Part shown: positions 1-64,000 of the stretch, piece by piece
Position numbering within the stretch: position 1 is the stretch's first letter
Layout: each line of letters begins with the position of its first letter
Assembly: GCA_020060385.1 (NCBI GenBank)
Contig: JAGVAH010000157.1
Coordinates: forward strand, 4,586-68,585
Direction of reading: 5' to 3'
DNA length: 64,000 nt
Source of the DNA: Syntrophobacterales bacterium
Lineage (GTDB): Bacteria > Desulfobacterota > Desulfobaccia > Desulfobaccales > 0-14-0-80-60-11
Program-made: the position numbers and the translations under genes
The notes under the pieces: model-generated
The model's database searches: none
The model's input: the letters and a program-made list of their open reading frames with translations, nothing else
Told to the model about the DNA's origin: nothing

Positions 1-483
1 CACACCCCCTCCAGTTCCACCAGGGATACGGCCTTGGTTTCATCCAGGAGCTGATAAAACTCTTCAATATCCAGGCCCAGGTTCGCCGCCACTTCCTCCG
101 GCTCCGCGGGCCGGCCCAGGGTCTTCTGCAATTCCGCGTAGGCGTTTTCCAGGAGGTGGGTCTTCTTGCGCACGGATCGGGGGATCCAATCCAGACTCCG
201 CAGTTCGTCCAGGATGGCGCCTTTGATGCGGAATTCCGCGTAGGTCTTGAAACTGATATTTTTACTGGGATCGAACTTGTGGATGGCGTCAATCAAGCCG
301 ATAATCCCGGAGCTGATCAAGTCGTCCAGGGAGATATGGGAGGGCAGGCGCAAGGCCAGGCGGGAGGCGATATATTTGATCAGGGGGGCGTATTGCAGCA
401 CCATCTGCTCTTGCCAGGAGTTATCCACCTCCGCGGGCCAATACTCCGCAGACATATCATGGGCCAAAGCTTGCTTTTTCATA
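1..483 (-). CDS. fliA: Flagellar sigma factor FliA/sigma-28, N-terminal 161 codons (3' end lies beyond window edge)
   Basis: Absent from the ORF track because it runs off the edge. Reverse complement of 1-483 reads from ATG (483-481, GGAAGAG upstream): MKKQALAHDMSAEYW..LQYAPLIKYIASRL..FKTYAEFRIKGAILDELRSLDWIPRS, i.e. sigma-70 region 2 of the FliA/WhiG type. It sits directly downstream of flhF-flhG, as usual. Confidence 0.8.
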
Positions 484-506
484 TCGGTCTCTTCCACTGG
501 CGCCTA

Positions 507-1394
507 CTAGATCTGGTATTGGAGCAAACGCCGCCAAAAGAATTTGATGTTGCCGTCCATTTCCTCAGGCGCAGGCATTTCCCATAAACGCCGGGCCATC
601 TGCATAAAGGACTTGGCGACCCGGGATTTGGGATAAAGGGTCAAAACCGGCTGTTGTTTCAGAACCGCCTTGGAAACCGCGTCGTCATGGGGAATATGAC
701 CCAGATATTCCAGGGAAATATCCCGGCCCAGGAAGCGCTCCGACACCTTCAGCAGGGTGCGGTACACCGCCTCCGCTTCCCGGGGTTCGGAGAGTCCGTT
801 CACCAGCAGCTTGAACCGCCGCTCGTTGTGTTGGGTGGCCAGAACCTTGATCAGGGCATAGGCATCGGTGATGGAGGTTGGTTCATTGTTGGCCACCACC
901 ACCCTTTCCAGGGCCGCAATATTGAAGAACAGGACATTGCGGGAAATGCCGGCCCCGGTGTCGATCAAGGCCACGTCGATGGTCTCCGAATAGTTGTCCA
1001 GTTCGTTTAAGAGGAACATCTTCTGGTATTCGTCCAACTCCGAGAGTTCCGGGATGCCGGAAGAGGCCGGCAGGATTTTTATGCCTCCCGGGCCTTCCAC
1101 CAGGACCTCCGGCAGGGTTTTGCGCAGCTGCAGGACATCGTGGATGGTGTACTGGGGGCTCAGGCCCAGGAGGATGTCCAGGTTGGCCAACCCCAGATCC
1201 GCATCGATGAGGAGGACCTTGAGCCCCTGTTGGGCCAGGGCCACCCCCAGGTTCGCCACCACGTTGGACTTCCCCACTCCCCCCTTGCCGGAGGTCACGG
1301 CAATGATCCGCAAAGGCGGGGGAGGAGGAGCAGCCAGCTCCCGGGACAGTTCGTCCATTTCGTCCTGGTCATTAAGAAGTATGGTTGGTTTCAT
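507..1394 (-). CDS. flhG: Flagellar number regulator FlhG/YlxH (MinD/ParA-family ATPase)
   Basis: 295-aa ORF with deviant Walker A VTSGKGGVGKSN, a MinD-like core, and a C-terminal amphipathic helix KFFWRRLLQYQI. Located between flhF and fliA. Confidence 0.85.
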   Translation of the reverse strand: MKPTILLNDQDEMDELSRELAAPPPPPLRIIAVTSGKGGVGKSNVVANLGVALAQQGLKVLLIDADLGLANLDILLGLSPQYTIHDVLQLRKTLPEVLVEGPGGIKILPASSGIPELSELDEYQKMFLLNELDNYSETIDVALIDTGAGISRNVLFFNIAALERVVVANNEPTSITDAYALIKVLATQHNERRFKLLVNGLSEPREAEAVYRTLLKVSERFLGRDISLEYLGHIPHDDAVSKAVLKQQPVLTLYPKSRVAKSFMQMARRLWEMPAPEEMDGNIKFFWRRLLQYQI

Positions 1395-1425
1395 AAACCA
1401 CTCCCATTGATCTCTGAAATCGTGT

Positions 1426-2544
1426 TTAACTCCGGCGCCGTAACAACAACTCCGTCACCCGCCGCCGGGAAGCCAGTTCTATATCTTCCGGCACCTGCTG
1501 GCCCGCAGTCAGATAGGAAACGGGCACCCGGTGACGGCACAACTGGTTGAAAATACCGGAAAAGTCATTAGTTTCGTCCAGTTTGGTAATGATATAAGAA
1601 GAGATGGGCAGAATGCTGAACCGCTTGATGGCATTGATCAGATTGCTTTCTTTGGTGGTGGCGCTGAGCACCAGGTGATGCTCCAATTCCGGCAAGTCCC
1701 CCAGGGATTCCTGCAATTCCTTCTGCAAAGCCGGGGCATAGGGGCTGCGGCCCGCGGTGTCGATCAAGATTAGATCCAGATCCCCCATCTTTTCCATGGC
1801 CTCCAGCAATTCCTGGCGCCGGTGCACCACTATCAGGGGTTGCCCGGTGAGGCGGCCGTACGCGGCCAACTGGTTGTGAGCCCCCAATCTCTGGTTGTCC
1901 ATGGAGATCAAGCCCACTTGCAGTTTTTCCATGAGGCCGAATTTGGCCGCCAGTTTGGCGATAGTGGTGGTCTTGCCCACCCCGGTGGGGCCGATGAAGG
2001 TCCAGTAGCGGGGCTGGGCCTCCTTGGCCTTCCAGGGGTCCACCACCCCAAAGGCGTGCATCAGATAGCGGCAGGCCACCTCCTTGAGGGTGAGGGGCTG
2101 TTCTCCGGGTTGTTCCAAGATACCCTGCACATTGTCCAGCCAGCGTTGCACAAAGCGCTCATCCAGGCCGGACTTGGTGAGGACGCGGTAAAACATGGCC
2201 AGTTCTTTATGCTGCAGCAACCAGGAAGGGGGACCGCTTTGCCGCATCCACTGGTGCAGGAGTTCCTTGACTTCTTCCAGATCCTCCTGGATTTGGCTCA
2301 CCGGCGTCGGGGGTGGCGGGAACCATACCCCCCGGTCATCGCGGTCCCCATCCCCATTGCTGGGGATAGGTGTCATGTCCACGGCCGCGGTTACCTCCAC
2401 CCCCGGACGCCGCCCCCAACCGGTCTGGTTTTCTTTGACCCACCGGGATTGAGTGGAAAGGATCACCGCTTCCGGCCCCAGCTCCCTTTTTACCTGAGAC
2501 AGGGCATCCTTCAGGTCCCGAGCTAAAAATGTCTTAAGCTTCAT
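1426..2544 (-). CDS. flhF: Flagellar biosynthesis SRP-type GTPase FlhF
   Basis: 372 aa. N-terminus MKLKTFLARDLKDALSQVKRELGPEAVILS, G1 GPTGVGKTTTIAKLA, DTAGR motif. Overlaps the flhA stop by 11 nt. Confidence 0.88.
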   Translation of the reverse strand: MKLKTFLARDLKDALSQVKRELGPEAVILSTQSRWVKENQTGWGRRPGVEVTAAVDMTPIPSNGDGDRDDRGVWFPPPPTPVSQIQEDLEEVKELLHQWMRQSGPPSWLLQHKELAMFYRVLTKSGLDERFVQRWLDNVQGILEQPGEQPLTLKEVACRYLMHAFGVVDPWKAKEAQPRYWTFIGPTGVGKTTTIAKLAAKFGLMEKLQVGLISMDNQRLGAHNQLAAYGRLTGQPLIVVHRRQELLEAMEKMGDLDLILIDTAGRSPYAPALQKELQESLGDLPELEHHLVLSATTKESNLINAIKRFSILPISSYIITKLDETNDFSGIFNQLCRHRVPVSYLTAGQQVPEDIELASRRRVTELLLRRRS

Positions 2545-4636
2545 GGCTCAAACTCACTACTCCCATGGACTGAATGGCGGCGTCGGTGACCAGCTCATGG
2601 TGGGAGAGCACCCGCAACATGGGCAACTGCTTCTCCACCAGGCGCCGCAGATGCCGCCGCACTCCGGGAGAACAGACAATAATGGGTTGCTGGTTCAGGG
2701 CCGTGGCCTTCTCCGTGGCTTCCTGGAGGGCCTTGATGATTTCCTGGGCCGTATCCGGGGCCATGGCCAGAAAGATGCCATAATCCGTTTTTTGCAGGCT
2801 GTCCTTGACCAGGTCTTCAATGAAGGGGTCCAGGGAATAGACCATGATCTTCTGGTCCGGAGTCTCCAGGGGCTTGGTCAGGGCCCGCCCCAGGCGCTGC
2901 CGCACATATTCTGTGAGGATATCCGGGTCCTTGGTATATGGGGCGTAATCCGCCAGGGTCTCCAGGATGGAGAGGAGGTCCCGGATGGAAATCCTTTCCT
3001 GGACCAGGTTTTGGAGGACTTTTTGGATTCCTCCCAGGGAAAGCAACCCGGGGGTCAGTTCTTCCACCACCTTGGGGTTGGAGTGGACTATGCGGTCCAG
3101 GAGTTTTTGCACCTCCTGGCGCCCCAAGAGTTCGTGGCAGTGGCTGCGGATCACCTCCGAGAGGTGGGTGGCAATGACGCTGGCCTGGTTGACCACGGTG
3201 TATCCCAGGTGCTGGGCCTCTTCCTTCTTATTGGGGCTGATCCACAGGGCCGGCAGGTTGAAGGTGGGTTCCCGGGTGGGAATGCCCTCGATCTGGCGCA
3301 GGGACTCACCGGGGTGGAGGGCCAGGTGGTAGCCCACCATCATTTCGCCCCGGGCCACCTCCACCCCTTTAATGAGGATCACATAACCCCCGGGCTTGAG
3401 CTGCAGGTTGTCCCGGATATGGATGGGGGGCACAACCACGCCCATCTCCGTGGCGAATTGCCTTCTCAAGGCCCGGATGCGTTCCAGCAGTTCCCCGTCC
3501 TGTTCTTCATCCACCAGGGGGATCAAGCCGTAGCCCGCCTCCAGCTCCAGCAGGTCCAGGGCCAGGAGGTTTTCTATGGGCTCCGGTCCCCGGGGCTTGG
3601 GAAGCTTTTTGGCCTCCGCGGCCGCGGCATCTTCCTTTTGCCGGGTAGTGTGGGCCAGGTAAGCGAGACCGCCGATCAACAGGGACAGGGCGATGAAAGG
3701 CACATGGGGCAGACCCGGAACCAGGCCGATGAGGAAGATCATCCCCGCGGCGACGCTCATGGCCTGGGGTTTCAGAGAGAATTGCTTGGCGTATTCCTCA
3801 CCCAGGCTGGCCTCGGACGCGGCCTTGCTGACGATCAAGCCCGCGGACGCGGAGATCAGCAAGGCCGGGATCTGCGCCACCAGGCCTTCGCCGATGGTCA
3901 GCAGGCTGAAGGTCTGGGCCGCGTCCCCCAGGGTCATATTGTGTTGGAGCACGCCGATAATCAAACCGCCGAGGATGTTGATGACCATGATGAGGATGGC
4001 CGCCATGGCCTCCCCGCGCACGAACTTGGAGGCGCCGTCCATGGCCCCGTAGAACTCGCCTTCCCGGGACAGGGCGGCCCGGCGCTTCCGGGCCTCCATG
4101 TCGTCGATGTAACCGGCATTGAGGTCCGCGTCGATGCTCATCTGTTTGCCGGGCATGGCGTCCAGGGTGAAGCGGGCCGCGACTTCGGCAATCCGGGTGG
4201 AACCCTTGATAATAACGATGAAATTGATGACCACCAGGATCAGGAAGATGATGCCGCCCACCACAAAATTGCCCCCCACCACAAAGCTCCCGAAGGAGTG
4301 GATCACCCCGCCCGCGGCCCCCATGCCTTCATAGCCGTGGAGGAGGATGATCCGGGTGGAGGCCACTTCCAGGGCGAGGCGGAAGAGGGTGGTCACCAGG
4401 AGCAGGGAAGGAAAGATGAAGAATTCAACTGGCTTGATGGTGTACAAGGACAGGAGCAGCACCATCAGGGAAAAGGTGATGTTGAAACTGAGGAGCAGGT
4501 CCAGCAGGAAGGGGGGTATGGGAAAGACCATCACCAGGAGGGTGGTGATCACGCCGATGGCCACAAAGAGCTCGCCTTTGTGGATGCCGAATCCCTGCAG
4601 GAAAGATGTTTTCTGGGTCAGAGGCAGGGTGGTCAT
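2534..4636 (-). CDS. flhA: Flagellar type III export gate protein FlhA
   Basis: 700 aa with an N-terminal polytopic FHIPEP domain (FPSLLLVTTLFRLALEVASTRIILL, GGNFVVGGIIFLILVVINFIVI) and a large cytoplasmic C-domain. Its start overlaps the flhB stop by 4 nt. Confidence 0.95.
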   Translation of the reverse strand: MTTLPLTQKTSFLQGFGIHKGELFVAIGVITTLLVMVFPIPPFLLDLLLSFNITFSLMVLLLSLYTIKPVEFFIFPSLLLVTTLFRLALEVASTRIILLHGYEGMGAAGGVIHSFGSFVVGGNFVVGGIIFLILVVINFIVIIKGSTRIAEVAARFTLDAMPGKQMSIDADLNAGYIDDMEARKRRAALSREGEFYGAMDGASKFVRGEAMAAILIMVINILGGLIIGVLQHNMTLGDAAQTFSLLTIGEGLVAQIPALLISASAGLIVSKAASEASLGEEYAKQFSLKPQAMSVAAGMIFLIGLVPGLPHVPFIALSLLIGGLAYLAHTTRQKEDAAAAEAKKLPKPRGPEPIENLLALDLLELEAGYGLIPLVDEEQDGELLERIRALRRQFATEMGVVVPPIHIRDNLQLKPGGYVILIKGVEVARGEMMVGYHLALHPGESLRQIEGIPTREPTFNLPALWISPNKKEEAQHLGYTVVNQASVIATHLSEVIRSHCHELLGRQEVQKLLDRIVHSNPKVVEELTPGLLSLGGIQKVLQNLVQERISIRDLLSILETLADYAPYTKDPDILTEYVRQRLGRALTKPLETPDQKIMVYSLDPFIEDLVKDSLQKTDYGIFLAMAPDTAQEIIKALQEATEKATALNQQPIIVCSPGVRRHLRRLVEKQLPMLRVLSHHELVTDAAIQSMGVVSLSHEA

Positions 4637-5706
4637 CTCGCCCCTCCCGCCTTGCCCCGCAGCCGGTAGATATAGGCCAGGACCTCAGCCACGGCCCGGT
4701 AGAGAGAAGTGGGGATGCCCTTGCCAACGTCCACCAGGCGGTAGAGGGAGCGGGCCAGGGACTGGTTCTCTACCCGGGGCACCCCCGCTTCCTGGGCCAC
4801 GGCGATAATCTTCAGGGCCATGAACCCCCGGCCCTTGGCCACCACCTGGGGAGCGATCATGGTGGCGCTGTCGTATTTCAGGGCCACCGCGTAATGGGTG
4901 GGGTTGGTGATCACCACATCGGCTTGGGGGACGTCGGCAATCATGCGCTTGGTGGCCATCTGCCGCATGAGGCTTTTGATGCGGGCTTTGACCTTGGGAT
5001 CCCCTTCCACCTGGCGCATTTCATCCTTGACCTCTTGCTTGGTCATCTTCAGGTCTTTTTCAAAGCGGTAGCGCTGATAAAAATAATCCAGGGCTCCCAA
5101 GACCAGCAAAGCCAGGATGATGCGGACGGAGACCCGGAAAACGGTCCCGGTGAGGTACAACAGAATCTGGCCCACGGACTGGTCCAGAAGGGGCATCAAC
5201 CCCCCGAGCTCCCGCTTCACGGAATAATAGGCCACCAAACCGATGATGCTGATCTTGGCCAGGGATTTGATTAACTCCACGATGGTGTTCGGAGAAAAAA
5301 AGCGCTTGAACCCTTTAATAAATTGCAGCCGGCTCAGATCCGGGGTGATGCGTTCCGTGGAAAAGATTTTTCCCACTTGCACGTAGTTGCTCATGATCGC
5401 AGCCGCAGACAAACTGATAAAGACGGGGGCCAACAGCCCCCCCAAGGCGAGGCCGAAAGTCATAAATAAGGACGCCACTTGGTTAGGCCCCACCAGTCCG
5501 GGACGGATTTGGCCCAGCCAGACCCGGAGCATTTCCATGATCTTCCGCCCCAGGACCGGTCCCCAAAGGACCAGGCAGAGCAAACCGGTTAAAAGCACCA
5601 GGGCCGTAGACAGGTCTTTGCTACGAGCCACCTGGCCTTTTTCCCGGGCCTTCTCCCGTCGCTTAGGAGTTGGTTTTTCAGTTTTGTCCTGGAAATCGTC
5701 CGCCAT
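4633..5706 (-). CDS. flhB: Flagellar export switch protein FlhB
   Basis: 357 aa. N-terminal DKTEKPTPKRREKAREKGQVARS, four TM segments, and the NPTH autocleavage site (VVITNPTHYAVAL). Confidence 0.95.
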   Translation of the reverse strand: MADDFQDKTEKPTPKRREKAREKGQVARSKDLSTALVLLTGLLCLVLWGPVLGRKIMEMLRVWLGQIRPGLVGPNQVASLFMTFGLALGGLLAPVFISLSAAAIMSNYVQVGKIFSTERITPDLSRLQFIKGFKRFFSPNTIVELIKSLAKISIIGLVAYYSVKRELGGLMPLLDQSVGQILLYLTGTVFRVSVRIILALLVLGALDYFYQRYRFEKDLKMTKQEVKDEMRQVEGDPKVKARIKSLMRQMATKRMIADVPQADVVITNPTHYAVALKYDSATMIAPQVVAKGRGFMALKIIAVAQEAGVPRVENQSLARSLYRLVDVGKGIPTSLYRAVAEVLAYIYRLRGKAGGAR

Positions 5707-5777
5707 CTCTCAAACCAATTTTTCTTAAAGCTCGGGTTGACTCTTACTATAGTCCCTCTTTTTTACCGAAAGCCAAA

Positions 5778-6554
5778 CTAACTATGCCAGGCCCGCAGCA
5801 CCTGGGTTAAGGAACTCTGAAATCCGGAAAACTGTCCCACTATATAAGGGCCGATGAGCATCAGGGTCAGGGAGAGGAAGATCAGTCCCAGGGCGATGGT
5901 CAGGGGAAAGGCCACGACCATCACCTGCACCTGGGGGACGGTGCGGGCCACCAGCCCCATGCCCACTTGCGTTAAAAACAGGACCAGGAGAATGGGGGCC
6001 ACCAGTTTTACGGCCAGTTGATACATGAGGGAGCCCATGGGCACCAGGATGGAGAAGAGGCTGCCCGGCAGCAAGCCCGGCCCCCCCACCGGCACCTCTC
6101 CGAAGCTCCGGGCCAGGACCACCAGGAGCAGATGGTGGCCGTCCACGGTCAGAAAGAGCACCGTGGCCACCATCAGCAGGATGTCCCCCATCACCGTGGT
6201 GCGGACGCCGCTGTTGGGGTCGATGAGGTTCACCATGCCGAATCCCATCTGGATACCCAGCAGGTCGCCGGCCATCTGCACGGCCGCGAAGATGAAACGC
6301 ACCACCAGGCCCAGGGACAGGCCCAGAAGCACTTCCCGGAGCACCAGGCCCATGGCCCCCAGCCAGGTTGAGGGAAAGGGCGGCAGGGAGCCGGCCACCA
6401 CCGGTGTCAAGGCCAGGGCGATCACCAGGAGGGAATAAACCTTGATCTGCACGGGAATGATGCGGCTGTCCCAGATGGGCATGAATAGAAGGATGCAGCC
6501 CACCCGGATCGCCACCAGAATAAATTGCTCCATTTGCAGGATCAGCCCGGCCAT
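5778..6554 (-). CDS. fliR: Flagellar export apparatus protein FliR
   Basis: Polytopic membrane ORF following fliQ. ORF track start is GTG 6569 (GTGA overlap with the fliQ stop). I prefer ATG 6554, which has AAGGAG 6 nt upstream. Confidence 0.85.
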   Translation of the reverse strand: MAGLILQMEQFILVAIRVGCILLFMPIWDSRIIPVQIKVYSLLVIALALTPVVAGSLPPFPSTWLGAMGLVLREVLLGLSLGLVVRFIFAAVQMAGDLLGIQMGFGMVNLIDPNSGVRTTVMGDILLMVATVLFLTVDGHHLLLVVLARSFGEVPVGGPGLLPGSLFSILVPMGSLMYQLAVKLVAPILLVLFLTQVGMGLVARTVPQVQVMVVAFPLTIALGLIFLSLTLMLIGPYIVGQFSGFQSSLTQVLRAWHS

Positions 6555-6565
6555 CCCCGGCTCCT

Positions 6566-6835
6566 TCACCGCACGTAGTTGGGAATATTGTTAAAAATTT
6601 CCAGGGTAAAAGTCATCAGGTGGCTCATGATCCAGGGCAGAAGCAGGAGCAGGCCCACGAAGATGGAGATAATCTTGGGCACGAAGGTCAGGGTCATTTC
6701 CTGGATCTGGGTGGCGGCCTGCACCATGCTGACCAAGACCCCCACCACCAAACCGATGCCCAGGATGGGCAGGGCCACCAGCAGCGTCACCTGGATGGCC
6801 TGCCGGGCTATACCGATCACTAGATCCGGACTCAT
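6566..6835 (-). CDS. fliQ: Flagellar export apparatus protein FliQ
   Basis: 89 aa from internal ATG 6835 of the 115-aa ORF: MSPDLVIGIARQAIQVTLLVALPILGIGLVVGVLVSMVQAATQIQEMTLTFVPKI, the typical FliQ length and sequence. The upstream ORF part overlaps fliP. Confidence 0.9.
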   Translation of the reverse strand: MSPDLVIGIARQAIQVTLLVALPILGIGLVVGVLVSMVQAATQIQEMTLTFVPKIISIFVGLLLLLPWIMSHLMTFTLEIFNNIPNYVR

Positions 6836-6854
6836 TACTTCTCCTCCTCTCCCG

Positions 6855-7601
6855 TCACTGGAAACTTCGCACCAAGGAACCCACCACCAGGTTCCAGCCG
6901 TCCACCAGGACAAAGAGTAAAACCTTAAACACCAGGGAAATCATCACCGGAGGCAGCATCATCATGCCCATGGACAAAAGCACCGAGGCCACCACCATGT
7001 CAATGATCAGAAAGGGCAGGTAGAGGAGAAAACCGATCTCAAACGCGGTCCTGAGCTCGCTGATCATAAAGGCCGGGATCAAAGTGGCGATGGGAATGTC
7101 CTGGGGATTCTTGGGCCGGGGCTTCTTGGAGATGTGCACAAACAGGCCCAGGTCTTTTTCCCGGGTTTGGCGCATCATGAAGGCCCGCAAGGGTTCCAGG
7201 CCCTTTTTCACCGCTTCTTCCCCGTTCATCTGCTGATTAATATAGGGCTTGACCGCCTTATCCTGGATATCCTGCCAAACCGGGGCCATGATGAAGATCG
7301 TCAGAAATAGGGCCAAAGCGACAAGAATCTGATTGGGCGGCATCTGCTGGGTGCCCATGGCCTGGCGCAAAAAGGAGAAGACCACTGCCAGGCGGGTGAA
7401 GGAGGTGACCATAATCACCAGGGCCGGGGCCAGGGAGAGGATGGTGAGAAGCAACAGGAGCTGCAAGGACAGACTCAAACGCTCCGGGGCCAGGAGCTGA
7501 TCCAGACCCAGGCCGCCCGCGGGTGCAGCCCAACCGGGCCTGACCGACAGGCAGAAAAGGAACAGCAGAGCACCCTTGAAGATCCGTGCCTTCATGCGCA
7601 T
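6855..7601 (-). CDS. fliP: Flagellar export apparatus protein FliP
   Basis: 248 aa with a signal peptide and conserved FliP blocks (FLRQAMGTQQMPPNQILVALALFLTIFIMAP; FLLYLPFLIIDMVVASVLLSMGMMMLPP). Confidence 0.95.
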   Translation of the reverse strand: MRMKARIFKGALLFLFCLSVRPGWAAPAGGLGLDQLLAPERLSLSLQLLLLLTILSLAPALVIMVTSFTRLAVVFSFLRQAMGTQQMPPNQILVALALFLTIFIMAPVWQDIQDKAVKPYINQQMNGEEAVKKGLEPLRAFMMRQTREKDLGLFVHISKKPRPKNPQDIPIATLIPAFMISELRTAFEIGFLLYLPFLIIDMVVASVLLSMGMMMLPPVMISLVFKVLLFVLVDGWNLVVGSLVRSFQ

Positions 7602-8017
7602 TCTTCTTTCTCATTCTTTACGGGAAGCGTCAGGGCCGCAGCTTCGGTTTGGGCTTCCGGAGATAGGGGGGTGACCAGCTGTAACTGATCGCCGGCGCTG
7701 GCCAGGAGCAACCTCTCCTTGCCTACCGCCACCAGGATCAAGGCCTTCTTGGGGGCCAGATAATGGGTGGCCAGCACCTGGATCAACGGCGACACCCCTT
7801 TGGGCCGCAGAACCCCCGATTTTTTCCAGAGATAGAGTCCCAAGAGCAGTATTCCCAGCATGCCGCTCAACACGGCCGCGACCCGGAAGAGATGCTGCCA
7901 GAAAGGAAATTCCGGGGCGGCGACGTTGGCGGCAGCCAGCCCGCCCGCGTCCTGGGACGTGGCTGCCAGCCACCCCCAACTCCCCAGGATCCATCCCCAG
8001 AAATCCATCATCATCAC
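7592..8017 (-). CDS. fliO: Flagellar protein FliO/FliZ
   Basis: 141 aa with a single TM (AAVLSGMLGILLLGLYLWKK) and block IQVLATHYLAPKKALILVAVGKERLLLA. Sits between fliN and fliP and overlaps the fliP start. Confidence 0.65.
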   Translation of the reverse strand: MMMMDFWGWILGSWGWLAATSQDAGGLAAANVAAPEFPFWQHLFRVAAVLSGMLGILLLGLYLWKKSGVLRPKGVSPLIQVLATHYLAPKKALILVAVGKERLLLASAGDQLQLVTPLSPEAQTEAAALTLPVKNEKEECA

Positions 8018-8020
8018 GCC

Positions 8021-8425
8021 TCAGGTCAACTGCTTGATGCGTTCCAGGGGGCTGATGACATCCGTCAGGCGGATGCCGAACTTTTCATTAACCACCACTA
8101 CCTCCCCCCGGGCGATGAGCTTCTGATTGATCAGGATCTCCAGGGGCTCCTCGGCCAGCTTGTTCAGTTCGATCACCGAACCCTGGCCCAATTGCAGCAG
8201 GTCGTTAATGATCATTTTGGCCCGGCCCAATTCCGCGGTGATCTCCAGGGGGATGTCCAGGAGCAGCTCCAAGTTGCCCTTGCTTCTTTCTGCCGGGCTT
8301 AATGGCGCCGCACCGGCATCAAGATCGGCTTCCATACTATCCGGCGCTGGAGTCCCGGAGGTTTCCTCCAGGGCTTTTTCCCAGTCGTAATCCACGACGC
8401 GTTGGGAAGTCCCATTGGTTGCCAT
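8021..8425 (-). CDS. fliN: Flagellar motor switch protein FliN
   Basis: C-terminal SpoA/FliN domain ([69 protein letters not shown]). Start taken at ATG 8425 (GGAGGA about 9 nt upstream); ATG 8434 is an alternative. The longer ORF to 8521 overlaps fliM. Confidence 0.85.
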
Positions 8426-8453
8426 TGTTCTCATATCCTCCAGTCTTACTGAC

Positions 8454-9437
8454 TTAATGAGCAGGAGTAAAAAGTGTGTTGCGCAGCTGAAAAGCCTTGG
8501 AGTTACGCACTCTTCCGGCACTGCCCAGGAACTTGGGGATGCCTTCCACCTTGGCCAGCAGGGGGTCAGTCACTTTTTTATCGAAGATGATGATATCGCC
8601 CACTTCCAAATTCATCACTTCCCGGGCGCTCATTTCCGTGGAGGCCAATTCCACCACCACGTTCACCGCCATATCATGGAGCTGTTCATGGATGCGGGAG
8701 GTCCAACTGCTGTCCTTCTCCAGCTGCTCACTCTGGAACCCGGAATAGAGTTTGCCTTTGATGGGTTCAATGGTGGAGTAGGGCATGCACACGGTGATGA
8801 AACCGTCGGTCTGCTCCATTTCCACCTGGAACTTGCTGATCACCACGATATCGTTGGGAGTGGCGATGCCCACGAACATGGGGTTGATCTCCACCCTTAC
8901 CAGGTGCATCTTTACCGGATGCACCGGGGCCCAGGCCTTTTCCAGGTCCTGGAAGGCCATGAGCACCACTTTGCTGATCAGGCGGCGCTCAATGGTGGTG
9001 AAATCCCGGCCTTCGATCTTGAACCGGGTCTTGGCGGTCCCTCCCAGGAAGCACTCCACCAGGGCGAAGACCAGCTTGCTGTCCACCACCATCAGGCATT
9101 GGCCCCTTAAGGGGTCCATCTTGTGGATGTGGAAACTGCTGGGCAGGGGCAGGGAACGGAGGAATTCTCCAAATTTTACCATCTGCACGAAGTTGGTTTG
9201 GATATCCACGTTGCGCCGCAGGATCATGGACAGAGAGACCCTAAAGGCCCGGGCGAAATGCTCGTTGATCACCTCCAGGGTGGGCATGCGCCCCCGGATG
9301 ATCCGTTCCTGGGAGGTGAAATCGTAGCTGATTACCCCTTCTTCCGGCGCGGCGTGGTCGGTTTCAACGTCGATTTCCCCCTCAATCATCCCCTTGAGGA
9401 GGGCATCCACTTCTTCCTGGGAGAGAACTTTGGTCAC
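8454..9437 (-). CDS. fliM: Flagellar motor switch protein FliM
   Basis: 327 aa with the N-terminal CheY-P binding motif [10 protein letters not shown], a FliM middle domain and a C-terminal SpoA-like domain. Confidence 0.92.
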
Positions 9438-9446
9438 GCTGCCCTC

Positions 9447-9926
9447 CTATTGGGCCACAAATTCGGTGAAATACGCGGCGCTGATCTTCTTGCCCGCGGG
9501 TATGGCGTGCAGCCGGGCCAGGATATCCTTTTTTAACTGGTGCTTGCCCTCCGGGGTGGCGATGTCCGGATAACTTTTGCTGCTCAGGAGGAAAATGAGT
9601 TGATCCCGGATGCGGGGCATGAACTTTTCCAGCTCTTTGGCGGCCTTCTCATTATCCACTTCCAGATCGATCTTCACTTTCAGATAGCGCCGCGCGTCCT
9701 TATCCGCCAGGTTCACCAGAAAAGGTTCCAGGGGCATCAAAGCCTTGGCGTGGTGCTCGACTTTGGCAGGAGAAGAATCATCGAAGAAAGCAAGGTAGAC
9801 AAAGGCGCCGCCACCCAGCAACAGAATCGGCAGGAGGACAAACAGTATGATTTTCTTCAATTTTCCTTTGGGCTTGGGAGGAGCTTCTTCCGCCGGTTCG
9901 GGGGGCAGTTCTTTTTCGCGGGCCAT
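9447..9926 (-). CDS. fliL: Flagellar basal-body-associated protein FliL
   Basis: Single TM (KKIILFVLLPILLLGGGAFVYLAFF) and FliL block FLVNLADKDARRYLKVKIDLEV. Start taken at ATG 9926 (AAGGAG 8 nt upstream) rather than ORF-track 9947. Confidence 0.8.
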   Translation of the reverse strand: MAREKELPPEPAEEAPPKPKGKLKKIILFVLLPILLLGGGAFVYLAFFDDSSPAKVEHHAKALMPLEPFLVNLADKDARRYLKVKIDLEVDNEKAAKELEKFMPRIRDQLIFLLSSKSYPDIATPEGKHQLKKDILARLHAIPAGKKISAAYFTEFVAQ

Positions 9927-9968
9927 TACCGGGCTCCTTACGCGCAATTTTTTACTGAACTGTCATTG

Positions 9969-9984
9969 AGCAATGTTTGTGCCA
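9969..9984 (-). promoter_or_regulatory. Sigma-54 (RpoN) promoter of the fliL-fliA operon
   Basis: Minus strand reads TGGCAC-AAACA-TTGCT, an exact fit to the -24/-12 consensus TGGCAC-N5-TTGCW, 42 nt upstream of the fliL ATG. Confidence 0.6.
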
Positions 9985-10066
9985 GATGGGAAAGATGGTT
10001 AGCTTTGTCGCAACCCTTGATTGGCAAAGGGAAATATAATTCGCAGGCGGCTCTGATGACGGAGAG

Positions 10067-10118
10067 CCTGTCAAAGATACCGGACTTTGTCAAAATATTG
10101 ACAAAATCCTATGACAGG
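10067..10118. promoter_or_regulatory. Nested palindrome, candidate enhancer/operator in the fliL-rlmE divergent region
   Basis: Perfect 8-bp inverted repeat TTTGTCAA-AATA-TTGACAAA (10086-10105) nested inside CCTGTCA (10067-10073) / TGACAGG (10112-10118), about 100 bp upstream of the sigma-54 promoter. Flanked by near-identical 13-mers TTGATTGGCAAAG (10017-10029) and TTGATTGCCAAAG (10123-10135). Confidence 0.35.
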
Positions 10119-10192
10119 GTTTTTGATTGCCAAAGACAGGCTCCTATGTTAAAAGAAATCCAGTTAATTTACCAAGATAGGTATTTGCAGGC

Positions 10193-10786
10193 ATGCCTCG
10201 ACCCGGGGTGTCGGACCCTTACCGCACCAGGGCTCGGGCCGAAGGGTATGTAGCCCGGGCTGTCTATAAATTAAAGGCGATGGACGGCAAATACCGCCTG
10301 TTCCAGCCAGGCCAGCGGGTGTTGGATCTGGGCTGCGCGCCTGGGTCCTGGCTGCAATACCTGGCCTCCCGCGTGGGGCCCACCGGAGTAGTGGTGGGAG
10401 TGGACCTGACCCCTCTAGCTGTGCCGGTGGCGCCGCCCGTATACTTCGTCTCCGGAGACTTGTCCGCCCTGGACCCGGAGGCGGTCACCGCCATCAGCCC
10501 CGACTTTGACGCGGTGGTCAGTGATCTGGCCCCCAGGACCACCGGCATCAGGGAAGTCGATCAACAGCGCTCCCTGGACCTGGCCCGGACCGCCTGGGAC
10601 TGGGCCCGGAAGCTCCTCCGGCCCGGGGGGCATTTCCTGGCGAAGGTCTTCGAAGGGCCCGGGGTCGAAGCCCTGGCTGGGGAACTTAAGGCTGCATTTC
10701 GGGTCTGCCGCCGGGTGAAACCCCCGGGCTCGAGGCCGGCCAGCAAGGAGATTTACCTCCTGGCCATGAATAGGAAAGAAAAATAA
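10193..10786 (+). CDS. rlmE: 23S rRNA (uridine-2'-O)-methyltransferase RlmE/FtsJ
   Basis: 197 aa: DPYRTRARAEGYVARAVYKLKAMDGKYRLFQPGQRVLDLGCAPGSWLQY (FtsJ fold with SAM motif), DVVVSDLAP. Confidence 0.9.
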   Translation: MPRPGVSDPYRTRARAEGYVARAVYKLKAMDGKYRLFQPGQRVLDLGCAPGSWLQYLASRVGPTGVVVGVDLTPLAVPVAPPVYFVSGDLSALDPEAVTAISPDFDAVVSDLAPRTTGIREVDQQRSLDLARTAWDWARKLLRPGGHFLAKVFEGPGVEALAGELKAAFRVCRRVKPPGSRPASKEIYLLAMNRKEK

Positions 10787-10790
10787 ATAT

Positions 10791-10912
10791 TCACCACCAA
10801 GACACCAAGAGCACCAAGAATCACCAAGAATTATGATTTTCCTTTGACGCTGTGGCGTCAAAGGGAAAAAAATCTCCTTGTTGAAACTTTGTGTCTTTGT
10901 GCCTTGGTGGTT
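10791..10912. repeat. CACCAAGA-type long hairpin element (copy 1 of 3)
   Basis: Left arm tcaccaccaagacaccaagagcaccaagaatcaccaagaa. Central perfect 10-bp hairpin cctttgacgc-tgtg-gcgtcaaagg (10841-10864). Right arm ctttgtgtctttgtgccttggtggtt is an imperfect reverse complement of the left arm. Closely resembles 54269-54378. Confidence 0.8.
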
Positions 10913-10934
10913 AAAATTCTAAGGAGTAAGCCAG

Positions 10935-11684
10935 ATGTCCGGCCATTCCAAGTGGAGCACCATCAAGCGCAAAAAAGGAGCCCTGGACGCCAAGCGGGGC
11001 AAGATCTTCGGGAAATTGACCAAGGAGCTCACCGTGGCCGCCCGCCTGGGCGGCGGCGACCCCGCGGGCAATCCCCGGCTCCGGGCCGCCATAGCCGCGG
11101 CCAAGGCGGAAAATCTCCCCAAAGACAATATGATGAAAGCCATCCGCAAAGGCACCGGGGAAGGGGGCGGCGCGGCCCTGGAGGAGTTGATCCTGGAAGG
11201 CTACGGCCCCGCGGGGGTGGCCCTGATGGTGGAGAGCCTCACGGACAATAAAAACCGCACCGTCTCCGATGTCCGCCATCTGATCACCAAGTACGGGGGC
11301 AACCTGGGGGAGCCCGGCTGCGTGGCCTGGATGTTCGACAAAAAAGGGGTCATCGTCTTCGACCGGGAGAGCGTCAAGGAGGATGAACTCCTGGAGGCCG
11401 CGCTGGAATGCGGCGCGGAAGACTTGCAGAGCGATGCGACCCAGTTTGAGGTCCTCACCGACCCCACCGGCTTCGTGGAGGTCAAAGAGGCCCTGGAAGC
11501 CAAGGGGTTTCAGCCTTTGCTGGCGGAGTTGCAGCTCCGTCCCAAGACCACGGTGCAGATCAATGAGGAAAAGCCCGCGCAGCAGGTCCTGAAACTGGTG
11601 GAGATGCTGGAAGAGCATGATGACGTGAACAATGTCTTCGCCAATTTCGATATCCCGGACCAGCTCCTGGAGGCCCTGATGTGA
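10935..11684 (+). CDS. yebC: YebC/PmpR-family probable transcriptional regulator
   Basis: 249 aa beginning [34 protein letters not shown]. Canonical position upstream of ruvC. Confidence 0.92.
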
Positions 11685-12160
11685 GGCAGGTGATCCTGGG
11701 GGTGGACCCCGGTTCCCGGGACACCGGGTTCGGGGTCATTGAGGGGGAGGGGGAGCATCTCCTGCATCTGGCTTCCGGGCGCATCCATGCCGGCCGCCCC
11801 CCGTCCCTGGAGAACCGCCTGCGTCAAATCTATGACGGCCTGACGGCCCTGATTAAAGAGCACCAGCCCCAGGCCCTGGCCCTGGAGGAGATCTTCCTGG
11901 CCGCCAACGTCCGCACCGCCTTTATTTTGGGGCAGGTGCGGGGGGTGGTCCTGCTGGCCGCGGCCCAGGCCGCGCTGCCCATCTTTCATTACCCCCCTGC
12001 CACGGTGAAAAAGGCGGTGGTGGGCTACGGCCAGGCCACCAAGGCCCAGGTGCAACTGATGATCGAACACCTCCTGGGTCTCAAAATCACCAACGAGCAC
12101 GCCGCGGACGCCCTGGCCGTGGGCGTCTGCCACCACTTCCACTGCCGCTGGCCGCGTTGA
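11681..12160 (+). CDS. ruvC: Holliday junction resolvase RuvC
   Basis: 159 aa: [43 protein letters not shown] start overlaps the yebC stop. Confidence 0.9.
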
Positions 12161-12280
12161 AGCCCATTCTTCGGATCGCGATTCCGTTAATAGTCTTATA
12201 TCTGCATCTTCCCGGTTCAGTGATAAGAGAAGAGTTTGGCAAGTAAGCAACTATTTTCCTTTTGCTTTGTGATTGACCAT

Positions 12281-12304
12281 AAAAAAAAAGGGCCCTGGTG
12301 GGCC
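12281..12304 (-). terminator. Rho-independent terminator (minus strand) after the small lipoprotein gene
   Basis: GGCCC-TGGT-GGGCC stem-loop (12291-12304) followed on the minus strand by a run of nine T (12281-12289). Confidence 0.5.
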
Positions 12305-12413
12305 ATTGCATAAATTCCTGGTCGCCGTTTTTAGTTTATGCAACAAAATAATCTGAGTTATGTTTAATCCACAGTTTTGGGTTTAAAGCTTTTTTTAGGG
12401 GAAATAGTCCTGG

Positions 12414-12641
12414 TCAATCATCCTCCCAGTCTTCCCTAACAATACTTTGGCTTGTGCCTCCAAAGAGATCGTGCTCAATTATCCAGCCACATTTACTGGT
12501 TCTTTGCGAAGTGCTTAGGAAACCTAATTGGTATTTTTTCGGATAACCGGACGTGCAAGCGAGCGTAAGACTGATCGCCAAAATCAATAACAGGGCCAGA
12601 ACAACTAGCCGTCCCCATAACGGTTTCATCCTAGGTCGCAT
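12414..12641 (-). CDS. Small hypothetical lipoprotein
   Basis: Internal ATG 12641 with AAGGAGG 7 nt upstream: MRPRMKPLWGRLVVLALLLILAISLTLAC (signal peptide with lipobox-like LTLAC). Lower GC than its surroundings. No recognisable family. Confidence 0.5.
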   Translation of the reverse strand: MRPRMKPLWGRLVVLALLLILAISLTLACTSGYPKKYQLGFLSTSQRTSKCGWIIEHDLFGGTSQSIVREDWEDD

Positions 12642-12904
12642 TTCTCGGCCTCCTTGGACTGACACAAAGTGAAAAGGGAATCCTGAAGGCAAATCTGTAT
12701 CCAGGCGAGCAGGTAAGTAATTCGAAGTACAATGGTTTTAGCACTTCGGACATCCCGCTACCTTGGCCGACAGGCATTAGGCCGGTGACTTTGCGCTCTC
12801 ACCTTTCGGTAAACTTTGCCCTTTTCGATAGTGTAAAAAGCTTATCGGTACCTTTGCTGAAAACTGAAGAAGTTGTTGCTAGTTGTCCAGCCTGCCCCGC
12901 CTCG

Positions 12905-13275
12905 TGAGGAAAGATAAAATTAACCTGGACTTTTAACCGCCTTTTGCATTAGAACTCCAGAAAAGAGTTGAATGTCCGGTCTACGGCCTGCGGTGCTTGG
13001 GATCGGCTATCAGAGGACACATGATCGGTTTCCTGGAAGGCGAACTCCTGGACGAGAGCCCGGGCCAGGTCCTGGTCAAGGCGGGGGGCGCGGGCTACCG
13101 GCTGCTCATTCCCCGGTCCACCTGCTAGGCCCTGCCCGAGTCTCCGGGCCGCGCTCAGCCTGCAGATTCACCCCCGCATCCAGGACGACGCCCTGCACCT
13201 TGACGGCTTCCACACCCCGGAGGAAAATGACCTCTGCCTCCGGCACCTGAAAATCCCCCGCGTCGGCCCTGGCTG
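12905..13275 (+). repeat. Direct repeat copy 1 (ruvA upstream region plus 5' coding part), left boundary of the ~22-kb insertion
   Basis: Aligns by eye over about 370 bp with 35558-35932, roughly four fifths identical with small indels. Example: tgaggaaagataaaattaacctggacttttaaccgccttttgcattagaactccagaaaagagtt vs tgaggcaggagaaaataaacctggacttggagccggcttttgcattagaaatccagaaaagagtt. Confidence 0.85.
13021..13275 (+). pseudogene. Truncated, inactivated 5' fragment of ruvA
   Basis: ATGATCGGTTTCCTGGAAGGCGAACTCCTGGAC parallels the intact ruvA start at 35676. Codon 36 is TAG (13126-13128) where ruvA has TAC (Tyr36). Indels follow and similarity ends near 13275. Confidence 0.8.
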
Positions 13276-13413
13276 GGTCCCTTAAGGGGCGGCTCCATAC
13301 ACGTGCTCCATACCTTGGGAATCCTGCTCAACCCCAGCCGTTTGTTGAGCTGGCAGCTAAATCCCTGGCGCTCTTCCTGGCCGGCCCCTGGCAGCTAAAT
13401 TTGGCACCGGACC

Positions 13414-13442
13414 TTGCATTTTTGTGAAGACATAATTATAAT
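13414..13442 (+). promoter_or_regulatory. Sigma-70-type promoter candidate for the giant-ORF operon
   Basis: TTGCAT (13414-13419), 17-nt spacer, TATAAT (13437-13442) in an AT-rich patch about 360 nt upstream of the ORF A ATG. Preceded by two direct TGGCAGCTAAAT 12-mers (13351-13362, 13389-13400). Confidence 0.45.
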
Positions 13443-13802
13443 TAACCATATTTCGGTGGACCGTTCCCAACCAACTGACAACTTTTCCTGCAACTGTCCA
13501 ACAAGGAGCTCAAGTGCAAGAGGCCAAAATCCGGTCTGGCAGGCGCTGCAAAAGGTTGGCTCAAAAGGTTGTCTCCTCCGCAAACTTCCGCTTCACTGAT
13601 GCAGCCGGTTTAGTCATCGTCTGACCTGAGCGATAACGGGCCCGGTTACTGCCTGGCCCCCCTTCTCCTTCTCTCCAGCCAGACCATCCAAGCCCAAGCT
13701 TAACCCGCAGCCTGCCCTGAAGGATCGGGGAAAGGGCGGGGAATAAAGCCCAGCGGCGTTTACCTCCTTCCTTGGCATCTTTGACCAGGAGGTTTGACAG
13801 CC

Positions 13803-16800
13803 ATGGCCGAGGGTGGTTCTCCCGGTACCATTTTGGAAGCCTCGATCTCTGGGGTGCCTGCGGATCTGCGCCAGTGGCGCCTTATCAAAGGGGACCCGGA
13901 GGTTTTCGGAGTCTGGCTGGGGGATAGCTTCTATCCCCTGGCCCGGAGGGAGAATCTTGGCCTGGGCTTCCAGGAAGGCCTTCTGGGAGCCGGTTATGCC
14001 GCGGCCTGGAGGGATCGATCGGACTGCCTGGAACACCTGCCGCACCCTTTAGCCGACTTTTTCCGCCGGCAACCGGAGCGCTCCCAATTTTATCTGGTCT
14101 CCCGGAACTTGCCCGGAAATGCTGGACAGCCGGTGCCGTTGTTCACCCTGGCCAAAACGGACAGGGGCCAGGCAGTGGTTCTGGAACTCAATCCGGACTT
14201 CGCAGACCGCCGGGAGATCTATCTGGCCCTGGCTGTTTATAGCCTGGTCCAGGCCAACACCCCTTACCTCCACCACCGCTTCGATGCCCATGGGGATTTC
14301 CAGCGCCTGGGGGCCTTTTCCCAGGTAGAGCGCCACAGCACTGAGATGTCCAGGAAACACCTGGGCCAACGCATCTATTTCGAGGCAGAGGGCTGCACCC
14401 ACTGCCTCAAGTGCGCCGCCTCCTGCAGCGAAATGCAGGTGAGGCTGACCTCCGGGGGCTTAACGGTCCTGGGTCCGGCAGAAGATTATTGTACCGTCTG
14501 CCGCCTCTGCCTGGCGCATTGCCCGTATCTAAAGGATGTGCGTAAAGAAGACCTGACCCCGGACCGCCAGGCTGCACCTGCCGCCCACTTCACCGGGGGC
14601 GCCGCCGTCTATCTGACCCGGGAGGCGGCCCGGGAAGCCCAGGCCTGGTTTCAGGGGTTGGCCGCATCCCCAGGGCGTGGAGGCGATTGGCGGATTTCCC
14701 TGCTTTATCAAGGAGCCTCCTGGCAGGAAGGGGAGCCACCGGGACCGGAAATCCGGCAGTATTCCCTTCAGGAGCAAAGGCCCGGGAGTCCTTACAAACC
14801 TTTGCTGATTACGGCACATATCTCACCCCAGGGGGGGACCGCACCACCCTTGCTGATTCTCCGCTTGCTGAGCCGGGTGGCGGTCTTTCTCACCAGCGCT
14901 GCGGGGGAGATCGAGGCCGAACTGCTGCGAGGCGTAGACTCAATGGGGGTCCTCTACCAGGGGGTGGTGGATGGAGAAAAATTTGGCAGCCCCGGGGACA
15001 TGCCCCTGGCGTCCAAACTCCATCGCCTCCACCGGCTGGCCCCGGACGCGGATTTGGCGGCTTTGGTCACCGCCGGGCAAGTGGATGTGGTGTTGACCCC
15101 GACCCTGGAGGCCTTGCCGGCGCCGGTTTCCTCCTATTTCCTGGAAGCCACCGGCAACCTGGCCCACCTCCTGGCTCCCCAGATCTTTCAGGCCTTCACC
15201 TTCAGCCCGGAGCCTCTCCTCCATGAGATCCGGGAACTCTGTCTGGAGGTTTTTCCCCGCTATCCGCAACTCCTGGCCGCAGAAGCAGAACGGGCCCGGA
15301 CCTACCTGGCCGATTTGCCCCGCTATGGCCCGGAGATCCACGCCCGCTATCGTACCTGGGGCATGGCCCCGGGCCACAGCGCCTGCCCCACCTGCGCGGA
15401 ATTGCAAACCCTGGCGGTGCCCCTCTATATGGCCATGCTCCTCTCCCTGTCCCGGGGGCAGGTTCCCCAGGTGACCTTCACCTGCGAAACCGGGTGCATG
15501 AGCGAGACCCTCAATAAGGTTAAAGAAGTGGCCCAAAAAGTGAAAGGGGGCCGCACCGTGTTTGGGGGTGGCTTCGCGTTCGGGGAAGCCGCGGCCATGT
15601 CCGAGGAGTGGGCCATGGCCCGGGGCGTCTTGCCCCAGGGTCGGCGCTACGTGGTGAGCCAGAGCGGGGATGGCGGCGCGGTCATCGGGCTGCCAGCTTG
15701 GCTCAACGCCCTGCGGCAGCGGTCCTTCCTCATCAAGGATCGGGAGGCCCAGGTACTGCATTTTATCAATGTCACCGATACCCAGGTCTATTCCAACACC
15801 GGGGGAGAGAGTTCGGCCACCTCCATGCTGGGCATGAGCACCCTCACCACCCCCCTGGGGCGCTTCCTGGTGGGCAATCAGCGCATCCAGTGGCAACTCA
15901 TCAACCTGGCCGCGGAATTTCCCGGGGTTCTGGTGGGGAGCGGGCATTCGGCCCATAAGGATCTGATGCAGGAATTCTGGGCGGAAGCCGACCGCCTGGG
16001 GCGTTCCGCTATCCGTTGGGATGTCACCCCCTGTCCGGAAACCGGTAAATTCTTCGGGGAAGATCCGGATCGTTTGGCCCGGATTATGGCCTATGCCGGG
16101 TTCCTCCCGGAGGTGGTATTTGTGGGCCGCTTGCGCAAACGGGTGGCTCCCATCAATCCCCGGGATCGCCACAAGAACTGGCGGGAATGGACCTCGGAGC
16201 CCCAGCCCATTTATTACTGGCTTGCCCAAGATCCCCGTTACCGTCCCTTGATCCGCCGGGACCTGGTGAGCGGCCACTGGGAGCCCATCAATCCCGCAGT
16301 CAGGGCCATCATCGCCCAGTTGGAGAGTTTCCGGGATGGCCTCAATCGTCAGATCGACCTGGAAAACCGCCTGGTCCGGGAGGCGGAGGAATATACCGCC
16401 GAATTTTTCCGGCATCTCCAGGCCGAATGGCAGAGACATCGCTACGTCCCGGAAGAGTTTCCCTATCATTTCCTGTTCAATGACCAGGGGGAACTGAAAC
16501 CTGAGTTCGGCCCGGCCTTGCCCCGGGATTTCCTGGAGGCGGTTTTGGGTCTGGATTACGTGAGGCAGTATGTGGTGGCCCGGGACGAACAGATGACCGG
16601 GGAGGTCCAGACCCTGCAAACTCCGGGTCCGGCTGCACAAGCAATCCCGCCGGACGGCGGCGAAGGGTTACCGCCCCCTGACCCCGTGGTAGCCATGGGG
16701 ACCACGGCTACCAGCTACGAGTCCGTGGCCGCGGCCCGGCAGGCGGAATTCCAGCGCCTGCTGGATCGCCTCCTGGACGACCGGGCCCTGGCCAAGCAGG

Positions 16801-19800
16801 CCCAGATTTCCCAGTATATTTTAGGGAAAGAGTTGGCCAGGGATTTCCAGGCTCAGGGAGGCATCTTTACCCGGGCTCCGGGGAGAGGAGCGGACCTGGC
16901 CCCGGCCCGCCGGGAGTTTCGCGATAGCCTCGCCGCGTTGGGGGAATTTGCCTTGGGCGTGGCCTCCCTGGCCGGGGAACGGGGCATCGCCCTCAACCGT
17001 CTGTTCTCCCAGTATTTCACCGGCAAAGGGGCCTGGGCCGGCATGGCCTGGCAGTTCGGGTCTTCCAAACGGGGCACCCCGGTTTTTTCCGCGACTTTTA
17101 TCTCCCACCGTCCCATCCAGCGCCAGGACGCGCTGTTGCGTTTTCCCTTTTACGTGCTCACCGTCACCAACTACGGGGATTTGAAATCCCAGCCGGATTT
17201 GTTTTACGACCACCTCCACCCCCAGGGTTATCTCATTATCAATACCCCCCGGACCCCGGCCGCCATTCACCAGGAATTGCTGGCCGGCTATGACGACCAC
17301 ACCCGCCAGGGGGTGGCCCGGGCCCAGGATGCGCCCCGGGGCGAGGCCCGGGAAGCGGTGAGCCAATGGTTGTTTGAAGTTCCCTATAACGCCCTGAACC
17401 GGGAGCAGCTGGATCAGGTTACCAAAGTCCTGGCCCTGGCCCAGGCCCGGGTGATCACCACCGACCTGGACGGGATTATGGCCCAGGTGACCGGCAGCAG
17501 CCGGGCGGTTTCCAATCTGGTGGCGGTGGCCCCCATGATGCGGGCCCTGGAGCTTTTGGGCATGCCGGTGAGCTTTGAGGCCGACTTGCCGGCCCTGACC
17601 GCGGGCTTTCCCGGGGCGGTGAAAAAAAATAAGCAGCTGACCGAGCAATATTTGACGGCCATGGGGCGGGCCTATCAGGAGTCCCAGGGATTTAGCGACG
17701 CCCCGCCGCAGCTCCCCCCCCATCCCGGGGGACCGTCCCCGGACCCGGGGGACTATTATCTGGAGATGGGGGGCACCCTGGCGGGCCAGGTCCTGAGCCA
17801 GCTGGCCACCAGGGACCACCCCTTATTTTATATCGGTTTTCCCATCACCCCCGCGGGCAACCCCTTTTATGCCATGGCCCAGGCCTATGCCAACGGCCAC
17901 CCCTATATCATGGTGGACGAAAACAATCCCTCGGAGAAGGTGGCCGCGGAAAAGCTGCTGGGGGTGGCCCGCACCGGCGGCGCCCTGCCGGTGACCTTCA
18001 CCGCCTCCCAGGGTTGGCGGCTCTTTGCGGAAATCATGCCCCAACTGGTGGGGGCTCGCCTCGAATGCCTCTTCATCCTGGCCAAACGGGCCCTGGCCGC
18101 GCCAGCCCTGAACATCGAGGAGAGCCATACGGATTTCATGACCTTCCGGGATGACGGGGCCATTATGCTCTCCCCCAAAGACATCCAGGAATTCGTCCCC
18201 TGCCTCTATCTGGCCCGGTTGCTGACGCATTTTGCCCGGCTGCCGGTGGTGGCCTCCCTGGGGGGCATCACCGATACCCACAAAATCAGCCTGGTCAAGG
18301 TTCCTCCGGACCAAGAGGTCCAGGCCTGGCTGGCCCGGGCCCTGGCGGAGGTGGATTTCCTGGAAGATAAGCTGCTGAATCGCCAGGGGGAGGTGATTGT
18401 CCACGGTCCCAGCGCCACCGGGGAAGTCTATCAGGAAACTCAATCGGCAGTGGAGAAGGCCCATGCCCTGGTGCCTCGGGTCTTCCCGTATGCGGCCCGC
18501 CTGGTGGAGGAATTGACGGGCTACCGCTTCCAGGAACTGGAAGTCGCGGCCACGGCCCCGGGGGAACCCCTGACCACCGGGCTGGTCCTCACCGGCTCTT
18601 TCTATCCCAACGCACAGGAGGCCATTGCCGAACTGGCCCAGGAGGGCTGGGGGGAGCTGGGGGCCATTTCCGTCAGGCTGTTCAATCCCTTTCCGGAAGA
18701 GGCCCTGGCTGAGATATTGTCCGGGGCCAAGCTGGTGACCATCATAGACCGCTCCAACAGTTTCGGCAGCGTGCCGCCTCTGGCCAGCCGGGTGATCACG
18801 GCCCTGGCCCGCGCCCGTAAAGGGCTGCCGCCCCTCTTTCGCGTCCTGGTGGGCGGCCTGGGGGGACGGGAGATCACCGTGCCCGAACTCAAAGAAATCA
18901 TCAAGTTCAGCCATCTGTGCCTGGCGCCCCGGCCCCAGGTAAAGCCGGGGCTCAGGCAGCGCCTCCTGGAGGGGGACCTGTTGCTCCAGGGATTACTGGC
19001 AGAACGGGCGGCCCTGGAAGCCAGGAGTCTGCAGCGGCATACGCGGCTCCCAGCCGCGGCCCGGTCCGAGGCCCAGGCCCCGGGAGCGCTTGCGGCCACC
19101 CGGGAAAGACTGGCCCAGGCCCTCATCCGGGGAGATTACCTCTCCGCCCTGGCCAATTACGGCTCCGTGGAGTTCGTCAATCCCCAGGAAGTTTGGGAGG
19201 AGACCCGGCTCCTCAAGAAGTTGATCATCCGCCTGGAGATGCTGCTGGCCCGGGAACTCATCAGCCAGGGACAGGCCGACTGGCGGGCAGCGGCAACACT
19301 CCTGGAATACGGGGTGCAGCCCGGAGATTTTGCCTTGGCGGTGCGCGGCCTTAATTCCCTGATCACCGCCGCGCCGGCCCCTGCGGCCTGGACTCTTTAT
19401 CGACTGGGTGAAGCCTACGGTCATAAATTCAGGCCCAGGGGCCTGACCTTAAGGGCACCGGTGGGGCCGCCTCCGGCGCCTCTGCCCCCGTCTGCGGCTC
19501 CAGAAATTGAGGAGCCGGCGCCACCGTTGGGCGCGGCCAGGCCCGAAGTTCCCTTTTCCCCCGCGGAGGCGGCTATTTTAGAGAAGGTCATGCGCGCCCT
19601 GATTGGGGAAAGCGCCCAACGGGAAACCCTGCGCAATCCCCTTGACCTGGAGCGGGAGACCCTGGATATCCTGGCCCGTGACCCGGCCTCCCAGCTTTTT
19701 GGCCGGGCCGATGGGGCCATCCGCCGGGCCTATCAGGAGGTGTATACCGGGGTCATCGACCGGACCCTGGCCGAGGGCATCCTGGGGCAACACTATGCCC

Positions 19801-20087
19801 CGGAGCTCAGGGAAATCTTTGCCGGCGAGGGGCTGCGGGCCCTGGAGCTGATGGCCCAGGCCACGGTGGCCTATTTTGCTCGGGGCCATGGGGAAGGGCC
19901 CCCTGACCGGGTAGAAGTGCAGCGACAGGCGGCTGGGGCAGTGGAACGTTACCTCCGGGAAGAGGTTTACCCCCGGTACCGCCGGACGCCGGGGTTTTAC
20001 CATGACTATTACCGGGCCTGGGTGGCGCCGGACCTGAAAGAGGCCATTGTCAGGGAAGTGGCGGCGATTAACTGGAAAACCCCATAA
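13803..20087 (+). CDS. Giant (about 2,095 aa) domain-permuted 2-oxoacid:ferredoxin oxidoreductase-like fusion protein
   Basis: ORF track 13794 (TTG); ATG 13803 is more likely (AGGAGG upstream). Numbering from 13794. Ferredoxin motifs: C201-x2-C-x2-C-x3-C and C233-x2-C-x2-C-x3-CP. PFOR TPP-binding module: ACPTC..TCETGC, SGDGGAVIG..NVTDTQVYSNTGGESSATS, TPCPE. Gamma/POR-like module: FGSSKRGTPVFSATFISHRPIQ. PFOR domain I: IGFPITPAGN, NPSEKVAAE, TFTASQGW, ESHTDFM. PFOR domain II: SVRLFNPFPEE, IIDRSNSFGS. Long unassigned N-terminal, internal and C-terminal stretches. Confidence 0.8.
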   Translation: MAEGGSPGTILEASISGVPADLRQWRLIKGDPEVFGVWLGDSFYPLARRENLGLGFQEGLLGAGYAAAWRDRSDCLEHLPHPLADFFRRQPERSQFYLVSRNLPGNAGQPVPLFTLAKTDRGQAVVLELNPDFADRREIYLALAVYSLVQANTPYLHHRFDAHGDFQRLGAFSQVERHSTEMSRKHLGQRIYFEAEGCTHCLKCAASCSEMQVRLTSGGLTVLGPAEDYCTVCRLCLAHCPYLKDVRKEDLTPDRQAAPAAHFTGGAAVYLTREAAREAQAWFQGLAASPGRGGDWRISLLYQGASWQEGEPPGPEIRQYSLQEQRPGSPYKPLLITAHISPQGGTAPPLLILRLLSRVAVFLTSAAGEIEAELLRGVDSMGVLYQGVVDGEKFGSPGDMPLASKLHRLHRLAPDADLAALVTAGQVDVVLTPTLEALPAPVSSYFLEATGNLAHLLAPQIFQAFTFSPEPLLHEIRELCLEVFPRYPQLLAAEAERARTYLADLPRYGPEIHARYRTWGMAPGHSACPTCAELQTLAVPLYMAMLLSLSRGQVPQVTFTCETGCMSETLNKVKEVAQKVKGGRTVFGGGFAFGEAAAMSEEWAMARGVLPQGRRYVVSQSGDGGAVIGLPAWLNALRQRSFLIKDREAQVLHFINVTDTQVYSNTGGESSATSMLGMSTLTTPLGRFLVGNQRIQWQLINLAAEFPGVLVGSGHSAHKDLMQEFWAEADRLGRSAIRWDVTPCPETGKFFGEDPDRLARIMAYAGFLPEVVFVGRLRKRVAPINPRDRHKNWREWTSEPQPIYYWLAQDPRYRPLIRRDLVSGHWEPINPAVRAIIAQLESFRDGLNRQIDLENRLVREAEEYTAEFFRHLQAEWQRHRYVPEEFPYHFLFNDQGELKPEFGPALPRDFLEAVLGLDYVRQYVVARDEQMTGEVQTLQTPGPAAQAIPPDGGEGLPPPDPVVAMGTTATSYESVAAARQAEFQRLLDRLLDDRALAKQAQISQYILGKELARDFQAQGGIFTRAPGRGADLAPARREFRDSLAALGEFALGVASLAGERGIALNRLFSQYFTGKGAWAGMAWQFGSSKRGTPVFSATFISHRPIQRQDALLRFPFYVLTVTNYGDLKSQPDLFYDHLHPQGYLIINTPRTPAAIHQELLAGYDDHTRQGVARAQDAPRGEAREAVSQWLFEVPYNALNREQLDQVTKVLALAQARVITTDLDGIMAQVTGSSRAVSNLVAVAPMMRALELLGMPVSFEADLPALTAGFPGAVKKNKQLTEQYLTAMGRAYQESQGFSDAPPQLPPHPGGPSPDPGDYYLEMGGTLAGQVLSQLATRDHPLFYIGFPITPAGNPFYAMAQAYANGHPYIMVDENNPSEKVAAEKLLGVARTGGALPVTFTASQGWRLFAEIMPQLVGARLECLFILAKRALAAPALNIEESHTDFMTFRDDGAIMLSPKDIQEFVPCLYLARLLTHFARLPVVASLGGITDTHKISLVKVPPDQEVQAWLARALAEVDFLEDKLLNRQGEVIVHGPSATGEVYQETQSAVEKAHALVPRVFPYAARLVEELTGYRFQELEVAATAPGEPLTTGLVLTGSFYPNAQEAIAELAQEGWGELGAISVRLFNPFPEEALAEILSGAKLVTIIDRSNSFGSVPPLASRVITALARARKGLPPLFRVLVGGLGGREITVPELKEIIKFSHLCLAPRPQVKPGLRQRLLEGDLLLQGLLAERAALEARSLQRHTRLPAAARSEAQAPGALAATRERLAQALIRGDYLSALANYGSVEFVNPQEVWEETRLLKKLIIRLEMLLARELISQGQADWRAAATLLEYGVQPGDFALAVRGLNSLITAAPAPAAWTLYRLGEAYGHKFRPRGLTLRAPVGPPPAPLPPSAAPEIEEPAPPLGAARPEVPFSPAEAAILEKVMRALIGESAQRETLRNPLDLERETLDILARDPASQLFGRADGAIRRAYQEVYTGVIDRTLAEGILGQHYAPELREIFAGEGLRALELMAQATVAYFARGHGEGPPDRVEVQRQAAGAVERYLREEVYPRYRRTPGFYHDYYRAWVAPDLKEAIVREVAAINWKTP

Positions 20088-20090
20088 GGT

Positions 20091-23000
20091 TTGGAGGAAG
20101 TTTTGGCATCGCATCCCCGGAGCGGGGTTTCTGAAACTGTCGGGGCAGGCCCCTGGGGGGACCTGCGTCCCCGGGTTTATAAAGCGATTCGGGCCGCGGC
20201 CGCGGAGCCGGCAGCCCCGGCGGACCGCCGCGCATTGCTGGAACACTGGCTGAGCCCCTTATTCCAGGAGGATACCCGCGAACTTAGCTTCCCGGAGGAA
20301 TTGGCCCAAGATCAGCAAGCCTTGTTTCAGGGCGGCCTGCAGCGAGCCGTCAACCGTTGCCGCGGCTACGCCGGGGCCTGGTTTGCCTGGGAGTCCCTGG
20401 ACCCGGAAGCCCTGGCCCGGGAAGTGAAGCAGGCGGTCAGGAGGGTGGCCCGGGAAGATGAGATGGCCCAGTCTCTGATTGAGGGGCAGGATCTCCAGGC
20501 AGAGGAAATCCCCCGGCTCCGGAAATATAGGTTGCGGCAGCGCTGGTGCGGCGGTGGGGAGGCTGCCGACGCCTTCCGGGTGGAAGAGTGGCTCCAGGAT
20601 GTGGCCTTTTTTAACCGGGAATTAATGGAGATCGGCAGTTGGGCCCGTTTATTCCATACCGTCGCCTTGCTCCATGGGGAGGGGATAAAGGCACCGGAAC
20701 TGAGGCGGCAGGCCCTGCTCTCGGTTCAGGAAAAAGTCATTAAGGGACAACCCCTGGAGTCCCTTGGGGAAGTGGTCATTTATTTGGAGGGCCGGGTAAG
20801 GGCCGGGGAATATGCGACCTCCGGGGAGAGCCTGGCCCCGCCCCTGGAGCCTGGGCTGTTTCCCGGCGAGCCTCAGGATGTCTGCCTGCTGCTGCGGCTG
20901 GGGCTGGTTTTCCTGGTCACCGGGGGCAGGCGGCCCGAACATCGGCAGCGCCTGGACTGGTTGGCAAAGCACCAGGACCTTAACGACCTGCGCGATTTAT
21001 TTCTCTTATTCCTGGCAGCCCTCCAGGGGCAAGACCCCCTGCCGCCCCCCTCGGCGGTGCTGGACCAGCTCCAGCGTCAGGGCTACCCCATTCACCACCA
21101 GGATTCCAGTTACGCCTACCGGGCCTTCATGGTGCCTCTGGAAGATTTGCCCGGCGTCTTGGAGGTAAGCCTCAGTTGGCCCCTGGACCCCGGGGCCCTC
21201 ACCGGAGATCCGGAACGAGACTTAAGCCTGGGTCGGGACCAGGGAGAAAGGCAGGGCCTCTGGCTCCAGGCCTTTAAAGAAGAGGCCCTGGCCTATTGTC
21301 GGGGCCGGGTGAAGCCGCTGCCTTACGCCGAGCTTATCCGCCCCGCGGCCCGGTTTGCCGCGGCTTGGCTGGCGGCTAGACAGTGTCGGGAGGGGAAAGC
21401 GCTGGATCTGCCAGCCCAGGTCCAAGAAGGGGTGAACCTCCTGCCGCCAGCCCTCTTGAAGCTCATTAGGCCTCGCAAGGGCTACGAACTGTCCCACCGC
21501 AGTCAACTGGAAAGATTGCTGCAGCAGGAATTCCAGGCCTACCACCAGGTCCTCTACCGGTGTCGCGGTGGCGGCTGCCTGGCCAATAAGGCTGATGAGG
21601 GCCGCTTCTTCCATCTGGCCGCGGCCCTGGCGCTGGCGTGCCGCCAGAGTGACTTAATGGCCTTGGGTCCGGAAGAGGTGACGGGATTGGAAGTGGCGGA
21701 AGTCTTGGACCATCTCCAGGAATTGGCCGCCACCCTTTCCCTGGACCTGGAACCTGCGGCCGCGCCCTACTGGCATGAATTCAAGGATTGGCTTAAGGAG
21801 AAGCTGGATTGGCCTTCCCTGGCGGGAGAGGCAGAAGACCCCGGTGGACTCCCGGTCAACTGGAAGTCTGAGGCGGATACCCTTTTCCAGGAACTGGCTG
21901 GGCAGCTTTACCGTTTGGTGGTGGCCAAGGCCCGGGCCGAGGGGGGGCTGCCTCTTCTTAAGGGGGACCGCCATCTGCTTGCCTGGCTGGCAGACTGGCT
22001 GACTCCGGAAAGGCGCGCCCTCCTTAAAGCCTCCGGCGCCCAGCTACTCAACACCATTAAGGCCCAAGCCCGGCAAGCGGTGTGGGAATCCTACCCCTTG
22101 CTGCTGGAGAGCAGGGAAGAACTGCTGGCCCTGAGCAAGTATTATCTGGGGGTGGAACTCAAGGGCCGGGATTTGGAGACCTATGCCCGGACCCAGCCGC
22201 TGGGGGACTTGGCCCCAAAAGTGGCGGCGGCTCTCCAGAGATGCCACATTCCTCCGGAAATTGCCGGTCCCGGCGGGGTGGAAGCGGTTATCCAAGAAGT
22301 GCTGCGGCCCCGAACCCTGGAGGCCACTGCGGCCCAACGGCAACTGGAGGAAAAGGTCCTGGCCCTTCTGCCCCGGACCGATTGCGGCTCCTGCGGCAGC
22401 CCGGGTTGCCTGGCTTTTGCACGACTGCTGGTCCAGGGCCGGGCCCAACCGAGCCAATGCCCCACCTCCCCCGCGGCCACCAAGGCGCGGCTGACCGGGA
22501 TTCTCGGGGCGACGCCCGCGGCGGCTCCGGAGCCTTATGTCCTCAGGCCCGGGGAAATCCCCCTGCTCACCTGCCTGTTAGACCCATATTTCGTGGCCCT
22601 GCGACAGCGGCTGGCCCAGGAATTGGACGCGGGTGAGCGGGAGAGGATTATCCCCTTTAAAAAGCGGGGGATTTCCATTCTGCAAATCGGCAAAAGTCCC
22701 GATGCCGCTGCCTTTCACAGGTATTTAGAGGATTATTTGGGCTCCGACGCGGCCAATCGCCTGAGCCGCAGCGACCGGGCCTTTCTGGCGGATTACGGCG
22801 ACTTGAGACTGGCTGCCGCCACCCGGGAGCTGGAAGATGAATTTTCCTGGGCCGCGTATGAGACCCGGATCAATCTCTCGAAATTCGCCCTGGCGGAAAG
22901 AGACCTGGCCCGGGGGGCCGCGGCCCATTATGACCGCTGCTTCTTTCTTTCAGACTTGTCTATTACGGACCGGACCCGGGTGCAGGAATTCCGCCGTCAA

Positions 23001-24941
23001 CGCTTCCTGTGCGATTTTTTGGAGGATTGGGAGCAAAGCTTGACGGAACTCTGGCAGGCTGGGTCCCGCATCGAAGATTGGCAGGACTTCTCCCATATTG
23101 TGGCTAAATCTTACTGGCATCAGGAATTCACCCCGGCCCCGAAAGAAATCATGCAGGCCTTGGGGCGGGCGATCCGGGAGCCCCTGCCCGCCTGGGGCCT
23201 ATCCTGGGGGGAAAGGCTGGTGCAGGAGCAGTGGCACGCCCTGGAAAGCGAAAAGTCACATCTGGCTGAACTACTCAGACGGCGACGGGTGGAAACTCCC
23301 GCAGACCTGGACCTTCTTGTCCGCGGCTTGGTGAACCGGGCCTGGCAGGATCTGACCGCCGGAACGCCGGCCCCGGGTCTGCCCCGTCCCGACCCGGTGC
23401 TGCAGATCAGCCGGAACGCCTTTAAGCAACTGGACCAGGCCAATCTCCACATGGCCGGGGACCTCAGGATGCATTGGGATGAACTCTCCGGGCGGGTCCG
23501 GGAGATTCTGGGCGCAGATACCCAGGTGGCGCCGGAGGAATTGGCCCGCCTGCAAGCCAGCGCCGCCGGCCTGGCCTGGCGAGAGATGTCCTCTTTGGGG
23601 AGGGCCTGGATCGAGGCCCAAATAACGGCCGCGGCGGAACGTCTCCTCTTGGAAGAAGTTGAGGTGGACCGTTTTCTTAAGGGGGATCTGCCTTTCCCCA
23701 GTCCCCGGACTCTGCGCCGGGCAGTCTGCCGGCTGTATGCGGCCGGCAAAAAAGGCCTTCACCACCTCCTGGAGGCCCTACACACGGCTATGCAGGCCTA
23801 TCCCCAAGGGTGGCAGGCGCTGGGAGAGGCGGCCCTGTTCCAGCTTATCTGGGCGCGTCTGGCCACCGGGCGATTCAGATTCACGGAGCCCGGGGCCGAT
23901 AACCTGGTGCGCAAGGTGGACCGCCTGCTCCGGGCCCAGGTGAGCAAGGACGTGCATAAGCTGAAGGCCTACATGTTTCTGTTGGCGAAGATGGAGGGCA
24001 ACCTGGATAAGCTCACGGCCCTGCTCCGGGAAATCCGGGAGACCTCGGATATTATCGAAGCCGCCTGGCTGGACTTTACCAAAGAACGCCTGGCTCTGCG
24101 CCGTTCCCCTCATCCTGAGGCGGCAGAGGGCCAAAAAGCGCCCTTGCTGCTGGCCCGCCTTGACCCGGCGCGGCTGAACCGTTACCTGGAAGAGGGTCTG
24201 CCCCGGGGGGAACCCCGGGAATGTAGCCGGGCCTATGAGGAACTGACCACCATCTTGGAATTCTATGTGGTCTCCGCGGCCCCCCAAGATTCTCCCCAGG
24301 AGATCTTCCAGCACCTGCAAGGGGGCTGCTACGATTTTACCGGGATTTCCCCCCAATCCTTATTGAAGACTTTACAGGTCCTCCACCAGCAGCGGGATCG
24401 CCTCCTGCCCCGCAAAATCAGCATTTGCACCTACGTCCTGGGCCATCGCCTGGCTGGCGCGGAACCACATCTGGCCCAGAGCGAAGCCGACTTTCTCAAT
24501 GAGAAGAAGGCCTTTCTGAAATCCGAGGCTTTGCCAGCGGAACTCCGCAAGGGACAACTGGCGGGCAACTGGGGGGTAGAGCTGGGAAAAATCAGAAATG
24601 CCCTCTACCTGCAAGTCTCTGATCTGCTGGAACAGGAACGCACGGAAAGTTTTGCCAACCGCATCGGCCAGATCATTGAGCGCCTGGAAGAAGAATACGC
24701 GGCCACCGTGGAGGCGTTCCAAAAGGGTGAGTTTAACCGCCGCACCGCTTTTTATATTTTCCGGCGCTTCCAGAAGGATCAGAATGAACTGTCGGGCGCG
24801 GATTTGGGACGTTTTCTCAAGCGGCACCAACCGGAAACCCTGGCGCAACTCCGGAGCCGGTTGGCGCCCCTGGTGGTGGCCGAGGTGGAGGGGCAGCTGG
24901 AAAAGATCTTATCCAAGTATCAGGGGGCGTTGTTGGGCTAG
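20091..24941 (+). CDS. Giant (1,616 aa) helical protein with a single RnfB/CFeSP-type [4Fe-4S] motif; function unknown
   Basis: Starts 3 nt after the ORF A stop (TTG 20091, or TTG 20103 with GGAGG 5 nt upstream). The only recognisable motif is LLPRTDCGSCGSPGCLAFARLLVQGRAQPSQCP, i.e. C765-x2-C-x4-C-x16-C790 (nt 22383-22460). The remainder is Leu/Ala/Glu/Arg-rich with uniform coding-like composition. Confidence 0.75.
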   Translation: MEEVLASHPRSGVSETVGAGPWGDLRPRVYKAIRAAAAEPAAPADRRALLEHWLSPLFQEDTRELSFPEELAQDQQALFQGGLQRAVNRCRGYAGAWFAWESLDPEALAREVKQAVRRVAREDEMAQSLIEGQDLQAEEIPRLRKYRLRQRWCGGGEAADAFRVEEWLQDVAFFNRELMEIGSWARLFHTVALLHGEGIKAPELRRQALLSVQEKVIKGQPLESLGEVVIYLEGRVRAGEYATSGESLAPPLEPGLFPGEPQDVCLLLRLGLVFLVTGGRRPEHRQRLDWLAKHQDLNDLRDLFLLFLAALQGQDPLPPPSAVLDQLQRQGYPIHHQDSSYAYRAFMVPLEDLPGVLEVSLSWPLDPGALTGDPERDLSLGRDQGERQGLWLQAFKEEALAYCRGRVKPLPYAELIRPAARFAAAWLAARQCREGKALDLPAQVQEGVNLLPPALLKLIRPRKGYELSHRSQLERLLQQEFQAYHQVLYRCRGGGCLANKADEGRFFHLAAALALACRQSDLMALGPEEVTGLEVAEVLDHLQELAATLSLDLEPAAAPYWHEFKDWLKEKLDWPSLAGEAEDPGGLPVNWKSEADTLFQELAGQLYRLVVAKARAEGGLPLLKGDRHLLAWLADWLTPERRALLKASGAQLLNTIKAQARQAVWESYPLLLESREELLALSKYYLGVELKGRDLETYARTQPLGDLAPKVAAALQRCHIPPEIAGPGGVEAVIQEVLRPRTLEATAAQRQLEEKVLALLPRTDCGSCGSPGCLAFARLLVQGRAQPSQCPTSPAATKARLTGILGATPAAAPEPYVLRPGEIPLLTCLLDPYFVALRQRLAQELDAGERERIIPFKKRGISILQIGKSPDAAAFHRYLEDYLGSDAANRLSRSDRAFLADYGDLRLAAATRELEDEFSWAAYETRINLSKFALAERDLARGAAAHYDRCFFLSDLSITDRTRVQEFRRQRFLCDFLEDWEQSLTELWQAGSRIEDWQDFSHIVAKSYWHQEFTPAPKEIMQALGRAIREPLPAWGLSWGERLVQEQWHALESEKSHLAELLRRRRVETPADLDLLVRGLVNRAWQDLTAGTPAPGLPRPDPVLQISRNAFKQLDQANLHMAGDLRMHWDELSGRVREILGADTQVAPEELARLQASAAGLAWREMSSLGRAWIEAQITAAAERLLLEEVEVDRFLKGDLPFPSPRTLRRAVCRLYAAGKKGLHHLLEALHTAMQAYPQGWQALGEAALFQLIWARLATGRFRFTEPGADNLVRKVDRLLRAQVSKDVHKLKAYMFLLAKMEGNLDKLTALLREIRETSDIIEAAWLDFTKERLALRRSPHPEAAEGQKAPLLLARLDPARLNRYLEEGLPRGEPRECSRAYEELTTILEFYVVSAAPQDSPQEIFQHLQGGCYDFTGISPQSLLKTLQVLHQQRDRLLPRKISICTYVLGHRLAGAEPHLAQSEADFLNEKKAFLKSEALPAELRKGQLAGNWGVELGKIRNALYLQVSDLLEQERTESFANRIGQIIERLEEEYAATVEAFQKGEFNRRTAFYIFRRFQKDQNELSGADLGRFLKRHQPETLAQLRSRLAPLVVAEVEGQLEKILSKYQGALLG

Positions 24942-25000
24942 GGGCGTCGTCCCGGAGGCGGCGGTCCTTGCCGGCCTGGGCCCTGGTTTAAGGAGCGCCC

Positions 25001-28000
25001 ATGGGTGCACAAATCCTGGAGATGCGGCTGAGTCCCGGCTGTCAGGAGGAAGCAGCCGGGGAATATGATCTGCGCCCGGACCTCACCCCGGAAGCGGCCG
25101 CAAAAGAATTGCCTCCGGCGGCGCGCCGGGTTTTAGCGCCGGTGGCGGCCGCGTTCGCGGCCCTGCATCGGGGTTTGGTGGAAGATTTGCCACTGACCGG
25201 CATCCGCAAGGTTCGCCTTTTCCAGAACCTGGGCGCCGCGGCGCGTTTGGCCCGGAGCCAGGAACCTGGGGCCGCCACCGCCGAAGTAGCGCTGGCCGCC
25301 CTGGGGGCCGGGCCGCAGTGGGTTTCATTGCTGGCTGACCTGCTGCGGGCCGCGGCCCTATATCCGGGGGTGCGGGATACCCGGCTGCCCCGGCGTTTCG
25401 CGCCCCTGGCCCGGATGGTGGCCCCCTTGCGCCACCTCCTGGAAAAGATCCGGGAAAGGGTTCAGCGCCAGCCTCGATTTGCCTCCCAGATTATGGGGCC
25501 CCTGGAAGCTGATGACTCCCAGCGGCTGGTTGACCCCTGGGGGCAGACCCGCCTGCTGCTCCAGCGTTTCCTATGCCGGCAGGACTGGCGGGAACGGGAT
25601 GTGCTGCACCTGATGCTGGATTTCCTCCAGGGGAGCCCTAACCTTTACGGGGAGCGCCTCCTGAACCTCTGGTTTTCCTTGAAGCGCCTGCAAGATGAGG
25701 AGCCCGCGGCCTATACCCGGATGGTGGCCGCGCTCATCAACGAAGGACGGGCCTATCTGGGAGAGCTCCCCCGCTGGCGCCACCTCTGCGGGATGGGGGA
25801 AACCGGGGGAACAGGGGCCTGGGAAGGGGCTGACACCTTCCGGGTCATCCAGGGCATGGCCGGGCTCCTGGGAGTACCCCCGGAGGATCTTCCGGCTCTT
25901 TCCGCCGCAACTGGCGCGGCGGGGATTGACTGGGACACCCTCAAGGCCGCAGCCTTACAAACAGGAGGCGGGTTCTCCCCCTTAAAACCCTTGGAGAGGG
26001 CTTCTCTCTTCCTGGCCGCGGAGCTGTTCCCCGAAAATTTGGGCCATCGGGCCTTTCTGCGCTTCCTCTTGGAAAACGAAGAGCCTTACCGGCAGTTGCT
26101 GGCCACCTGCTACAGCTCATTGGAAACGCAAGAGGCCCAGCTTGCCAGGATTTTAACCGCGTTTAACGGGCACCCGGCCAATATCGAAAAACGGGTGCAT
26201 TACCGCCAGAGTGAGGCGGCCCAGTTGCTGCGGGTCTTCTTTTTGCGGCCCGATCCGGTGGAGGCCATCATTGACCGGGAGCGGAAAAAAGACATCTATT
26301 ACCGCCTCCCCGGGTTGCCAGGCCAGGCCCTGCTCCCCCAGGTGCTCCACGAATGCCAAAGCATCTTCCAGTACCTCACGCAGGAGGCCCTGAAACGGGT
26401 GGCCGCGGGTTTAGGGGTCGATCCTGCCGAGATTGGCCGGGTCATCGCCTCCTACAAGGAGTTTACGGTGGATCCCACCGGCCAGCACCTCCTTTATGTC
26501 TGCAAGGGCACCGCCTGCTTTCTGAGGGGCCAGCCCCACCTTTCCCAGGCCCTGGCCACCCGCCTGGGAGTGGAGGAAGGCCGGGTTTCCCCGGAGGGGG
26601 TGCAATTCTTTGAGCGGGATTGTTTTGGCACCTGTCATCTGGCCCCGGTGATCAAGGTGGGCCACACCTTTGTTGCCGCCTTGAGGCCGGAGGTAATCCC
26701 GCCCTTGATCGGCAAGCTCCTCAAGGGCCGCTCCTTCGCCAATCGCTCCGATTTCTTCAAGGCCGTTCGGGATAGCCTGGCGGAAGAAGATCAGGTGGTC
26801 CTGAGCCACTCTTGCCCCGTCCAGGGGGCCTGCGGGCTGGAGGTCACCCCGGAGCAATTAGAGGGCCTGGCCATTAACGGCCTGGGGGAGATCCGGGCCT
26901 GGCCGGAAAAGAAAGTCCTGGGAACCCTGGCGGAACGGAGCTACTCCTTCAGTTTTATGGATCCGTCTGGCAGCCGGCAATACGGCACCCTCATTACCGA
27001 TGCCGACGACTTTCTCCTGGGGGTGGTCAATGTCCCGGACCCCCGGGTGCAAAAGGGATTGGCGCGCACCCTGCGGCCCCGGGTAGTGCTTAAGGACCAT
27101 TACGTCCATTTGGAGGGACGCCCTCAGCCCCTGGGGGCCTATCACTCCAACAGCATCGCCTTGGGGAAGCCGGACGGCACCTACGGCAGCCTGGTCTTTG
27201 GGGAAGAGAACCTCCAGTCTCCCCCGGAAGAGACCTGTGGCTTGACCCCGGGTTTCCAGCGTCCGGTCCCCCCGGAATTTTTCCGGCGGCAAGACCGGCT
27301 CCTCCTGGGGTTTGTGGAGGGAGTGAACCCGGAATCCATCGATTCTTATCTGGAAAAGGGCGGCTACCAGGCCTTGAAAAAGGTTCTGGGTTACGGTCAG
27401 CCGGAGAAGAGCTGGCCGCCGGCAACCATCGTCCAGGAGATCATGGCCGCCAATCTCCGGGGCCGGGGGGGCGCGGGCTTCCCCACCGGCGTCAAGTGGG
27501 AGGCCATGCTTCAGGCTCGTCCCGAATCGCGGGCAGGAGACGAGGTGGACCTGCCTCTGAAGTTAATGGTGGCTAACGGTGACGAAGGCGACCCCGGCGC
27601 CTTTATGGACCGCACCTTGATCCAGGAACGGCCCCATCAGGTTCTGGAAGGGATGCTCATCGCCGCCCTGGCCACCGGCTGCCGCTATGGCGTCATCTAT
27701 GTCCGCAAGGAATACGAAGATGCGGTGCAGCGCCTGGAAAACGCCGTCTTTGAGGCCCGGCGCTACGGTTTCCTGGGGCGGCAGGTAATGGAAGTGGCGG
27801 ATTTCGACTTCGATGTGGAAATCCGCTTGGGTGCCGGGGCTTTTGTGGCCGGGGAAAAACGGGCCATTATGCGGGCCATCGCCGGCAAGCCCGCGGAGCC
27901 CGATCTTCAGGCGGTCTCCAATGTCAAGGGGGGACTGTGGGGCAAGCCCACCCTGCTGAACAACGTGGAAACCTTTGCCAATGTGCCTTTGATTATCAGC

Positions 28001-28936
28001 CGGGGCGGCGCCTGGTTCCGGGACCGGGGATACGGGGCCAGCGGCGGCAGCAAGATCTTTTCCGTGGCCGGGATTGTCAACCACACCGGCCTGGTGGAGG
28101 TGCGGTTCGGCCGCACCTTCAGGGACGTGCTGCAGATCGCCGGGGGCGTCCAGGAGGGGAAAAGGCTCGCTGGCGTCCAGATCGGCGGTCCCTCGGGGGC
28201 CATCCTCTCTTTGACCGGAGTCCGGGCCTACCTCCTGGATGCCCCCCTGGATTTCGATGTCTTCAACCGGGTGGGGGCCATGCTAGGTTCCGGCGGCCTG
28301 GTTTTCCTGGGGGAGGACGATGACGTGGTGCGGTTGGCCCGTCATTTTACCTCTTGGCTGGCCGCGGAATCCTGCGGCCAATGCCCCAGTTGCCTGAACG
28401 GCCTCGTCTCCCTGGGGGCCACCCTGGACCGCATCCTCAAAGGGGAGGGCGCCAGCCTGGATATCCACACCCTGTGGGGCAAAGCCGATATCATCCGGGC
28501 CGGCTCCCGGTGCGGATTGGGGCAGACAGCCCCCAACCCCGTGACCAGTTCCCTCAGATTCTTCCCGGTTTCCTATCTCCATTACCTTTTGGATAACCCC
28601 CGGATCGATGCCCCGGAGCTTTTCCTCAGCCTGGAGGCCTTACATCTCCTTACCCGGGGGGAGACCGCGCTCTCCACCGCCGCGCCTGGGCGCGTCTCCT
28701 TCTACCTGAAAAAGGGTTTGATCCGGTTCATCTTTGAGGAATTGACCAAACTGGACCGCTTTCGGCCGGGGACGGACAACCGCCCGGGCCGTTTCTTGAA
28801 ATTGCTCAACCTTACCCCGAACCAGGTGGGTTGGCGGGGCGTGCAGATGGAATATTCCCGGGAAACCATGGCCCAACATCCTTACCTCATGGTGGGGGCC
28901 TCAGGGGCAGGGGCAAAGGCGGAGTCCCGGGCTTAA
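25001..28936 (+). CDS. Giant (1,311 aa) NuoE-NuoF fusion flavoprotein (NAD(P)H/FMN/[2Fe-2S]/[4Fe-4S] module) with a ~480-aa unknown N-terminal region
   Basis: AAGGAG 8 nt upstream of the ATG. NuoE-type motif: C501-x4-C506..C541-x3-C545 (VCKGTACFLRG..CFGTCHLAP). NuoF-type motifs: NPESIDSYLEKGGYQALKKVL, LRGRGGAGFPTGVKW, NGDEGDPGAFMDR, GAGAFVAGEKRA, SLBB-like VEVRFGRTFRDVLQIAGG, and N3 cluster ESC1125GQCPSC-x39-C1171GLGQTAPNP. Confidence 0.85.
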   Translation: MGAQILEMRLSPGCQEEAAGEYDLRPDLTPEAAAKELPPAARRVLAPVAAAFAALHRGLVEDLPLTGIRKVRLFQNLGAAARLARSQEPGAATAEVALAALGAGPQWVSLLADLLRAAALYPGVRDTRLPRRFAPLARMVAPLRHLLEKIRERVQRQPRFASQIMGPLEADDSQRLVDPWGQTRLLLQRFLCRQDWRERDVLHLMLDFLQGSPNLYGERLLNLWFSLKRLQDEEPAAYTRMVAALINEGRAYLGELPRWRHLCGMGETGGTGAWEGADTFRVIQGMAGLLGVPPEDLPALSAATGAAGIDWDTLKAAALQTGGGFSPLKPLERASLFLAAELFPENLGHRAFLRFLLENEEPYRQLLATCYSSLETQEAQLARILTAFNGHPANIEKRVHYRQSEAAQLLRVFFLRPDPVEAIIDRERKKDIYYRLPGLPGQALLPQVLHECQSIFQYLTQEALKRVAAGLGVDPAEIGRVIASYKEFTVDPTGQHLLYVCKGTACFLRGQPHLSQALATRLGVEEGRVSPEGVQFFERDCFGTCHLAPVIKVGHTFVAALRPEVIPPLIGKLLKGRSFANRSDFFKAVRDSLAEEDQVVLSHSCPVQGACGLEVTPEQLEGLAINGLGEIRAWPEKKVLGTLAERSYSFSFMDPSGSRQYGTLITDADDFLLGVVNVPDPRVQKGLARTLRPRVVLKDHYVHLEGRPQPLGAYHSNSIALGKPDGTYGSLVFGEENLQSPPEETCGLTPGFQRPVPPEFFRRQDRLLLGFVEGVNPESIDSYLEKGGYQALKKVLGYGQPEKSWPPATIVQEIMAANLRGRGGAGFPTGVKWEAMLQARPESRAGDEVDLPLKLMVANGDEGDPGAFMDRTLIQERPHQVLEGMLIAALATGCRYGVIYVRKEYEDAVQRLENAVFEARRYGFLGRQVMEVADFDFDVEIRLGAGAFVAGEKRAIMRAIAGKPAEPDLQAVSNVKGGLWGKPTLLNNVETFANVPLIISRGGAWFRDRGYGASGGSKIFSVAGIVNHTGLVEVRFGRTFRDVLQIAGGVQEGKRLAGVQIGGPSGAILSLTGVRAYLLDAPLDFDVFNRVGAMLGSGGLVFLGEDDDVVRLARHFTSWLAAESCGQCPSCLNGLVSLGATLDRILKGEGASLDIHTLWGKADIIRAGSRCGLGQTAPNPVTSSLRFFPVSYLHYLLDNPRIDAPELFLSLEALHLLTRGETALSTAAPGRVSFYLKKGLIRFIFEELTKLDRFRPGTDNRPGRFLKLLNLTPNQVGWRGVQMEYSRETMAQHPYLMVGASGAGAKAESRA

Positions 28937-29230
28937 GACCCTGGTATTCCCAATTGGTCCCTTGGCCCCGAAATTGCCGGCTGGTTGAAACTCCGGGAAT
29001 GAGGCGGCCCGCATCTTGGGCGGTAAGTCCGGGGAGGGCCAGGGGCCGCCAGGAGGCTTGCCAATTTCAGGAGTTGGCCCGACGCCAGAACGCCCTGCCA
29101 AACTGGGTGGAACTCTCCCCAGCTGCCGCCCCTCCCGGCTTTTCTGCGACCGGATGTGCAAAATGCGGGCGACGCCGCCCGCAGACCAGGGGGCCTCCTC
29201 TGGAGACTGGCGCTGCCATAATTATAGCAT

Positions 29231-29317
29231 TTGCCAAAAGTTCTTTCCTCTTATCCCCTCTCCCCCCAGCGGGGGGAGAGGGTTAGGGTTAGGGGGGGCG
29301 GAAAAAACTTTTGGCAA
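29231..29317. repeat. Nested palindromic REP-like element
   Basis: Outer inverted repeat TTGCCAAAAGTT (29231-29242) / AACTTTTGGCAA (29306-29317) encloses the hairpin cccctctcccccc-agc-ggggggagaggg (29255-29282) followed by ttagggttaggggggg. Confidence 0.7.
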
Positions 29318-29479
29318 CCAGTATATGAGGTACAGAGGTGTCTTAATTTCAGGACTGTCTCTCCGGCAAATCCTTTCCAGAAAAGACTGGCCCTGCCTGG
29401 CAGACATCGAAATTTACCGCGGCTCCCAAAACTTCCCATCTCCCAACCATATCAACGCCTCTTTGGTTCCCCTTGCTCC

Positions 29480-30382
29480 TCAAATAAGCAGCTTTTCCAG
29501 CTCTTCAAGATTGAATGAGGTCTCGTGGGCCTGTGACATCCAGCGGGCACAGCGATTGGTATTCAAGGGGATGCCCACGGGGGCAATGCCGGTGCGGATG
29601 CACAGCCTCATGCCCCTGGCCAGCTCCGGGATGCAGGCGATGCCCAGGGCGCCGATGCTGGGATGTTCTCGTTTTAGCTTTTTAAAGAGCCCCTCTTGCT
29701 CGATTTCTATAGAAATATAGGGGTCGATGCCGTATTTCTGCAGCAGCACACTCCCCAGGCGAATGAAGCAGTCCTCGGTGCACCCCTGGCACACCGCCTC
29801 GATATCCCCCTTTTCGGAGCGGCACTCCGGCCTATAGTCACGCAGGCAATGGGCGATGAGCGCGAATTTGTAGGCCGCGCGTTGGAACTCTTCTTTATAT
29901 ATTCGGTTCACTAATTCGATCTCCAGCATGTACAGGTGGTACTGCTCCTCGGTGGTGGTCAGGGTGCTATCCGCCCTTTTGGCCAGGGGCAAGCTCTGTA
30001 AGTGTTCCCCAACCTTCCGGGTATAGGTGGACAATGATTCTCTCAACGTCCTCTGAATAAATCGGAGCGTCTGCCGTTCGGCCTTCGTGGTTTTCAAGCC
30101 CCGCAGCCAGTTCTTTTTTTCTGCCTCTTGTATCAGGTCCAAAAGTCTTTTCTCGCCGGGGCAGCGCTGGAGAAATATATCTGCCAGGCGCTTGATGGTG
30201 GCGTAATAACGTTCAGGATCATCGCCCTCAGCAAACAGGGAGTAAGTCTTTCCTGGGACGCTCGTATATGGCCTCTCCTGATTTGGCAATGCCGTGGAAG
30301 CTCCCCACAAGTTTAGATATTCCAATGATATCATATCATTTAGCCGCGGCGACGATAATTGCCGGCTCCGGACGGATAGCAA
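29480..30382 (-). CDS. DUF116-like cysteine-rich protein
   Basis: 300 aa. The C-terminal half, ALIAHCLRDYRPECRSEKGDIEAVCQGCTEDCFIRLG..GALGIACIPELARGMRLCIRTGIAPVGIPLNTNRCARW, matches my memory of the DUF116 (PF01976) Cys pattern. The N-terminal half is unassigned. Confidence 0.5.
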   Translation of the reverse strand: MLSVRSRQLSSPRLNDMISLEYLNLWGASTALPNQERPYTSVPGKTYSLFAEGDDPERYYATIKRLADIFLQRCPGEKRLLDLIQEAEKKNWLRGLKTTKAERQTLRFIQRTLRESLSTYTRKVGEHLQSLPLAKRADSTLTTTEEQYHLYMLEIELVNRIYKEEFQRAAYKFALIAHCLRDYRPECRSEKGDIEAVCQGCTEDCFIRLGSVLLQKYGIDPYISIEIEQEGLFKKLKREHPSIGALGIACIPELARGMRLCIRTGIAPVGIPLNTNRCARWMSQAHETSFNLEELEKLLI

Positions 30383-30600
30383 CCCAAGACCTCTTAAGCC
30401 TCAGGCTTTTCTTTCCCAGGCCCGATGGGTCATAATTCCACCACTGCCCGGGGATTATTGGGGGTTGACGCCTCAGCCCCCGCCAAACATCTCCTGGTTC
30501 TTTCTTTATGTAAAAAATATCAGGCCACATTGTTTCAATTTTTAAAGACCTTATGTTAATCTGAGGCAGTTTGGATAACCCCTTGAAAAATTGGAGAAGA

Positions 30601-31851
30601 ATGATGTCTACTGCCTCAGGGAAGGAATTCCTGCGCCCCGTGCGGCCTCTCCTCCTGGCTTGCCTGGCCCTTTTGCTGCTCCTCGCCCAAGGGTGCATGG
30701 CCCTAAAGGTGCGCCAGGCGTTGCCGGAGAACCTGCTGGACCAGGCCCAGGTGGCCGATTTGCCCGGCATTCGGGCCTGGGGCGACGTTGCCAGCAAGAG
30801 CCTGCAGCAGAGCGCCATCGAGTCCATCCGCCAGGAGATGGCCGCCAATCACGGCAAGCTCGAACCTGAAGCCAATTTCCTGGCCCTGTCCGGCGGCGGC
30901 GGCGACGGAGCCTTCGGCGCCGGCATCCTCTGCGGCTGGACCGAGGCCGGCAACCGGCCCCGTTTCAAGCTGGTGACCGGCATCAGCACCGGGGCCCTCA
31001 TTGCGCCCTTCGCCTTCCTGGGGCCGAAATATGACGCCAGGCTGAAAGAGGCCTACACCACCATTTCCGACAAGGATATCTATACGGTTCCCAGCGTGGT
31101 GAAGCTGGTAATTAATCTGGGCAGGATTGAAGCGGCGGCCAGCACCAAGCCGTTGGCCGAACTGCTAGAGCGGCTCATCGATGACCAAATGATTCAAGAA
31201 ATCGCGGTCGAACACCGCAAGGGCAGGCGCCTGCTGGTGGGCACCACCCAGCTCGATGCCCAGCGCCAGGTGATCTGGAACATGGGCGCCATCGCCGCCA
31301 GCGGCCACCCTGATGCCCCCAAGCTCTTCCGCCAGATTCTCCGGGCCTCGGCCTCCATCCCGGTGGCCTTCAACCCGGTTTATATCAAAGTGCGGGCCGG
31401 CGGCCGGGAATACGACGAAATGCACGTGGATGGGGGAGTGCGGGCGGAGGTGATGCTCTATGAGACTGCCCTCGATCTCTTTACCGCCAGGAAGAAGGTT
31501 TTGCAGGCGGAGCATGTTCACGACCGCCCCCGCAAGCTGTACATCATCCGCAATGCCCAAGTTTCCCCCGAATTTAAAACTATTAAACCCCATATAGCGG
31601 ACATCGGCACCCGGGCCATCGGCAGCCTCACCAAATACCAGGGGGTGGGGGATTTGTACCGTATCTACGTACTGGCCCAGCGGGACGGGATTGACTATAA
31701 CCTGGCCTACATCCCCGTGGATTTTCACCCCCAGCGGACCTCGGAATTTGACACCAAGTACATGAACGAGGAGTTTAACCTGGCCTTCAACCTGGCGCGC
31801 TCCGGCTATAAGTGGAGCAAGTACCCGCCGGGCTTCAGTCCTTCTCCCTAG
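30601..31851 (+). CDS. Secreted/lipid-anchored patatin-like phospholipase
   Basis: Start at ATG 30601 (GGAGAAGA upstream). Signal peptide ending LLLLAQGC. Oxyanion motif LSGGGGDGAFGAG, nucleophile elbow GISTG (GxSxG), catalytic Asp in HVDGGV. Confidence 0.85.
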   Translation: MMSTASGKEFLRPVRPLLLACLALLLLLAQGCMALKVRQALPENLLDQAQVADLPGIRAWGDVASKSLQQSAIESIRQEMAANHGKLEPEANFLALSGGGGDGAFGAGILCGWTEAGNRPRFKLVTGISTGALIAPFAFLGPKYDARLKEAYTTISDKDIYTVPSVVKLVINLGRIEAAASTKPLAELLERLIDDQMIQEIAVEHRKGRRLLVGTTQLDAQRQVIWNMGAIAASGHPDAPKLFRQILRASASIPVAFNPVYIKVRAGGREYDEMHVDGGVRAEVMLYETALDLFTARKKVLQAEHVHDRPRKLYIIRNAQVSPEFKTIKPHIADIGTRAIGSLTKYQGVGDLYRIYVLAQRDGIDYNLAYIPVDFHPQRTSEFDTKYMNEEFNLAFNLARSGYKWSKYPPGFSPSP

Positions 31852-31883
31852 TAGCCCTGACCGCGTCGACCGGGAGATAAAAC

Positions 31884-33227
31884 ATGGGCAACCCGTCTGC
31901 TCTCGCTTCCTTCGAACAGTTGGTGTCCCACGTCCGGGAATATTTTTTTCATCAGTTTCTCTCCTGGGCCACCCCGTCCCAGATTGTGGTCATTGGCTGC
32001 GCCCTGCTGCTGGCCCGCCAATTAAGCGGGGCCATGCGCGCCTGGCTGACCCGCCAGCAGGTGCAACACGCCGCGCATCCGGAAGCCTTGGCCGACCTGG
32101 CCATACTCCAGAATTTCGTCAAGGTTATTGACGCCTTCAGCGCCTTTATCCTGGTGGGGATGGCCTATGGTATCGCGGGCCATTTCCACTGGCCCCGGAA
32201 TGAACTCTTCGCCGCGGGCAATATTTTGGTTGCCCTGACTCTGGTGCGATTGTTCACCGATGAGATGAAAAACCGCTTTTGGGCCAAAGTCCTGGCCATC
32301 GCTATTTGGGCTTATGCCCTACTCCTGGCCTCTTTCGGGCTGTTGCAGCTCACCGAGTTCTGGTTCCGTTTGTTGCAGAACATTAATTTTCAGATCGGGC
32401 AGGTGCGCATTTCCCTCTTATATATGCAGCGGGCCTTTTTCCTGTTGTTGGCTCTCTATTGGATGTCGAAAAATCTGCGGGTACTCTCACATTTCTGGCT
32501 GCTAGCCAAATCGGGGTTGTCTTCTGCGACCCAAATCCTGTTGTACCGGCTCGGCGGCATTTTTCTCTTTTGCGCCTGTGTGGTCATCGTCTTACATTAC
32601 CTGGGGCTCGATCTCACCATCTTCGCCCTGTTCAGCGGCGCCCTGGGGTTGGGTCTCGGTTTCGGCCTGCAAAAAATCTTTGCCAACCTGGTGAGCGGCT
32701 TCATCCTCCTGGCGGACAAGTCCGTCAAGCCCGGCGATGTGATCCAGTTAAAGGACACTTACGGCTGGATTAATTTCTTGGGAAGCCGCTATTGCTCCGT
32801 GGTCACCCGGGACGGCATCGAGCATCTCATCCCCAACGAAAACCTGATCACCGGCGAGGTGATCAACTGGTCATACAGTCAAAACCTGGTCCGTATAAGG
32901 GTGCCCGTGGGCGTCGCCTACGGCGCCGACTTGGAGAAAGCCAGGGAATTGGTATTGGCGGCCGCCGGGGATACGCCCCGGGTCCTCAAAGACCCCAAGC
33001 CTGCCTGCCTCTTAACCGGCTTTGGAGATAGCGCCGTCAACCTGGAGGCCCGGGTGTGGCTCAACGACCCCCAAAACGGCATCGGCTCGGTCAAGAGCGA
33101 CCTCTTCTGGGGCATCTGGCGCCGGTTTAAGGAACAGGGTATAGAAATACCCTTCCCCCAGCGGGACCTGCATCTCAAATCCCTCCACCCAGGAGGGGTG
33201 TGGACGGGGCCAGAGAAAGGACCTTAA
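31884..33227 (+). CDS. Mechanosensitive ion channel, MscS family
   Basis: 447 aa, multi-TM N-terminus. Conserved pore/beta-domain block FANLVSGFILLADKSVKPGDVIQL..GWINFLGSRYCSVVTRDGIEHLIPNENLITGEVINWS. Confidence 0.85.
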   Translation: MGNPSALASFEQLVSHVREYFFHQFLSWATPSQIVVIGCALLLARQLSGAMRAWLTRQQVQHAAHPEALADLAILQNFVKVIDAFSAFILVGMAYGIAGHFHWPRNELFAAGNILVALTLVRLFTDEMKNRFWAKVLAIAIWAYALLLASFGLLQLTEFWFRLLQNINFQIGQVRISLLYMQRAFFLLLALYWMSKNLRVLSHFWLLAKSGLSSATQILLYRLGGIFLFCACVVIVLHYLGLDLTIFALFSGALGLGLGFGLQKIFANLVSGFILLADKSVKPGDVIQLKDTYGWINFLGSRYCSVVTRDGIEHLIPNENLITGEVINWSYSQNLVRIRVPVGVAYGADLEKARELVLAAAGDTPRVLKDPKPACLLTGFGDSAVNLEARVWLNDPQNGIGSVKSDLFWGIWRRFKEQGIEIPFPQRDLHLKSLHPGGVWTGPEKGP

Positions 33228-33389
33228 GGAGTTATCAGACTGCAATTCTACTACTCCTTGGAATATTGGAATCACGGACCTCAAGCTGGATGTCTGATGG
33301 GAGGATCAGGAGTTTAAGGCTGCAGCAAGAGAATTTCGGACCCGGCGAGGGCCGCCCGGGTAATTATTCAGGTGAAAGGGAGTAAGGGC

Positions 33390-33914
33390 ATGTTCAAAGA
33401 AGAACGCAGCGAAACCCATTTTGAGTGGAGTATGCTGGGGGATATCGAAGAAGGTCGTCCGAATCTCGGCCCCATGGTGCACGTGGCCGTGTATCGTCTG
33501 ATGCAATTCACCCTGCGTGACGTCCTCATCCGGGATTTCGGGGTCGAAAATGCTGACCGCATCTTTTTTGAGGCCGGCAAGAAAGCAGGGGAAGAGTACT
33601 GCAACAATCTGCTTACCGAAAAGGATGATTTGACCAGCTTTTTTGCCGATATCCAGCGCACCATGAAGGAGCTGGGCATCGGCATCTTCCGGGTCGAATC
33701 CGCGGATTACGAAAAGGGCTCTTTCGTGGTGACGGTGGCGGAAGATCTTGATTGTTCGGGCATCCCCGTTTGCGCGGAGGAAGTGTGCATCTATGATGAA
33801 GGGTTTATTGCCGGCCTGCTGCTCGCCTACACCGGCAAAGACTTTGCGGTCAAAGAGGTGGATTGCTGGGGCTCCGGGGGGCGGGTCTGCCGCTTCACCG
33901 TAGTCCCACAATAA
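33390..33914 (+). CDS. V4R-domain protein (small-molecule-binding sensor)
   Basis: Start at ATG 33390 (GGGAG 7 nt upstream). C-terminal V4R signature EEVCIYDEGFIAGLLLAYTGKDFAVKEVDCWGSGGRVCRFTVVP. 9-nt gap to the cyclase gene. Confidence 0.7.
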   Translation: MFKEERSETHFEWSMLGDIEEGRPNLGPMVHVAVYRLMQFTLRDVLIRDFGVENADRIFFEAGKKAGEEYCNNLLTEKDDLTSFFADIQRTMKELGIGIFRVESADYEKGSFVVTVAEDLDCSGIPVCAEEVCIYDEGFIAGLLLAYTGKDFAVKEVDCWGSGGRVCRFTVVPQ

Positions 33915-33923
33915 GGTTGAGAG

Positions 33924-35366
33924 ATGATCTCGGTTGAAGAAGAACTAATTGACCGCATCACCGCCGCGTTTCATTACCTCCGCACCGGTAAAGTGCCCGC
34001 GCCCCTGGCCATTCCGGAGGAGCTCCCGGACAACGAGGTCCGCCAGCTCATTACCTATGTGAACCGCTTCCTCATCGAATTCGCCAACTTCGCCAAGACC
34101 ATGGAGCAGATTGCCCAGGGTGAGCTGAATACCGGCACTTTACTAGGCCGCATGGCCGTAGTCCATTCCTTTAAGGCCCTCCAATCCAACCTGCGGCACC
34201 TCACCTGGAAGACCCAGCAAGTCGCGGCCGGGGACCTGGAGCAGCAAGTCGATTTCATGGGAGATTTTTCCACTGCCTTCAACAGCATGACCCGGCAACT
34301 CAAGGAGTCCCGGGAGCAACTCGTTGATCTCAATAAGCAGCTGGAGCGCCGTAATAGGTTTATCAGGGAAACCTTCGGCCGTTACACCAGCGAGGACATC
34401 GTGGGGGTGCTTCTGGATATGCCGGAAGGCCTCAAACTGGGTGGGGAGAAAAGGGAGGTGACCCTGCTGTGGTCGGACTTGCGCGGTTTTACCGCCCTCT
34501 CCGAACGCCTTGAGCCCACCACCGTGGTGGCTTTGTTGAACCATTACCTTTCGGTGATGATCGAGATCATTCAACGGCACGGGGGCACCATCGACGATAT
34601 CATCGGCGATGCCATCCTGGTGCTCTTTGGCGCGCCCTTGCCCCTGGCAGATGCGGCCCCCCGGGCCGTGGGCTGCGCCTTGGAAATGCAAAAGACCATG
34701 GGGGAAGTAAATGCCCATAACTTCCGGAATGGCTGGCCCGAAATCGAAATGGGGATCGCCTTGCACACCGGAGAGGTGGTGTTGGGCAACATCGGCTCCA
34801 CCAAGCGATCCAAATACAGTGTCATCGGGCAAACGGTCAACTTGACCTCCCGTATAGAAAGCTACACGGTGGGAGGCCAGGTCCTGGTCTCCCCCACCTT
34901 GATCAGCGCGGCCAACCCCGGTCTTATCCTGGGGGACGAAGTCAAGGTGCACGCCAAGGGCATGCGCAGGGCCATCAAATGTCAGGAGTTGCTGGGGCAC
35001 CATGACTTCCCCGAGTTAATCCTGGAGAAGGAGGAAACGGTCTTAACCGCCCTGGCCCACCCTTTGCCTTGTCACTACTTGGTGCTCGCCGGCAAACAGC
35101 TCCAGGGGCCAATGCTGCCCGCGGCTTTGGTCAGCCTCTCCCCGCGGCGGGGAATAGTGGAGGCAGGTGGCCGGTTGCCGCCCCGTAGCAATATAATGCT
35201 GCGCTTGGCGGGGGAAGGCGGCGGGAAAGAGGCAGCCGATTTTTACGCCACGGTGATCCAGCCCCTTGAGGAGTCAAGCTGGCGTTATCTGATCCATTTC
35301 ACCTCCATCCCCCCGGCGGTGCGGGAGCGTTTGCAGCTCCTGGCGGAAAGCGCCAAGGGTCCTTGA
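33924..35366 (+). CDS. Class III adenylate/guanylate cyclase with HAMP-like linker and unknown C-terminal domain
   Basis: 480 aa. Cyclase core: VTLLWSDLRGFTALSERL, GGTIDDIIGDAILVLFGAP, IALHTGEVVLGNIGSTKRSKYSVIGQTVNLTSRIES. Preceded by AAGDLEQQVDFMGDFSTAFNSMTRQLKESREQL. Confidence 0.85.
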   Translation: MISVEEELIDRITAAFHYLRTGKVPAPLAIPEELPDNEVRQLITYVNRFLIEFANFAKTMEQIAQGELNTGTLLGRMAVVHSFKALQSNLRHLTWKTQQVAAGDLEQQVDFMGDFSTAFNSMTRQLKESREQLVDLNKQLERRNRFIRETFGRYTSEDIVGVLLDMPEGLKLGGEKREVTLLWSDLRGFTALSERLEPTTVVALLNHYLSVMIEIIQRHGGTIDDIIGDAILVLFGAPLPLADAAPRAVGCALEMQKTMGEVNAHNFRNGWPEIEMGIALHTGEVVLGNIGSTKRSKYSVIGQTVNLTSRIESYTVGGQVLVSPTLISAANPGLILGDEVKVHAKGMRRAIKCQELLGHHDFPELILEKEETVLTALAHPLPCHYLVLAGKQLQGPMLPAALVSLSPRRGIVEAGGRLPPRSNIMLRLAGEGGGKEAADFYATVIQPLEESSWRYLIHFTSIPPAVRERLQLLAESAKGP

Positions 35367-35557
35367 ACCATGGAAGGTCAAGAGGCCCAGAAACAGAGAG
35401 ACAGGGAAAAGGAAATAAAACCCCGTGCCTGCTCAAAAGGCCAGGACACGATATCTGTTATATGTCCATTATTTCATCAGCAAAATTAGGTTAGTATTCC
35501 ATCTGCTTGGATTGAATTTTTTTTAAAAGATACTCCCTCCCCTTTCTGTCCCCCCCA

Positions 35558-35932
35558 TGAGGCAGGAGAAAATAAACCTGGACTTGGAGCCGGCTTTTGC
35601 ATTAGAAATCCAGAAAAGAGTTTTCTGTCCGGTCCGGGAACTTTTCTGCCCCGGATCGGTTGATAGAGGGTCTGCATGATCGGCTTTTTGGAAGGGGAAC
35701 TCCTGGACAAGACCCCGGGCCAGGTCCTGGTCAAGGTGGGGGGCGTGGGCTACCGGGTGCTCATTCCCCTGTCCACCTTCTACGCCCTGCCCGAGCCCCC
35801 GGCCGCGGTCCGCCTGCAGATCCACACCCGCATCCAGGACGACGCGCTGCACCTTTACGGCTTTTACACCCCGGAAGAAAAAGACCTCTTCCTCAAGCTC
35901 CTGAACATCCCCCGCATCGGCCCGGGCCTGGC
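35558..35932 (+). repeat. Direct repeat copy 2 (upstream region plus 5' part of intact ruvA), right boundary of the insertion
   Basis: See 12905-13275. This copy is continuous with a full-length ruvA reading frame. Confidence 0.85.
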
Positions 35933-36257
35933 CCTGAAGATCCTGAGCGGCATCTCCCCCCAGGAGTTCGAGGAAGCCATGTCCTTGAGCGATTCCCGGC
36001 GCCTGGCCAATATCCCCGGCATCGGCAAAAAGAGCGCGGACCGCATCCTCCTGGAGTTGAAAGGCAAGGTGATCATCGCGCCCCGGCCCCGGCCCGGAGT
36101 GGCCGGGGACCGCCCCTACCAGGACGCCCTCTCCGCGCTCCTGAACCTGGGCTACCCCAAGAACGTGGCGGAAAAGGCCCTGGACCAGGCCCGCTCCCAG
36201 GGCGCGGCCTCCCTGGAAGACCTCCTGCGCCAGAGCCTCAAATGGCTGGCGAGATGA
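35676..36257 (+). CDS. ruvA: Holliday junction DNA helicase subunit RuvA
   Basis: 193 aa: MIGFLEGELLDKTPGQVLVKVGGVGYRVLIP (OB domain) and two HhH motifs (LLNIPRIGPGLALKILS, LANIPGIGKKSADRILLEL). Confidence 0.92.
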   Translation: MIGFLEGELLDKTPGQVLVKVGGVGYRVLIPLSTFYALPEPPAAVRLQIHTRIQDDALHLYGFYTPEEKDLFLKLLNIPRIGPGLALKILSGISPQEFEEAMSLSDSRRLANIPGIGKKSADRILLELKGKVIIAPRPRPGVAGDRPYQDALSALLNLGYPKNVAEKALDQARSQGAASLEDLLRQSLKWLAR

Positions 36258-36262
36258 AAAGT

Positions 36263-36315
36263 AGTCAGTGATCAGTGGCCAGTGGCCAGTGGCCAGTTGT
36301 CAGTTGTCAATGGCC
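36263..36315. repeat. CAGTGGC/CAGTTGT tandem heptamer array (unpaired arm)
   Basis: agtcagtgatcagtggccagtggccagtggccagttgtcagttgtcaatggcc, starting 6 nt after the ruvA stop. Confidence 0.75.
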
Positions 36316-36368
36316 CATATCTCCTTCCCCAAACCCTTACTTTCAACTCTTTAATGTGGGAGGATTTT

Positions 36369-36587
36369 ATGCGAATCGAAATAAAATATGGCTCTAGTCT
36401 TGGGAACCATCCAATTGATCTAAGCATGAATGAACTCAACAACCTTCGAAATTCAAATGAACTTCTGGTAAGACAAGATCATCCAGCTATAAAAATCCTA
36501 ACGATTACGGGAACCGTAGATGAATTGGAACTCTTGGCAGCCGCACTGCTGAATAGAGCCATAGAGATTCGGCACTCAAGAGCTTAG
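36369..36587 (+). CDS. Small hypothetical protein (72 aa) in an AT-rich patch
   Basis: ATG 36369 preceded by GGGAGGA: MRIEIKYGSSLGNHPIDLSMNELNNLRNSNELLVRQDHPAIKILTITGTVDELELLAAALLNRAIEIRHSRA. No recognisable motif. Confidence 0.35.
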   Translation: MRIEIKYGSSLGNHPIDLSMNELNNLRNSNELLVRQDHPAIKILTITGTVDELELLAAALLNRAIEIRHSRA

Positions 36588-36631
36588 CCCTCCTATAGAA
36601 CCAATTTGATACCTCTGCGAAAGTATTGGAT

Positions 36632-36781
36632 TGTCATTCTGAACGGAGCGAAAGCGGAGTGAAGAATCTCGTCTTTTTGCGTCCAGGATTTCCAATGTGG
36701 GTGGGAACCTTTGGTGCGACTTGCAAAATCTATGCTGCAAAAAACGAGATTCTTCGGTCGCTCCGCTCCCTCAGAATGACA
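36632..36781. repeat. GTCATTCTGA-type palindromic MITE-like element (copy 1, 150 bp)
   Basis: Terminal inverted repeats tgtcattctgaacggagcgaaagcggagtgaagaatctcgt / acgagattcttcggtcgctccgctccctcagaatgaca. Further outer inverted repeat acctctgcgaaa (36611-36622) / ttttcgcggaggt (36803-36815). Confidence 0.7.
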
Positions 36782-36860
36782 GGTGGGTGGATTTTCGCGG
36801 AGGTTTCATTTTATCATAGATAGAACGACTGTATCTTGTCATTTTATAAGGGTTTTCATA

Positions 36861-38114
36861 ATGGATAACTGGGCCAAAATATTTTTTGCTGATAGCCGCT
36901 CCATGGCGGAGTTGGAGGACGGAAGCGTCGATCTAGTGGTCACCTCCCCCCCTTACTGGCATATCAAGGACTACGGCGTCCCCGGGCAGATCGGCTTCGG
37001 CCAGAGCCTGCACGAGTATCTGCGGGACCTGTACCATACCTGGCGGGAATGCTTCCGGGTTTTAAGGGAGGGCAGCCGCCTCTGTATCAATATCGGCGAT
37101 CAGTTTGCCCGCTCCAGCATTTATGGCCGTTACAAAATAATTCCCTTGCATGCTGAATTTATCAGCCAGTGCGAGCAGATCGGCTTCGACTTCCTGGGGG
37201 CCATCATCTGGCAGAAGAAGACCACCATGAACACCAGCGGCGGGGCCAATGTCATGGGTTCCTACCCCTATCCCCCCAACGGCCTGGTGGAGATCGACTA
37301 CGAATTCATTCTGATTTTCAAAAAACCCGGCAAGGCTAAAGCCGTTTCTAGAGAAATTAAAGAACTTTCTAAATTAACTAAAGAGGAGTGGAAGGAATAC
37401 TTCTCCGGCCACTGGCGCTTAGGAGGCGCCAGGCAATGGGGCCACGAAGCCATGTTCCCCGAGGAACTGCCCCGCCGTCTCATCCGCATGTTCACTTTTC
37501 AAGGCGACGCGGTCCTGGACCCCTTCCTGGGGAGCGGCACCACCCTCAGGGTGGCCCTGGAGCTGGGGCGCAATGGCTGGGGCTATGAAATCAACGAAAG
37601 TTTTTTACCAATGATGGAAGATAAATTGGGCCTGAAAGGGAAATTACCTCTTTATGGAAATATCCAGATAATCAAACGGGATAAAGAAATTGCCAAACTC
37701 CCGGAGATTGGCTATATTCCCAGCATCCAGGATGCTAGGCCCCAGGCGGACCACGGGGAGTTTGATTTTAGGAAGAATGATCTCCCCAAAGTCGCCCGGA
37801 TTGTGGATGAGAGGACCTTGAGATTGAGCACCGGCCAGGAGGTAAGTTTCCTGGGCCTCCGTATCACTGACCGGAACGGGGCCCGGGAGTATCTGCAGCG
37901 CCAGGTCTTGGGGAAGAAGATAATCCTGGGTTATGACGCCGGGGTGGATGCCGCCGGGGCCGGAACCGAGAAGAAGATCGAGGCCTATGTCTATCTGGCC
38001 AATAAGCTGTTTATTAACGGGTATTTGATCAAATCGGGATTAGCGGTCCCAGATATGGAGATAGAGCATAGATTGAAGCATAAATTCGGCAAATGGGCCG
38101 GACCAGGGGATTGA
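36861..38114 (+). CDS. Orphan beta-class DNA methyltransferase (N4-C or N6-A) with a C-terminal SNase-like OB-fold domain
   Basis: Start at ATG 36861. Motif IV DLVVTSPPYW precedes motif I VLDPFLGSGTT (beta permutation). The C-terminal ~110 aa (KVARIVDERTLRLSTGQEVSFLGLRITDRNGAREYLQRQVLGKKIIL..IEAYVYLANKLFINGYLIKSGLAV) follows the staphylococcal-nuclease fold pattern, but the catalytic D/E/R positions look substituted. No restriction enzyme gene is adjacent. Confidence 0.85.
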   Translation: MDNWAKIFFADSRSMAELEDGSVDLVVTSPPYWHIKDYGVPGQIGFGQSLHEYLRDLYHTWRECFRVLREGSRLCINIGDQFARSSIYGRYKIIPLHAEFISQCEQIGFDFLGAIIWQKKTTMNTSGGANVMGSYPYPPNGLVEIDYEFILIFKKPGKAKAVSREIKELSKLTKEEWKEYFSGHWRLGGARQWGHEAMFPEELPRRLIRMFTFQGDAVLDPFLGSGTTLRVALELGRNGWGYEINESFLPMMEDKLGLKGKLPLYGNIQIIKRDKEIAKLPEIGYIPSIQDARPQADHGEFDFRKNDLPKVARIVDERTLRLSTGQEVSFLGLRITDRNGAREYLQRQVLGKKIILGYDAGVDAAGAGTEKKIEAYVYLANKLFINGYLIKSGLAVPDMEIEHRLKHKFGKWAGPGD

Positions 38115-38443
38115 TTTAACCCTGATATTCTGTCAAAACAACCGGTAGATGGGCTCGTGGATTTCTTTAGATGAAAGAATGATCGACCCAAGGGGTATCC
38201 TCCATGAAGAACCTGCAGCACCAAGACATCCGCCACCTCACTGTAATCCATTGGCTCCTGCCCACTGCCGCCCTCTACGCGAAAATCGCCCCCCGGGGTG
38301 TGACATCCCAAAAACCTGGTTATTGATGGCGCTGGTTTCCCTTGCCAGCGTCTTAAACTTGCTTAAATTATGTTTGGGTGTCAGCCCAAATTCCCCTTAT
38401 GCAGATTTTGTCTTAGATTGACCGTGGTTATGGGAGGTTGTCC

Positions 38444-40291
38444 ATGCAAGGTATGGAAATAAGTGGCGCCAAGACCAACAACAGTGCCCTCCTCAGCTGG
38501 ATCAATACGGTAGCTGACCTTACTAAACCGGAGCAGGTGTATCTCTGTGACGGTTCCCAGGAAGAATATAACCACCTCTGCGATTTAATGGTGGAAAGTG
38601 GCACCTTTATTCGCCTCAATCCGGAAAAACGCCCCAACAGTTTTCTCAGCCGCTCCGACCCCAGGGACGTGGCCCGCACGGAAAGCCGCACCTTTATTTG
38701 CTGCCTCAATAAAGCTGACGCGGGGCCCACGAACAATTGGATGAACCCCGTGGACATGAAAGAAATATTGACAGGCCTCTTTGACGGTTGCATGCGCGGG
38801 CGCACCATGTACGTCATTCCTTTCAGCATGGGGCCTTTGGGTTCCCACATTGCCCATATCGGCATAGAGATCACGGACTCTCCCTATGTGGTGGTGAATA
38901 TGCGCATCATGACTCGCATGGGGCAGAGGGTGCTGGACGTTCTGGGGGACGAGGGCGTCTTTGTCAAATGTCTGCATTCAGTGGGCGCCCCCTTGGCGCC
39001 GGGCCAGAAAGATGTCCCCTGGCCGTGTAATCCGGATAATCTCTATATCACCCACTTTCCGGAAGAGCGGGCCGTTTATTCCTTTGGCAGCGGTTATGGG
39101 GGCAATGCCCTGTTGAGCAAGAAATGTTTTGCCCTGCGGATTGCTTCGGTCATGGCCGAGGATGAAGGCTGGCTGGCGGAGCATATGTTGATTTTGGGAG
39201 TGGAAGACCCCGAAGGCCAAAGAACTTACGTGGCCGGGGCCTTCCCCAGCGCCTGCGGCAAAACCAATTTTGCCATGCTGGTTCCACCCAAGGGATTTGA
39301 GGGTTGGAAGGTCTTCACGGTGGGTGACGACATCGCCTGGATCAAACCCGATCCGGATGGAACGCTCAGGGCCATCAATCCTGAGGCCGGTTTTTTCGGG
39401 GTGGCTCCGGGCACTTCCATGAAATCCAACCCCAATGCCATGCTGACCCTCACCAGGAACTGCATTTTTACCAATGTGGCCCTCACGGATGACGGTGATG
39501 TGTGGTGGGAGGGGATGACCGACGACCCCCCGCCCCATTTGCTTGACTGGAAGGGACTGGATTGGACTCCGGATTGCGGCCGCCTGGCCGCGCACCCCAA
39601 TGCCCGGTTTACGGCGCCCATCCAACAGTGTCCCACCTTCGATCCGGAATGGGATAATCCTGCGGGCGTTCCCATCAACGCCTTTATCTTCGGGGCCCGG
39701 ATGAGCAGACATGTGCCCCTGGTCTTTCAAGGCTTTAACTGGTCCCACGGCGTATATATCGCCGCCACCATGGCTTCCGAAGCTACGGCCGCGGCGGAAG
39801 AAGGGCTGACCATGCGGCGGGACCCCATGGCCATGCTGCCTTTTTGCGGCTACAACATGGCCGACTACTGGAGCCACTGGTTAAATGTGGGGCGGCATTT
39901 GGCCAATCCCCCGCGTATTTTCCGGGTGAATTGGTTCAGAAAGGATGAGAACGGCAAGTTCATGTGGCCCGGGTTCGGGGAAAACATGCGGGTGCTCAAA
40001 TGGGTGGTTGACCGGGTGCGGGGCCGGGGTTACGGGGTGGAAAGCCCCATGGGCTTCATGCCCCGGCATCAGGATATCCACTGGGACGGGTTGGAATACG
40101 ATCCGGAAAAATTCTATGAACTCATGTCGGTGGATCGGGCCGAGGCAGCCAAAGAGGCCAGGTCCCATGAGGAGCTGTTCGACAATTTCTTTGATCGCCT
40201 GCCCAAGGAATTTATTTACCTCCGGGAACTGTTTAAATCCCAGGTATGGCGCTCCCCCAAGAGGTGGGAATTAGCCCGGGCCATCTTTTAG
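38444..40291 (+). CDS. pckG: Phosphoenolpyruvate carboxykinase (GTP)
   Basis: Start at ATG 38444 (GGGAGG 6 nt upstream). Motifs [54 protein letters not shown]. Confidence 0.95.
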
Positions 40292-40322
40292 AAGGGAATC
40301 GCGGCACTGCAGGAAAAAACCT

Positions 40323-40430
40323 CACGCCAAGACGCCAGGGCGCAAAGAAAGAACGCAAGCAATATCTTAGGGGCAGGGCAGGAGCCATGCCCCTAAAAAT
40401 TTTTCTTGCGCCTTGGCACTTTGGTGTGGG
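40323..40430. repeat. CCAAGA-type long hairpin element (divergent copy)
   Basis: Left arm cacgccaagacgccagggcgcaaagaaagaacgcaag, central hairpin aggggca..tgcccct, right arm ttcttgcgccttggcactttggtgtggg. Same architecture as 10791-10912 and 54269-54378. Lies just after the pckG stop. Confidence 0.65.
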
Positions 40431-40579
40431 TCCACAACCCTTCCTTTAAAGTTTTCCGCCTGCCCTCCCGAAGTAATCATTGTATCCAACCCTTTTAATT
40501 GACTCATTTAATAAGAGTTTGGTGTCGCGGCTCGGGCTCCGGGACGAAGGAGCCATGACTACACGGGGGGGAGGGATTT

Positions 40580-41026
40580 GTGGCGGCTATTTTCCGCGGC
40601 CTCAAGGGCAGGTGGTATCTACCGCTGGCACTGGGCATCGTGGCCCTGGTGTGCAGCTATTATCTGCAAGATACGACTAATCAGTCGAGCTATGTCAATC
40701 TTATTCGGAACTTCATTGCCCCTTCCCACTCTTCCTCCCGGGCTTATGTGCAGGTGGTGGAGATTTCTCACCGCGCCGAAAAAAGGGGAGGGGACTGGTA
40801 TGCCACCATTTACGTAACTATTGAAAATATTAGCAATAAGATCATTACCGAACTAAATGGTACCCTTAAATATACAGCAGGCAGACCGCAAACGGCAACT
40901 CTTCAATATAAAGGAAAAATTCCTCCTCGAAGCCAAGAGAAAATCTCAGTCTATGTCCAAATTCCCCGCAGAGGGGGATTGTTCGGCAGATTCAAGGTGA
41001 ATTTTTCCAAAGTCGAGGTCCAATAG
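40580..41026 (+). CDS. Hypothetical membrane-anchored protein
   Basis: 148 aa, GTG start, one N-terminal TM (WYLPLALGIVALVCSYY), beta-rich C-terminal part with lower GC. No recognisable family. Confidence 0.45.
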   Translation: MAAIFRGLKGRWYLPLALGIVALVCSYYLQDTTNQSSYVNLIRNFIAPSHSSSRAYVQVVEISHRAEKRGGDWYATIYVTIENISNKIITELNGTLKYTAGRPQTATLQYKGKIPPRSQEKISVYVQIPRRGGLFGRFKVNFSKVEVQ

Positions 41027-41112
41027 CTGGAAGCTTGGAGGCCACAGGATGTGGTTGCCCCAAGAGCAGGTTTTGTCCCTTGGTCCTTTTGCTCCTTTCC
41101 GTAAAAAAAATC

Positions 41113-41901
41113 CTAGATCTTCAATCCCGGAATCCGGTCCCACCCCGCCAGATGCAGGGCGACAAAACCGGCCAGGCAAGCTGCGGCCACCGCCAGGGCC
41201 AGCCAGTCCCTTGGAGCCATGCGGATTTGCAGGAGGTAGGTGCGCTGCCCGCTCCTCTGGAAGCCCCGGGTCTCCAGGGCCCAGGCCATGGTCTGGCTGC
41301 GGCGCAGGGTGAGGAGAAAAATGGGGGCCAGCAGGGGAAGATGGCGTTGCAGGCGGGTTAAGGGGCCCCCCTCCTCCCAAACCAGGCCCCGGGCCTCCTG
41401 GGCCTCCTTCACCCGCTGGGCGGTGACAAAGACCTCCGGCACCCACCGCAGGGCCAAAGCAAAGGCAAACGCGCCCGCGTAAGGGAGCCGCAGTTTCACC
41501 AGGCCCAGAAAGAGTTCTTCCACCGGGGTGGTGGCCAGGAGCACCATCCCGGCCACCATCATGGTCCCCAATTTTAAGAAGGTGGCCAGGCCAAAGGCCA
41601 GGGATTCCCGGCTCACCCGCCAGAAAAGGAGGGTGGGCCCCTGGGCCAGCACCGACCAGACCACGATACTGAACAGGGCCAGGACCAAAAGCAGCCAGCG
41701 GAGGCGGTGGAGTTCTCCCCAGGCCCGGGCCAGGGCCAGCTGGCCCAGGACCAGCAACGCCGCCAGGCCCGCCACCAGGGGGCGCTGGGGCAGCAACACC
41801 GCCAGGAAGCTGGCCAACAGCAGAGCGATCTTGACTCGCGGGTCCAGGCGCTCTATCAAGGTGGGGTCCGGCGGTGCGGCTGGGGGATTATTTTCTTGCA
41901 T
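41113..41901 (-). CDS. ecfT: Energy-coupling-factor transporter transmembrane component (EcfT/CbiQ family)
   Basis: 262 aa: LDPRVKIALLLASFLAVLL, ALRWVPEVFVTAQRVKEAQEARG, AWALETRGF. No ecfA ATPase gene adjacent. Confidence 0.75.
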   Translation of the reverse strand: MQENNPPAAPPDPTLIERLDPRVKIALLLASFLAVLLPQRPLVAGLAALLVLGQLALARAWGELHRLRWLLLVLALFSIVVWSVLAQGPTLLFWRVSRESLAFGLATFLKLGTMMVAGMVLLATTPVEELFLGLVKLRLPYAGAFAFALALRWVPEVFVTAQRVKEAQEARGLVWEEGGPLTRLQRHLPLLAPIFLLTLRRSQTMAWALETRGFQRSGQRTYLLQIRMAPRDWLALAVAAACLAGFVALHLAGWDRIPGLKI

Positions 41902-41975
41902 CTGGGATGAACATTGCCGATACTTTTTGGTTATACCTCTAAGGCAAAATCATTACCAACGAAGGATGAGCCCCA

Positions 41976-42350
41976 ATGTTTAAATCCGTGGTTCTGGCCC
42001 TGATTACGCTGGACGTTTTTCTCAATGTGGCTGGCCAGTTATCCCTCAAATACGGCATGTCCCAAATCGGCAATTTCTCTTTGTCACTGAGCACCCTGCC
42101 CCCCGTCTTTTTGAAGGCGGCCACCAACCTGAACGTCCTTCTGGGCCTGGTCTGCTACGGCCTGGGCTTCCTGGTGTGGCTCATCGTTCTGGCCAAGGCG
42201 GAAGTGAGCTATGCCTATCCTTTGATCAGCCTGGGTTATGTCTTCACCGCCATCCTGGCCCGCATCATGTTCGGGGAGGCGGTCTCCTTCACCCGCATGG
42301 CGGGCATCCTGGTCACCTGCCTGGGGGTCTTCCTCATCGCCCGGAGTTGA
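41976..42350 (+). CDS. Small 4-TM DMT/EamA-like (ArnE-like) membrane protein
   Basis: 124 aa, four TM segments: NVAGQLSLKYGMSQIG, AEVSYAYPLISLGYVFTAILARIMFGEAVS. Confidence 0.65.
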   Translation: MFKSVVLALITLDVFLNVAGQLSLKYGMSQIGNFSLSLSTLPPVFLKAATNLNVLLGLVCYGLGFLVWLIVLAKAEVSYAYPLISLGYVFTAILARIMFGEAVSFTRMAGILVTCLGVFLIARS

Positions 42351-42443
42351 GCCGTATAGTTCCCCAAAGCCCGTCTCTTCTCAATTTGTCGCAGCCAATG
42401 TGGCTTTCCTTAATGCCCGGGATCTGCAAACCTAGAATTTGAT

Positions 42444-42648
42444 CCCCCCCTTTTTTAAAGGGGGGAAGGGGAGATTATATAGGCCCTTGATAATCCCCCT
42501 AAGGCCATTTTGCAATCAAAAGACATTGAACTGTAGGGGCGAATCTTGTATTTGCCCTGTGCGGGCGGGCGAACACCAGGTTAGCCCCTACAAGAAAATT
42601 GCCGTTAGATTGCGACTTGGTATAAATCCCCCTTTAGAAAAGGGGGAC
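42444..42648. repeat. Cluster of nested palindromic REP-like hairpins
   Basis: Hairpin cccccccttttttaaagggggg (42444-42466). Hairpin ctgtaggggcgaa..ttagcccctacaag (42531-42593), flanked by ttgcaatc/gattgcga. Hairpin tccccctttagaaaagggggac (42627-42648). Related hairpins occur at about 44514-44545 and 45697-45725. Confidence 0.7.
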
Positions 42649-42709
42649 TGAAAGTATCCGGTATTGCAGAGTGGCTGATTTTATCTCGTCCTGTTCAGTG
42701 AATATGACC

Positions 42710-42958
42710 CTAATCCTCCGGGATGATCCAGAGAATATGCTCCTTGTTGACGATGAATACCTGTTCGGTTTTTCCTGCCAGAGCCACTTCGAATAGCACC
42801 AGGAAAGGGTCCTTGTCCTTGGTGAAGAGATCGCTGACCCGGTTCAGCTCCATCTCTTCATGATAGAGATTGACCTGCCCTTTGAGCACCGAGCCGTCAG
42901 TCAGTTTCAGGGTCACCGGGCGGGGCGCCCGTCTCCGGGAAATAATCTTCACATCCAT
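42710..42958 (-). CDS. Small hypothetical protein (82 aa)
   Basis: MDVKIISRRRAPRPVTLKLTDGSVLKGQVNLYHEEMELNRVSDLF.., same strand as mtaD and downstream of it. Coding-like composition, no secure family assignment. Confidence 0.5.
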   Translation of the reverse strand: MDVKIISRRRAPRPVTLKLTDGSVLKGQVNLYHEEMELNRVSDLFTKDKDPFLVLFEVALAGKTEQVFIVNKEHILWIIPED

Positions 42959-43049
42959 GGGCTTTTCCTCCTCCGTGACGGGCCGGCCCGGTTTGAAGCC
43001 AGGGCCGTTGGTTTTCAGGGTGCAGGGCCGGGTTTGTTAATCTCCGGAA

Positions 43050-44375
43050 TCACTTGTGCAAACTGCGGGCCAATTCCCGGGCCCGGGCCAGGGTCTCCTC
43101 CAGGTCAAAGGTGAGGAGGCGCCGGTCCTGGACCACCACCTGGCCGTGCACCAGCACGGTCTGCACGTCCGCTCCCGTGGCCGCGTAGACCAGGTGGGAA
43201 TAGGGATCGTATATAGGTGTCAGGTGGGGCTGGTCCAAATCGATGACCACCAGGTCCCCTTTCCGGCCGGGGGTGAGCGCGCCCACCTCCTTTTCCAACC
43301 CCAAAACCCGGGCGCTGCCCCGGGTGGCCAGTTCCAGGGCCTCTGGCGCGGGCAGGGCCGTGGGCTCCAGGCGGTGTACCTTCTGGAGCTTGGCCGCGGT
43401 GTCCATTTCCTGGAGCAGGTCCAGGTTGTTGTTGGAGGCGCAGCCGTCGGTGCCCAGGCCCACCGGCACGCCTTTGGCTAGGAGGTCCACCACCGGGGCG
43501 ATGCCGGAGGCCAGCTTCATGTTGGACTCCGGACAATGGGCCACGCCCGCGCCGCTGGCTGCCAGCAGTTCCAGATCGGCCTCCTTCAGGATCACCCCGT
43601 GGTCGGCCACCAGGCGGGGGCTGAGCAGTCCCAGGCGCTGGAGGTGGCCCACCGGCGTGGCCCCGTATTTGGCCTCACAGTCCGCCACTTCCCGGGCGGT
43701 TTCGGACAGATGGATGATGAGCCGGGTATGGAGGCGGGAGGCCAGCTCCCCGCATTGCTGCAACAACTCCGGCGAGCAGGTATAGACCGCGTGGGGCTGA
43801 ATGGCCACCTGCACCCGGGGGTGGTCCTCCCAGGCGCGGAAAAGCTCTTCGCTATATCGCAGGCCGGCCGCGGGCGGACCGTAATTGGGAGAGGGGAAGT
43901 CGTAGAGGACCTCCCCCACCACCGCGCGGATGCCGGTTTCCGCCGCGGCCTGGGCCACCTGCCCGGACCAGAGATACATGTCGCAGAAAGTGGTGGTGCC
44001 GGAAAGGAGCATCTCCGCCACCGCCAGCTTGGTGCCCCAATAGACGAAGTCCCCGTTCAGATGGCGCTCCGCGGGGAAGATATGGGAGCAGAGCCATTCT
44101 TCCAGGGGCAGATCGTCGGCCAACCCCCGGAAGAGGGCCATGGCCGCATGGGTATGGGCGTTGATCAGGCCGGGAATAATGAGGCCCTGGGGATAATCCA
44201 GCACCCTGGCCGGGGTGTAGCGCTTCTGCAGTTCCCCGGGAGGGCCCACCGCCACGATTTCTTCCCCCTTAAGGGCCACCCCGCCGGGGGAGAGGATCTC
44301 CCTCTCGCCGTTTTGCGTCAGCACCCAGGCGCCGGTGATCAATAAGGAGACAGTCTCTTTCTCGGTAGCCGCCAA
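43050..44375 (-). CDS. mtaD: 5-methylthioadenosine/S-adenosylhomocysteine deaminase-type amidohydrolase
   Basis: PGLINAHTHAAMALFRGLADDLPLEEWL, HLSET, GLGTDGCASNN. ORF-track start 44405 is a TTG inside the GTTCAAGG repeat. I prefer TTG 44375, just downstream of GGAGGAG. Start is uncertain. Confidence 0.85.
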   Translation of the reverse strand: MAATEKETVSLLITGAWVLTQNGEREILSPGGVALKGEEIVAVGPPGELQKRYTPARVLDYPQGLIIPGLINAHTHAAMALFRGLADDLPLEEWLCSHIFPAERHLNGDFVYWGTKLAVAEMLLSGTTTFCDMYLWSGQVAQAAAETGIRAVVGEVLYDFPSPNYGPPAAGLRYSEELFRAWEDHPRVQVAIQPHAVYTCSPELLQQCGELASRLHTRLIIHLSETAREVADCEAKYGATPVGHLQRLGLLSPRLVADHGVILKEADLELLAASGAGVAHCPESNMKLASGIAPVVDLLAKGVPVGLGTDGCASNNNLDLLQEMDTAAKLQKVHRLEPTALPAPEALELATRGSARVLGLEKEVGALTPGRKGDLVVIDLDQPHLTPIYDPYSHLVYAATGADVQTVLVHGQVVVQDRRLLTFDLEETLARARELARSLHK

Positions 44376-44388
44376 ATCTCCTCCGCTT

Positions 44389-44445
44389 CCAAGTTCAAGG
44401 TTCAAGGTTTCTTAGCTTTCAGCTATCAGCGGTCAGCTGTCAGCT
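44389..44445. repeat. GTTCAAGG array abutting a CAGCTNT array (left arm of a split hairpin)
   Basis: ccaagttcaaggttcaaggttt (44389-44410) followed by agctttcagctatcagcggtcagctgtcagct (44414-44445). The latter is the inverted complement of 45753-45786. Confidence 0.75.
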
Positions 44446-44658
44446 AAAAAAGAGCTGCCCGTGGCCAATGGTACTTCAGAGTGCATAGTATGCCTGTTGA
44501 ACTGTATTGTTTACCCCCCCGTTTCTAAAGGGGCAGGGGTGATTTTAATAACCCATTGAAAATCATAGCAAATCCCCTTTATAAAGGCGATTATCCACTT
44601 TTTTCCAGTAGGTATCGCCCGGAGAAGGGGATATGGGGCGAAAAGTAGTTGTAATAGG

Positions 44659-45645
44659 TTATGTGCGTTCATTATACATATATTTTTCGCAAATATGGAA
44701 ATCGGCAATCAAGTAACGAAATTCACAACAAAAGGTAGTTTGATGAATATTTTGGAAAACATTCTCATATTCAACACGACCGACACAAAGTAAGTCTGGG
44801 TTGCCGGAATCCAAAAAATATTGTTGTTCGATTGGACCAACATAAAAAGAGAATAAAAAAGTTTTATCTTTGCCGCTCTCAATAATTTCACCCTCATTAG
44901 GGATAACAGATTTAATTCTCCAGTAGTTAGTAAAAAAATCAACAACATTACTAGTAGTATAAATATCAATCTTATAATGAAAACTCTTGATAATAGCAGG
45001 TGTTTTCCCGTGATTAACTATTCTGACAATAGCTTTATAATCTCCAGACAATCCTTCTGTCATTATTCTCTTAATTTCGGTAGAACCTTTTTGAAACTTA
45101 TCAAATTCAACATAAACAAAAATATAAGCCCTATCTTGGTTGCGCATGACATTTGCAGTTTCTCTTGTAGCATAAACAGCTTTTTCGGCGGCATCGGCAG
45201 ATTTTTGGGCAATAGCAAGAGAAGTTTCCATATGTTTGGACTGTTCTTGCGTAACTTTTAAAAGGCCATCAGTAACCTTAAGGGTTCCTCGTAAAATGCG
45301 GACTTGAAGCCATCCGACTATTACCAGACCGAGAGTAAACAAGGCAAGCAAAGCATCGGTAAAGCTAAAATTCCACCAAGAGGCATTCTCTTTTTTGCCA
45401 CTCTTTTTATGTTCATAATCTTTAACCTCTTTCAATGGTGGGGATGGTGCAGGATTGACAATGATTGGCAGCGTAGTTGGAGAATGATTTTGGGTTTCGG
45501 GATTTTTCTTACTTTCGGTAGCCTTGCTGTCCTCTTGTTTGGTGGGGGGATTGTAAATGACTGGTGATTGATCTGCTTCTCCGGTGGCGGTTGGCAGAGA
45601 ACTAATTATTATAATGGTGAGTATGAAAACCGACTTGATTATCAT
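44659..45645 (-). CDS. AT-rich hypothetical membrane protein (probable horizontally acquired ORF)
   Basis: 328 aa. Composition is strikingly AT-rich against the GC-rich background. N-terminal hydrophobic segment, Pro/Lys-rich linker, second TM (FTDALLALFTLGLVIVGWLQV), unassigned C-terminal ~200 aa (IFVYVEFDKFQKGSTEIKRIMTEGLSGDYKAIVRIVNHGKTPAIIKSFHY..). Confidence 0.6.
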   Translation of the reverse strand: MIIKSVFILTIIIISSLPTATGEADQSPVIYNPPTKQEDSKATESKKNPETQNHSPTTLPIIVNPAPSPPLKEVKDYEHKKSGKKENASWWNFSFTDALLALFTLGLVIVGWLQVRILRGTLKVTDGLLKVTQEQSKHMETSLAIAQKSADAAEKAVYATRETANVMRNQDRAYIFVYVEFDKFQKGSTEIKRIMTEGLSGDYKAIVRIVNHGKTPAIIKSFHYKIDIYTTSNVVDFFTNYWRIKSVIPNEGEIIESGKDKTFLFSFYVGPIEQQYFLDSGNPDLLCVGRVEYENVFQNIHQTTFCCEFRYLIADFHICEKYMYNERT

Positions 45646-45750
45646 AACCCCATCGCCGCCCTAAAAATATCCACTTGTGTCAAGAGGTAGATAATCCCCA
45701 TATATTAAAGGGGGACTCAAAAGAAGAAAAATCCAATTTTTGCCTTTTTT

Positions 45751-45788
45751 AAAAGCTGAAAGCTGACCGCTGAAAGCTGACAGCTTTT
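45751..45788. repeat. CAGCTNT array (right arm of the split hairpin)
   Basis: aaaagctgaaagctgaccgctgaaagctgacagctttt. Its reverse complement matches 44414-44445 around the shared core cagcggtcagct. Confidence 0.75.
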
Positions 45789-46757
45789 CTAACTGAATTG
45801 GCCCCGGAGGTAGGCCTCCTGGAAGCGGGAACCGGTCCCTTTGGGAACTTGCAGGCGGTAGGTGCCCGGAGACAGGGTGGTCCCTTTGATCCAGGGGTTG
45901 AGGCGTTTGATGGTCTTATAATAGGTGCCGCAGGCGTCAGCCAGGGCCTTGACCCGCACCTCCTTGGTGACGGTGAAGTCCACGGTATCGTTGTCCAGGG
46001 GCGGATAAAGCTGGTCCTGGGGGATGTCAAAGCCATAGCGGCCCGGAGACTCCAGGAGGATCTTGGCGGCGAGGATGCGATGGACGTAACGCTCCGTCTC
46101 CTCCGGCAGGGCCAGGTGGTAATAGTCCCTTACCCCCTGGGCGGCCATTTCTCTCTGCACCCGGCCCTCCCCGCAGTTATACGCGGCCAGGGCCAGGGTC
46201 CAGTTGTTAAAGAGGCGGTGCAACTGGCTGAGGTAGCGCAGGGCCGCGTCCGTGGCCGCCAGGAAATCCAGGCGCTCGTCCATGGAGTCGTTGGCCTTGA
46301 GATGAAAACGCTGGGCCGTGGGGGGGATGAATTGCCAGATGCCCTTGGCCCCCGCGGAAGAACGGGCCCTGGGCCGGAAATCGCTTTCCGCCACGGCCAC
46401 GTACTTCAGGTCCGGGGGCAGCCGCTGGGCCATGATTTTCCGCTGGATCTCCGGGAAATAGCGGTGGGCCCTTTTCAGCCACATGGTGGTCTGGGCTCGG
46501 CTCCAGACGACGATGGTGAATTCACGGTCCAGGTCCTCCCGGACCGCAGGGTCGTTAAGGGGCACGGGTTCGCCGCAGAGGGAAATCTTCTCTGGCACCC
46601 GGAAATAGGGCCAGGGGAAGGTCTGGGGGGGCTCCGCGGGGGGCGGGGCCGGGGGCGGAGAGGGGCCTACCCCCAGGGCCAGACTGGCCAAAAGCAGCGC
46701 CACAATCACAAACATATAAGTACCCAGACCATATTTTGGTGGTAACCTGGTATGCAT
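45789..46757 (-). CDS. Lytic murein transglycosylase (SLT domain)
   Basis: 322 aa with an N-terminal signal/TM. SLT motifs AVAESDFRPRARSSAGAKGIWQFIPPTAQRF and LAAYNCGEGRVQRE. Confidence 0.8.
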   Translation of the reverse strand: MHTRLPPKYGLGTYMFVIVALLLASLALGVGPSPPPAPPPAEPPQTFPWPYFRVPEKISLCGEPVPLNDPAVREDLDREFTIVVWSRAQTTMWLKRAHRYFPEIQRKIMAQRLPPDLKYVAVAESDFRPRARSSAGAKGIWQFIPPTAQRFHLKANDSMDERLDFLAATDAALRYLSQLHRLFNNWTLALAAYNCGEGRVQREMAAQGVRDYYHLALPEETERYVHRILAAKILLESPGRYGFDIPQDQLYPPLDNDTVDFTVTKEVRVKALADACGTYYKTIKRLNPWIKGTTLSPGTYRLQVPKGTGSRFQEAYLRGQFS

Positions 46758-47039
46758 TTACTGTAGCGGCTTCCATCTGTCAAGTCCAGGTTGATGTCGC
46801 CAGGCTAAGCAGAATGCTGAGGTCTGCCCTGAATCTGCAAAAAAGTCCTTTTTCTGCGAAAACTATGCTAACTTGCGGATAAGGAGAGGATCCGGATTTA
46901 AAAACAGAGACCATGGGGCCTTTTCCCCAGACAAAGAGGTATTCAAAATCATTTTTTGGATGTGGTGGCCGAGGCTGCCCCTTAATTTCAGGTTCCAGGC
47001 AACAGGCTTCCAGGGACTTTTCTTCAGGAGGAGATGCAC

Positions 47040-47846
47040 ATGAACGGCAAGAGATGGGCAATAATCCTGGTTCTGGGCGCAGTTGTTCTGAACCTCGGGG
47101 TCCGGCCGGTCTTGGCCCGAAAAACCGTCATTGCCGACCACCTGGCCCCGGCGGCCTATTCCTCTATTCCCGACAAGTACATCCAGCAGGCCATTTCGCG
47201 GTTTAACCTCTATTACGGCCACACCTCCCACGGCAGCCAAATCGTCACCGGTCTGGAAATGCTGCAGGATGCCACGCACTTTTTCTACCCCGCGGAAGAA
47301 ACGGGGCCTGACCTGGGCTACTATCCCGATTGGGTCAACATCACCCGAACGCGCCTCAATCAACCCGGCAACGACATCAATATGGTGATGTGGTCCTGGT
47401 GCGGCCAGGTATCAGGGAGCAGCCAGGAAGAGATCGATACCTATCTTCAGGCCATGAATCAGTTGGAACAGGATTTCCCCCAGGTGATCTTCATCTATAT
47501 GACTGGGCATACCGATGGGTCCGGCATCGACGGCAACCTCAACGTGCGCAATAACCAGATTCGGGATTATTGCCGGAGAAACGGCAAAGTCCTCTTCGAC
47601 TTTGCCGACATCGAGAGCTGGAATCCGGCCGGCACCCATTTCCCCGATACCAGCGACGACTGCGGCTGGTGCAGCGACTGGTGCACCAGCCATACCTGCC
47701 CCGACTGCGGCGACTGCGCCCATTCCCATTGTTTGAACTGCTACCTCAAGGGTAAGGCCTTCTATTGGCTCTTAGCACGATTGGCGGGTTGGAACCCTGG
47801 TGGCAAAGGCGCGGTGGCCGCCCCTGTCCTGCTGCTCTCGGATTAA
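47040..47846 (+). CDS. Secreted hypothetical protein with a Cys-rich C-terminal segment
   Basis: Start at ATG 47040 (AGGAGG 8 nt upstream). Signal peptide WAIILVLGAVVLNLGVRPVLA. Conserved-looking His blocks YYGHTSHGSQ, MWSWCGQ, YMTGHTDG. Cys cluster CGWCSDWCTSHTCPDCGDCAHSHCLNC. Hydrophobic tail AVAAPVLLLSD. Confidence 0.6.
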   Translation: MNGKRWAIILVLGAVVLNLGVRPVLARKTVIADHLAPAAYSSIPDKYIQQAISRFNLYYGHTSHGSQIVTGLEMLQDATHFFYPAEETGPDLGYYPDWVNITRTRLNQPGNDINMVMWSWCGQVSGSSQEEIDTYLQAMNQLEQDFPQVIFIYMTGHTDGSGIDGNLNVRNNQIRDYCRRNGKVLFDFADIESWNPAGTHFPDTSDDCGWCSDWCTSHTCPDCGDCAHSHCLNCYLKGKAFYWLLARLAGWNPGGKGAVAAPVLLLSD

Positions 47847-47856
47847 AGTATACAAG

Positions 47857-47886
47857 GGCGGGAAAGCGCAGCGCATCCCGCCTTTT
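47857..47886 (+). terminator. Rho-independent terminator
   Basis: GGCGGGA (47857-47863) pairs with TCCCGCC (47876-47882), followed by TTTT. A third segment GGCGGGATGCG (47911-47921) can pair alternatively with 47871-47882. Confidence 0.55.
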
Positions 47887-48009
47887 AGCTGGATATCCTC
47901 GATTGCCGAAGGCGGGATGCGTTTCACTTTCCCACCCTACAGCCTTTAAAACTATTGCATTTCAAGGGAAAAATACTTGACATAACCGGGTATTTATGCG
48001 AAATAATCT

Positions 48010-48152
48010 GCTGAATTACCATTCAGAGGATAACGTCTGGCTGGGGAGATTTGAGGAGTAACACGGCAGCAGATCCGTGAACCAATTTTTTATGTAAGAC
48101 TTAAACGGCATCTCGGAGAGCCCCTTGTGACGCCCGAGGTGCCTTTTTATTT
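48010..48152 (+). ncRNA. Candidate small RNA or thrS leader/attenuator (unclassified)
   Basis: TTGACA at 47977-47982 with AT-rich -10 candidates (AATAAT 48002-48007, 19-nt spacer). Hairpin CTGAAT-TACC-ATTCAG (48011-48026). Ends at a strong intrinsic terminator at 48107-48152. No ORF of note and no match to an RNA family I recognise. Confidence 0.3.
48107..48152 (+). terminator. Strong Rho-independent terminator 155 nt upstream of thrS
   Basis: 10-bp stem GGCATCTCGG (48107-48116) / CCGAGGTGCC (48134-48143, one G-U pair), 17-nt loop, then TTTTTATTTATT. Confidence 0.65.
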
Positions 48153-48254
48153 ATTGGGGAGTTATTCTCGGGCCTTAGGCCCAGCCATAAACCATGATAA
48201 TTTCTCAGGCTGGGGTCCCCGTTAATCCGCACAGGCTGGAAAGACTGTGCCACC

Positions 48255-48294
48255 GCTTTGAACTTTGAACTTTGAACCTTAAACTTTGAACTTT
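48255..48294. repeat. CTTTGAAC tandem octamer array
   Basis: ctttgaactttgaactttgaaccttaaactttgaactttg, ending 13 nt before the thrS ATG. Inverted orientation relative to 44389, 52717 and 59712. Confidence 0.8.
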
Positions 48295-48307
48295 GCAGGG
48301 CAGTCGC

Positions 48308-50227
48308 ATGATTAAAATCCATCTGGAGAGCGGACCGACCCGGGAGGAGCCCGAGGGCGTCACCGTGGCCCAGGCCCTTAAGGACCTGGGAGTGGCCACG
48401 GACCATCAGGCCGTGGCCGCTGCAGTCGACGGGGAGCTGCTGGACCTGGCCCACTCCCTGGACCGGGACTGCACCCTGGCCCCGGTTTGGCTGGATTCCC
48501 CCCAGGGGCTGGAGATCATGCGCCACAGCGCCGCGCACGTGATGGCGGAAGCGGTCCGTTCCCTCTTCCCGGGAGTGAAGGTGGCCATCGGTCCGGCCAT
48601 TGAAGCGGGTTTTTATTACGATTTTGACGTACCGGAGCCTTTCACCCCGGAAGACCTGGCCAAGATTGAAGAGAAAATGGCCCTGCTGGTGAACCAGGAC
48701 CTGCCCTTCGAGCGCCGGGAAGTCTCCATGGAGGAAGCCCTGCGCCTTTTTCGGGAGCAGGGAGAGGCCTATAAGGTGGAGATCCTGGAGGAGATTCCCG
48801 CCGACCAGGTCAGCCTCTATCGCCAGGGGGATTTCGTGGACCTCTGCCGGGGTCCCCACGTGCCCTCCACCGGTTATATAAAAGCCTTCAAGCTCACCGC
48901 CATTTCCGGGGCTTACTGGCGGGGGGACGAACGCCGGCCCATGCTGCAGCGGCTGTACGGCACCGCGTTTCCCACTGCCGAGGAACTTACCAGGCACCTG
49001 GAACTCCTGGAGGAGGCCAAGCGCCGGGACCATCGCCGTCTGGGCCGGGAGTTGGGGCTCTTCCTCATCGAAGAGGAAGCCGGGCCGGGTTTGGTGATCT
49101 ACCTGCCCAAGGGTGCCATGCTCCGGAGCATCATCGAAGATTTCGAGCGCCGGGAGCACTTGAAAAGGGGCTACCAGATGGTCATGGGCCCCCAGATGCT
49201 CAAGGCCGACCTCTGGAAACGCTCGGGCCATTGGGACAACTACCGGGACCACATGTACTTCTGCGACGTGGAAGGGCAGGGCTACGGGGTCAAACCCATG
49301 AACTGCGTGGCCCACATGCTCATCTACAAATCCCGGGTGCGCTCCTACCGGGAGCTGCCCCTGCGCTTTTTTGAATTGGGCACGGTGCTGCGCCACGAGC
49401 GCTCCGGAGTGCTCCACGGCTTGACCCGGGTGCGCCAGTTCACCCAGGACGACGCCCATATCATCTGCACCCCGGAGCAGGTGGAAAGCGAAATCCAGGG
49501 AGTGCTGGACTTCGTCTTTGAGGTCATGGGCATATTTGGCTTCCAGTACGAAGTGGAGCTGTCCACCCGGCCGGAGAAGTCCATCGGTTCTGACGCGGAA
49601 TGGGAGTTGGCCAACAACGCCCTCCATAACGCCCTCAATGCCAAGGGCATACCCTACAGCATCTGCGAAGGGGAAGGCGCGTTCTACGGCCCCAAGATCG
49701 ACATCAAACTCAAGGACGCGCTGCAGCGCCGCTGGCAGTGCGCCACCATTCAATGCGACTTCACCCTGCCGGAGCGCTTCGACCTCACCTATGTGGCCGC
49801 GGACGGGCAGCGCCACCGCCCGGTGATGTTGCACCGGGTGATCCTGGGGTCTTTAGAGCGCTTTATGGGCGTTTTGGTGGAGCACTACGCGGGCGCGTTC
49901 CCGGTGTGGCTGGCCCCGGTGCAGGTCATCCTGCTGCCCATCACCGACCGGGTGCATGCTTACGCCCAGGAGGTGGAGGGGCTGATGCGGGCCGGAGGCC
50001 TGCGGGTGGAACTGGACAGCCGCCCGGAGACCCTGCGTTATAAAATCCGGGAAGCCCAACTCCAGAAAATCCCCTATATGGTGGTCATCGGCGACCGGGA
50101 GGCCGCGAATCGCACTTTGTCGCCCCGGTTGCGGGATGGCACGGAGTGGAAGGATATGACTTTGGAAACCTTTATCGAGCGGGTGCAGGAGGAAGGCCGC
50201 ATTCCCACTCCTGCCAAATTCCCATAA
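48308..50227 (+). CDS. thrS: Threonyl-tRNA synthetase
   Basis: Start at ATG 48308 ([12 protein letters not shown] domain). ORF-track TTG 48293 lies inside the repeat. Editing domain, [13 protein letters not shown], class II core and anticodon-binding domain are present. Confidence 0.95.
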
Positions 50228-50237
50228 ATTCCAGGAG

Positions 50238-50756
50238 GTGACGGCCATCCAGAAGCAGCGCGTGAGGATCAACGAGCAGATCAAGGTTCCCGAGGTGCGC
50301 CTGATCGCGGCCGATGGGCAGCAGGTCGGCGTCATGCCCACCAAGGAGGCCCTGGCCCGGGCCACGGAGGCCAACCTGGATCTGGTGGAAGTGGCTCCCC
50401 AAGCCACCCCCCCGGTCTGCCGCATCATGGATTATGGCAAGTACAAGTACCAGCAGAGCAAAAAACAGCAGGAAGCCAGGCGGCGGCAGACCACCATCCA
50501 GGTAAAAGAGATCAAGGTGCGCCCCAAGATCGAAGAACACGATATGGCCTTTAAGATGCGCAACGCCCGGCGCTTTTTGTCCGAAGGGGATAAGGTCAAA
50601 ATTTCCGTAATCTTCCGGGGCCGGGAGATAGCCCATACCGACCGGGGCTTCCGCTTGCTGGCCCAGATTTCGGAAACCCTGGGGGATATCGCCACGGTGG
50701 AGCAGCATCCCAAACTGGAAGGCCGGAACCTGAGTATGATCGTCTCTCCCAAATAA
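50238..50756 (+). CDS. infC: Translation initiation factor IF-3
   Basis: RINEQIKVPEVRLIAADGQQVGVM, VCRIMDYGKYKYQ, VKEIKVRPKIEEHD. The annotated GTG 50238 overlaps the AGGAGG SD. ATC 50247 (8 nt after the SD) is the likelier, non-canonical start. Confidence 0.9.
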   Translation: MTAIQKQRVRINEQIKVPEVRLIAADGQQVGVMPTKEALARATEANLDLVEVAPQATPPVCRIMDYGKYKYQQSKKQQEARRRQTTIQVKEIKVRPKIEEHDMAFKMRNARRFLSEGDKVKISVIFRGREIAHTDRGFRLLAQISETLGDIATVEQHPKLEGRNLSMIVSPK

Positions 50757-50762
50757 AAGATA

Positions 50763-50900
50763 GTTTTCTGTTTTCTGTTTCCGGTTTTCTGTTAAAACAA
50801 TACAGAAACCATCCCCGGCGCGGGATATCGCCGGCTTTTTGATATGAAAAGCAGGCTTTTTCTCTTACAGAAAACAGAAAACTGAAAACTGAAAACAGAG
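50763..50900. repeat. TTCTGTT-type long hairpin element between infC and rpmI
   Basis: Left arm gttttctgttttctgtttccggttttctgtt (50763-50793). Right arm acagaaaacagaaaactgaaaactgaaaacagag (50867-50900) is the reverse complement. The centre contains a terminator-like hairpin. Confidence 0.8.
50815..50840 (+). terminator. Terminator-like hairpin inside the infC-rpmI spacer
   Basis: CCGGCG (50815-50820), 8-nt loop, CGCCGG (50829-50834), then CTTTTT. Confidence 0.4.
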
Positions 50901-50908
50901 GTTAAAGT

Positions 50909-51106
50909 ATGCCTAAGATGAAAACCCACAAGGGCGCGGCCAAGCGTTTCAGCGCCACCGGCAGCGGCCGTTTGAAACGGAAAAGACCGAATTTGCGCCA
51001 CATCTTGACCAGCAAGTCCCGGAAGCGCAAACGGCAACTGCGGCAGCCGGATTATTTTGCGGCGGCCGATGAAAAGAACATGAAACAATTGTTACCTTAT
51101 CTGTGA
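50909..51106 (+). CDS. rpmI: 50S ribosomal protein L35
   Basis: 65 aa: [26 protein letters not shown]. Confidence 0.95.
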
Positions 51107-51120
51107 AATAGGAGCACCCC

Positions 51121-51474
51121 ATGCCTCGTGTGAAAAAAAGTGTGGCCTCCCGGGCCCGGCGCAAGAAATTTTTGAAAATGGCCAGCGGCTACCGCAGTGG
51201 CCGCCGCCGTCTCTACCGCTCCGCCCGGGAAGCCGTGGAAAAGGCCTTGACGTTTGCCTACCGGGACCGCAAGGTCCGGAAACGGGAGTTCCGGGCTCTG
51301 TGGATCGTCCGCATCAATGCCGCGCTTCGCCCCCTGGACATGTCTTACAGCAAGTTTATGGGAGGTTTGAAAAAGGCCCAGATCAATCTGGACCGCAAGG
51401 CCCTGGCGGATTTGGCCCTCTTCGACCCCGCGGGCTTCGCCCGGGTGGCGGAACTCTCCAAGCAGGCCATGTAA
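51121..51474 (+). CDS. rplT: 50S ribosomal protein L20
   Basis: 117 aa: [66 protein letters not shown]. Confidence 0.95.
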
Positions 51475-51677
51475 GCTGTCAGCTCTCAGCTGTCAGCCTT
51501 CAGCTTAAAGAAAAAATCTTGGAGATTTACTAAGGTCCTATGCTTTCTTCTGGTGCCCAAGTGCAGCTTGGGAAACATTGGAGTAAAGCCAAACTTTATT
51601 GTTAGTTACAATACATTTCTCACAATTGTTCTCAGCTTTTTCAAAGCTGATAGCTAACCGCTGACAGCTGAAAGCTA
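51475..51677. repeat. CAGCTNT-type long hairpin element between rplT and pheS
   Basis: Left arm gctgtcagctctcagctgtcagccttcagct (51475-51505). AT-rich ~130-nt centre with hairpin cccaag-tgcag-cttggg. Right arm agctgatagctaaccgctgacagctgaaagc (51645-51675). It abuts both the rplT stop and the pheS start. Confidence 0.8.
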
Positions 51678-51680
51678 ACC

Positions 51681-52700
51681 ATGACCTTCAAAGACCGAGA
51701 GATCCAGGAACTTCAGGAAGTTGGCCTGAAAGAGATTCGGGCCGCGGCGAACCCGGAGGTATTGGAAGGTCTGCGGGTCAAGTACCTGGGCCGTAAGGGG
51801 GCCCTGACCCAGATACTGCGCAGCCTGGGGCAGATGGACCCCCAGGCGCGGCGCCGCCTCGGCCAGGAGGCCAATACCGTCAAGCAAACCCTGGAAGAGG
51901 CCCTGGCCCAAGCCTTGGCCGCGATCAAAGAGGCGGCCCGCCGGGCCGCGGGCCCGGTGCTCGACGTCACCCTGCCGGGCCGCCGCCATCCCCGGGGCCG
52001 TCTCCACCCCCTCACCCAGGTCAACCGGGAGGTGTGCGACATCTTCCTGCACCTGGGCTTCGAGACCGTGGAAGGCCCGGAGGTGGAGCTGGATTACTAC
52101 AACTTCGAGGCCCTGAATATCCCCGCGGACCATCCGGCCCGGGACATGCAGGACACCTTTTACTTCAACGACAGGGTGCTGCTCCGCACCCACACCTCCC
52201 CCATGCAGATCCGGGTCATGGAAAAGCGGCAGCCGCCGGTCCGGGTCATTGCCCCCGGGCGGGTCTACCGCCGGGACTCCGATCTGACCCACACCCCCAT
52301 GTTCCACCAGGTGGAGGGCCTGCTGGTGGATAAAGGCGTGACCTTTGCGGATCTCAAGGGCGTGCTCACCGCGTTCCTCCATGAGATGTTCGGCCCGGAG
52401 GTGGGGGTGCGCTTCCGCCCCAGCTATTTTCCCTTCACCGAACCCAGCGCGGAAGTGGACATAGAGTGCGTCATCTGCCGGGGGGAAGGCTGCCGGGTCT
52501 GCAAGGTAACCGGCTGGCTGGAAGTCCTGGGCTCCGGCATGGTGCATCCCGCGGTCTTCGAGGCCGTGGGCTACGACCCGGAAGTCTACAACGGCTTTGC
52601 CTTCGGCCTGGGCATTGAGCGCATCGCCATGCTCAAGTACGGCATCGACGACATCCGCCTCTTCTTCGAAAACGACCTGCGGTTCTTAAGACAATTCTAA
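51681..52700 (+). CDS. pheS: Phenylalanyl-tRNA synthetase alpha subunit
   Basis: 339 aa: [54 protein letters not shown]. Confidence 0.95.
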
Positions 52701-52716
52701 GATCAGCCCTGTCCTG

Positions 52717-52751
52717 AAAAGTTCAAAGTTCAAGGTTCAAGGTTCCAAGTT
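52717..52751. repeat. GTTCAARG tandem octamer array
   Basis: aaaagttcaaagttcaaggttcaaggttccaagtt, 17 nt after the pheS stop. Confidence 0.8.
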
Positions 52752-52778
52752 AAGAGCTTTGCGAACGTCCTGATAATT

Positions 52779-52871
52779 TGTCATTCTGAGGGAGCGGAGC
52801 GACCGAAGAATCTCAGAGATACCAAGGAAATACGAGATTCTTCACTCCGCTGCGCTCCGTTCAGAATGACA
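52779..52871. repeat. GTCATTCTGAG-type palindromic MITE-like element (copy 2, 93 bp)
   Basis: tgtcattctgagggagcggagcgaccgaagaatctc..gagattcttcactccgctgcgctccgttcagaatgaca. Confidence 0.75.
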
Positions 52872-53035
52872 GAGGAGACACTTTTGCAGAGGTCTAGAAA
52901 TTGTATAAGAGATAAGGCCGCGGCCATGGGCAGCCTCGGCGGTAGGGGGCTGGTTTTAAGAGAAATGATTGGTATTAGGTAAGCCGGATTTGTTATCTTC
53001 TCAGGGAGGCATTTACCGATGAGAAAGAGGAAGCC

Positions 53036-54262
53036 ATGCGCATCGCCATTTTAACCAATGAATATCCGCCCCACATCTATGGGGGCGCGGGAGTGCACGT
53101 AAATTACCTCACCAAAGAATTGGCGGCCCTGGATGGGGGCCGGCACCAGATCGAGGTGCTCTGTTTCGGGGAGCAGCAGGAGACGGAGGCCAATATCAGG
53201 GTCCAGGGCCTCCGGGTGGACTTCCCTTTTCCCTCTCAGGGGCCGCAATCCAAAAAACTCCTGGATACCATCTTCCGGAACGTCCTGATGACCGGGACCC
53301 TGAAGGATGCTGACCTCATTCACTGCCACACCTGGTACACCCACCTGGCCGGTTGCCTCCTGAAGCAGCTCTTGGGCAAGCCCCTGGTCCTCACCACCCA
53401 TTCCCTGGAGCCACACCGCCCCTGGAAAGAGGAACAACTGGGCTCCGGCTACCACGTCAGCACCTGGATGGAAAAGACCGCGTACGAAAACGCGGACGGG
53501 GTCATCGCCGTGTCCCGGTCCATGGAAAAGGACGTCCAGGAACTCTACCGCGTCCCCCCGGACAAGATCCGCATCATTTACAACGGCATCGACGTGGAGC
53601 AGTATCAACCGACTTTCCGCCCCGAAGTCTTAAGGGGATACGGCATCGACCCGGAGCGGCCCTACATCCTCTTTGTGGGCCGCATCACCCACCAGAAGGG
53701 GATCATGCATCTCCTCAGGGCCGCGGAGTATCTCCGGGACGGCGTCCAGGTGGTGCTCTGCGCCACCGACCCGGATACCGAGGAACTGGGCCTGGAGGTG
53801 GACCGGCACATCGACGAACTCCAGGCCCAAAACGGCCGGGAGATCATCCATGTCTCCAGTTTTGTGCCTATGGAAGACATCATCCCCCTTTACAGCCAGG
53901 CCGCGGTCTTCGTCTGTCCCTCCATTTACGAACCCTTCGGGATCATCAACCTGGAGGCCATGGCCTGCGGCACCCCGGTGGTGGCCACCGCGGTGGGGGG
54001 CATCAAGGAGGTGGTGGCCCCCCGGGAAACGGGTATCCTGGTGCCCTTGATCCACCCCTGCCCCGGGGACCATGCGCCCCAGGCCGCGGGCGCACTGGCC
54101 CGGGACCTGGCCGCGGCCATCAATTCCCTCCTCGCCGATCCGGAAAAGAGGCGGATCATGGGGCAAAAGGCCCGGAAACGGGTGGAAGAGCTCTTCAGCT
54201 GGCGGGGAGTGGCCCGGCAAACCCTGGATTTCTATGAGGAAATAATAGAAAATAACAATTAA
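53036..54262 (+). CDS. glgA: GT4 glycogen synthase / alpha-maltose-1-phosphate synthase-like glucosyltransferase (GlgA/GlgM type)
   Basis: 408 aa: MRIAILTNEYPPHIYGGAGVHVNYLTKELA, EPFGIINLEAMACGTPVVATAVGGIKEVV. Resembles the actinobacterial-type short glycogen synthases. Adjacent to the GlgE-pathway genes. Confidence 0.8.
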   Translation: MRIAILTNEYPPHIYGGAGVHVNYLTKELAALDGGRHQIEVLCFGEQQETEANIRVQGLRVDFPFPSQGPQSKKLLDTIFRNVLMTGTLKDADLIHCHTWYTHLAGCLLKQLLGKPLVLTTHSLEPHRPWKEEQLGSGYHVSTWMEKTAYENADGVIAVSRSMEKDVQELYRVPPDKIRIIYNGIDVEQYQPTFRPEVLRGYGIDPERPYILFVGRITHQKGIMHLLRAAEYLRDGVQVVLCATDPDTEELGLEVDRHIDELQAQNGREIIHVSSFVPMEDIIPLYSQAAVFVCPSIYEPFGIINLEAMACGTPVVATAVGGIKEVVAPRETGILVPLIHPCPGDHAPQAAGALARDLAAAINSLLADPEKRRIMGQKARKRVEELFSWRGVARQTLDFYEEIIENNN

Positions 54263-54268
54263 AAGATT

Positions 54269-54378
54269 AACCACCAAGACACCAAGACACCAAGAATCAC
54301 AAAGATATGATTTTTCCTTAAGCGCTATAAGCGCCTAAGGAAAGAATATTACTTGGTGTATCTTTGTGTCTTTGTGGT
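54269..54378. repeat. CACCAAGA-type long hairpin element (copy 2) between convergent glgA and glgB
   Basis: aaccaccaagacaccaagacaccaagaatcacaaaga..ccttaagcgc-tata-agcgcctaagg..acttggtgtatctttgtgtctttgtggt. Near-collinear with 10791-10912. Confidence 0.8.
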
Positions 54379-54387
54379 AAATTTTTT

Positions 54388-56310
54388 TTATTGCTCACTG
54401 CTTGCTTTAAAGAAGACTATCCCCAGAGGCGGCAGGGAGAGGTTCAGGGAGTTGAAGCGCCCATGGAAAGGCAAAGGCGCGGCCTCCATCCCCCCCAGAT
54501 TGCCCTGGCCGCTGCCCCAGTAGTGGGGCGCGTCGCTGTTCAAAATCTCCTGCCAGAAGCCGCTTTTAGGGACCCCCACCCGATAATTATGATGGACCAC
54601 GGGCGTAAAGTTGGCCACCACCAGGATGATCTCCTGGGGGTTCCGCCCCTTCCTAAGAAAAGAGATGACGCTGTGGTCCACGTCGTTGCAGTCCACCCAC
54701 TCAAACCCCGCGGGGCTGAAATCATCCTCGTACAGGGCCGGTTCCTGCCGGTAGACCCGGTTTAGGTCCTCCACCCACCTTTGGGCGCCCTGGTGGGAGG
54801 GATATTCCAGCAAGTGCCAATCCAGGCTGGCTTCATGGTACCACTCCGACCACTGGGCGATCTCCCCCCCCATGAAGAGAAGCTTCTTGCCGGGCATGGC
54901 GTACATATAGCCCAGGAGCAAGCGCAGGTTGGCGAATTTCTGCCAGTCATCCCCCGGCATTTTGTTAAGCAGGGACCCCTTGCCATGGACCACTTCGTCG
55001 TGGGACAGGGGCAGGACGAAATTCTCATGAAAGGCGTAAAGCATACGAAAGGTCAGGGTGCCGTGGGCATACTTCCGGAAGATGGGATCATGGGAGAAGT
55101 ACTTCAAGGTGTCAAACATCCAGCCCATATCCCATTTCATGCCGAAGCCCAGGCCCCCCACGTAATTGGGCCGGGAAACCATGGGCCAGGAGGTGGATTC
55201 CTCGGCAAAGGTCTGGACGTCGGGATAGGCCTTATAGACTTCCTCATTGAATTTGCGCAGGAAATAGATGGCCTCCAGGTTCTCCTTGCCCCCGAAGGGA
55301 TTGGGGAGCCATTCCCCCTCCCGGCGGGAATAATCCAGATAGAGCATGGAGGCCACCGCGTCCAGGCGCAGGCCATCGATGTGGTATTTCTCCAGCCAGT
55401 AAAGGGCGCTGCTGATCAAGAAATTGCGCACCTCTGCACGGCCGTAATTAAAGATGAAGCTATGCCAGTCGGGGTGAAAACCCTGGCGGGGGTCGGCATG
55501 CTCGTAGAGGTGGGTGCCGTCAAAAAAGCCGGGCCCGTGTTCGTCCCCGGGAAAATGGGAGGGCACCCAATCCAGGATCACGCCGATGCCATGTTGGTGC
55601 AGATAGTCCACCAGGAACATGAAATCCTGGGGCGTGCCGTAACGGCTGGTGGCCGCGAAAAAGCCGGTGGTCTGGTAGCCCCAGGAGCCGTAAAAAGGGT
55701 GCTCCATGACCGGCAGGAATTCCACGTGGGTAAAGCCGGTCTGCTGAAGATATGCCGCCAGTTGGGGGGCCAATTCCCGGTAGGTGAGCCAGCGGTTGCC
55801 CTCATCGGGGACCCGCCGCCAGGAGCCCAGGTGCATTTCATAGATGGAGATGGGTCCATCCAGGGAGTTGCGCCGCTGGCGCTGCCCCATCCATTCCTGA
55901 TCGTTCCAGGCATAGTCCAGGTCCCAGACGATGGACGCGGTGCGGGGCGGTCCTTCAAAGGAAAAACCGAAGGCGTCCGCCTTATCCACCCGGTAACCCC
56001 GGTGCCGGGAGCGGATGTGGTATTTGTAGCAGACCCCCAGGCCCACTCCCGGGATGAATCCCTCCCAGATCCCCGACTGGCCCCGGGGGCTCAAGGGATG
56101 GGAGGATTTACTCCAGCGGTTGAAGTCGCCCATGACCGCCACCTGCTTGGCGTCCGGGGCCCAGACCGCGAAATAGGCCCCTGGCTCCCCCTCCGCCTCC
56201 AGCAGATGGGCTCCCAGCTTCTCATAGAGGCGGAAGTGGCTGCCTTCGTTGAAGAGGTAGAGATCGTCTTCGCTCAGCAGGGATATATCGTAGCGTACTT
56301 TATTCTTCAT
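54388..56310 (-). CDS. glgB: 1,4-alpha-glucan branching enzyme
   Basis: Start at ATG 56310 (GGGAGG upstream; the ORF-track extension to 56409 overlaps the treS end). GH13 motifs DWVPSHF, GLRLDAVASMLY, FAEESTSWP, LSHDEVVHGK. Confidence 0.95.
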   Translation of the reverse strand: MKNKVRYDISLLSEDDLYLFNEGSHFRLYEKLGAHLLEAEGEPGAYFAVWAPDAKQVAVMGDFNRWSKSSHPLSPRGQSGIWEGFIPGVGLGVCYKYHIRSRHRGYRVDKADAFGFSFEGPPRTASIVWDLDYAWNDQEWMGQRQRRNSLDGPISIYEMHLGSWRRVPDEGNRWLTYRELAPQLAAYLQQTGFTHVEFLPVMEHPFYGSWGYQTTGFFAATSRYGTPQDFMFLVDYLHQHGIGVILDWVPSHFPGDEHGPGFFDGTHLYEHADPRQGFHPDWHSFIFNYGRAEVRNFLISSALYWLEKYHIDGLRLDAVASMLYLDYSRREGEWLPNPFGGKENLEAIYFLRKFNEEVYKAYPDVQTFAEESTSWPMVSRPNYVGGLGFGMKWDMGWMFDTLKYFSHDPIFRKYAHGTLTFRMLYAFHENFVLPLSHDEVVHGKGSLLNKMPGDDWQKFANLRLLLGYMYAMPGKKLLFMGGEIAQWSEWYHEASLDWHLLEYPSHQGAQRWVEDLNRVYRQEPALYEDDFSPAGFEWVDCNDVDHSVISFLRKGRNPQEIILVVANFTPVVHHNYRVGVPKSGFWQEILNSDAPHYWGSGQGNLGGMEAAPLPFHGRFNSLNLSLPPLGIVFFKASSEQ

Positions 56311-56354
56311 GGTCCTCCCTATTGTGTCCCGGAAAAATCCTTGATCCCGGGATG

Positions 56355-59300
56355 TTAGTCGGCGGTTTTGAGAAGTTGCAGGATGCCCAAGAGGGGTATG
56401 TTCACCCATTCGGGGCGGTTGTTGAGTTCATAACCCAGCTCGTAGATCGCCTTTTCCAGGCACAGGGCGCTCAAAAGAATCTGCAGTTCTCCTGTCTCCC
56501 GGGGCAGGAAATCGGCGGGTCCGGCCAGGTCCAGGTAGGTCTTCAGATACACGGCTGACACCCAAATCTGCCAAAAGTTGGCCCACTGTTCCACCGCGGC
56601 GATGTCTTCCGGACGGATGGCCCGGGAATAGATGGCATGATACGCGGCATAATGAAAGGACCGCAGCATGCCGGCCACGTCTCTCAAGGCCGAGCGTTTG
56701 AGCCGCCTTTCGGTGAGAGACCGGGCCGGTTCCCCTTCAAAGTCGATGATAATGAAGTCTTTGCCGGTGAAGAGCACCTGGCCCAGGTGAAAATCGCCGT
56801 GTATTCTGATGCGGGTGGTGGCGATCCTGCGGTCCAACAAAGGGTGGAAGCTGTCGAAGACCTTGGCTTCCAGTTCCAGGACCTTTTTGGCCAAACCCAG
56901 CCCCTTTTCCGGCAGGTGCCTGAGCCGGGAGCGCATCAATTGGAAGGTGCGGGCGGTGAGATTGCGCATGGATTGGTAGATGGAGCGCTGGTAGAGTTTG
57001 GAGAAGGGCTCCGGGGCAAAATGGGGATCAGAGGTATGGGCGGCCAGGGCCGAGTGGAGTTCGGCGGTGCGTTCCCCCAGGAGCCGGGCCGATTCCAGGT
57101 AGGGGCCGATCATCTCCTGGGCCAGGGGGGGCACTTCCAGCTTGGTGAGTTCCACCAAAGGTCTTTGGGGGACTAAATCGGGTCCCAGTTCCGCCTGGGT
57201 GGCCAGGGCGGCCTCAAAGAAATGGCCCAGGACGTCCAGGGTGTATTTCCAGGCGTCTCCCTGATTGGGCACAAAGCCATGGAGAATGCCCAAAGTGATG
57301 GGCTTGCCATGGTAGGGTTGGTACTCCAGGGCTCCGGCCACCGGCGGGCTGTGGGCAAAGGAACTCTTCTCCGTCAGGAAGAGACCTATTTCCAGATCCA
57401 GGTTCACCCCCTCCTCCACCCGGCGCAGCATTTTCAGGATGAGCCAGTCCCCGAAGACGATGGAGGTATTGCTCTGCTCGGCCTTCATGATGGCGGAAGA
57501 AAGGGGCGGTTTCATGAGGCGCTGGATATGGCGAAAGGCATGAGTGGTCCTGGCCGTGAGCTCTCCCAAAGTCCCTTTGAAATGACGGCGGCGGATGATG
57601 CTTTCCAATAGGGCCTGATGCAAGCTGCTTTCCCCCACCGCCTCATAGAGAATCCCCGCCTGGCCCGGGCCCTGAAGAAGGGCCACCACAGCCTGGGGGG
57701 ATTCCTCCTGCACCTGGGAAGCCCGTTCCCCCAAAGCTAAGGCCAGAGGCAGGACATAGGTTTCCGGTTCCCCGTCCACATAACTCACCCGGGCCAGGGT
57801 GAAATAGGCCACCCGCTGGTCATAAGGGAAAGGGATCACCTCGGTGATGGTGGCGGACTTGATACTCCGGGCCTTGCCTCCGAACCAGCGGCATCTGGTG
57901 AGATAAGGGGGAATCAAGGCCGCCAGATTCTCCCGGTTCTTGTTCCGGAAGAGTTCCTCCGCCGGGCCGCTTAAGGAAAAGGTGGGGACCCGGGCTTCCC
58001 GGGGGGTGAGTTGGATTTCCAGTGGAGGAGGTTCTTGTAAGGAGAACCAGTAAGTGGAATGGGGCCCCATGGTCAACAGGTAGGGATGCTCGCGGATGGG
58101 GGGAAAGGGGGTCTGGGCGATCACCTCCGTGGGCACCAGGCCCTGGTGGGCGGAGAGATCCAGTTCCACGTACTGGACGAACCGGGAAAGATTGTTCACC
58201 ACCAGCATGCACTCGTCTTGATGGCAGCGCAAAAAGGCCAGGACCTTGTTATTCTCCGGGAAGAGGAACTCGATGGACCCCCGGCTCAGGGCCTTATGCT
58301 GCTTTCTCAAGGCAATTAGGCGCTTCATGAACCACAGCAGGGAATGGGGATTATTCTGCTGGGCCTCCACATTGATGGACTCGTAATGGTATTCCGGATC
58401 AATGTTCACCGGCAGATAGAGCCGCTGGGAATTGGCCCGGGAGAAGCCGGCGTTGCGGTCCGCGCTCCACTGCATGGGGGTGCGCACCCCGTCCCGGTCC
58501 CCCAGAAAGATATTGTCCCCCATGCCGATCTCATCGCCGTAATAGAGGACCGGCGTGCCGGGCATGGCAAAGAGGAGGGACTTCATCAGTTCGATGCGCC
58601 GGCGGTGGTTTCCCAAAAGAGGCGCCAGGCGGCGGCGGATGCCCAGGTTGATGCGGGCCTGGGGGTCCTGGGAATAGACCCGGTACATGTAGTCCCGCTC
58701 CTCGTCGGTGACCATCTCCAGGGTGAGTTCGTCGTGATTCCTTAAGAACAGGGCCCACTGGCAAGCGGGGGGAATCTGGGGGGTCTGCTGCAGGATGTCG
58801 ATGATGGGGAAGCGGTCCTCCATGCGCAGGGCCATGAACATCCGGGGCATGAGTGGAAAATGGAAGGCCATGTGGCATTCGTCACCCTTCCCGAAGTAGG
58901 CCGCGGCATCCTCCGGCCACTGGTTGGCCTCCGCCAGGAGCATGCGGTTTTTGAACCTGGCGTCCACATGGGCCCGGAGCTCTCTTAAAAACGCGTGGGT
59001 CTCCGGCAGGTTCTCGCAGTTGCTGCCGTCCCGCTCATAAAGATAGGGCACTGCATCCAGGCGCAGGCCATCCACCCCTAAACTCAGCCAAAAATCGAGA
59101 ACCCGGAAGAGCTCCCGGCGCACGTCCGGGCTGTCGAAATTGAGGTCCGGCTGATGGGAGTAAAAGCGGTGCCAGTAATAGGCCCGGGCCACCGGGTCCC
59201 AGGCCCAGTTGGAGGACTCGAAATCCTGGAAGATGATGCGGGCCTCTTGATACTTTTTGGGGGTGTCGCTCCAGACGTAATACTGGCGGTGGCGGCTCCC

Positions 59301-59690
59301 CGGCGCGGCCCGGCGGGCCCGCTGGAACCAGGGGTGCTGGTTGGAGGTATGGTTGATCACCAACTCGGTGATGACCTTCAAGCCCCGGTACTTGGCTTCC
59401 CTTAAAAAAGCCTTGAATTCCCGCAAGGTCCCGTATTTCTCGTGGATGCCCCGGTAGTCGGCGATATCGTAGCCGTCGTCCCTTAAGGGGGACGGGTAAA
59501 AGGGCAGGAGCCAGATGGCGGTGATGCCTAAGTCCTGGAGGTAATCCAGCTTCTCGGTGAGCCCCCGGAAATCGCCAATCCCGTCCGTATGGCCGTCGTA
59601 AAAGGAGCGGACGTGGAGCTCGTAGATGATGGCGTCCTGATACCACAGGGGATCATCGGCTATTTTGGTTAAGTAATTGCTTTTGCTCAT
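56355..59690 (-). CDS. treS: Trehalose synthase (maltose alpha-D-glucosyltransferase) fused to maltokinase (TreS-Pep2/Mak)
   Basis: 1,111 aa. N-terminal GH13: DLGITAIWLLPFYPSPLRDDGYDI, GVDGLRLDAVPYL, LLAEANQWPED, FLRNHDELTLE. C-terminal kinase-like ~450 aa: IRIHGDFHLGQVLFTGKDFIIIDFEGEP. Confidence 0.9.
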   Translation of the reverse strand: MSKSNYLTKIADDPLWYQDAIIYELHVRSFYDGHTDGIGDFRGLTEKLDYLQDLGITAIWLLPFYPSPLRDDGYDIADYRGIHEKYGTLREFKAFLREAKYRGLKVITELVINHTSNQHPWFQRARRAAPGSRHRQYYVWSDTPKKYQEARIIFQDFESSNWAWDPVARAYYWHRFYSHQPDLNFDSPDVRRELFRVLDFWLSLGVDGLRLDAVPYLYERDGSNCENLPETHAFLRELRAHVDARFKNRMLLAEANQWPEDAAAYFGKGDECHMAFHFPLMPRMFMALRMEDRFPIIDILQQTPQIPPACQWALFLRNHDELTLEMVTDEERDYMYRVYSQDPQARINLGIRRRLAPLLGNHRRRIELMKSLLFAMPGTPVLYYGDEIGMGDNIFLGDRDGVRTPMQWSADRNAGFSRANSQRLYLPVNIDPEYHYESINVEAQQNNPHSLLWFMKRLIALRKQHKALSRGSIEFLFPENNKVLAFLRCHQDECMLVVNNLSRFVQYVELDLSAHQGLVPTEVIAQTPFPPIREHPYLLTMGPHSTYWFSLQEPPPLEIQLTPREARVPTFSLSGPAEELFRNKNRENLAALIPPYLTRCRWFGGKARSIKSATITEVIPFPYDQRVAYFTLARVSYVDGEPETYVLPLALALGERASQVQEESPQAVVALLQGPGQAGILYEAVGESSLHQALLESIIRRRHFKGTLGELTARTTHAFRHIQRLMKPPLSSAIMKAEQSNTSIVFGDWLILKMLRRVEEGVNLDLEIGLFLTEKSSFAHSPPVAGALEYQPYHGKPITLGILHGFVPNQGDAWKYTLDVLGHFFEAALATQAELGPDLVPQRPLVELTKLEVPPLAQEMIGPYLESARLLGERTAELHSALAAHTSDPHFAPEPFSKLYQRSIYQSMRNLTARTFQLMRSRLRHLPEKGLGLAKKVLELEAKVFDSFHPLLDRRIATTRIRIHGDFHLGQVLFTGKDFIIIDFEGEPARSLTERRLKRSALRDVAGMLRSFHYAAYHAIYSRAIRPEDIAAVEQWANFWQIWVSAVYLKTYLDLAGPADFLPRETGELQILLSALCLEKAIYELGYELNNRPEWVNIPLLGILQLLKTAD

Positions 59691-59711
59691 ATTCCCTAAT
59701 GCCCTGCAAAA

Positions 59712-59745
59712 AAAGTTTAAAGTTCAAGGTTCAAAGTTCAAGGTC
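59712..59745. repeat. GTTCAARG array (left arm) in the glgE-treS spacer
   Basis: aaagtttaaagttcaaggttcaaagttcaaggtc. The partner arm is at 60020-60038. Confidence 0.8.
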
Positions 59746-59776
59746 TAATACCAAGTTGCGGTCAAACCAGTAATTT

Positions 59777-59849
59777 TGTCATTCTGAGCGCAGCGAAGAA
59801 TCTCAAAATACGAGATTCTTCACTCCGCTCCGCTCCGTTCAGAATGACA
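59777..59849. repeat. GTCATTCTGAGCG-type palindromic MITE-like element (copy 3, 73 bp)
   Basis: tgtcattctgagcgcagcgaagaatctcaaaatacgagattcttcactccgctccgctccgttcagaatgaca, itself flanked by taataccaagttgc / gcaacttggtata inverted repeats. Confidence 0.75.
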
Positions 59850-60019
59850 GCTAAAAAATACTTCTTTGATGGCAACTTGGTATAAACCGCGGCTCCGAAA
59901 ATTTTAATGACTTATGGATAAGCCTGTGGCTAATGAATGACTGGGTATATTTATTATTGAAAATAGATTTTTCCGAGAGAATATCAATACCGACAAGGAT
60001 ATTCCTTCCAGGGCTAGCA

Positions 60020-60038
60020 CCAACTTTGAACCTTGAAC
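60020..60038. repeat. CTTTGAAC array (right arm)
   Basis: caactttgaaccttgaac, 4 nt upstream of the glgE stop codon; reverse complement of the 59712-59745 type. Confidence 0.7.
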
Positions 60039-60041
60039 TAT

Positions 60042-62084
60042 TTAGAGGTAATAATCAAAATCCCGTTCCGTGCGCACCCGGCGCCGCAGCCGGAAGATGT
60101 AGGCCGGGGCCACCCTGGGGTCCAACTCCACGTAGTTTTTGGGGCCATGCCAGAGAAAGCGGGCCTCCCCCAGGAGATCGTGCACCTGGTAAGGCTGGCC
60201 GGGGTCCAGGCCCAGTTCCCCCATAGGCAGTTCCAGCCAGCCCCCCTGGGTGTGGTGGGGGTCCAGGTTCACCACCACCAGGATGGTGTTGGCCAGGTCT
60301 TCGGAAAATTTGGTATAGCAGATGAGCTGCTCATTATCCACGGGGTAGAAATGCAGGTTCCAGTCCTGGTGCAACGCGGGATTTTCCCGGCGGATGCGGT
60401 TCACCCGGGCGATGAAGTCCTTCAGGCTGTCGGGCCTTTTGATATCCCAGTGCCTGATCTCATATTTTTCGGAGTCCAGGTATTCCTCGCTGCCCGGCTC
60501 CCGGGGGCGGGTCTCCCAGAGTTCGAAGGCCGGGCCATAGATGCCGTAGCTGGCCCCCAGGGTGGCCGCCAGCACCAGGCGGATCATGAACGCGGGGCGG
60601 CCGCCGAACTGCAGGTATTCGGTGAGGATGTCCGGGGTGTTGGGCCAGAGGTTGGGCCGGAAATACTCCCGCACTTCGGTGCGGGTGAGTTCCGTGAGAT
60701 ACTGGCTCAGCTCCCACTTGGTGTTGCGCCAGGCGAAGTAGTTGTAGGATTGGGAAAACCCCAATTTGGCCAGGCGGTACATCACCTTGGGCCGGGTGAA
60801 GGCCTCCGCCAGAAAAAAGACCTCCGGATAGTCCTTCTTGATGTCGCTGATGAGCCATTCCCAGAAATGGAAGGGCTTGGTGTGGGGGTTATCCACCCTA
60901 AAGATGCGCACCCCCTGCTCGATCCAAAAGAGCACGATGCCCTTGAATTCCTCCCAGAGCTCCTGCCAATCCTCAGTCTCAAAATCAAAAGGATAGATGT
61001 CTTCATACTTCTTGGGGGGGTTTTCCGCATATTGCACGGTATTGTCCGGGCGCCAGCGGAACCAGTTGGGGTGCTCCTGGACATAAGGGTGGTCCGGGGA
61101 GCCCTGGTAGGCCAGGTCCAGGGCTATGGCGATATTATTCTCCCGGGCTTTCTCCACTAGCTGACCAAATTCCTCCAGGGTCCCCAAATCCGGGTGCACC
61201 GCCTTATGCCCCCCTGCCGCGGCGCCGATGGCCCAGGGGGAACCCACGTCCCCGGGGGCGGCCACCGGGTTGTTGTTCTTGCCCTTGCGATTGGTGACCC
61301 CGATGGGGTGGATGGGGGGCAGATAGAGAACGTCGAAACCCATGCCGGCGATGTATGGGAGGCGGGCCTCACAGTCTTTAAAGGTGCCGTGGGGTCCCGG
61401 TTCACTGGCCGCGGAGCGGGGGAACATTTCATACCAGGTGCTGTAGCGGGCCTTCACCGGGTCCACCACCACGGCCAGGTTTTTGTCATAGACAGTGATG
61501 AAACGCTTATCCGGGTAGCGGCCCATGATCTCGGTTAATTCCGGGTCCTGGGCCGCTGCGAGTTTTTCCTCCAGGGATCCCTGGCCCCGGAGAATTTTGG
61601 CCCTTTCCCCCAGTTTTTTGGCGGCGGACTTGTTTCCGCGAGCCTGGGCCTCTTCTATCAACCCGGCCCCCACCAGCAGCTCAATGGCCACGTCCTGGCC
61701 CGCGTCCACCCTTTTGGCGAGATTCCGCTGCCAGGTGCGGAAACGGTCCACCCAGGCGGCAATGGCGTAGCGGTAGCGGCCCACCTCCCGCACCGGGAAC
61801 TCCCCTTGCCAGCGGTCATTGACCAGGGGCTGCATGGACGCAGCCTGCCAGTCCGGGTCCTGCTCCCGGCGGTACAGGAGTTGGGCGGCAATGACTTCAT
61901 GGCCGTCGGTGACGATATCTGCTTCCACCTTGACCTTTTCGCCCACAGTGCGTTTAATGGGAAAGCGGCCGCCGTCGATTTCGGGTTTCACCCCCTCGAT
62001 GACCACCCTTTTTCTGGCTTTGCCGGTTTGCCAGGTCTCTTGTCTGGGCCGGGGCAAGATCACATCCTCCTTGCTTCCATGCAT
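60042..62084 (-). CDS. glgE: Alpha-1,4-glucan:maltose-1-phosphate maltosyltransferase
   Basis: Start at ATG 62084 (MHGSKEDV..VVIEGVKPEIDGGRFPIKR, typical GlgE N-terminus). RIFRVDNPHTKPF, FLAEAFTRPKV, FRPNLWPNTPDIL. Confidence 0.9.
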   Translation of the reverse strand: MHGSKEDVILPRPRQETWQTGKARKRVVIEGVKPEIDGGRFPIKRTVGEKVKVEADIVTDGHEVIAAQLLYRREQDPDWQAASMQPLVNDRWQGEFPVREVGRYRYAIAAWVDRFRTWQRNLAKRVDAGQDVAIELLVGAGLIEEAQARGNKSAAKKLGERAKILRGQGSLEEKLAAAQDPELTEIMGRYPDKRFITVYDKNLAVVVDPVKARYSTWYEMFPRSAASEPGPHGTFKDCEARLPYIAGMGFDVLYLPPIHPIGVTNRKGKNNNPVAAPGDVGSPWAIGAAAGGHKAVHPDLGTLEEFGQLVEKARENNIAIALDLAYQGSPDHPYVQEHPNWFRWRPDNTVQYAENPPKKYEDIYPFDFETEDWQELWEEFKGIVLFWIEQGVRIFRVDNPHTKPFHFWEWLISDIKKDYPEVFFLAEAFTRPKVMYRLAKLGFSQSYNYFAWRNTKWELSQYLTELTRTEVREYFRPNLWPNTPDILTEYLQFGGRPAFMIRLVLAATLGASYGIYGPAFELWETRPREPGSEEYLDSEKYEIRHWDIKRPDSLKDFIARVNRIRRENPALHQDWNLHFYPVDNEQLICYTKFSEDLANTILVVVNLDPHHTQGGWLELPMGELGLDPGQPYQVHDLLGEARFLWHGPKNYVELDPRVAPAYIFRLRRRVRTERDFDYYL

Positions 62085-62540
62085 GATTAGTATTGGAGAT
62101 CTTGAAAAATGACTAAAAAATATCAAGAAATAGGAGAAGAGGGCTCAGCCGGAACTGAGGAATTTGAAGCCACAGATTATGGCATTTTAACTCAAAAGCA
62201 GGGAAAATTCAAATCCATCCGGAATGCTACCTTTATCCAGTAGATTACCAACCCCAAACCCTTCTTTTTAAATCACTGGAGGTGAGTTTAGCGATATAAC
62301 CATAATTATATTTGCGGGTGAAGGGAAAAGCAGGCAGACCTTTCACTGAGCCGCGCTCCACTGGTATAACTGGAAAGCAAGAAGGGGCATTATCTTACTT
62401 AAAAATCTTAATGTATAGATTACTGATAGATATAGTTAAATAACAACGGGGCAATGGTGAGGTGATATCCTATACCATTTCCCGGCAATCTGTCTGCCCT
62501 CTGACCGGTAAAGACCAGAAGAAAGGGGGAGATGATGAAA

Positions 62541-62574
62541 AAGGGCCGCAAGCCCGGCTTTCGGCCCTTTTTTC
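62541..62574. terminator. Bidirectional Rho-independent terminator
   Basis: GGGCCG (62543-62548) / CGGCCC (62562-62567), flanked by an A-run upstream and TTTTTT downstream. Lies just after the minus-strand lipoprotein gene. Confidence 0.6.
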
Positions 62575-62595
62575 CTTGTTGGCAGATTTTTAGTC

Positions 62596-63015
62596 TTAGT
62601 CCGCGGCCGCTAAACCCAGGTGGTGCATGATGCGGCGGTGGAAATAGGCGGAAGCGTCCTGGTTGCCCATCAGGCCGAAGCGTACTTTGACAGTGGTGAT
62701 CTGGTTGGGCCTGGCCAATAATTGGATCTTGACGGTGGTGTCGGGAGGCTGCACCGCTTCAATGCGGGAGTCCATGGGGTTATATTGCTGGGAGGCAATT
62801 TTCAGGCGCAGGTCTTTGCAAGCAGCCAGGGCGGCGTTGAAGGTCTCTTGCATGGGACGGGGGTAATCCTTTTCCATGGTCCCCTCCATCCATTTATACG
62901 CGCCGATGGCCCCAGTGGCGCCCGCGCTGATCAACATGGTCTCCAAACAGGCAGAGGTGCAGAGCAGCGCCACCAGCAGTCCAGCCAGCCTTACCCGCCA
63001 TTTGTTCTGCATCAT
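62596..63015 (-). CDS. DUF3568-like lipoprotein
   Basis: Start at ATGATG 63015 (GGGGAGA upstream): MMQNKWRVRLAGLLVALLCTSAC lipobox, then GATGAIGAYKWMEGTMEKDYP. My family assignment is from memory. Confidence 0.6.
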   Translation of the reverse strand: MMQNKWRVRLAGLLVALLCTSACLETMLISAGATGAIGAYKWMEGTMEKDYPRPMQETFNAALAACKDLRLKIASQQYNPMDSRIEAVQPPDTTVKIQLLARPNQITTVKVRFGLMGNQDASAYFHRRIMHHLGLAAAD

Positions 63016-63074
63016 TTTTCTCCCCCTTTTCTGGGCGATCTTGCTCTGTCTTATGCCATGATTTTCACGGAGTG

Positions 63075-63722
63075 TCAATGTCCTCCTTGAGTCGCGTCCT
63101 GGCCGTAGTCGCAATAGGGCAGGAGCGGGCAGAGGGGGCATTGAGGTTTCTTGGCGGTGCAGATCTGGCGGCCGTGCCAGATCATCTGGTGGGAGAACTT
63201 GGTCCAGCGGTCCGGGGGCACCAGGGGCATCAGATCGAATTCAATCTTCACCGGGTCCTTACTTGTGGTGAGGCCGAGGCGCTGGGATATCCGGCCCAAG
63301 TGGGTGTCCACCGTGATGCCGGGAATTCCGAAGGCATTGCCCAGGATGACGTTGGCGGTCTTGCGGCCGATGCCCGGGAGCTTGACCAGTTCCTCCAAAG
63401 AGGCCGGCACCTCCCCTCCGTAGTTTTCCTCCAGGGCCCGGCAGATCCCCTGGATGCTCTTGGCCTTTTGCCGGAAAAAGCCGGTGGGATGAAAGGCCGC
63501 CTCCAACTCCTTCAAGGGGGCGGCGGCATAAGCCGCGGCCGTGGGATATTTTTTAAAAACCCCGGGCGTCACCTGGTTCACCTTGACGTCGGTGCATTGG
63601 GCCGACAGCACCGTGGCCACCAGCAGCTCCAGGGGATTGGCAAAATCCAAAGTGACATGCGCCTCCCCATAGCGCTGCTCCAGGATTTGTAAAATGGGCC
63701 CGATTTTTTCTCCGGGTTGCAT
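63075..63722 (-). CDS. nth: Endonuclease III
   Basis: 215 aa with HhH-GPD (LPGIGRKTANVILGNAFG) and a C-terminal [4Fe-4S] loop C-x6-C-x2-C-x5-C (CTAKKPQCPLCPLLPYC). Confidence 0.92.
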   Translation of the reverse strand: MQPGEKIGPILQILEQRYGEAHVTLDFANPLELLVATVLSAQCTDVKVNQVTPGVFKKYPTAAAYAAAPLKELEAAFHPTGFFRQKAKSIQGICRALEENYGGEVPASLEELVKLPGIGRKTANVILGNAFGIPGITVDTHLGRISQRLGLTTSKDPVKIEFDLMPLVPPDRWTKFSHQMIWHGRQICTAKKPQCPLCPLLPYCDYGQDATQGGH

Positions 63723-63841
63723 GGCGGGTTCCTCTGGTGCCAGGAAGCTGGATGAGGGGAAGACCGGGACTTCCCCGGGGCGCCAGCCCCAAAAGACATT
63801 ATGGGCAGGTGGCCTTGAGAAGCTTGACTTCCGGGGCGCGT

Positions 63842-64000
63842 TTAATCCTGTTTTCCGGAGATGCCAGGGGCTGGAGGTGGATGATCCGGGACCTGGACAT
63901 TGGTTTCCATGATCCCGGCCAGGGATAGAGGCTGGGAGAACTGCACGGCTACCCCGAAAAAGGGGGAACCTCCTTTGGGAGGGTCAATCCGCACTATCGC
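63842..64000 (-). CDS. 3' end of an unidentified gene running off the window
   Basis: Reverse complement is open from the edge to TAA (63844-63842): ..AIVRIDPPKGGSPFFGVAVQFSQPLSLAGIMETNVQVPDHPPPAPGISGKQD. Coding-like, but only 52 codons are visible. Confidence 0.3.
   Translation of the reverse strand, partial: AIVRIDPPKGGSPFFGVAVQFSQPLSLAGIMETNVQVPDHPPPAPGISGKQD

What the first reader, a model, noticed from the sequence alone, without database searches (positions are those of the whole stretch)
20091..24941. ORF B: 1,616-aa protein with one RnfB/CFeSP-type cluster motif and no other recognisable domain
The only motif I can place is DCGSCGSPGCLAFARLLVQGRAQPSQCP (C765-x2-C768-x4-C773-x16-C790, nt 22383-22460). 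This is the spacing known from the N-terminal [4Fe-4S] domain of RnfB and the large subunit of the corrinoid Fe-S protein. It sits mid-protein, flanked by about 760 and 820 residues of Leu/Ala/Glu/Arg-rich, probably all-helical sequence. Its position between the OFOR-like and NuoEF-like genes suggests an electron-relay scaffold holding the two catalytic modules together. A single cluster in 1,600 residues is extreme.
Basis: partly seen in the sequence, partly recalled or inferred. Interest (0 to 1): 0.7.

Follow-up and report, generated by a model that had tools for sequence, protein, structure and literature searches.

The report
Giant single-cluster bridge subunit of OFOR–NuoEF enzyme
ORF B is a real, conserved, roughly 1,600-residue all-helical protein with one iron-sulfur cluster domain, always encoded between (and sometimes fused to) a giant pyruvate-type 2-oxoacid oxidoreductase and a NADH-dehydrogenase-like flavoprotein, so it is most likely the structural and electron-passing middle piece of an undescribed half-megadalton redox enzyme of sulfate-reducing and syntrophic bacteria.

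Summary
ORF B (20091-24941, +; probable start 20103) encodes about 1,612-1,616 aa. Its only recognisable module is a PF04060 RnfB/CFeSP-type [4Fe-4S] domain (aa 747-812). The rest is confidently predicted all-helical, with no repeats, no membrane segments and no sequence or fold relative in the PDB.

The family is tiny: 26 clusters among 5.8 billion proteins, and 32 hits among 1.84 billion representatives. It occurs in Desulfobacca-like, Syntrophobacterales and Desulfacinum/Desulfosoma genomes. Only four cysteines are conserved down to 24-27% identity, and they are the motif cysteines.

B lies between the giant OFOR (A) and the NuoE-NuoF fusion (C) in every one of about 38 loci where flanks are visible. 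One locus has an extra gene inserted between A and B. Natural fusions exist: a B-C protein of 2,980 aa and a colinear A-B-C protein of 7,473 aa.

A keeps the TPP motif, three clusters and pyruvate-site residues. C keeps [2Fe-2S], FMN and [4Fe-4S], but has no NuoG/BfuA partner and no bifurcation-type extra clusters.

Best reading: B is the scaffold and single-cluster electron bridge of a soluble 2-oxoacid (probably pyruvate):NAD(P) oxidoreductase. The physical association is strongly supported. The electron relay and the overall reaction are inferred. It is a new variant of a known kind, and testable in cultured Desulfacinum infernum.

The parts
13794..20087 (+). ORF A. A 2,097-aa fused 2-oxoacid:ferredoxin oxidoreductase with domain order delta (2x[4Fe-4S], C201-C243), beta (TPP, C531/C534/C568/C747), gamma, alpha. 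It carries about 1,100 aa of unassigned extra sequence at aa 1-190, 250-520, 750-1065 and 1705-2097.
   Evidence: Pfam and NCBIfam domains. Conserved Cys. Invariant GDGG...NTGGE motif, and T1352/R1432/I1441 aligned to PFOR T31/R114/I123.
20091..24941 (+). ORF B, the finding. 1,616 aa from TTG 20091. The more likely start is TTG 20103, preceded by GGAGG at 20093-20097.
20160..22325 (+). N-terminal all-alpha region of B (aa 24-745). No known domain, no repeats, no TM segment. Invariant patch R460-P-R-K-G-Y-E466.
   Evidence: AF2 pLDDT 84.7. No Foldseek match in the PDB at E<=0.001. hhalign finds no internal homology. Hydropathy. Invariant columns.
22329..22526 (+). RnfB/CFeSP-type [4Fe-4S] domain of B (aa 747-812). 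Pfam core aa 760-791 is nt 22368-22463. Ligands are C765, C768, C773 and C790.
   Evidence: Foldseek match to the CFeSP chain 4c1n_G: probability 0.99, 61 columns, rmsd 3.3 Å, 33% identity.
22512..22550 (+). Variable, indel-rich Ala/Pro linker after the cluster domain (aa ~808-820). A smaller indel site lies before the domain at aa ~743.
   Evidence: Family alignment around aa 730-840. pLDDT dips here in both models.
22533..24938 (+). C-terminal all-alpha region of B (aa 815-1616). It contains the most conserved blocks: D996-W-x-D-F...W1009-H-Q-E1012, and aa 1302-1333 (MEGNLDKLTALLREIRETSDIIEAAW).
   Evidence: AF2 pLDDT 75.9. No Foldseek PDB match. A profile of this region finds only 32 proteins among 1.84 billion representatives, all of them members of the same family. 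Conservation profile.
25001..28936 (+). ORF C, 1,311 aa. It has a 445-aa unassigned N-terminal extension, NuoE-like [2Fe-2S] (C501/506/541/545), a 200-aa insert, a NuoF-like FMN/NAD(H) module with [4Fe-4S] (C1125/1128/1131/1171), and a 120-aa tail. AAGGAG lies 7 nt before the ATG.

Best explanation
ORF B is the middle subunit of a soluble three-protein enzyme of about 555 kDa per A-B-C protomer. OFORs are normally dimers, so the assembly is probably a dimer of trimers. The enzyme links a TPP-dependent 2-oxoacid oxidoreductase, most probably acting on pyruvate/acetyl-CoA + CO2, to NAD(P)(H). A carries TPP and three [4Fe-4S] clusters. C carries [2Fe-2S], FMN and one [4Fe-4S]. There is no NuoG/BfuA-type connecting subunit. 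B takes that place. Its two large all-alpha regions (about 740 and 800 aa) act as the scaffold that docks A and C, and probably also the roughly 1,900 aa of extra helical sequence that A and C themselves carry. Its single RnfB/CFeSP-type [4Fe-4S] domain sits between the two regions on indel-rich linkers. It passes single electrons between the distal cluster of A's ferredoxin domain and the N3-type cluster or flavin site of C, either as a fixed stepping stone or as a tethered swinging shuttle. Shown: the domain identity, the four-Cys conservation, the absence of other cofactor motifs, the obligate gene linkage and the natural fusions. Inferred: cluster occupancy, the electron path, the substrate, and the direction (pyruvate oxidation to NADH, or pyruvate synthesis for gluconeogenesis).
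For: (1) PF04060 domain, with the four Cys invariant down to 24-27% identity and in the fusion protein. (2) A-B-C order in every locus with visible flanks: 26 loci found through B and 9 more found independently through C's N-terminal extension. The three loci without B are cut at the contig end. (3) Rosetta-stone fusions. P0030 is B+C (2,980 aa, with A upstream). P0054 is a colinear A-B-C fusion (7,473 aa: A at aa 885-3410, B at 3594-5102, C at 5384-6812). (4) Cofactor inventory from conserved Cys: A has 3 clusters, B has 1, and C has [2Fe-2S] plus [4Fe-4S]. No locus contains a NuoG-like gene. (5) A is catalytically intact, with an invariant TPP motif and invariant equivalents of PFOR T31/R114/I123. 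C has a complete NuoE/NuoF core. (6) B evolves like a structural protein: 24-55% identity against 44-70% for A and 45-71% for C in the same genome pairs. Its conservation level matches that of the non-catalytic extensions of A and C. (7) B is soluble, has no repeats, and matches no catalytic domain. (8) The stops and starts are tightly spaced, with ribosome-binding sites. (9) Weak context hints for pyruvate/PEP. A PPDK_N/PEP-utilizer gene is inserted between A and B in L024. Such genes lie next to the cluster in L001 and L027. PEPCK lies in the window. A LeuA/CimA-like synthase lies downstream in five Desulfacinum/Desulfosoma loci.
Against: No interface or distance prediction could be made. 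One cluster can bridge A and C only if both partner clusters come within about 14 Å of it, or if the domain moves. About 1,550 residues is far more than a relay needs. Invariant polar patches (RPRKGYE 460-466, DW.DF...WHQE 996-1012, aa 1302-1333) could mark an unrecognised binding or catalytic site. WHQE is not kept in the 7,473-aa fusion. C's flavoprotein core is closest in sequence to bifurcating HydB-type subunits, so the reaction may not be a simple two-substrate one. NADH-driven pyruvate synthesis would be strongly endergonic. There are no expression, proteomic or biochemical data, and no paper on this system was found.
Confidence: 0.6

Rival explanations
1. The trio is a new kind of flavin-based electron-bifurcating or confurcating enzyme, a BfuA-less relative of the predicted Por-Bfu. 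It would couple pyruvate/acetyl-CoA+CO2, NAD(H) and ferredoxin. B's tethered cluster would act as the gate or the ferredoxin-side branch.
For: C's NuoF core scores best against HydB, NiFe-HydB, NfnB and HoxF (E 1e-113 to 1e-102), better than against complex I NuoF (about 1e-81). Por-Bfu clusters are predicted in syntrophic Proteobacteria for pyruvate synthesis from NADH plus Fd (PMC9304861). The host lineages are acetate or propionate oxidisers that need pyruvate synthesis (established knowledge). Gluconeogenic neighbours are present.
Against: C has no conserved Cys beyond the NuoE [2Fe-2S] and the N3 [4Fe-4S]. The N-terminal [2Fe-2S] and C-terminal 2x[4Fe-4S] domains that are conserved in all BfuB subunits are absent, and the PDB matches stop before HydB's C-terminal ferredoxin domain. 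There is no BfuA homologue.
Confidence: 0.17
2. B is mainly an architectural protein that builds a higher-order assembly around the enzyme, such as a cage, a filament or a substrate-channelling body. Its cluster would be structural or redox-sensing rather than on the electron path. A and C would exchange electrons directly or through free ferredoxin.
For: About 70% of the 5,024 residues of A+B+C are unassigned helical sequence. B diverges fast. There is only one cluster in 1,600 aa.
Against: The only invariant cofactor-like feature of B across all lineages and fusions is the relay-type PF04060 domain, whose characterised homologues in RnfB and CFeSP are one-electron carriers. C lacks any other input cluster for electrons coming from A.
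Confidence: 0.13
3. The helical regions of B hold an unrecognised catalytic or ligand-binding function, for example CoA/acyl handling, nucleotide binding or regulation together with the downstream GAF protein. B would then be more than a bridge.
For: Invariant polar motifs lie outside the cluster domain. The predicted fold is novel. A PtsP/NifA-type GAF gene follows C in 13 loci.
Against: No nucleotide, CoA or metal motif was detected by Pfam, NCBIfam or PDB profiles. Some of the invariant motifs are lost in the 7,473-aa fusion. The GAF gene is missing from the window and from its 84% relative.
Confidence: 0.08
4. ORF B is an artefact: a chance long ORF in GC-rich DNA, or a pseudogene.
For: High GC (63%) generates long spurious ORFs on other frames.
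Against: Full-length conservation at 24-84% identity in dozens of genomes with a constant length of about 1,600 aa. High-confidence AF2 models. Invariant motifs.
Confidence: 0.01

Closest known systems
N-terminal [4Fe-4S] domain of RnfB/RsxB and of the corrinoid iron-sulfur protein large subunit (AcsC/CdhE); Pfam PF04060
   Same: Same C-x2-C-x4-C-x16-C motif and the surrounding LPxxxCGxCGxPxCxxFA sequence. 33% identity and rmsd 3.3 Å to the CFeSP chain 4c1n_G. In the characterised proteins the domain is a one-electron carrier on a flexible tether.
   Different: In RnfB and CFeSP the domain is N-terminal in proteins of 170-450 aa and is followed by ferredoxin or TIM-barrel/B12 domains. Here it is internal, flanked by about 740 and 800 aa of unrelated helical sequence. 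No Rnf or acetyl-CoA-synthase genes are adjacent. Full-length RnfB and CFeSP models score far below their cut-offs (36.9 vs 68.7; 34 vs 306).
NuoG / HoxU / HydA N-terminal part / BfuA: the connecting subunits that wire NuoEF-type flavoprotein modules to a catalytic module
   Same: Same proposed job and position: the subunit between a NuoEF-like NAD(H) module and the catalytic partner.
   Different: No homology. NuoG/BfuA carry one [2Fe-2S] and two to four [4Fe-4S] clusters in ferredoxin-like folds. B has one cluster of a different family and about 1,550 aa of helical scaffold. B is an analogue, not a member.
Por-Bfu, the predicted and uncharacterised pyruvate oxidoreductase-linked member of the Bfu electron-bifurcating family (Schut et al. 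2022, PMC9304861)
   Same: An operon combining Por with NuoE/NuoF-like subunits. Proposed in syntrophic Proteobacteria for pyruvate synthesis. C's flavoprotein core is HydB-like in sequence.
   Different: Por-Bfu has four separate normal-sized Por subunits plus BfuA, BfuB and BfuC with the full cluster set. Here Por is one 2,097-aa fusion in the order delta-beta-gamma-alpha. BfuA is absent. NuoE and NuoF are fused and lack the BfuB-specific clusters. A 1,600-aa novel protein is inserted.
Pyruvate:NADP+ oxidoreductase (PNO) of Euglena and Cryptosporidium, and NADH-dependent phenylglyoxylate dehydrogenase PadEFGHI (from established knowledge; Pad models appear)
   Same: OFOR chemistry wired directly to a pyridine nucleotide through a flavoprotein instead of free ferredoxin.
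   Different: PNO uses a fused cytochrome-P450-reductase-type FMN/FAD domain. Pad uses a GltD-like FAD subunit. Neither has a NuoEF module or anything like B.

Membership tests
PF04060 'Putative Fe-S cluster' domain (RnfB / CFeSP N-terminal [4Fe-4S] domain) | Profile match above the Pfam gathering score | tested here: met
   47.5 bits against a cut-off of 23, E 1.5e-12, aa 760-791. All 22 aligned family members match.
PF04060 'Putative Fe-S cluster' domain (RnfB / CFeSP N-terminal [4Fe-4S] domain) | Four cysteine ligands C-x2-C-x4-C-x16-C, conserved among homologues | tested here: met
   C765/C768/C773/C790 are invariant in 22 sequences, in 10 distant orthologues and in the 7,473-aa fusion.
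PF04060 'Putative Fe-S cluster' domain (RnfB / CFeSP N-terminal [4Fe-4S] domain) | Same fold as the solved domain | tested here: met
   Foldseek match of the AF2 model to CFeSP 4c1n_G: probability 0.99, 61 columns, rmsd 3.3 Å.
PF04060 'Putative Fe-S cluster' domain (RnfB / CFeSP N-terminal [4Fe-4S] domain) | Actually binds a redox-active [4Fe-4S] cluster | not testable with these tools
   Needs purified protein with EPR, UV-vis and iron/sulfide analysis.
RnfB / RsxB subunit of the Rnf complex | Full-length match (TIGR01944 cut-off 68.7), C-terminal ferredoxin domains, and rnfACDGE neighbours | tested here: not met
   36.9 bits, covering only aa 747-811. B has no Fer4 domains. No rnf genes occur in any locus.
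Corrinoid iron-sulfur protein large subunit (AcsC/CdhE) | TIM-barrel and B12-binding domains after the cluster domain (NF003195 cut-off 306) | tested here: not met
   34.2 bits over aa 756-802 only. PDB profile matches stop at aa ~815.
Bfu (HydABC-type) electron-bifurcating family; applies to the system, not to B alone | [quoted passage not shown] | tested here: not met
   Only 8 conserved Cys in C (NuoE [2Fe-2S] and N3). No Fer4 Pfam hit. HydB matches end at C aa ~1198, before the ferredoxin domain.
Bfu (HydABC-type) electron-bifurcating family; applies to the system, not to B alone | BfuA (NuoG-like) subunit, or for 'Type 4' an unrelated feeder to an intact BfuBC core | tested here: not met
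   No NuoG/HydA-like gene in any locus. The BfuBC core is itself incomplete (previous row).
2-oxoacid:ferredoxin oxidoreductase superfamily (partner ORF A) | TPP-binding GDG...N motif, the beta-subunit proximal cluster, a 2x[4Fe-4S] domain, and alpha domains I/II | tested here: met
   POR_N 6e-30 and PFOR_II 1e-12. GDGG(625-628)...NTGGE(668-672) is invariant. C531/534/568/747 and C201-C243 are invariant.
Pyruvate-specific OFOR (PFOR) | Pyruvate-site residues equivalent to D. africanus T31, R114 and I123 (residue roles recalled from the literature) | tested here: met
   T1352, R1432 and I1441 align to them and are invariant in 13 sequences. Substrate specificity itself was not tested.
NuoE/NuoF NADH-dehydrogenase module (partner ORF C) | Thioredoxin-like [2Fe-2S] domain, FMN/NADH-binding 51K domain, and the SLBB + N3 [4Fe-4S] domain | tested here: met
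   PF01257 1e-26, PF01512 5e-39, PF10589 1.5e-19. nuoF_fam scores 340.7 bits (below the equivalog cut-off of 558.65).

The most novel reading that the evidence does not exclude
The A-B-C trio is a previously unseen type of energy-coupling redox machine. B's two huge helical arms hold an OFOR and a HydB-like flavoprotein apart. Its tethered [4Fe-4S] domain swings between them as a gated shuttle. This would give a BfuA-less and BfuB-cluster-less route to electron bifurcation/confurcation, or conformationally coupled electron transfer. It would let acetate- and propionate-oxidising Desulfobacterota make pyruvate from acetyl-CoA + CO2 with NAD(P)H as (co-)donor.
Probability: 0.15. Interest if true: 0.85.

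Novelty: new variant of a known kind. Interest (0 to 1): 0.64.

Why it matters
Enzymes that connect low-potential 2-oxoacid chemistry to the NAD(H) pool sit at the centre of carbon and energy budgets in anaerobes. All known NuoEF-containing enzymes use a NuoG/BfuA-type multi-cluster connector. This system replaces that connector with an unrelated 1,600-residue helical protein carrying a single RnfB/CFeSP-type cluster. It also embeds the catalytic cores in about 3,500 residues of sequence with no known fold relative. If confirmed, it would show a new way to wire two redox modules together. It would add one or more new large all-alpha architectures. It might also explain how complete-oxidising sulfate reducers and syntrophs interconvert acetyl-CoA and pyruvate. 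The system occurs in cultured strains (Desulfacinum infernum DSM 9756, D. hydrothermale DSM 13146), so it can be tested directly by purification and cryo-EM.

Tried and rejected

2. Sequence profiles. Pfam on all 22 members at E<=1 gave only PF04060 and a weak, probably spurious YvrJ hit. The PDB profile search hit only the cluster domain.

3. Internal duplication or shared modules. BLASTP and hhalign were run among the N and C halves of B and the seven unassigned regions of A and C. All probabilities were <=3.3%. Self-hhalign found no repeats.

4. Membrane anchoring. No 19-residue window in B exceeds Kyte-Doolittle 1.35, so this idea was rejected.

5. Coiled coil. Most of the ~80 predicted helices are 10-30 residues long, only a few exceed 30, and the longest is 47. 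B is therefore not a long coiled-coil protein.

6. Word-indexed searches with C's N-terminal extension and A's C-terminal extension returned only a few fragments and were uninformative. The question was answered instead by a metagenome scan with an alignment of C's extension.

7. A first attempt at the local family alignment timed out and was rerun.

8. The downstream GAF gene as an obligate fourth subunit. It is present in 13 loci but absent from the window and from its closest relative, so it is not obligate.

9. PPDK_N/PEP-utilizer linkage was seen in only three lineages. It is kept as a hint and not used as evidence.

10. Literature searches on Desulfobacca, Desulfacinum, NuoEF + PFOR and Por-Bfu found no description of this trio.
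Full report
**Observation.** The ORF at 20091-24941 (+) is present as described: 1,616 codons from a TTG. Its translation carries DCGSCGSPGCLAFARLLVQGRAQPSQCP, with cysteines at 765, 768, 773 and 790, which is nt 22383-22460.

- Pfam places PF04060 ('Putative Fe-S cluster', the RnfB/CFeSP N-terminal domain) on aa 760-791 at E 1.5e-12, 47.5 bits against a gathering score of 23. Nothing else matches.
- NCBIfam gives only partial, far sub-threshold matches of aa 747-817 to RnfB, RsxB and the acetyl-CoA synthase gamma subunit.
- A profile of 22 family members searched against all PDB sequences hits only CFeSP large subunits (4djd_C, 6.6e-9) and RnfB chains, and only over aa 743-815.
- The composition is Leu/Ala/Arg/Glu-rich.

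The tightly spaced stop of ORF A (20085-20087), a GGAGG at 20093-20097 and an in-frame TTG at 20103 suggest a true start four codons downstream. That gives 1,612 aa, the same length as the 84% homologue. The public gene call that starts 48 codons later cuts off conserved residues.

**Structure of B.** AlphaFold2 with a 22-sequence alignment gave confident models. The N half (aa 1-830) has mean pLDDT 84.7 and the C half (aa 740-1616) has 75.9. Both consist almost entirely of helices, mostly 10-30 residues long with only a few longer ones, the longest being 47 residues.

- Foldseek against the PDB found nothing at E<=0.001 for either half. The one meaningful match is the cluster domain to CFeSP chain 4c1n_G: probability 0.99, 61 columns, rmsd 3.3 Å.
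- B has no membrane-like segment and no internal repeats.
- There is no detectable homology between its halves, or with the unassigned regions of A and C.
- The segment just after the cluster domain (aa ~808-820) varies in length and is Ala/Pro-rich across the family, and a smaller indel site lies just before the domain. This fits a tethered domain, but that is an inference.

**The family.** A search of 5.8 billion clustered proteins found only 26 clusters. All are about 1,570-1,690 aa and all carry PF04060. A HMMER profile of the C-terminal 800 residues, searched against 1.84 billion representatives, found only 32 proteins. All are members or fragments of the same family.

- GTDB genomes place the family in Desulfobacca-like MAGs (46-72% identity), Desulfobacterales and Syntrophobacteraceae MAGs.
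- The cultured strains Desulfacinum infernum DSM 9756 and D. hydrothermale DSM 13146, together with Desulfosoma MAGs, carry it at about 27% identity.
- The D. infernum protein (WP_073035963.1) is annotated only as '(Fe-S)-binding protein'.
- The four motif cysteines are invariant in every sequence examined, while none of the other 16 cysteines of the window protein is conserved.

**Linkage to A and C.** Every locus with enough flank has the order A-B-C on one strand with short or overlapping junctions.

- A, B and C are all present in 16 of the first 23 loci. The remaining 7 are cut by contig ends and still show either A-B or B-C.
- The same order holds in five further loci. One of these (L024) has a PPDK_N/PEP-utilizer gene inserted between A and B.
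- As an independent test from the other side, I scanned metagenomes with an alignment of C's unique N-terminal extension. In all nine new loci with upstream sequence, B lies directly upstream. The three loci without B are cut at the contig end.
- Two natural fusions exist. P0030 (2,980 aa) is B fused to C, with A upstream. P0054 (7,473 aa, NCBI MAG GCA_041643115.1) is a colinear A-B-C fusion, with A at aa 885-3410, B at 3594-5102 and C at 5384-6812. It retains the four-Cys motif.

These Rosetta-stone fusions are strong evidence that the three proteins work as one physical unit.

**The partners.** ORF A (2,097 aa) is an OFOR fused in the unusual order delta-beta-gamma-alpha.

- It has eight invariant Cys of a 2x[4Fe-4S] domain.
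- It has the beta-type cluster ligands C531/C534/C568/C747 and an invariant GDGG...NTGGE TPP motif.
- It has invariant T1352/R1432/I1441, which align with the pyruvate-site residues T31/R114/I123 of the D. africanus enzyme. The residue roles are from the literature as I recall it.

ORF C (1,311 aa) is a NuoE-NuoF fusion with exactly two sets of conserved cluster ligands, [2Fe-2S] and N3-type [4Fe-4S], plus the FMN/NAD(H) domain.

- Its core is most similar to HydB, NiFe-HydB, NfnB and HoxF.
- It lacks the extra [2Fe-2S] and 2x[4Fe-4S] domains that Schut et al. describe as conserved in all bifurcating BfuB subunits.
- No NuoG/BfuA-like gene occurs in any locus.

A and C also carry about 1,100 and 765 residues of unassigned sequence. 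These evolve as fast as B, while the catalytic cores are 75-90% conserved. Between the same genome pairs, B is 24-55% identical against 44-71% for A and C.

**Interpretation.** Three proteins are always linked and sometimes fused. The electron chain has a gap exactly where other NuoEF enzymes have a multi-cluster connector. B's only universally conserved cofactor feature is a one-electron-carrier domain placed between two large scaffold regions.

B is the scaffold and single-cluster bridge of a soluble enzyme of about 555 kDa per protomer. The enzyme couples a 2-oxoacid, probably pyruvate/acetyl-CoA + CO2, to NAD(P)(H). The proposed path is TPP, then three [4Fe-4S] in A, then the [4Fe-4S] of B, then N3 and FMN in C, and finally NAD(P)+. 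The steps through B are inferred, not shown.

I give this 0.6. The main uncertainties are:

- whether a single cluster can span the gap (fixed or swinging);
- why so much protein is needed;
- whether the HydB-like flavoprotein signals a three-substrate (bifurcating) reaction.

The rivals are:

- a novel bifurcating enzyme (0.17);
- a mainly architectural role with an off-path cluster (0.13);
- an unrecognised extra function in the helical regions (0.08).

An artefact is excluded.

**Context hints.** PEP-utilising or PPDK_N genes lie inside or next to the cluster in three lineages. PEPCK lies at window 38438-40291. A LeuA/CimA-type synthase lies downstream in five Desulfacinum/Desulfosoma loci. 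All of this is compatible with a pyruvate node but is weak evidence. A GAF-domain gene of the PtsP/NifA type follows C in 13 loci but is absent here and in the closest relative.

**Comparison with known systems.** The cluster domain is a bona fide PF04060 member. B as a whole is not RnfB, not CFeSP and not NuoG/BfuA, because defining features were tested and not met.

The nearest published concept for the system is the predicted Por-Bfu (PMC9304861). It differs in subunit structure, in having BfuA, and in the BfuB cluster set. PNO and phenylglyoxylate dehydrogenase are functional analogues with different flavoprotein modules. I found no paper describing this trio.

I therefore rate it a new variant of a known kind: an OFOR-to-NAD(P) enzyme with a novel connector subunit and probably novel folds. 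Interest is 0.64.

Noticed in passing
window 12745-12830 (-): A c-di-GMP-I riboswitch (RF01051, 56 bits against a gathering score of 35, E 2.9e-8) lies in the 1.5-kb gap upstream of ORF A, on the opposite strand. It sits just 5' of a 92-aa ORF (12414-12692, -) that has a hydrophobic N-terminal stretch and no family match.
   Followed up: partly
L027 10001-32422 (NCBI MAG GCA_041643115.1, contig JBGGHG010000055.1): A single 7,473-aa ORF fuses A-, B- and C-like regions in gene order. It adds about 880 N-terminal and 660 C-terminal residues with no Pfam match. It is followed by a 2,045-aa PEP-utilizer/PPDK_N protein and another PEP-utilizing enzyme. The taxon of the MAG was not determined.
   Followed up: partly
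L008, L011, L013, L014, L016-L018, L020, L021, L023-L026, directly downstream of C (e.g. L016 18232-18819; L025 18811-19878): A free-standing single or double GAF-domain protein follows ORF C in 13 loci. Its best NCBIfam similarity is to the GAF domains of PtsP (EI-Ntr) and NifA. It is absent from this window and from the 84%-identical locus L028. It could be a regulator or an accessory subunit.
   Followed up: partly
L024 2569-5478: In the most divergent bacterial locus, a 969-aa protein with PPDK_N (ATP-grasp) and a weak PEP-utilizer mobile domain is inserted between A and B in the same operon. This hints at a link to pyruvate/PEP phosphotransfer.
   Followed up: partly
window 13794-20087 and 25001-28936: The partner proteins are unusual in themselves. 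A has the OFOR domains in the order delta-beta-gamma-alpha, with four unassigned insertions or extensions totalling about 1,100 aa. C has a 445-aa N-terminal extension, a 200-aa insert between NuoE and NuoF, and a 120-aa tail. None shows homology to the others or to B.
   Followed up: partly
window 42713-42958 (-); L025 9719-9961: An 80-aa DUF6812 (PF20660) gene sits between A and B in locus L025. Its 45%-identical homologue in the window lies about 14 kb downstream of ORF C, on the other strand. No other locus has it inside the cluster.
   Followed up: no
L016 18940-21667 (also L017, L018, L020, L022): In Desulfacinum/Desulfosoma the A-B-C-GAF cluster is followed by a LeuA/CimA-like (HMGL-like + LeuA_dimer) synthase, seen in five loci. 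An HD-domain protein lies before the synthase in three of them (L016, L018, L022). The synthase is an enzyme that condenses acetyl-CoA with a 2-oxoacid.
   Followed up: no
L028 19899-24771: In the closest relative of the window, the cluster is followed by an HdrA-like protein, an MvhD/FlpD-like protein and the small and large subunits of a NiFe hydrogenase. In the window itself, the genes after C are instead a patatin-like phospholipase, an MscS channel and an adenylate/guanylate cyclase (window 30571-35366).
   Followed up: no

Follow-up and report, generated by a model that had tools for sequence, protein, structure and literature searches.

A fused NuoE/NuoF-type flavoprotein as a candidate NAD(P)-reducing subunit of a three-protein 2-oxoacid oxidoreductase

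A stretch of 64,000 nucleotides from a Syntrophobacterales bacterium (contig JAGVAH010000157.1, positions 4,586 to 68,585; hereafter the window) encodes a 2-oxoacid oxidoreductase (ORF A), a protein with a single iron-sulfur domain (ORF B) and a NuoEF-like flavoprotein (ORF C). The locus raises the question of what the flavoprotein contributes, and whether the encoded complex bifurcates electrons or simply transfers them. ORF C (25001–28936, stop codon included; all features described here lie on the + strand) is a single ATG-start open frame of 1311 aa with a good ribosome-binding site, the Shine-Dalgarno sequence AAGGAG (24982–24987) lying 5 nt ahead of the ATG. Its whole architecture is kept in ~70 protein clusters from Desulfobacca, Syntrophobacteraceae and Desulfobacterales, at 45–100% identity, which confirms that it is a genuine gene and not a chance ORF. 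The long chain could instead be an annotation or assembly artefact produced by mis-joining, or else an inactive scaffold with a decayed nucleotide site, an explanation that we consider extremely improbable. In two long-read MAG loci (L014 and L017) ORF C is split at the insert/NuoF junction, but both of these MAGs also carry ORF A in pieces, so the splits are likely frameshift errors. Moreover, over 60 independent clusters retain a single chain of 1217–1330 aa, the frame offers no ATG between codons 287 and 652, and fusions to the upstream genes exist, all of which argues against the N-terminus being a separate gene, a possibility that the initial annotation had raised.

The protein comprises, in order, an N-terminal region, a NuoE-like module, a beta-rich insert, a NuoF-like module and a tail. 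Pfam domains confirm that NuoE and NuoF lie in one chain, as first proposed, while three parts match nothing known: residues 1–446, 573–760 and 1195–1311 gave no Pfam match even at E ≤ 10. Thirty orthologues all carry the same eight cysteines (C501/C506/C541/C545 and C1125/C1128/C1131/C1171). These are the only conserved cysteines, their residue and nucleotide positions had been given correctly at the outset, and all are assigned to clusters equivalent to C1 and B1 of the bifurcating BfuC and BfuB subunits. No transmembrane segments were found in ORFs B and C.

The NuoE/HoxE/BfuC-like module (residues 447–572; 26339–26716) consists of an N-terminal helical bundle and a thioredoxin-like [2Fe-2S] domain, with the ligands C501, C506, C541 and C545 in a Cx4Cx34-35Cx3C arrangement. 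It is covered by Pfam 2Fe-2S_thioredx (PF01257) at 447–572 (1e-26; profile positions 17–143 of 145), and matches the NCBIfam models nuoE_fam (7e-21) and HoxE (1e-20). As residues 447–495 form the helical part of this module, the unassigned N-terminus is ~445 residues long and not the 480 of the initial annotation, which was nevertheless right to call it helical and unassigned.

Within this N-terminal region we distinguish a small alpha/beta lobe (residues 1–111; 25001–25333), which is variable and absent from Syntrophobacteraceae-type orthologues, from a conserved, all-helical and family-specific domain (residues 112–446; 25334–26338) with the invariant motifs DTRLP, DWRERD, E248, EKASL, YRxLL, NxxP and RPD..RE..K..Y. 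AF2 models the domain confidently, with a mean pLDDT of 91 for residues 1–445 and pLDDT ~85–95 over residues 112–446 in a model of residues 112–1311. A search of 1.84 billion representatives with the domain returned 14 matches, all from the same family; Foldseek found nothing similar in PDB or BFVD, and there was no PDB profile match and no Pfam match. The composition of residues 1–445 (L 16%, A 14%, R 10%) does resemble that of ORF B, as had been remarked. Remote homology to ORF B or to the ORF A tail, which had been put forward for checking, was not detected; HHalign probabilities against ORF B were at most 3.8%, so the likeness to that protein is compositional only.

The beta-rich insert (residues 573–760; 26717–27280), earlier described as a beta-looking segment of ~190 aa, is 188 aa long and is modelled by AF2 with high confidence as ~14 strands. 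Its conserved positions (G629, G641, P693, V702 and G712) are structural only. The alpha/beta tail (residues 1195–1311; 28583–28933) has 117 residues, none of them cysteine, and stands where BfuB has its ferredoxin domain. The idea that the tail and insert derive by decay from the ferredoxin or thioredoxin-like domains of BfuB was rejected, as HHalign gave a probability of 0.1% both for the tail aligned with the BfuB C-terminus and for the insert aligned with the N-terminal domain of BfuB. Most likely, the helical N-terminal domain, the insert and the tail would serve in assembly with ORFs A and B or in docking to them.

The NuoF/BfuB-like FMN and NAD(P)H module spans residues 761–1194 (27281–28582). 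The NuoF-like match begins at around residue 760, with RQDRLLLG from residue 763 (nt 27287), in agreement with the start at nt ~27290 first proposed. Pfam places Complex1_51K (PF01512) at 815–996 (5e-39), a weak SLBB match at 1020–1061 and NADH_4Fe-4S (PF10589) at 1112–1192 (1.5e-19), and the CxxCxxC...C ligands of an N3/B1-type [4Fe-4S] cluster (C1125, C1128, C1131 and C1171) lie in a C-terminal helical bundle. The FMN-binding glycine loop RGRGGAGFPTG (residues 820–830; 27458–27490) is intact, and invariant in 63 sequences. The BfuB-type Rossmann loop NGDEGDPGAFMDR (residues 859–871; 27575–27613), a G-D-E-G-D-P-G variant, is invariant in the ORF C family and carries the A and M of GAFMDR, which are Bfu-specific residues (PMC9304861). 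The GDEGDPG variant has also been noted in the NADP-specific HytB and in T. kivui HydB (PMC9431212). With GAGAF intact as well, we see no disruption of the FMN or NAD(P)H glycine motifs, which the initial annotation had named as grounds for abandoning its assignment.

The adenosine-binding residues, unlike the glycine loops, are systematically replaced, which had been overlooked. In the remodelled pocket (residues 944–974; 27830–27922), GAGAFVAGEKR stands for GAGAFVCGEET and A-V-S-N for P-P-F-P, so that the canonical NADH pocket is absent; all family members have GEKR...A(V/P/I)SN, as opposed to GEET...PPFPA in non-family proteins. Residue 970 is Q in the window and K in most of the family, and K953 corresponds to E183 of E. 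coli NuoF, which is the second Glu of GEET. This Glu binds the ribose hydroxyls, and the Phe of PPFP stacks on adenine; mutagenesis of E183 was reportedly carried out by Morina in 2011. The invariance of GEKR and A-V-S-N at pocket positions indicates a divergent NuoF module with a probably altered nucleotide specificity. Judging from the sequence, the invariant exchange of the adenosine-ribose-binding Glu for Lys-Arg and the replacement of PPFP may signal a preference for NADP(H) over NAD(H), a proposal to which we give even chances. Against it, the BfuB of the A. mobile Wor-Bfu (9mqx_B) reads GESS...KYIHAT although its structure was determined with NADH, and residues 945–972 are just where AF2 confidence is low. 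That the pocket residues are unlike those of all characterised NuoF proteins is also what would be expected of a decayed site, but the FMN and cluster ligands never vary in the family, and the altered pocket is itself invariant across 45% identity, which points to selection rather than decay.

The proteins encoded upstream suggest what the module may be working with. ORF A (13794–20087; 2097 aa) is a fused 2-oxoacid:ferredoxin oxidoreductase (OFOR) in delta-beta-gamma-alpha order, with ~1200 aa outside assigned domains, Pfam matches to POR_N (6e-30) and PFOR_II (1e-12), and weak NCBIfam matches to the PadG and PadI models. It keeps the thiamine-PP (TPP) motif GDGG...DTQVYSNTGGESS, and PFOR T31, E64 and R114 have their equivalents in its FPITPA, PSEK and AKRAL segments, so that the TPP-binding GDG...N, the TPP-activating Glu and the substrate-carboxylate Thr and Arg are all found. 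Motif content therefore predicts a giant OFOR that is catalytically intact. ORF B (20091–24941; 1616 aa) has one assignable part, an RnfB-type [4Fe-4S] domain whose ligands (C765, C768, C773 and C790) are its only conserved cysteines, and presumably forms a bridge between ORFs A and C. Together the three chains amount to 5,024 residues, ~70% of them with no assigned function, which could hold further sites.

The synteny A-B-C is seen in ~20 genomes from several orders, with ORF C always following ORFs A and B, and the system appears to be confined to some sulfate-reducing and syntrophic bacteria. Natural fusions of B+C (P0074, 2980 aa, FeS at 758–788) and of A+B+C in the same order (P0077, 7473 aa) indicate that the three proteins act together. 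A further open frame, in L008, is at least 2419 aa long, runs off its contig end and joins ORF B to the N-terminal part of ORF C. Many enzymes reuse NuoEF-type modules, and ORF C might be an independent NAD(P)H:acceptor diaphorase whose only tie to A and B is a common operon, feeding instead an unlinked enzyme such as a hydrogenase, a formate dehydrogenase or a heterodisulfide reductase. The fixed gene order across orders and the single-chain fusions make this very unlikely, as do the restriction of the N-terminal domain to this one protein context and the finding of no hydrogenase, formate dehydrogenase or NuoG-like genes near ORF C.

Does such a system bifurcate? The best sequence match of the NuoF module is the BfuB/HydB protein 7q4v_B (1e-113, versus 7e-81 for Nqo1), and its top sequence and structure matches are all bifurcating BfuB subunits; with 9bov_B it shares 44% identity, at an rmsd of 3.1 Å over 440 columns. 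In common with BfuB/BfuC (HydB/HydC, NfnB/NfnC), ORF C has the FMN loop, GDPGAFMDR, the B1 [4Fe-4S] cluster and a NuoE-type [2Fe-2S] cluster equivalent to C1. It differs from them in fusing C and B in cis with the insert between, in adding the N-terminal domain and tail, in its GEKR/AVSN pocket and in having no BfuA partner (no NuoG/BfuA homologue was found in the operon or flanks). It also lacks the B2 site, the thioredoxin-like domain with B5 and the C-terminal 2x[4Fe-4S] domain with B3 and B4: the ferredoxin motif CxxCxxCxxxC occurs in no member of the ORF C family, whereas control BfuB proteins in the same scan had two each. The absence of the last of these domains, and its relevance to bifurcation, had been proposed initially, and both points hold. 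Non-bifurcating homologues lack the BfuB clusters B2–B5 (PMC9304861), and the low-potential path to Fd runs from C1 to B3/B4 (PMC12018979). The cofactor set of ORF C is that of non-bifurcating relatives.

The closeness to BfuB and the retained GAFMDR mean that a Bfu-like mechanism with other partners has to be considered. ORF C would then belong to a new bifurcating or confurcating enzyme, analogous to Por-Bfu, with its FMN, [4Fe-4S] and tethered [2Fe-2S] clusters as the flavobicluster and a low-potential branch that starts at the [2Fe-2S] domain and leads to ORF B or the OFOR delta clusters, in place of B3/B4; 2-oxoacid synthesis driven from NAD(P)H and a second redox partner would be one example. 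The minimal flavobicluster, FMN with B1 and C1 (PMC12018979), is all present in ORF C, and the insert after the [2Fe-2S] domain could permit or control movement. It can also be argued that syntrophs and sulfate reducers are energy-limited, and that for them it would be unattractive to waste energy by letting NAD(P)+ oxidise a −500 mV donor directly. A Por-Bfu class has been predicted (Schut et al. 2022, PMC9304861) for Dehalococcoides and for syntrophic Proteobacteria. With it the A-B-C system shares the concept of a pyruvate/2-oxoacid oxidoreductase that is encoded next to a NuoEF-like flavoprotein and would be wired to it. However, the predicted Por-Bfu consists of seven subunits of ordinary size, BfuA and a BfuB with its ferredoxin domain among them, whereas we find an OFOR gene but no BfuA, and three giant chains of which one carries a BfuB-like module minus B2–B5 and another, ORF B, is a novel single-cluster protein. 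As all true Bfu enzymes are considered to contain B2–B5, as no BfuA subunit or third-substrate module is recognisable, and as the tail and insert are not degenerate BfuB domains, we judge bifurcation unlikely here.

Non-bifurcating relatives offer other comparisons. HoxF (5xf9), from soluble NAD+-reducing [NiFe]-hydrogenase, and FdsB, from NAD-dependent formate dehydrogenase, are likewise single-chain NuoE-like/NuoF fusions, and the superposition of HoxF and the AF2 model of ORF C covers 774 columns (TM 0.81 of target). Unlike ORF C, they have a short linker, no 445-aa N-terminal domain, no tail, a canonical GEET pocket and, as partner, a NuoG-like HoxU or FdsA. With complex I NuoE/NuoF (Nqo2/Nqo1), ORF C shares the folds and the cofactors FMN, N3 [4Fe-4S] and N1a [2Fe-2S], but identity is only 31–36%, NCBIfam scores fall below the equivalog cut-offs (e.g. 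341 vs 559 bits for nuoF_fam), and ORF C is soluble, fused and different in its pocket, with no other nuo genes nearby. Pyruvate:NADP+ oxidoreductase (PNO) of Euglena and Cryptosporidium and the NADH-dependent phenylglyoxylate dehydrogenase PadEFGHI pass electrons from an OFOR to pyridine nucleotide via an attached flavoprotein and not via free ferredoxin, which equals the net chemistry that we propose for the A-B-C system. The flavoprotein is unrelated, being a cytochrome-P450-reductase-type FMN/FAD domain in PNO and an FAD/NAD subunit in Pad, whereas in the ORF C family it is a module of the NuoEF type.

Overall, the lack of B2–B5 and of any other ferredoxin-docking module in the operon makes a linear, non-bifurcating wire the simplest reading. 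On balance we slightly favour a soluble 2-oxoacid:NAD(P)+ oxidoreductase made up of the three proteins ORF A, ORF B and ORF C, with ORF C as the subunit that reduces NAD(P)+. Electrons from the 2-oxoacid would enter at the thiamine-PP site of ORF A and pass through its three [4Fe-4S] clusters to the single cluster of ORF B, which would stand in for the missing NuoG/BfuA subunit. From there they would move via the [4Fe-4S] cluster of ORF C to FMN and reduce NAD(P)+, the [2Fe-2S] cluster probably lying off the path, as N1a does in complex I. If this is true, ORF C links a giant 2-oxoacid-oxidising enzyme to NAD(P).

ORF C lies at window positions 25001..28936 (+) as one 1311-codon frame with an ATG start, and an AAGGAG sequence stands 5 nt upstream of that ATG. 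Pfam places a 2Fe-2S_thioredx domain at residues 447-572, Complex1_51K at 815-996, a weak SLBB match at 1020-1061 and NADH_4Fe-4S at 1112-1192, so the NuoE and NuoF modules do share a single chain, as the initial annotation had proposed. The NCBIfam models nuoF_fam (8e-102) and nuoE_fam/HoxE (~1e-20) also match, all below their equivalog cut-offs. The only cysteines conserved across the family are C501/C506/C541/C545 and C1125/C1128/C1131/C1171, the same eight that had been picked out by eye, with correct nucleotide coordinates. The unassigned N-terminus, previously put at ~480 residues, shortens to ~445, since the NuoE module takes in residues 447-495 as its helical part. Residues 1-446, 573-760 and 1195-1311 gave no Pfam match at E<=10, within a scan of nine unassigned segments that came out empty throughout, and neither did the corresponding parts of 31 orthologues scanned one at a time. 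NCBI labels family proteins only as "NAD(P)H-dependent oxidoreductase subunit E" or "NADH:ubiquinone oxidoreductase chain F", and our literature search found no paper on the family. The original observation is real and its interpretation is supported: judged by its sequence, ORF C is a strongly elaborated NuoEF/BfuBC-type flavoprotein serving a 2-oxoacid:ferredoxin oxidoreductase (OFOR), and its family is one of taxonomically restricted giant enzymes.

It had been considered that the N-terminal region might be a separate, mis-joined gene. No ATG lies between residues 287 and 652, and the same full-length architecture recurs in 24 clusters at 62-100% identity and in one at 48% (a search of 5.8 billion proteins); with this 48% distant member as query, we found ~45 more clusters of 1217-1317 aa. 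The region also models well, with a pLDDT of ~85-95 over residues 112-446 in an AlphaFold2 model of residues 112-1311. On these results ORF C is a single, real gene. In two loci from long-read metagenome-assembled genomes (MAGs), L014 and L017, ORF C is split, and reading the parts as separate genes was rejected; we attribute the split to frameshift errors, since ORF A is likewise fragmented there.

The N-terminal 445 residues are modelled with a mean pLDDT of 91 and a pTM of 0.90, as a small alpha/beta lobe (residues 1-111) followed by an all-helical domain. The lobe is absent from Syntrophobacteraceae-type ORF C proteins, and the helical domain carries the invariant charged motifs DTRLP, DWRERD, EKASL and RPD..RE..K..Y. 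In Foldseek searches the N-terminal model had no neighbour among PDB and BFVD entries (best E 1.6 and 1.2, TM ~0.1), and profile searches of the PDB, run with alignments of the N-terminus and of the insert, returned only spurious matches to designed proteins, RCC1 and kinases (E>=0.005). The resemblance to ORF B noted in the initial annotation holds for composition and fails for homology, whether to ORF B or to the ORF A tail: in an all-against-all HHalign comparison of family alignments, the N-terminus, insert and tail of ORF C matched the ORF B segments and the ORF A insert and tail with a best probability of 3.8%. The insert, which had been described as beta-looking, has ~14 strands in the AlphaFold2 model, and its conserved residues are only glycines, one proline and hydrophobics, which speaks for a role in structure or docking. 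Nor is the insert a decayed thioredoxin-like domain of BfuB, or the tail a decayed BfuB ferredoxin domain: both ideas were rejected (HHalign probability <=0.1%).

ORF C closes a unit of three genes. The first, ORF A (13794..20087, (+), 2097 aa), is a fused OFOR in which the TPP motif and the counterparts of PFOR T31, E64 and R114 are retained. Its domains run delta-beta-gamma-alpha, unlike those of single-chain PFOR (alpha-gamma-delta-beta), and ~1200 of its residues are without domain assignment, the larger stretches being 1-190, 260-520, 750-1060 and 1705-2097. ORF B (20091..24941, (+), 1616 aa) has an RnfB-type [4Fe-4S] domain as its sole assigned domain, and the four cysteines of this domain are its only conserved ones. 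One ORF B helix, AKMEGNLDKLTALLREIRETSDIIEAAWLDFTKER (residues 1299-1333, window 23985-24089), is nearly invariant among orthologues that are otherwise 25-28% identical, and is a candidate functional or interface site. Counted by Pfam domain spans, ~70% of the 5,024 residues of A, B and C are without assignment, and no membrane segments are predicted in ORF B or ORF C. On L001 (934-5783), a JGI metagenome contig with an identical ORF C, ORF B is split by a frameshift near residue 1304; as ORF B is intact in the window, the gene call on that contig is wrong.

Scanning one genome per GTDB species, we see the A-B-C order in ~20 genomes. The closest are Desulfobacca MAGs (70% and 62%), and others include Desulfacinum infernum, D. 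hydrothermale, Desulfosoma, Desulforhabdus, Desulfoferrobacter suflitae, Syntrophobacteraceae MAGs and Desulfobacterales MAGs. A, B and C are respectively 46-51%, 25-28% and ~47% identical to those of the window. No NuoG/BfuA, hydrogenase or formate dehydrogenase gene lies near the cluster. An exhaustive HMMER search of 1.84 billion representatives with the N-terminal domain profile recovered only 14 proteins, all of the ORF C family. The genes also occur fused. P0074 (2980 aa) joins ORF B to ORF C, with the FeS domain at 758-788 and NuoE/NuoF past residue 2109; in locus L008, ORF B continues into the N-terminal part of ORF C within one frame that is open for at least 2419 aa and is cut off by the contig end; and P0077 (GCA_041643115.1, L057 6001-28422) carries A, then B, then C in one uninterrupted frame of 7473 aa. 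The B+C and A+B+C fusions are strong comparative evidence that the three proteins form a single complex. P0077 additionally has ~660 extra residues at its C-terminus and an extra N-terminal region of 860 aa, which opens with a hydrophobic, signal-peptide-like segment (residues 5-25); a 2045-aa PPDK/PEP-utilizer protein is encoded downstream of it.

The NuoF module finds its best sequence matches in HydB/BfuB of bifurcating enzymes (1e-113 to 1e-102), with FdsB and Nqo1 behind them (~1e-81), and Foldseek aligns it with 9bov_B at 44% identity and an rmsd of 3.1 Å. The GDPGAFMDR signature, called Bfu-specific by Schut et al. (PMC9304861), is kept across the ORF C family. We confirmed that the C-terminal 2x[4Fe-4S] domain is missing: the tail holds no BfuB ferredoxin remnant, and the CxxCxxCxxxC motif occurs zero times in every family member, versus twice in control BfuB proteins of other loci. 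The module thus reads as a stripped member of the BfuB lineage. That this loss bears on bifurcation, as the initial annotation held, agrees with published work, in which the non-bifurcating homologues are exactly those without B2-B5 (PMC9304861) and the low-potential route to ferredoxin runs from C1 to B3/B4 (PMC12018979). The ORF C model also superposes (774 columns, TM 0.81 of target) on HoxF, the subunit of a non-bifurcating hydrogenase in which NuoE-like and NuoF parts are naturally fused. This match suggests that the NuoE and NuoF modules adopt their canonical arrangement and that the insert loops out.

A plausible reading of the cofactor count across A, B and C is a single electron wire. 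Electrons from the 2-oxoacid would pass from TPP to the beta-domain [4Fe-4S] and the two delta-domain [4Fe-4S] clusters, then to the ORF B [4Fe-4S], the ORF C [4Fe-4S], FMN and finally NAD(P)+, with the ORF C [2Fe-2S] cluster lying off the path. The chain order in the fusions agrees with this path. Such a complex would transfer electrons without bifurcating them, and its new domains would act as scaffold. The cofactor sites, how well they are conserved, the synteny and the fusions are established by the data, while the transfer order, the lack of bifurcation, the nucleotide preference and the scaffold role are inferred. The main rival is a Bfu-like coupling in which other clusters take the place of B3/B4; in view of the missing clusters we give it a low probability, though a real one because the NuoF module derives from bifurcating ancestors and the bulk of the complex is uncharacterised.

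The ORF C glycine loops are intact, and not disrupted as had been considered. The residues that hold adenosine in complex I are replaced: GEET, at E. coli NuoF 181-184 and canonical in NuoF/BfuB, is GEKR in the ORF C family, and the adenine-stacking PPFPA is A-(V/P/I)-S-N. Both replacements are invariant in all family members and absent in all non-family NuoF/BfuB proteins fetched. The second Glu of GEET is E183 (numbering from 7awt_F), which Morina et al. in 2011 reportedly found to bind the ribose hydroxyls and exclude NADPH, its mutation raising NADPH use ~200-fold. ORF C also has the GDEGDPG loop variant noted in NADP-specific HytB and T. kivui HydB (PMC9431212). T. kivui HydB contacts NADP+ via Phe205 and Arg340 (PMC10021017), and, judged from the phmmer match read without gaps, Arg340 would fall on ORF C S973. 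Against an NADP reading, the BfuB of A. mobile Wor-Bfu has GESS...KYIHAT yet was solved with NADH. On balance, we judge a preference of the family for NADP(H) to be an even call. In nine Desulfohalobiaceae / Desulfovermiculus MAG loci (L039, L041-L048), ordinary BfuB-type proteins have GEGT...PPRST instead of GEET...PPFPA, a natural variation at the E. coli NuoF E183 position, akin to the engineered E183G, that may mark another nucleotide-specificity change.

No terminator-like or promoter-like site follows ORF C. An ORF at 29016-29720 (+) (234 aa) was rejected as a fourth operon gene and is probably not a gene, as its translation is low-complexity and implausible, with no Pfam match and no homologue in related loci; next comes a DUF116 gene (window 29480-30382, (-)). 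Nor is this ORF the GAF-domain protein (~190 aa) whose gene immediately follows that of the ORF C orthologue in 13 of 17 related loci (L002 13809-14378; L004 5713-6831, a double GAF; 11 further loci), which has no tblastn match in the window and may serve as a ligand-sensing regulator or belong to the complex as an additional subunit. Three distant genomes have genes of PEP or pyruvate metabolism within 1-10 kb of the cluster: a GTP-PEPCK in the window (38438-40291) and PPDK-like genes at L002 21969-23684 and L057 29690-34422. These neighbours hint, weakly, at pyruvate as the OFOR substrate. On the other side of the cluster, a c-di-GMP-I riboswitch (RF01051, window 12745-12830 (-), 56 bits, E 3e-8) sits upstream of a minus-strand ORF (11510..12250, 246 aa) that has no Pfam match.

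With ~5,000 residues in total, and a single 7,473-residue chain in one lineage, A+B+C might conceivably represent an unrecognised class of self-scaffolded redox mega-enzyme, in which an NADP-specific, BfuB-derived flavin site provides a new energy coupling to a TPP 2-oxoacid site; we regard this as improbable. Bifurcation or confurcation could then proceed via the tethered [2Fe-2S] and the OFOR/ORF B clusters, replacing B3/B4, and the ORF C N-terminal domain and the ORF B 1299-1333 helix would be functional sites, not passive scaffold, engaged in gating, ligand binding or handling of a third substrate.

The family holds at least one confidently modelled domain of 330-445 residues without a match in the searchable PDB/BFVD libraries. 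For NAD/NADP selectivity, its GEKR pocket is a natural counterpart to complex I engineered at E183, and a BfuB-lineage flavoprotein lacking the clusters that bifurcation is believed to require offers a natural way to ask which components of the Bfu core are indispensable to that process. The cultured hosts Desulfacinum infernum, D. hydrothermale, Desulfosoma caldarium and Desulfoferrobacter suflitae allow direct tests. Electron flow among 2-oxoacids, ferredoxin and pyridine nucleotides sets the energy yield and carbon assimilation of anaerobes at the thermodynamic limit, and the ORF C family would be the third independently built direct coupling of an OFOR to NAD(P), after the eukaryotic pyruvate:NADP+ oxidoreductase (PNO) and the phenylglyoxylate dehydrogenase (Pad) enzyme.
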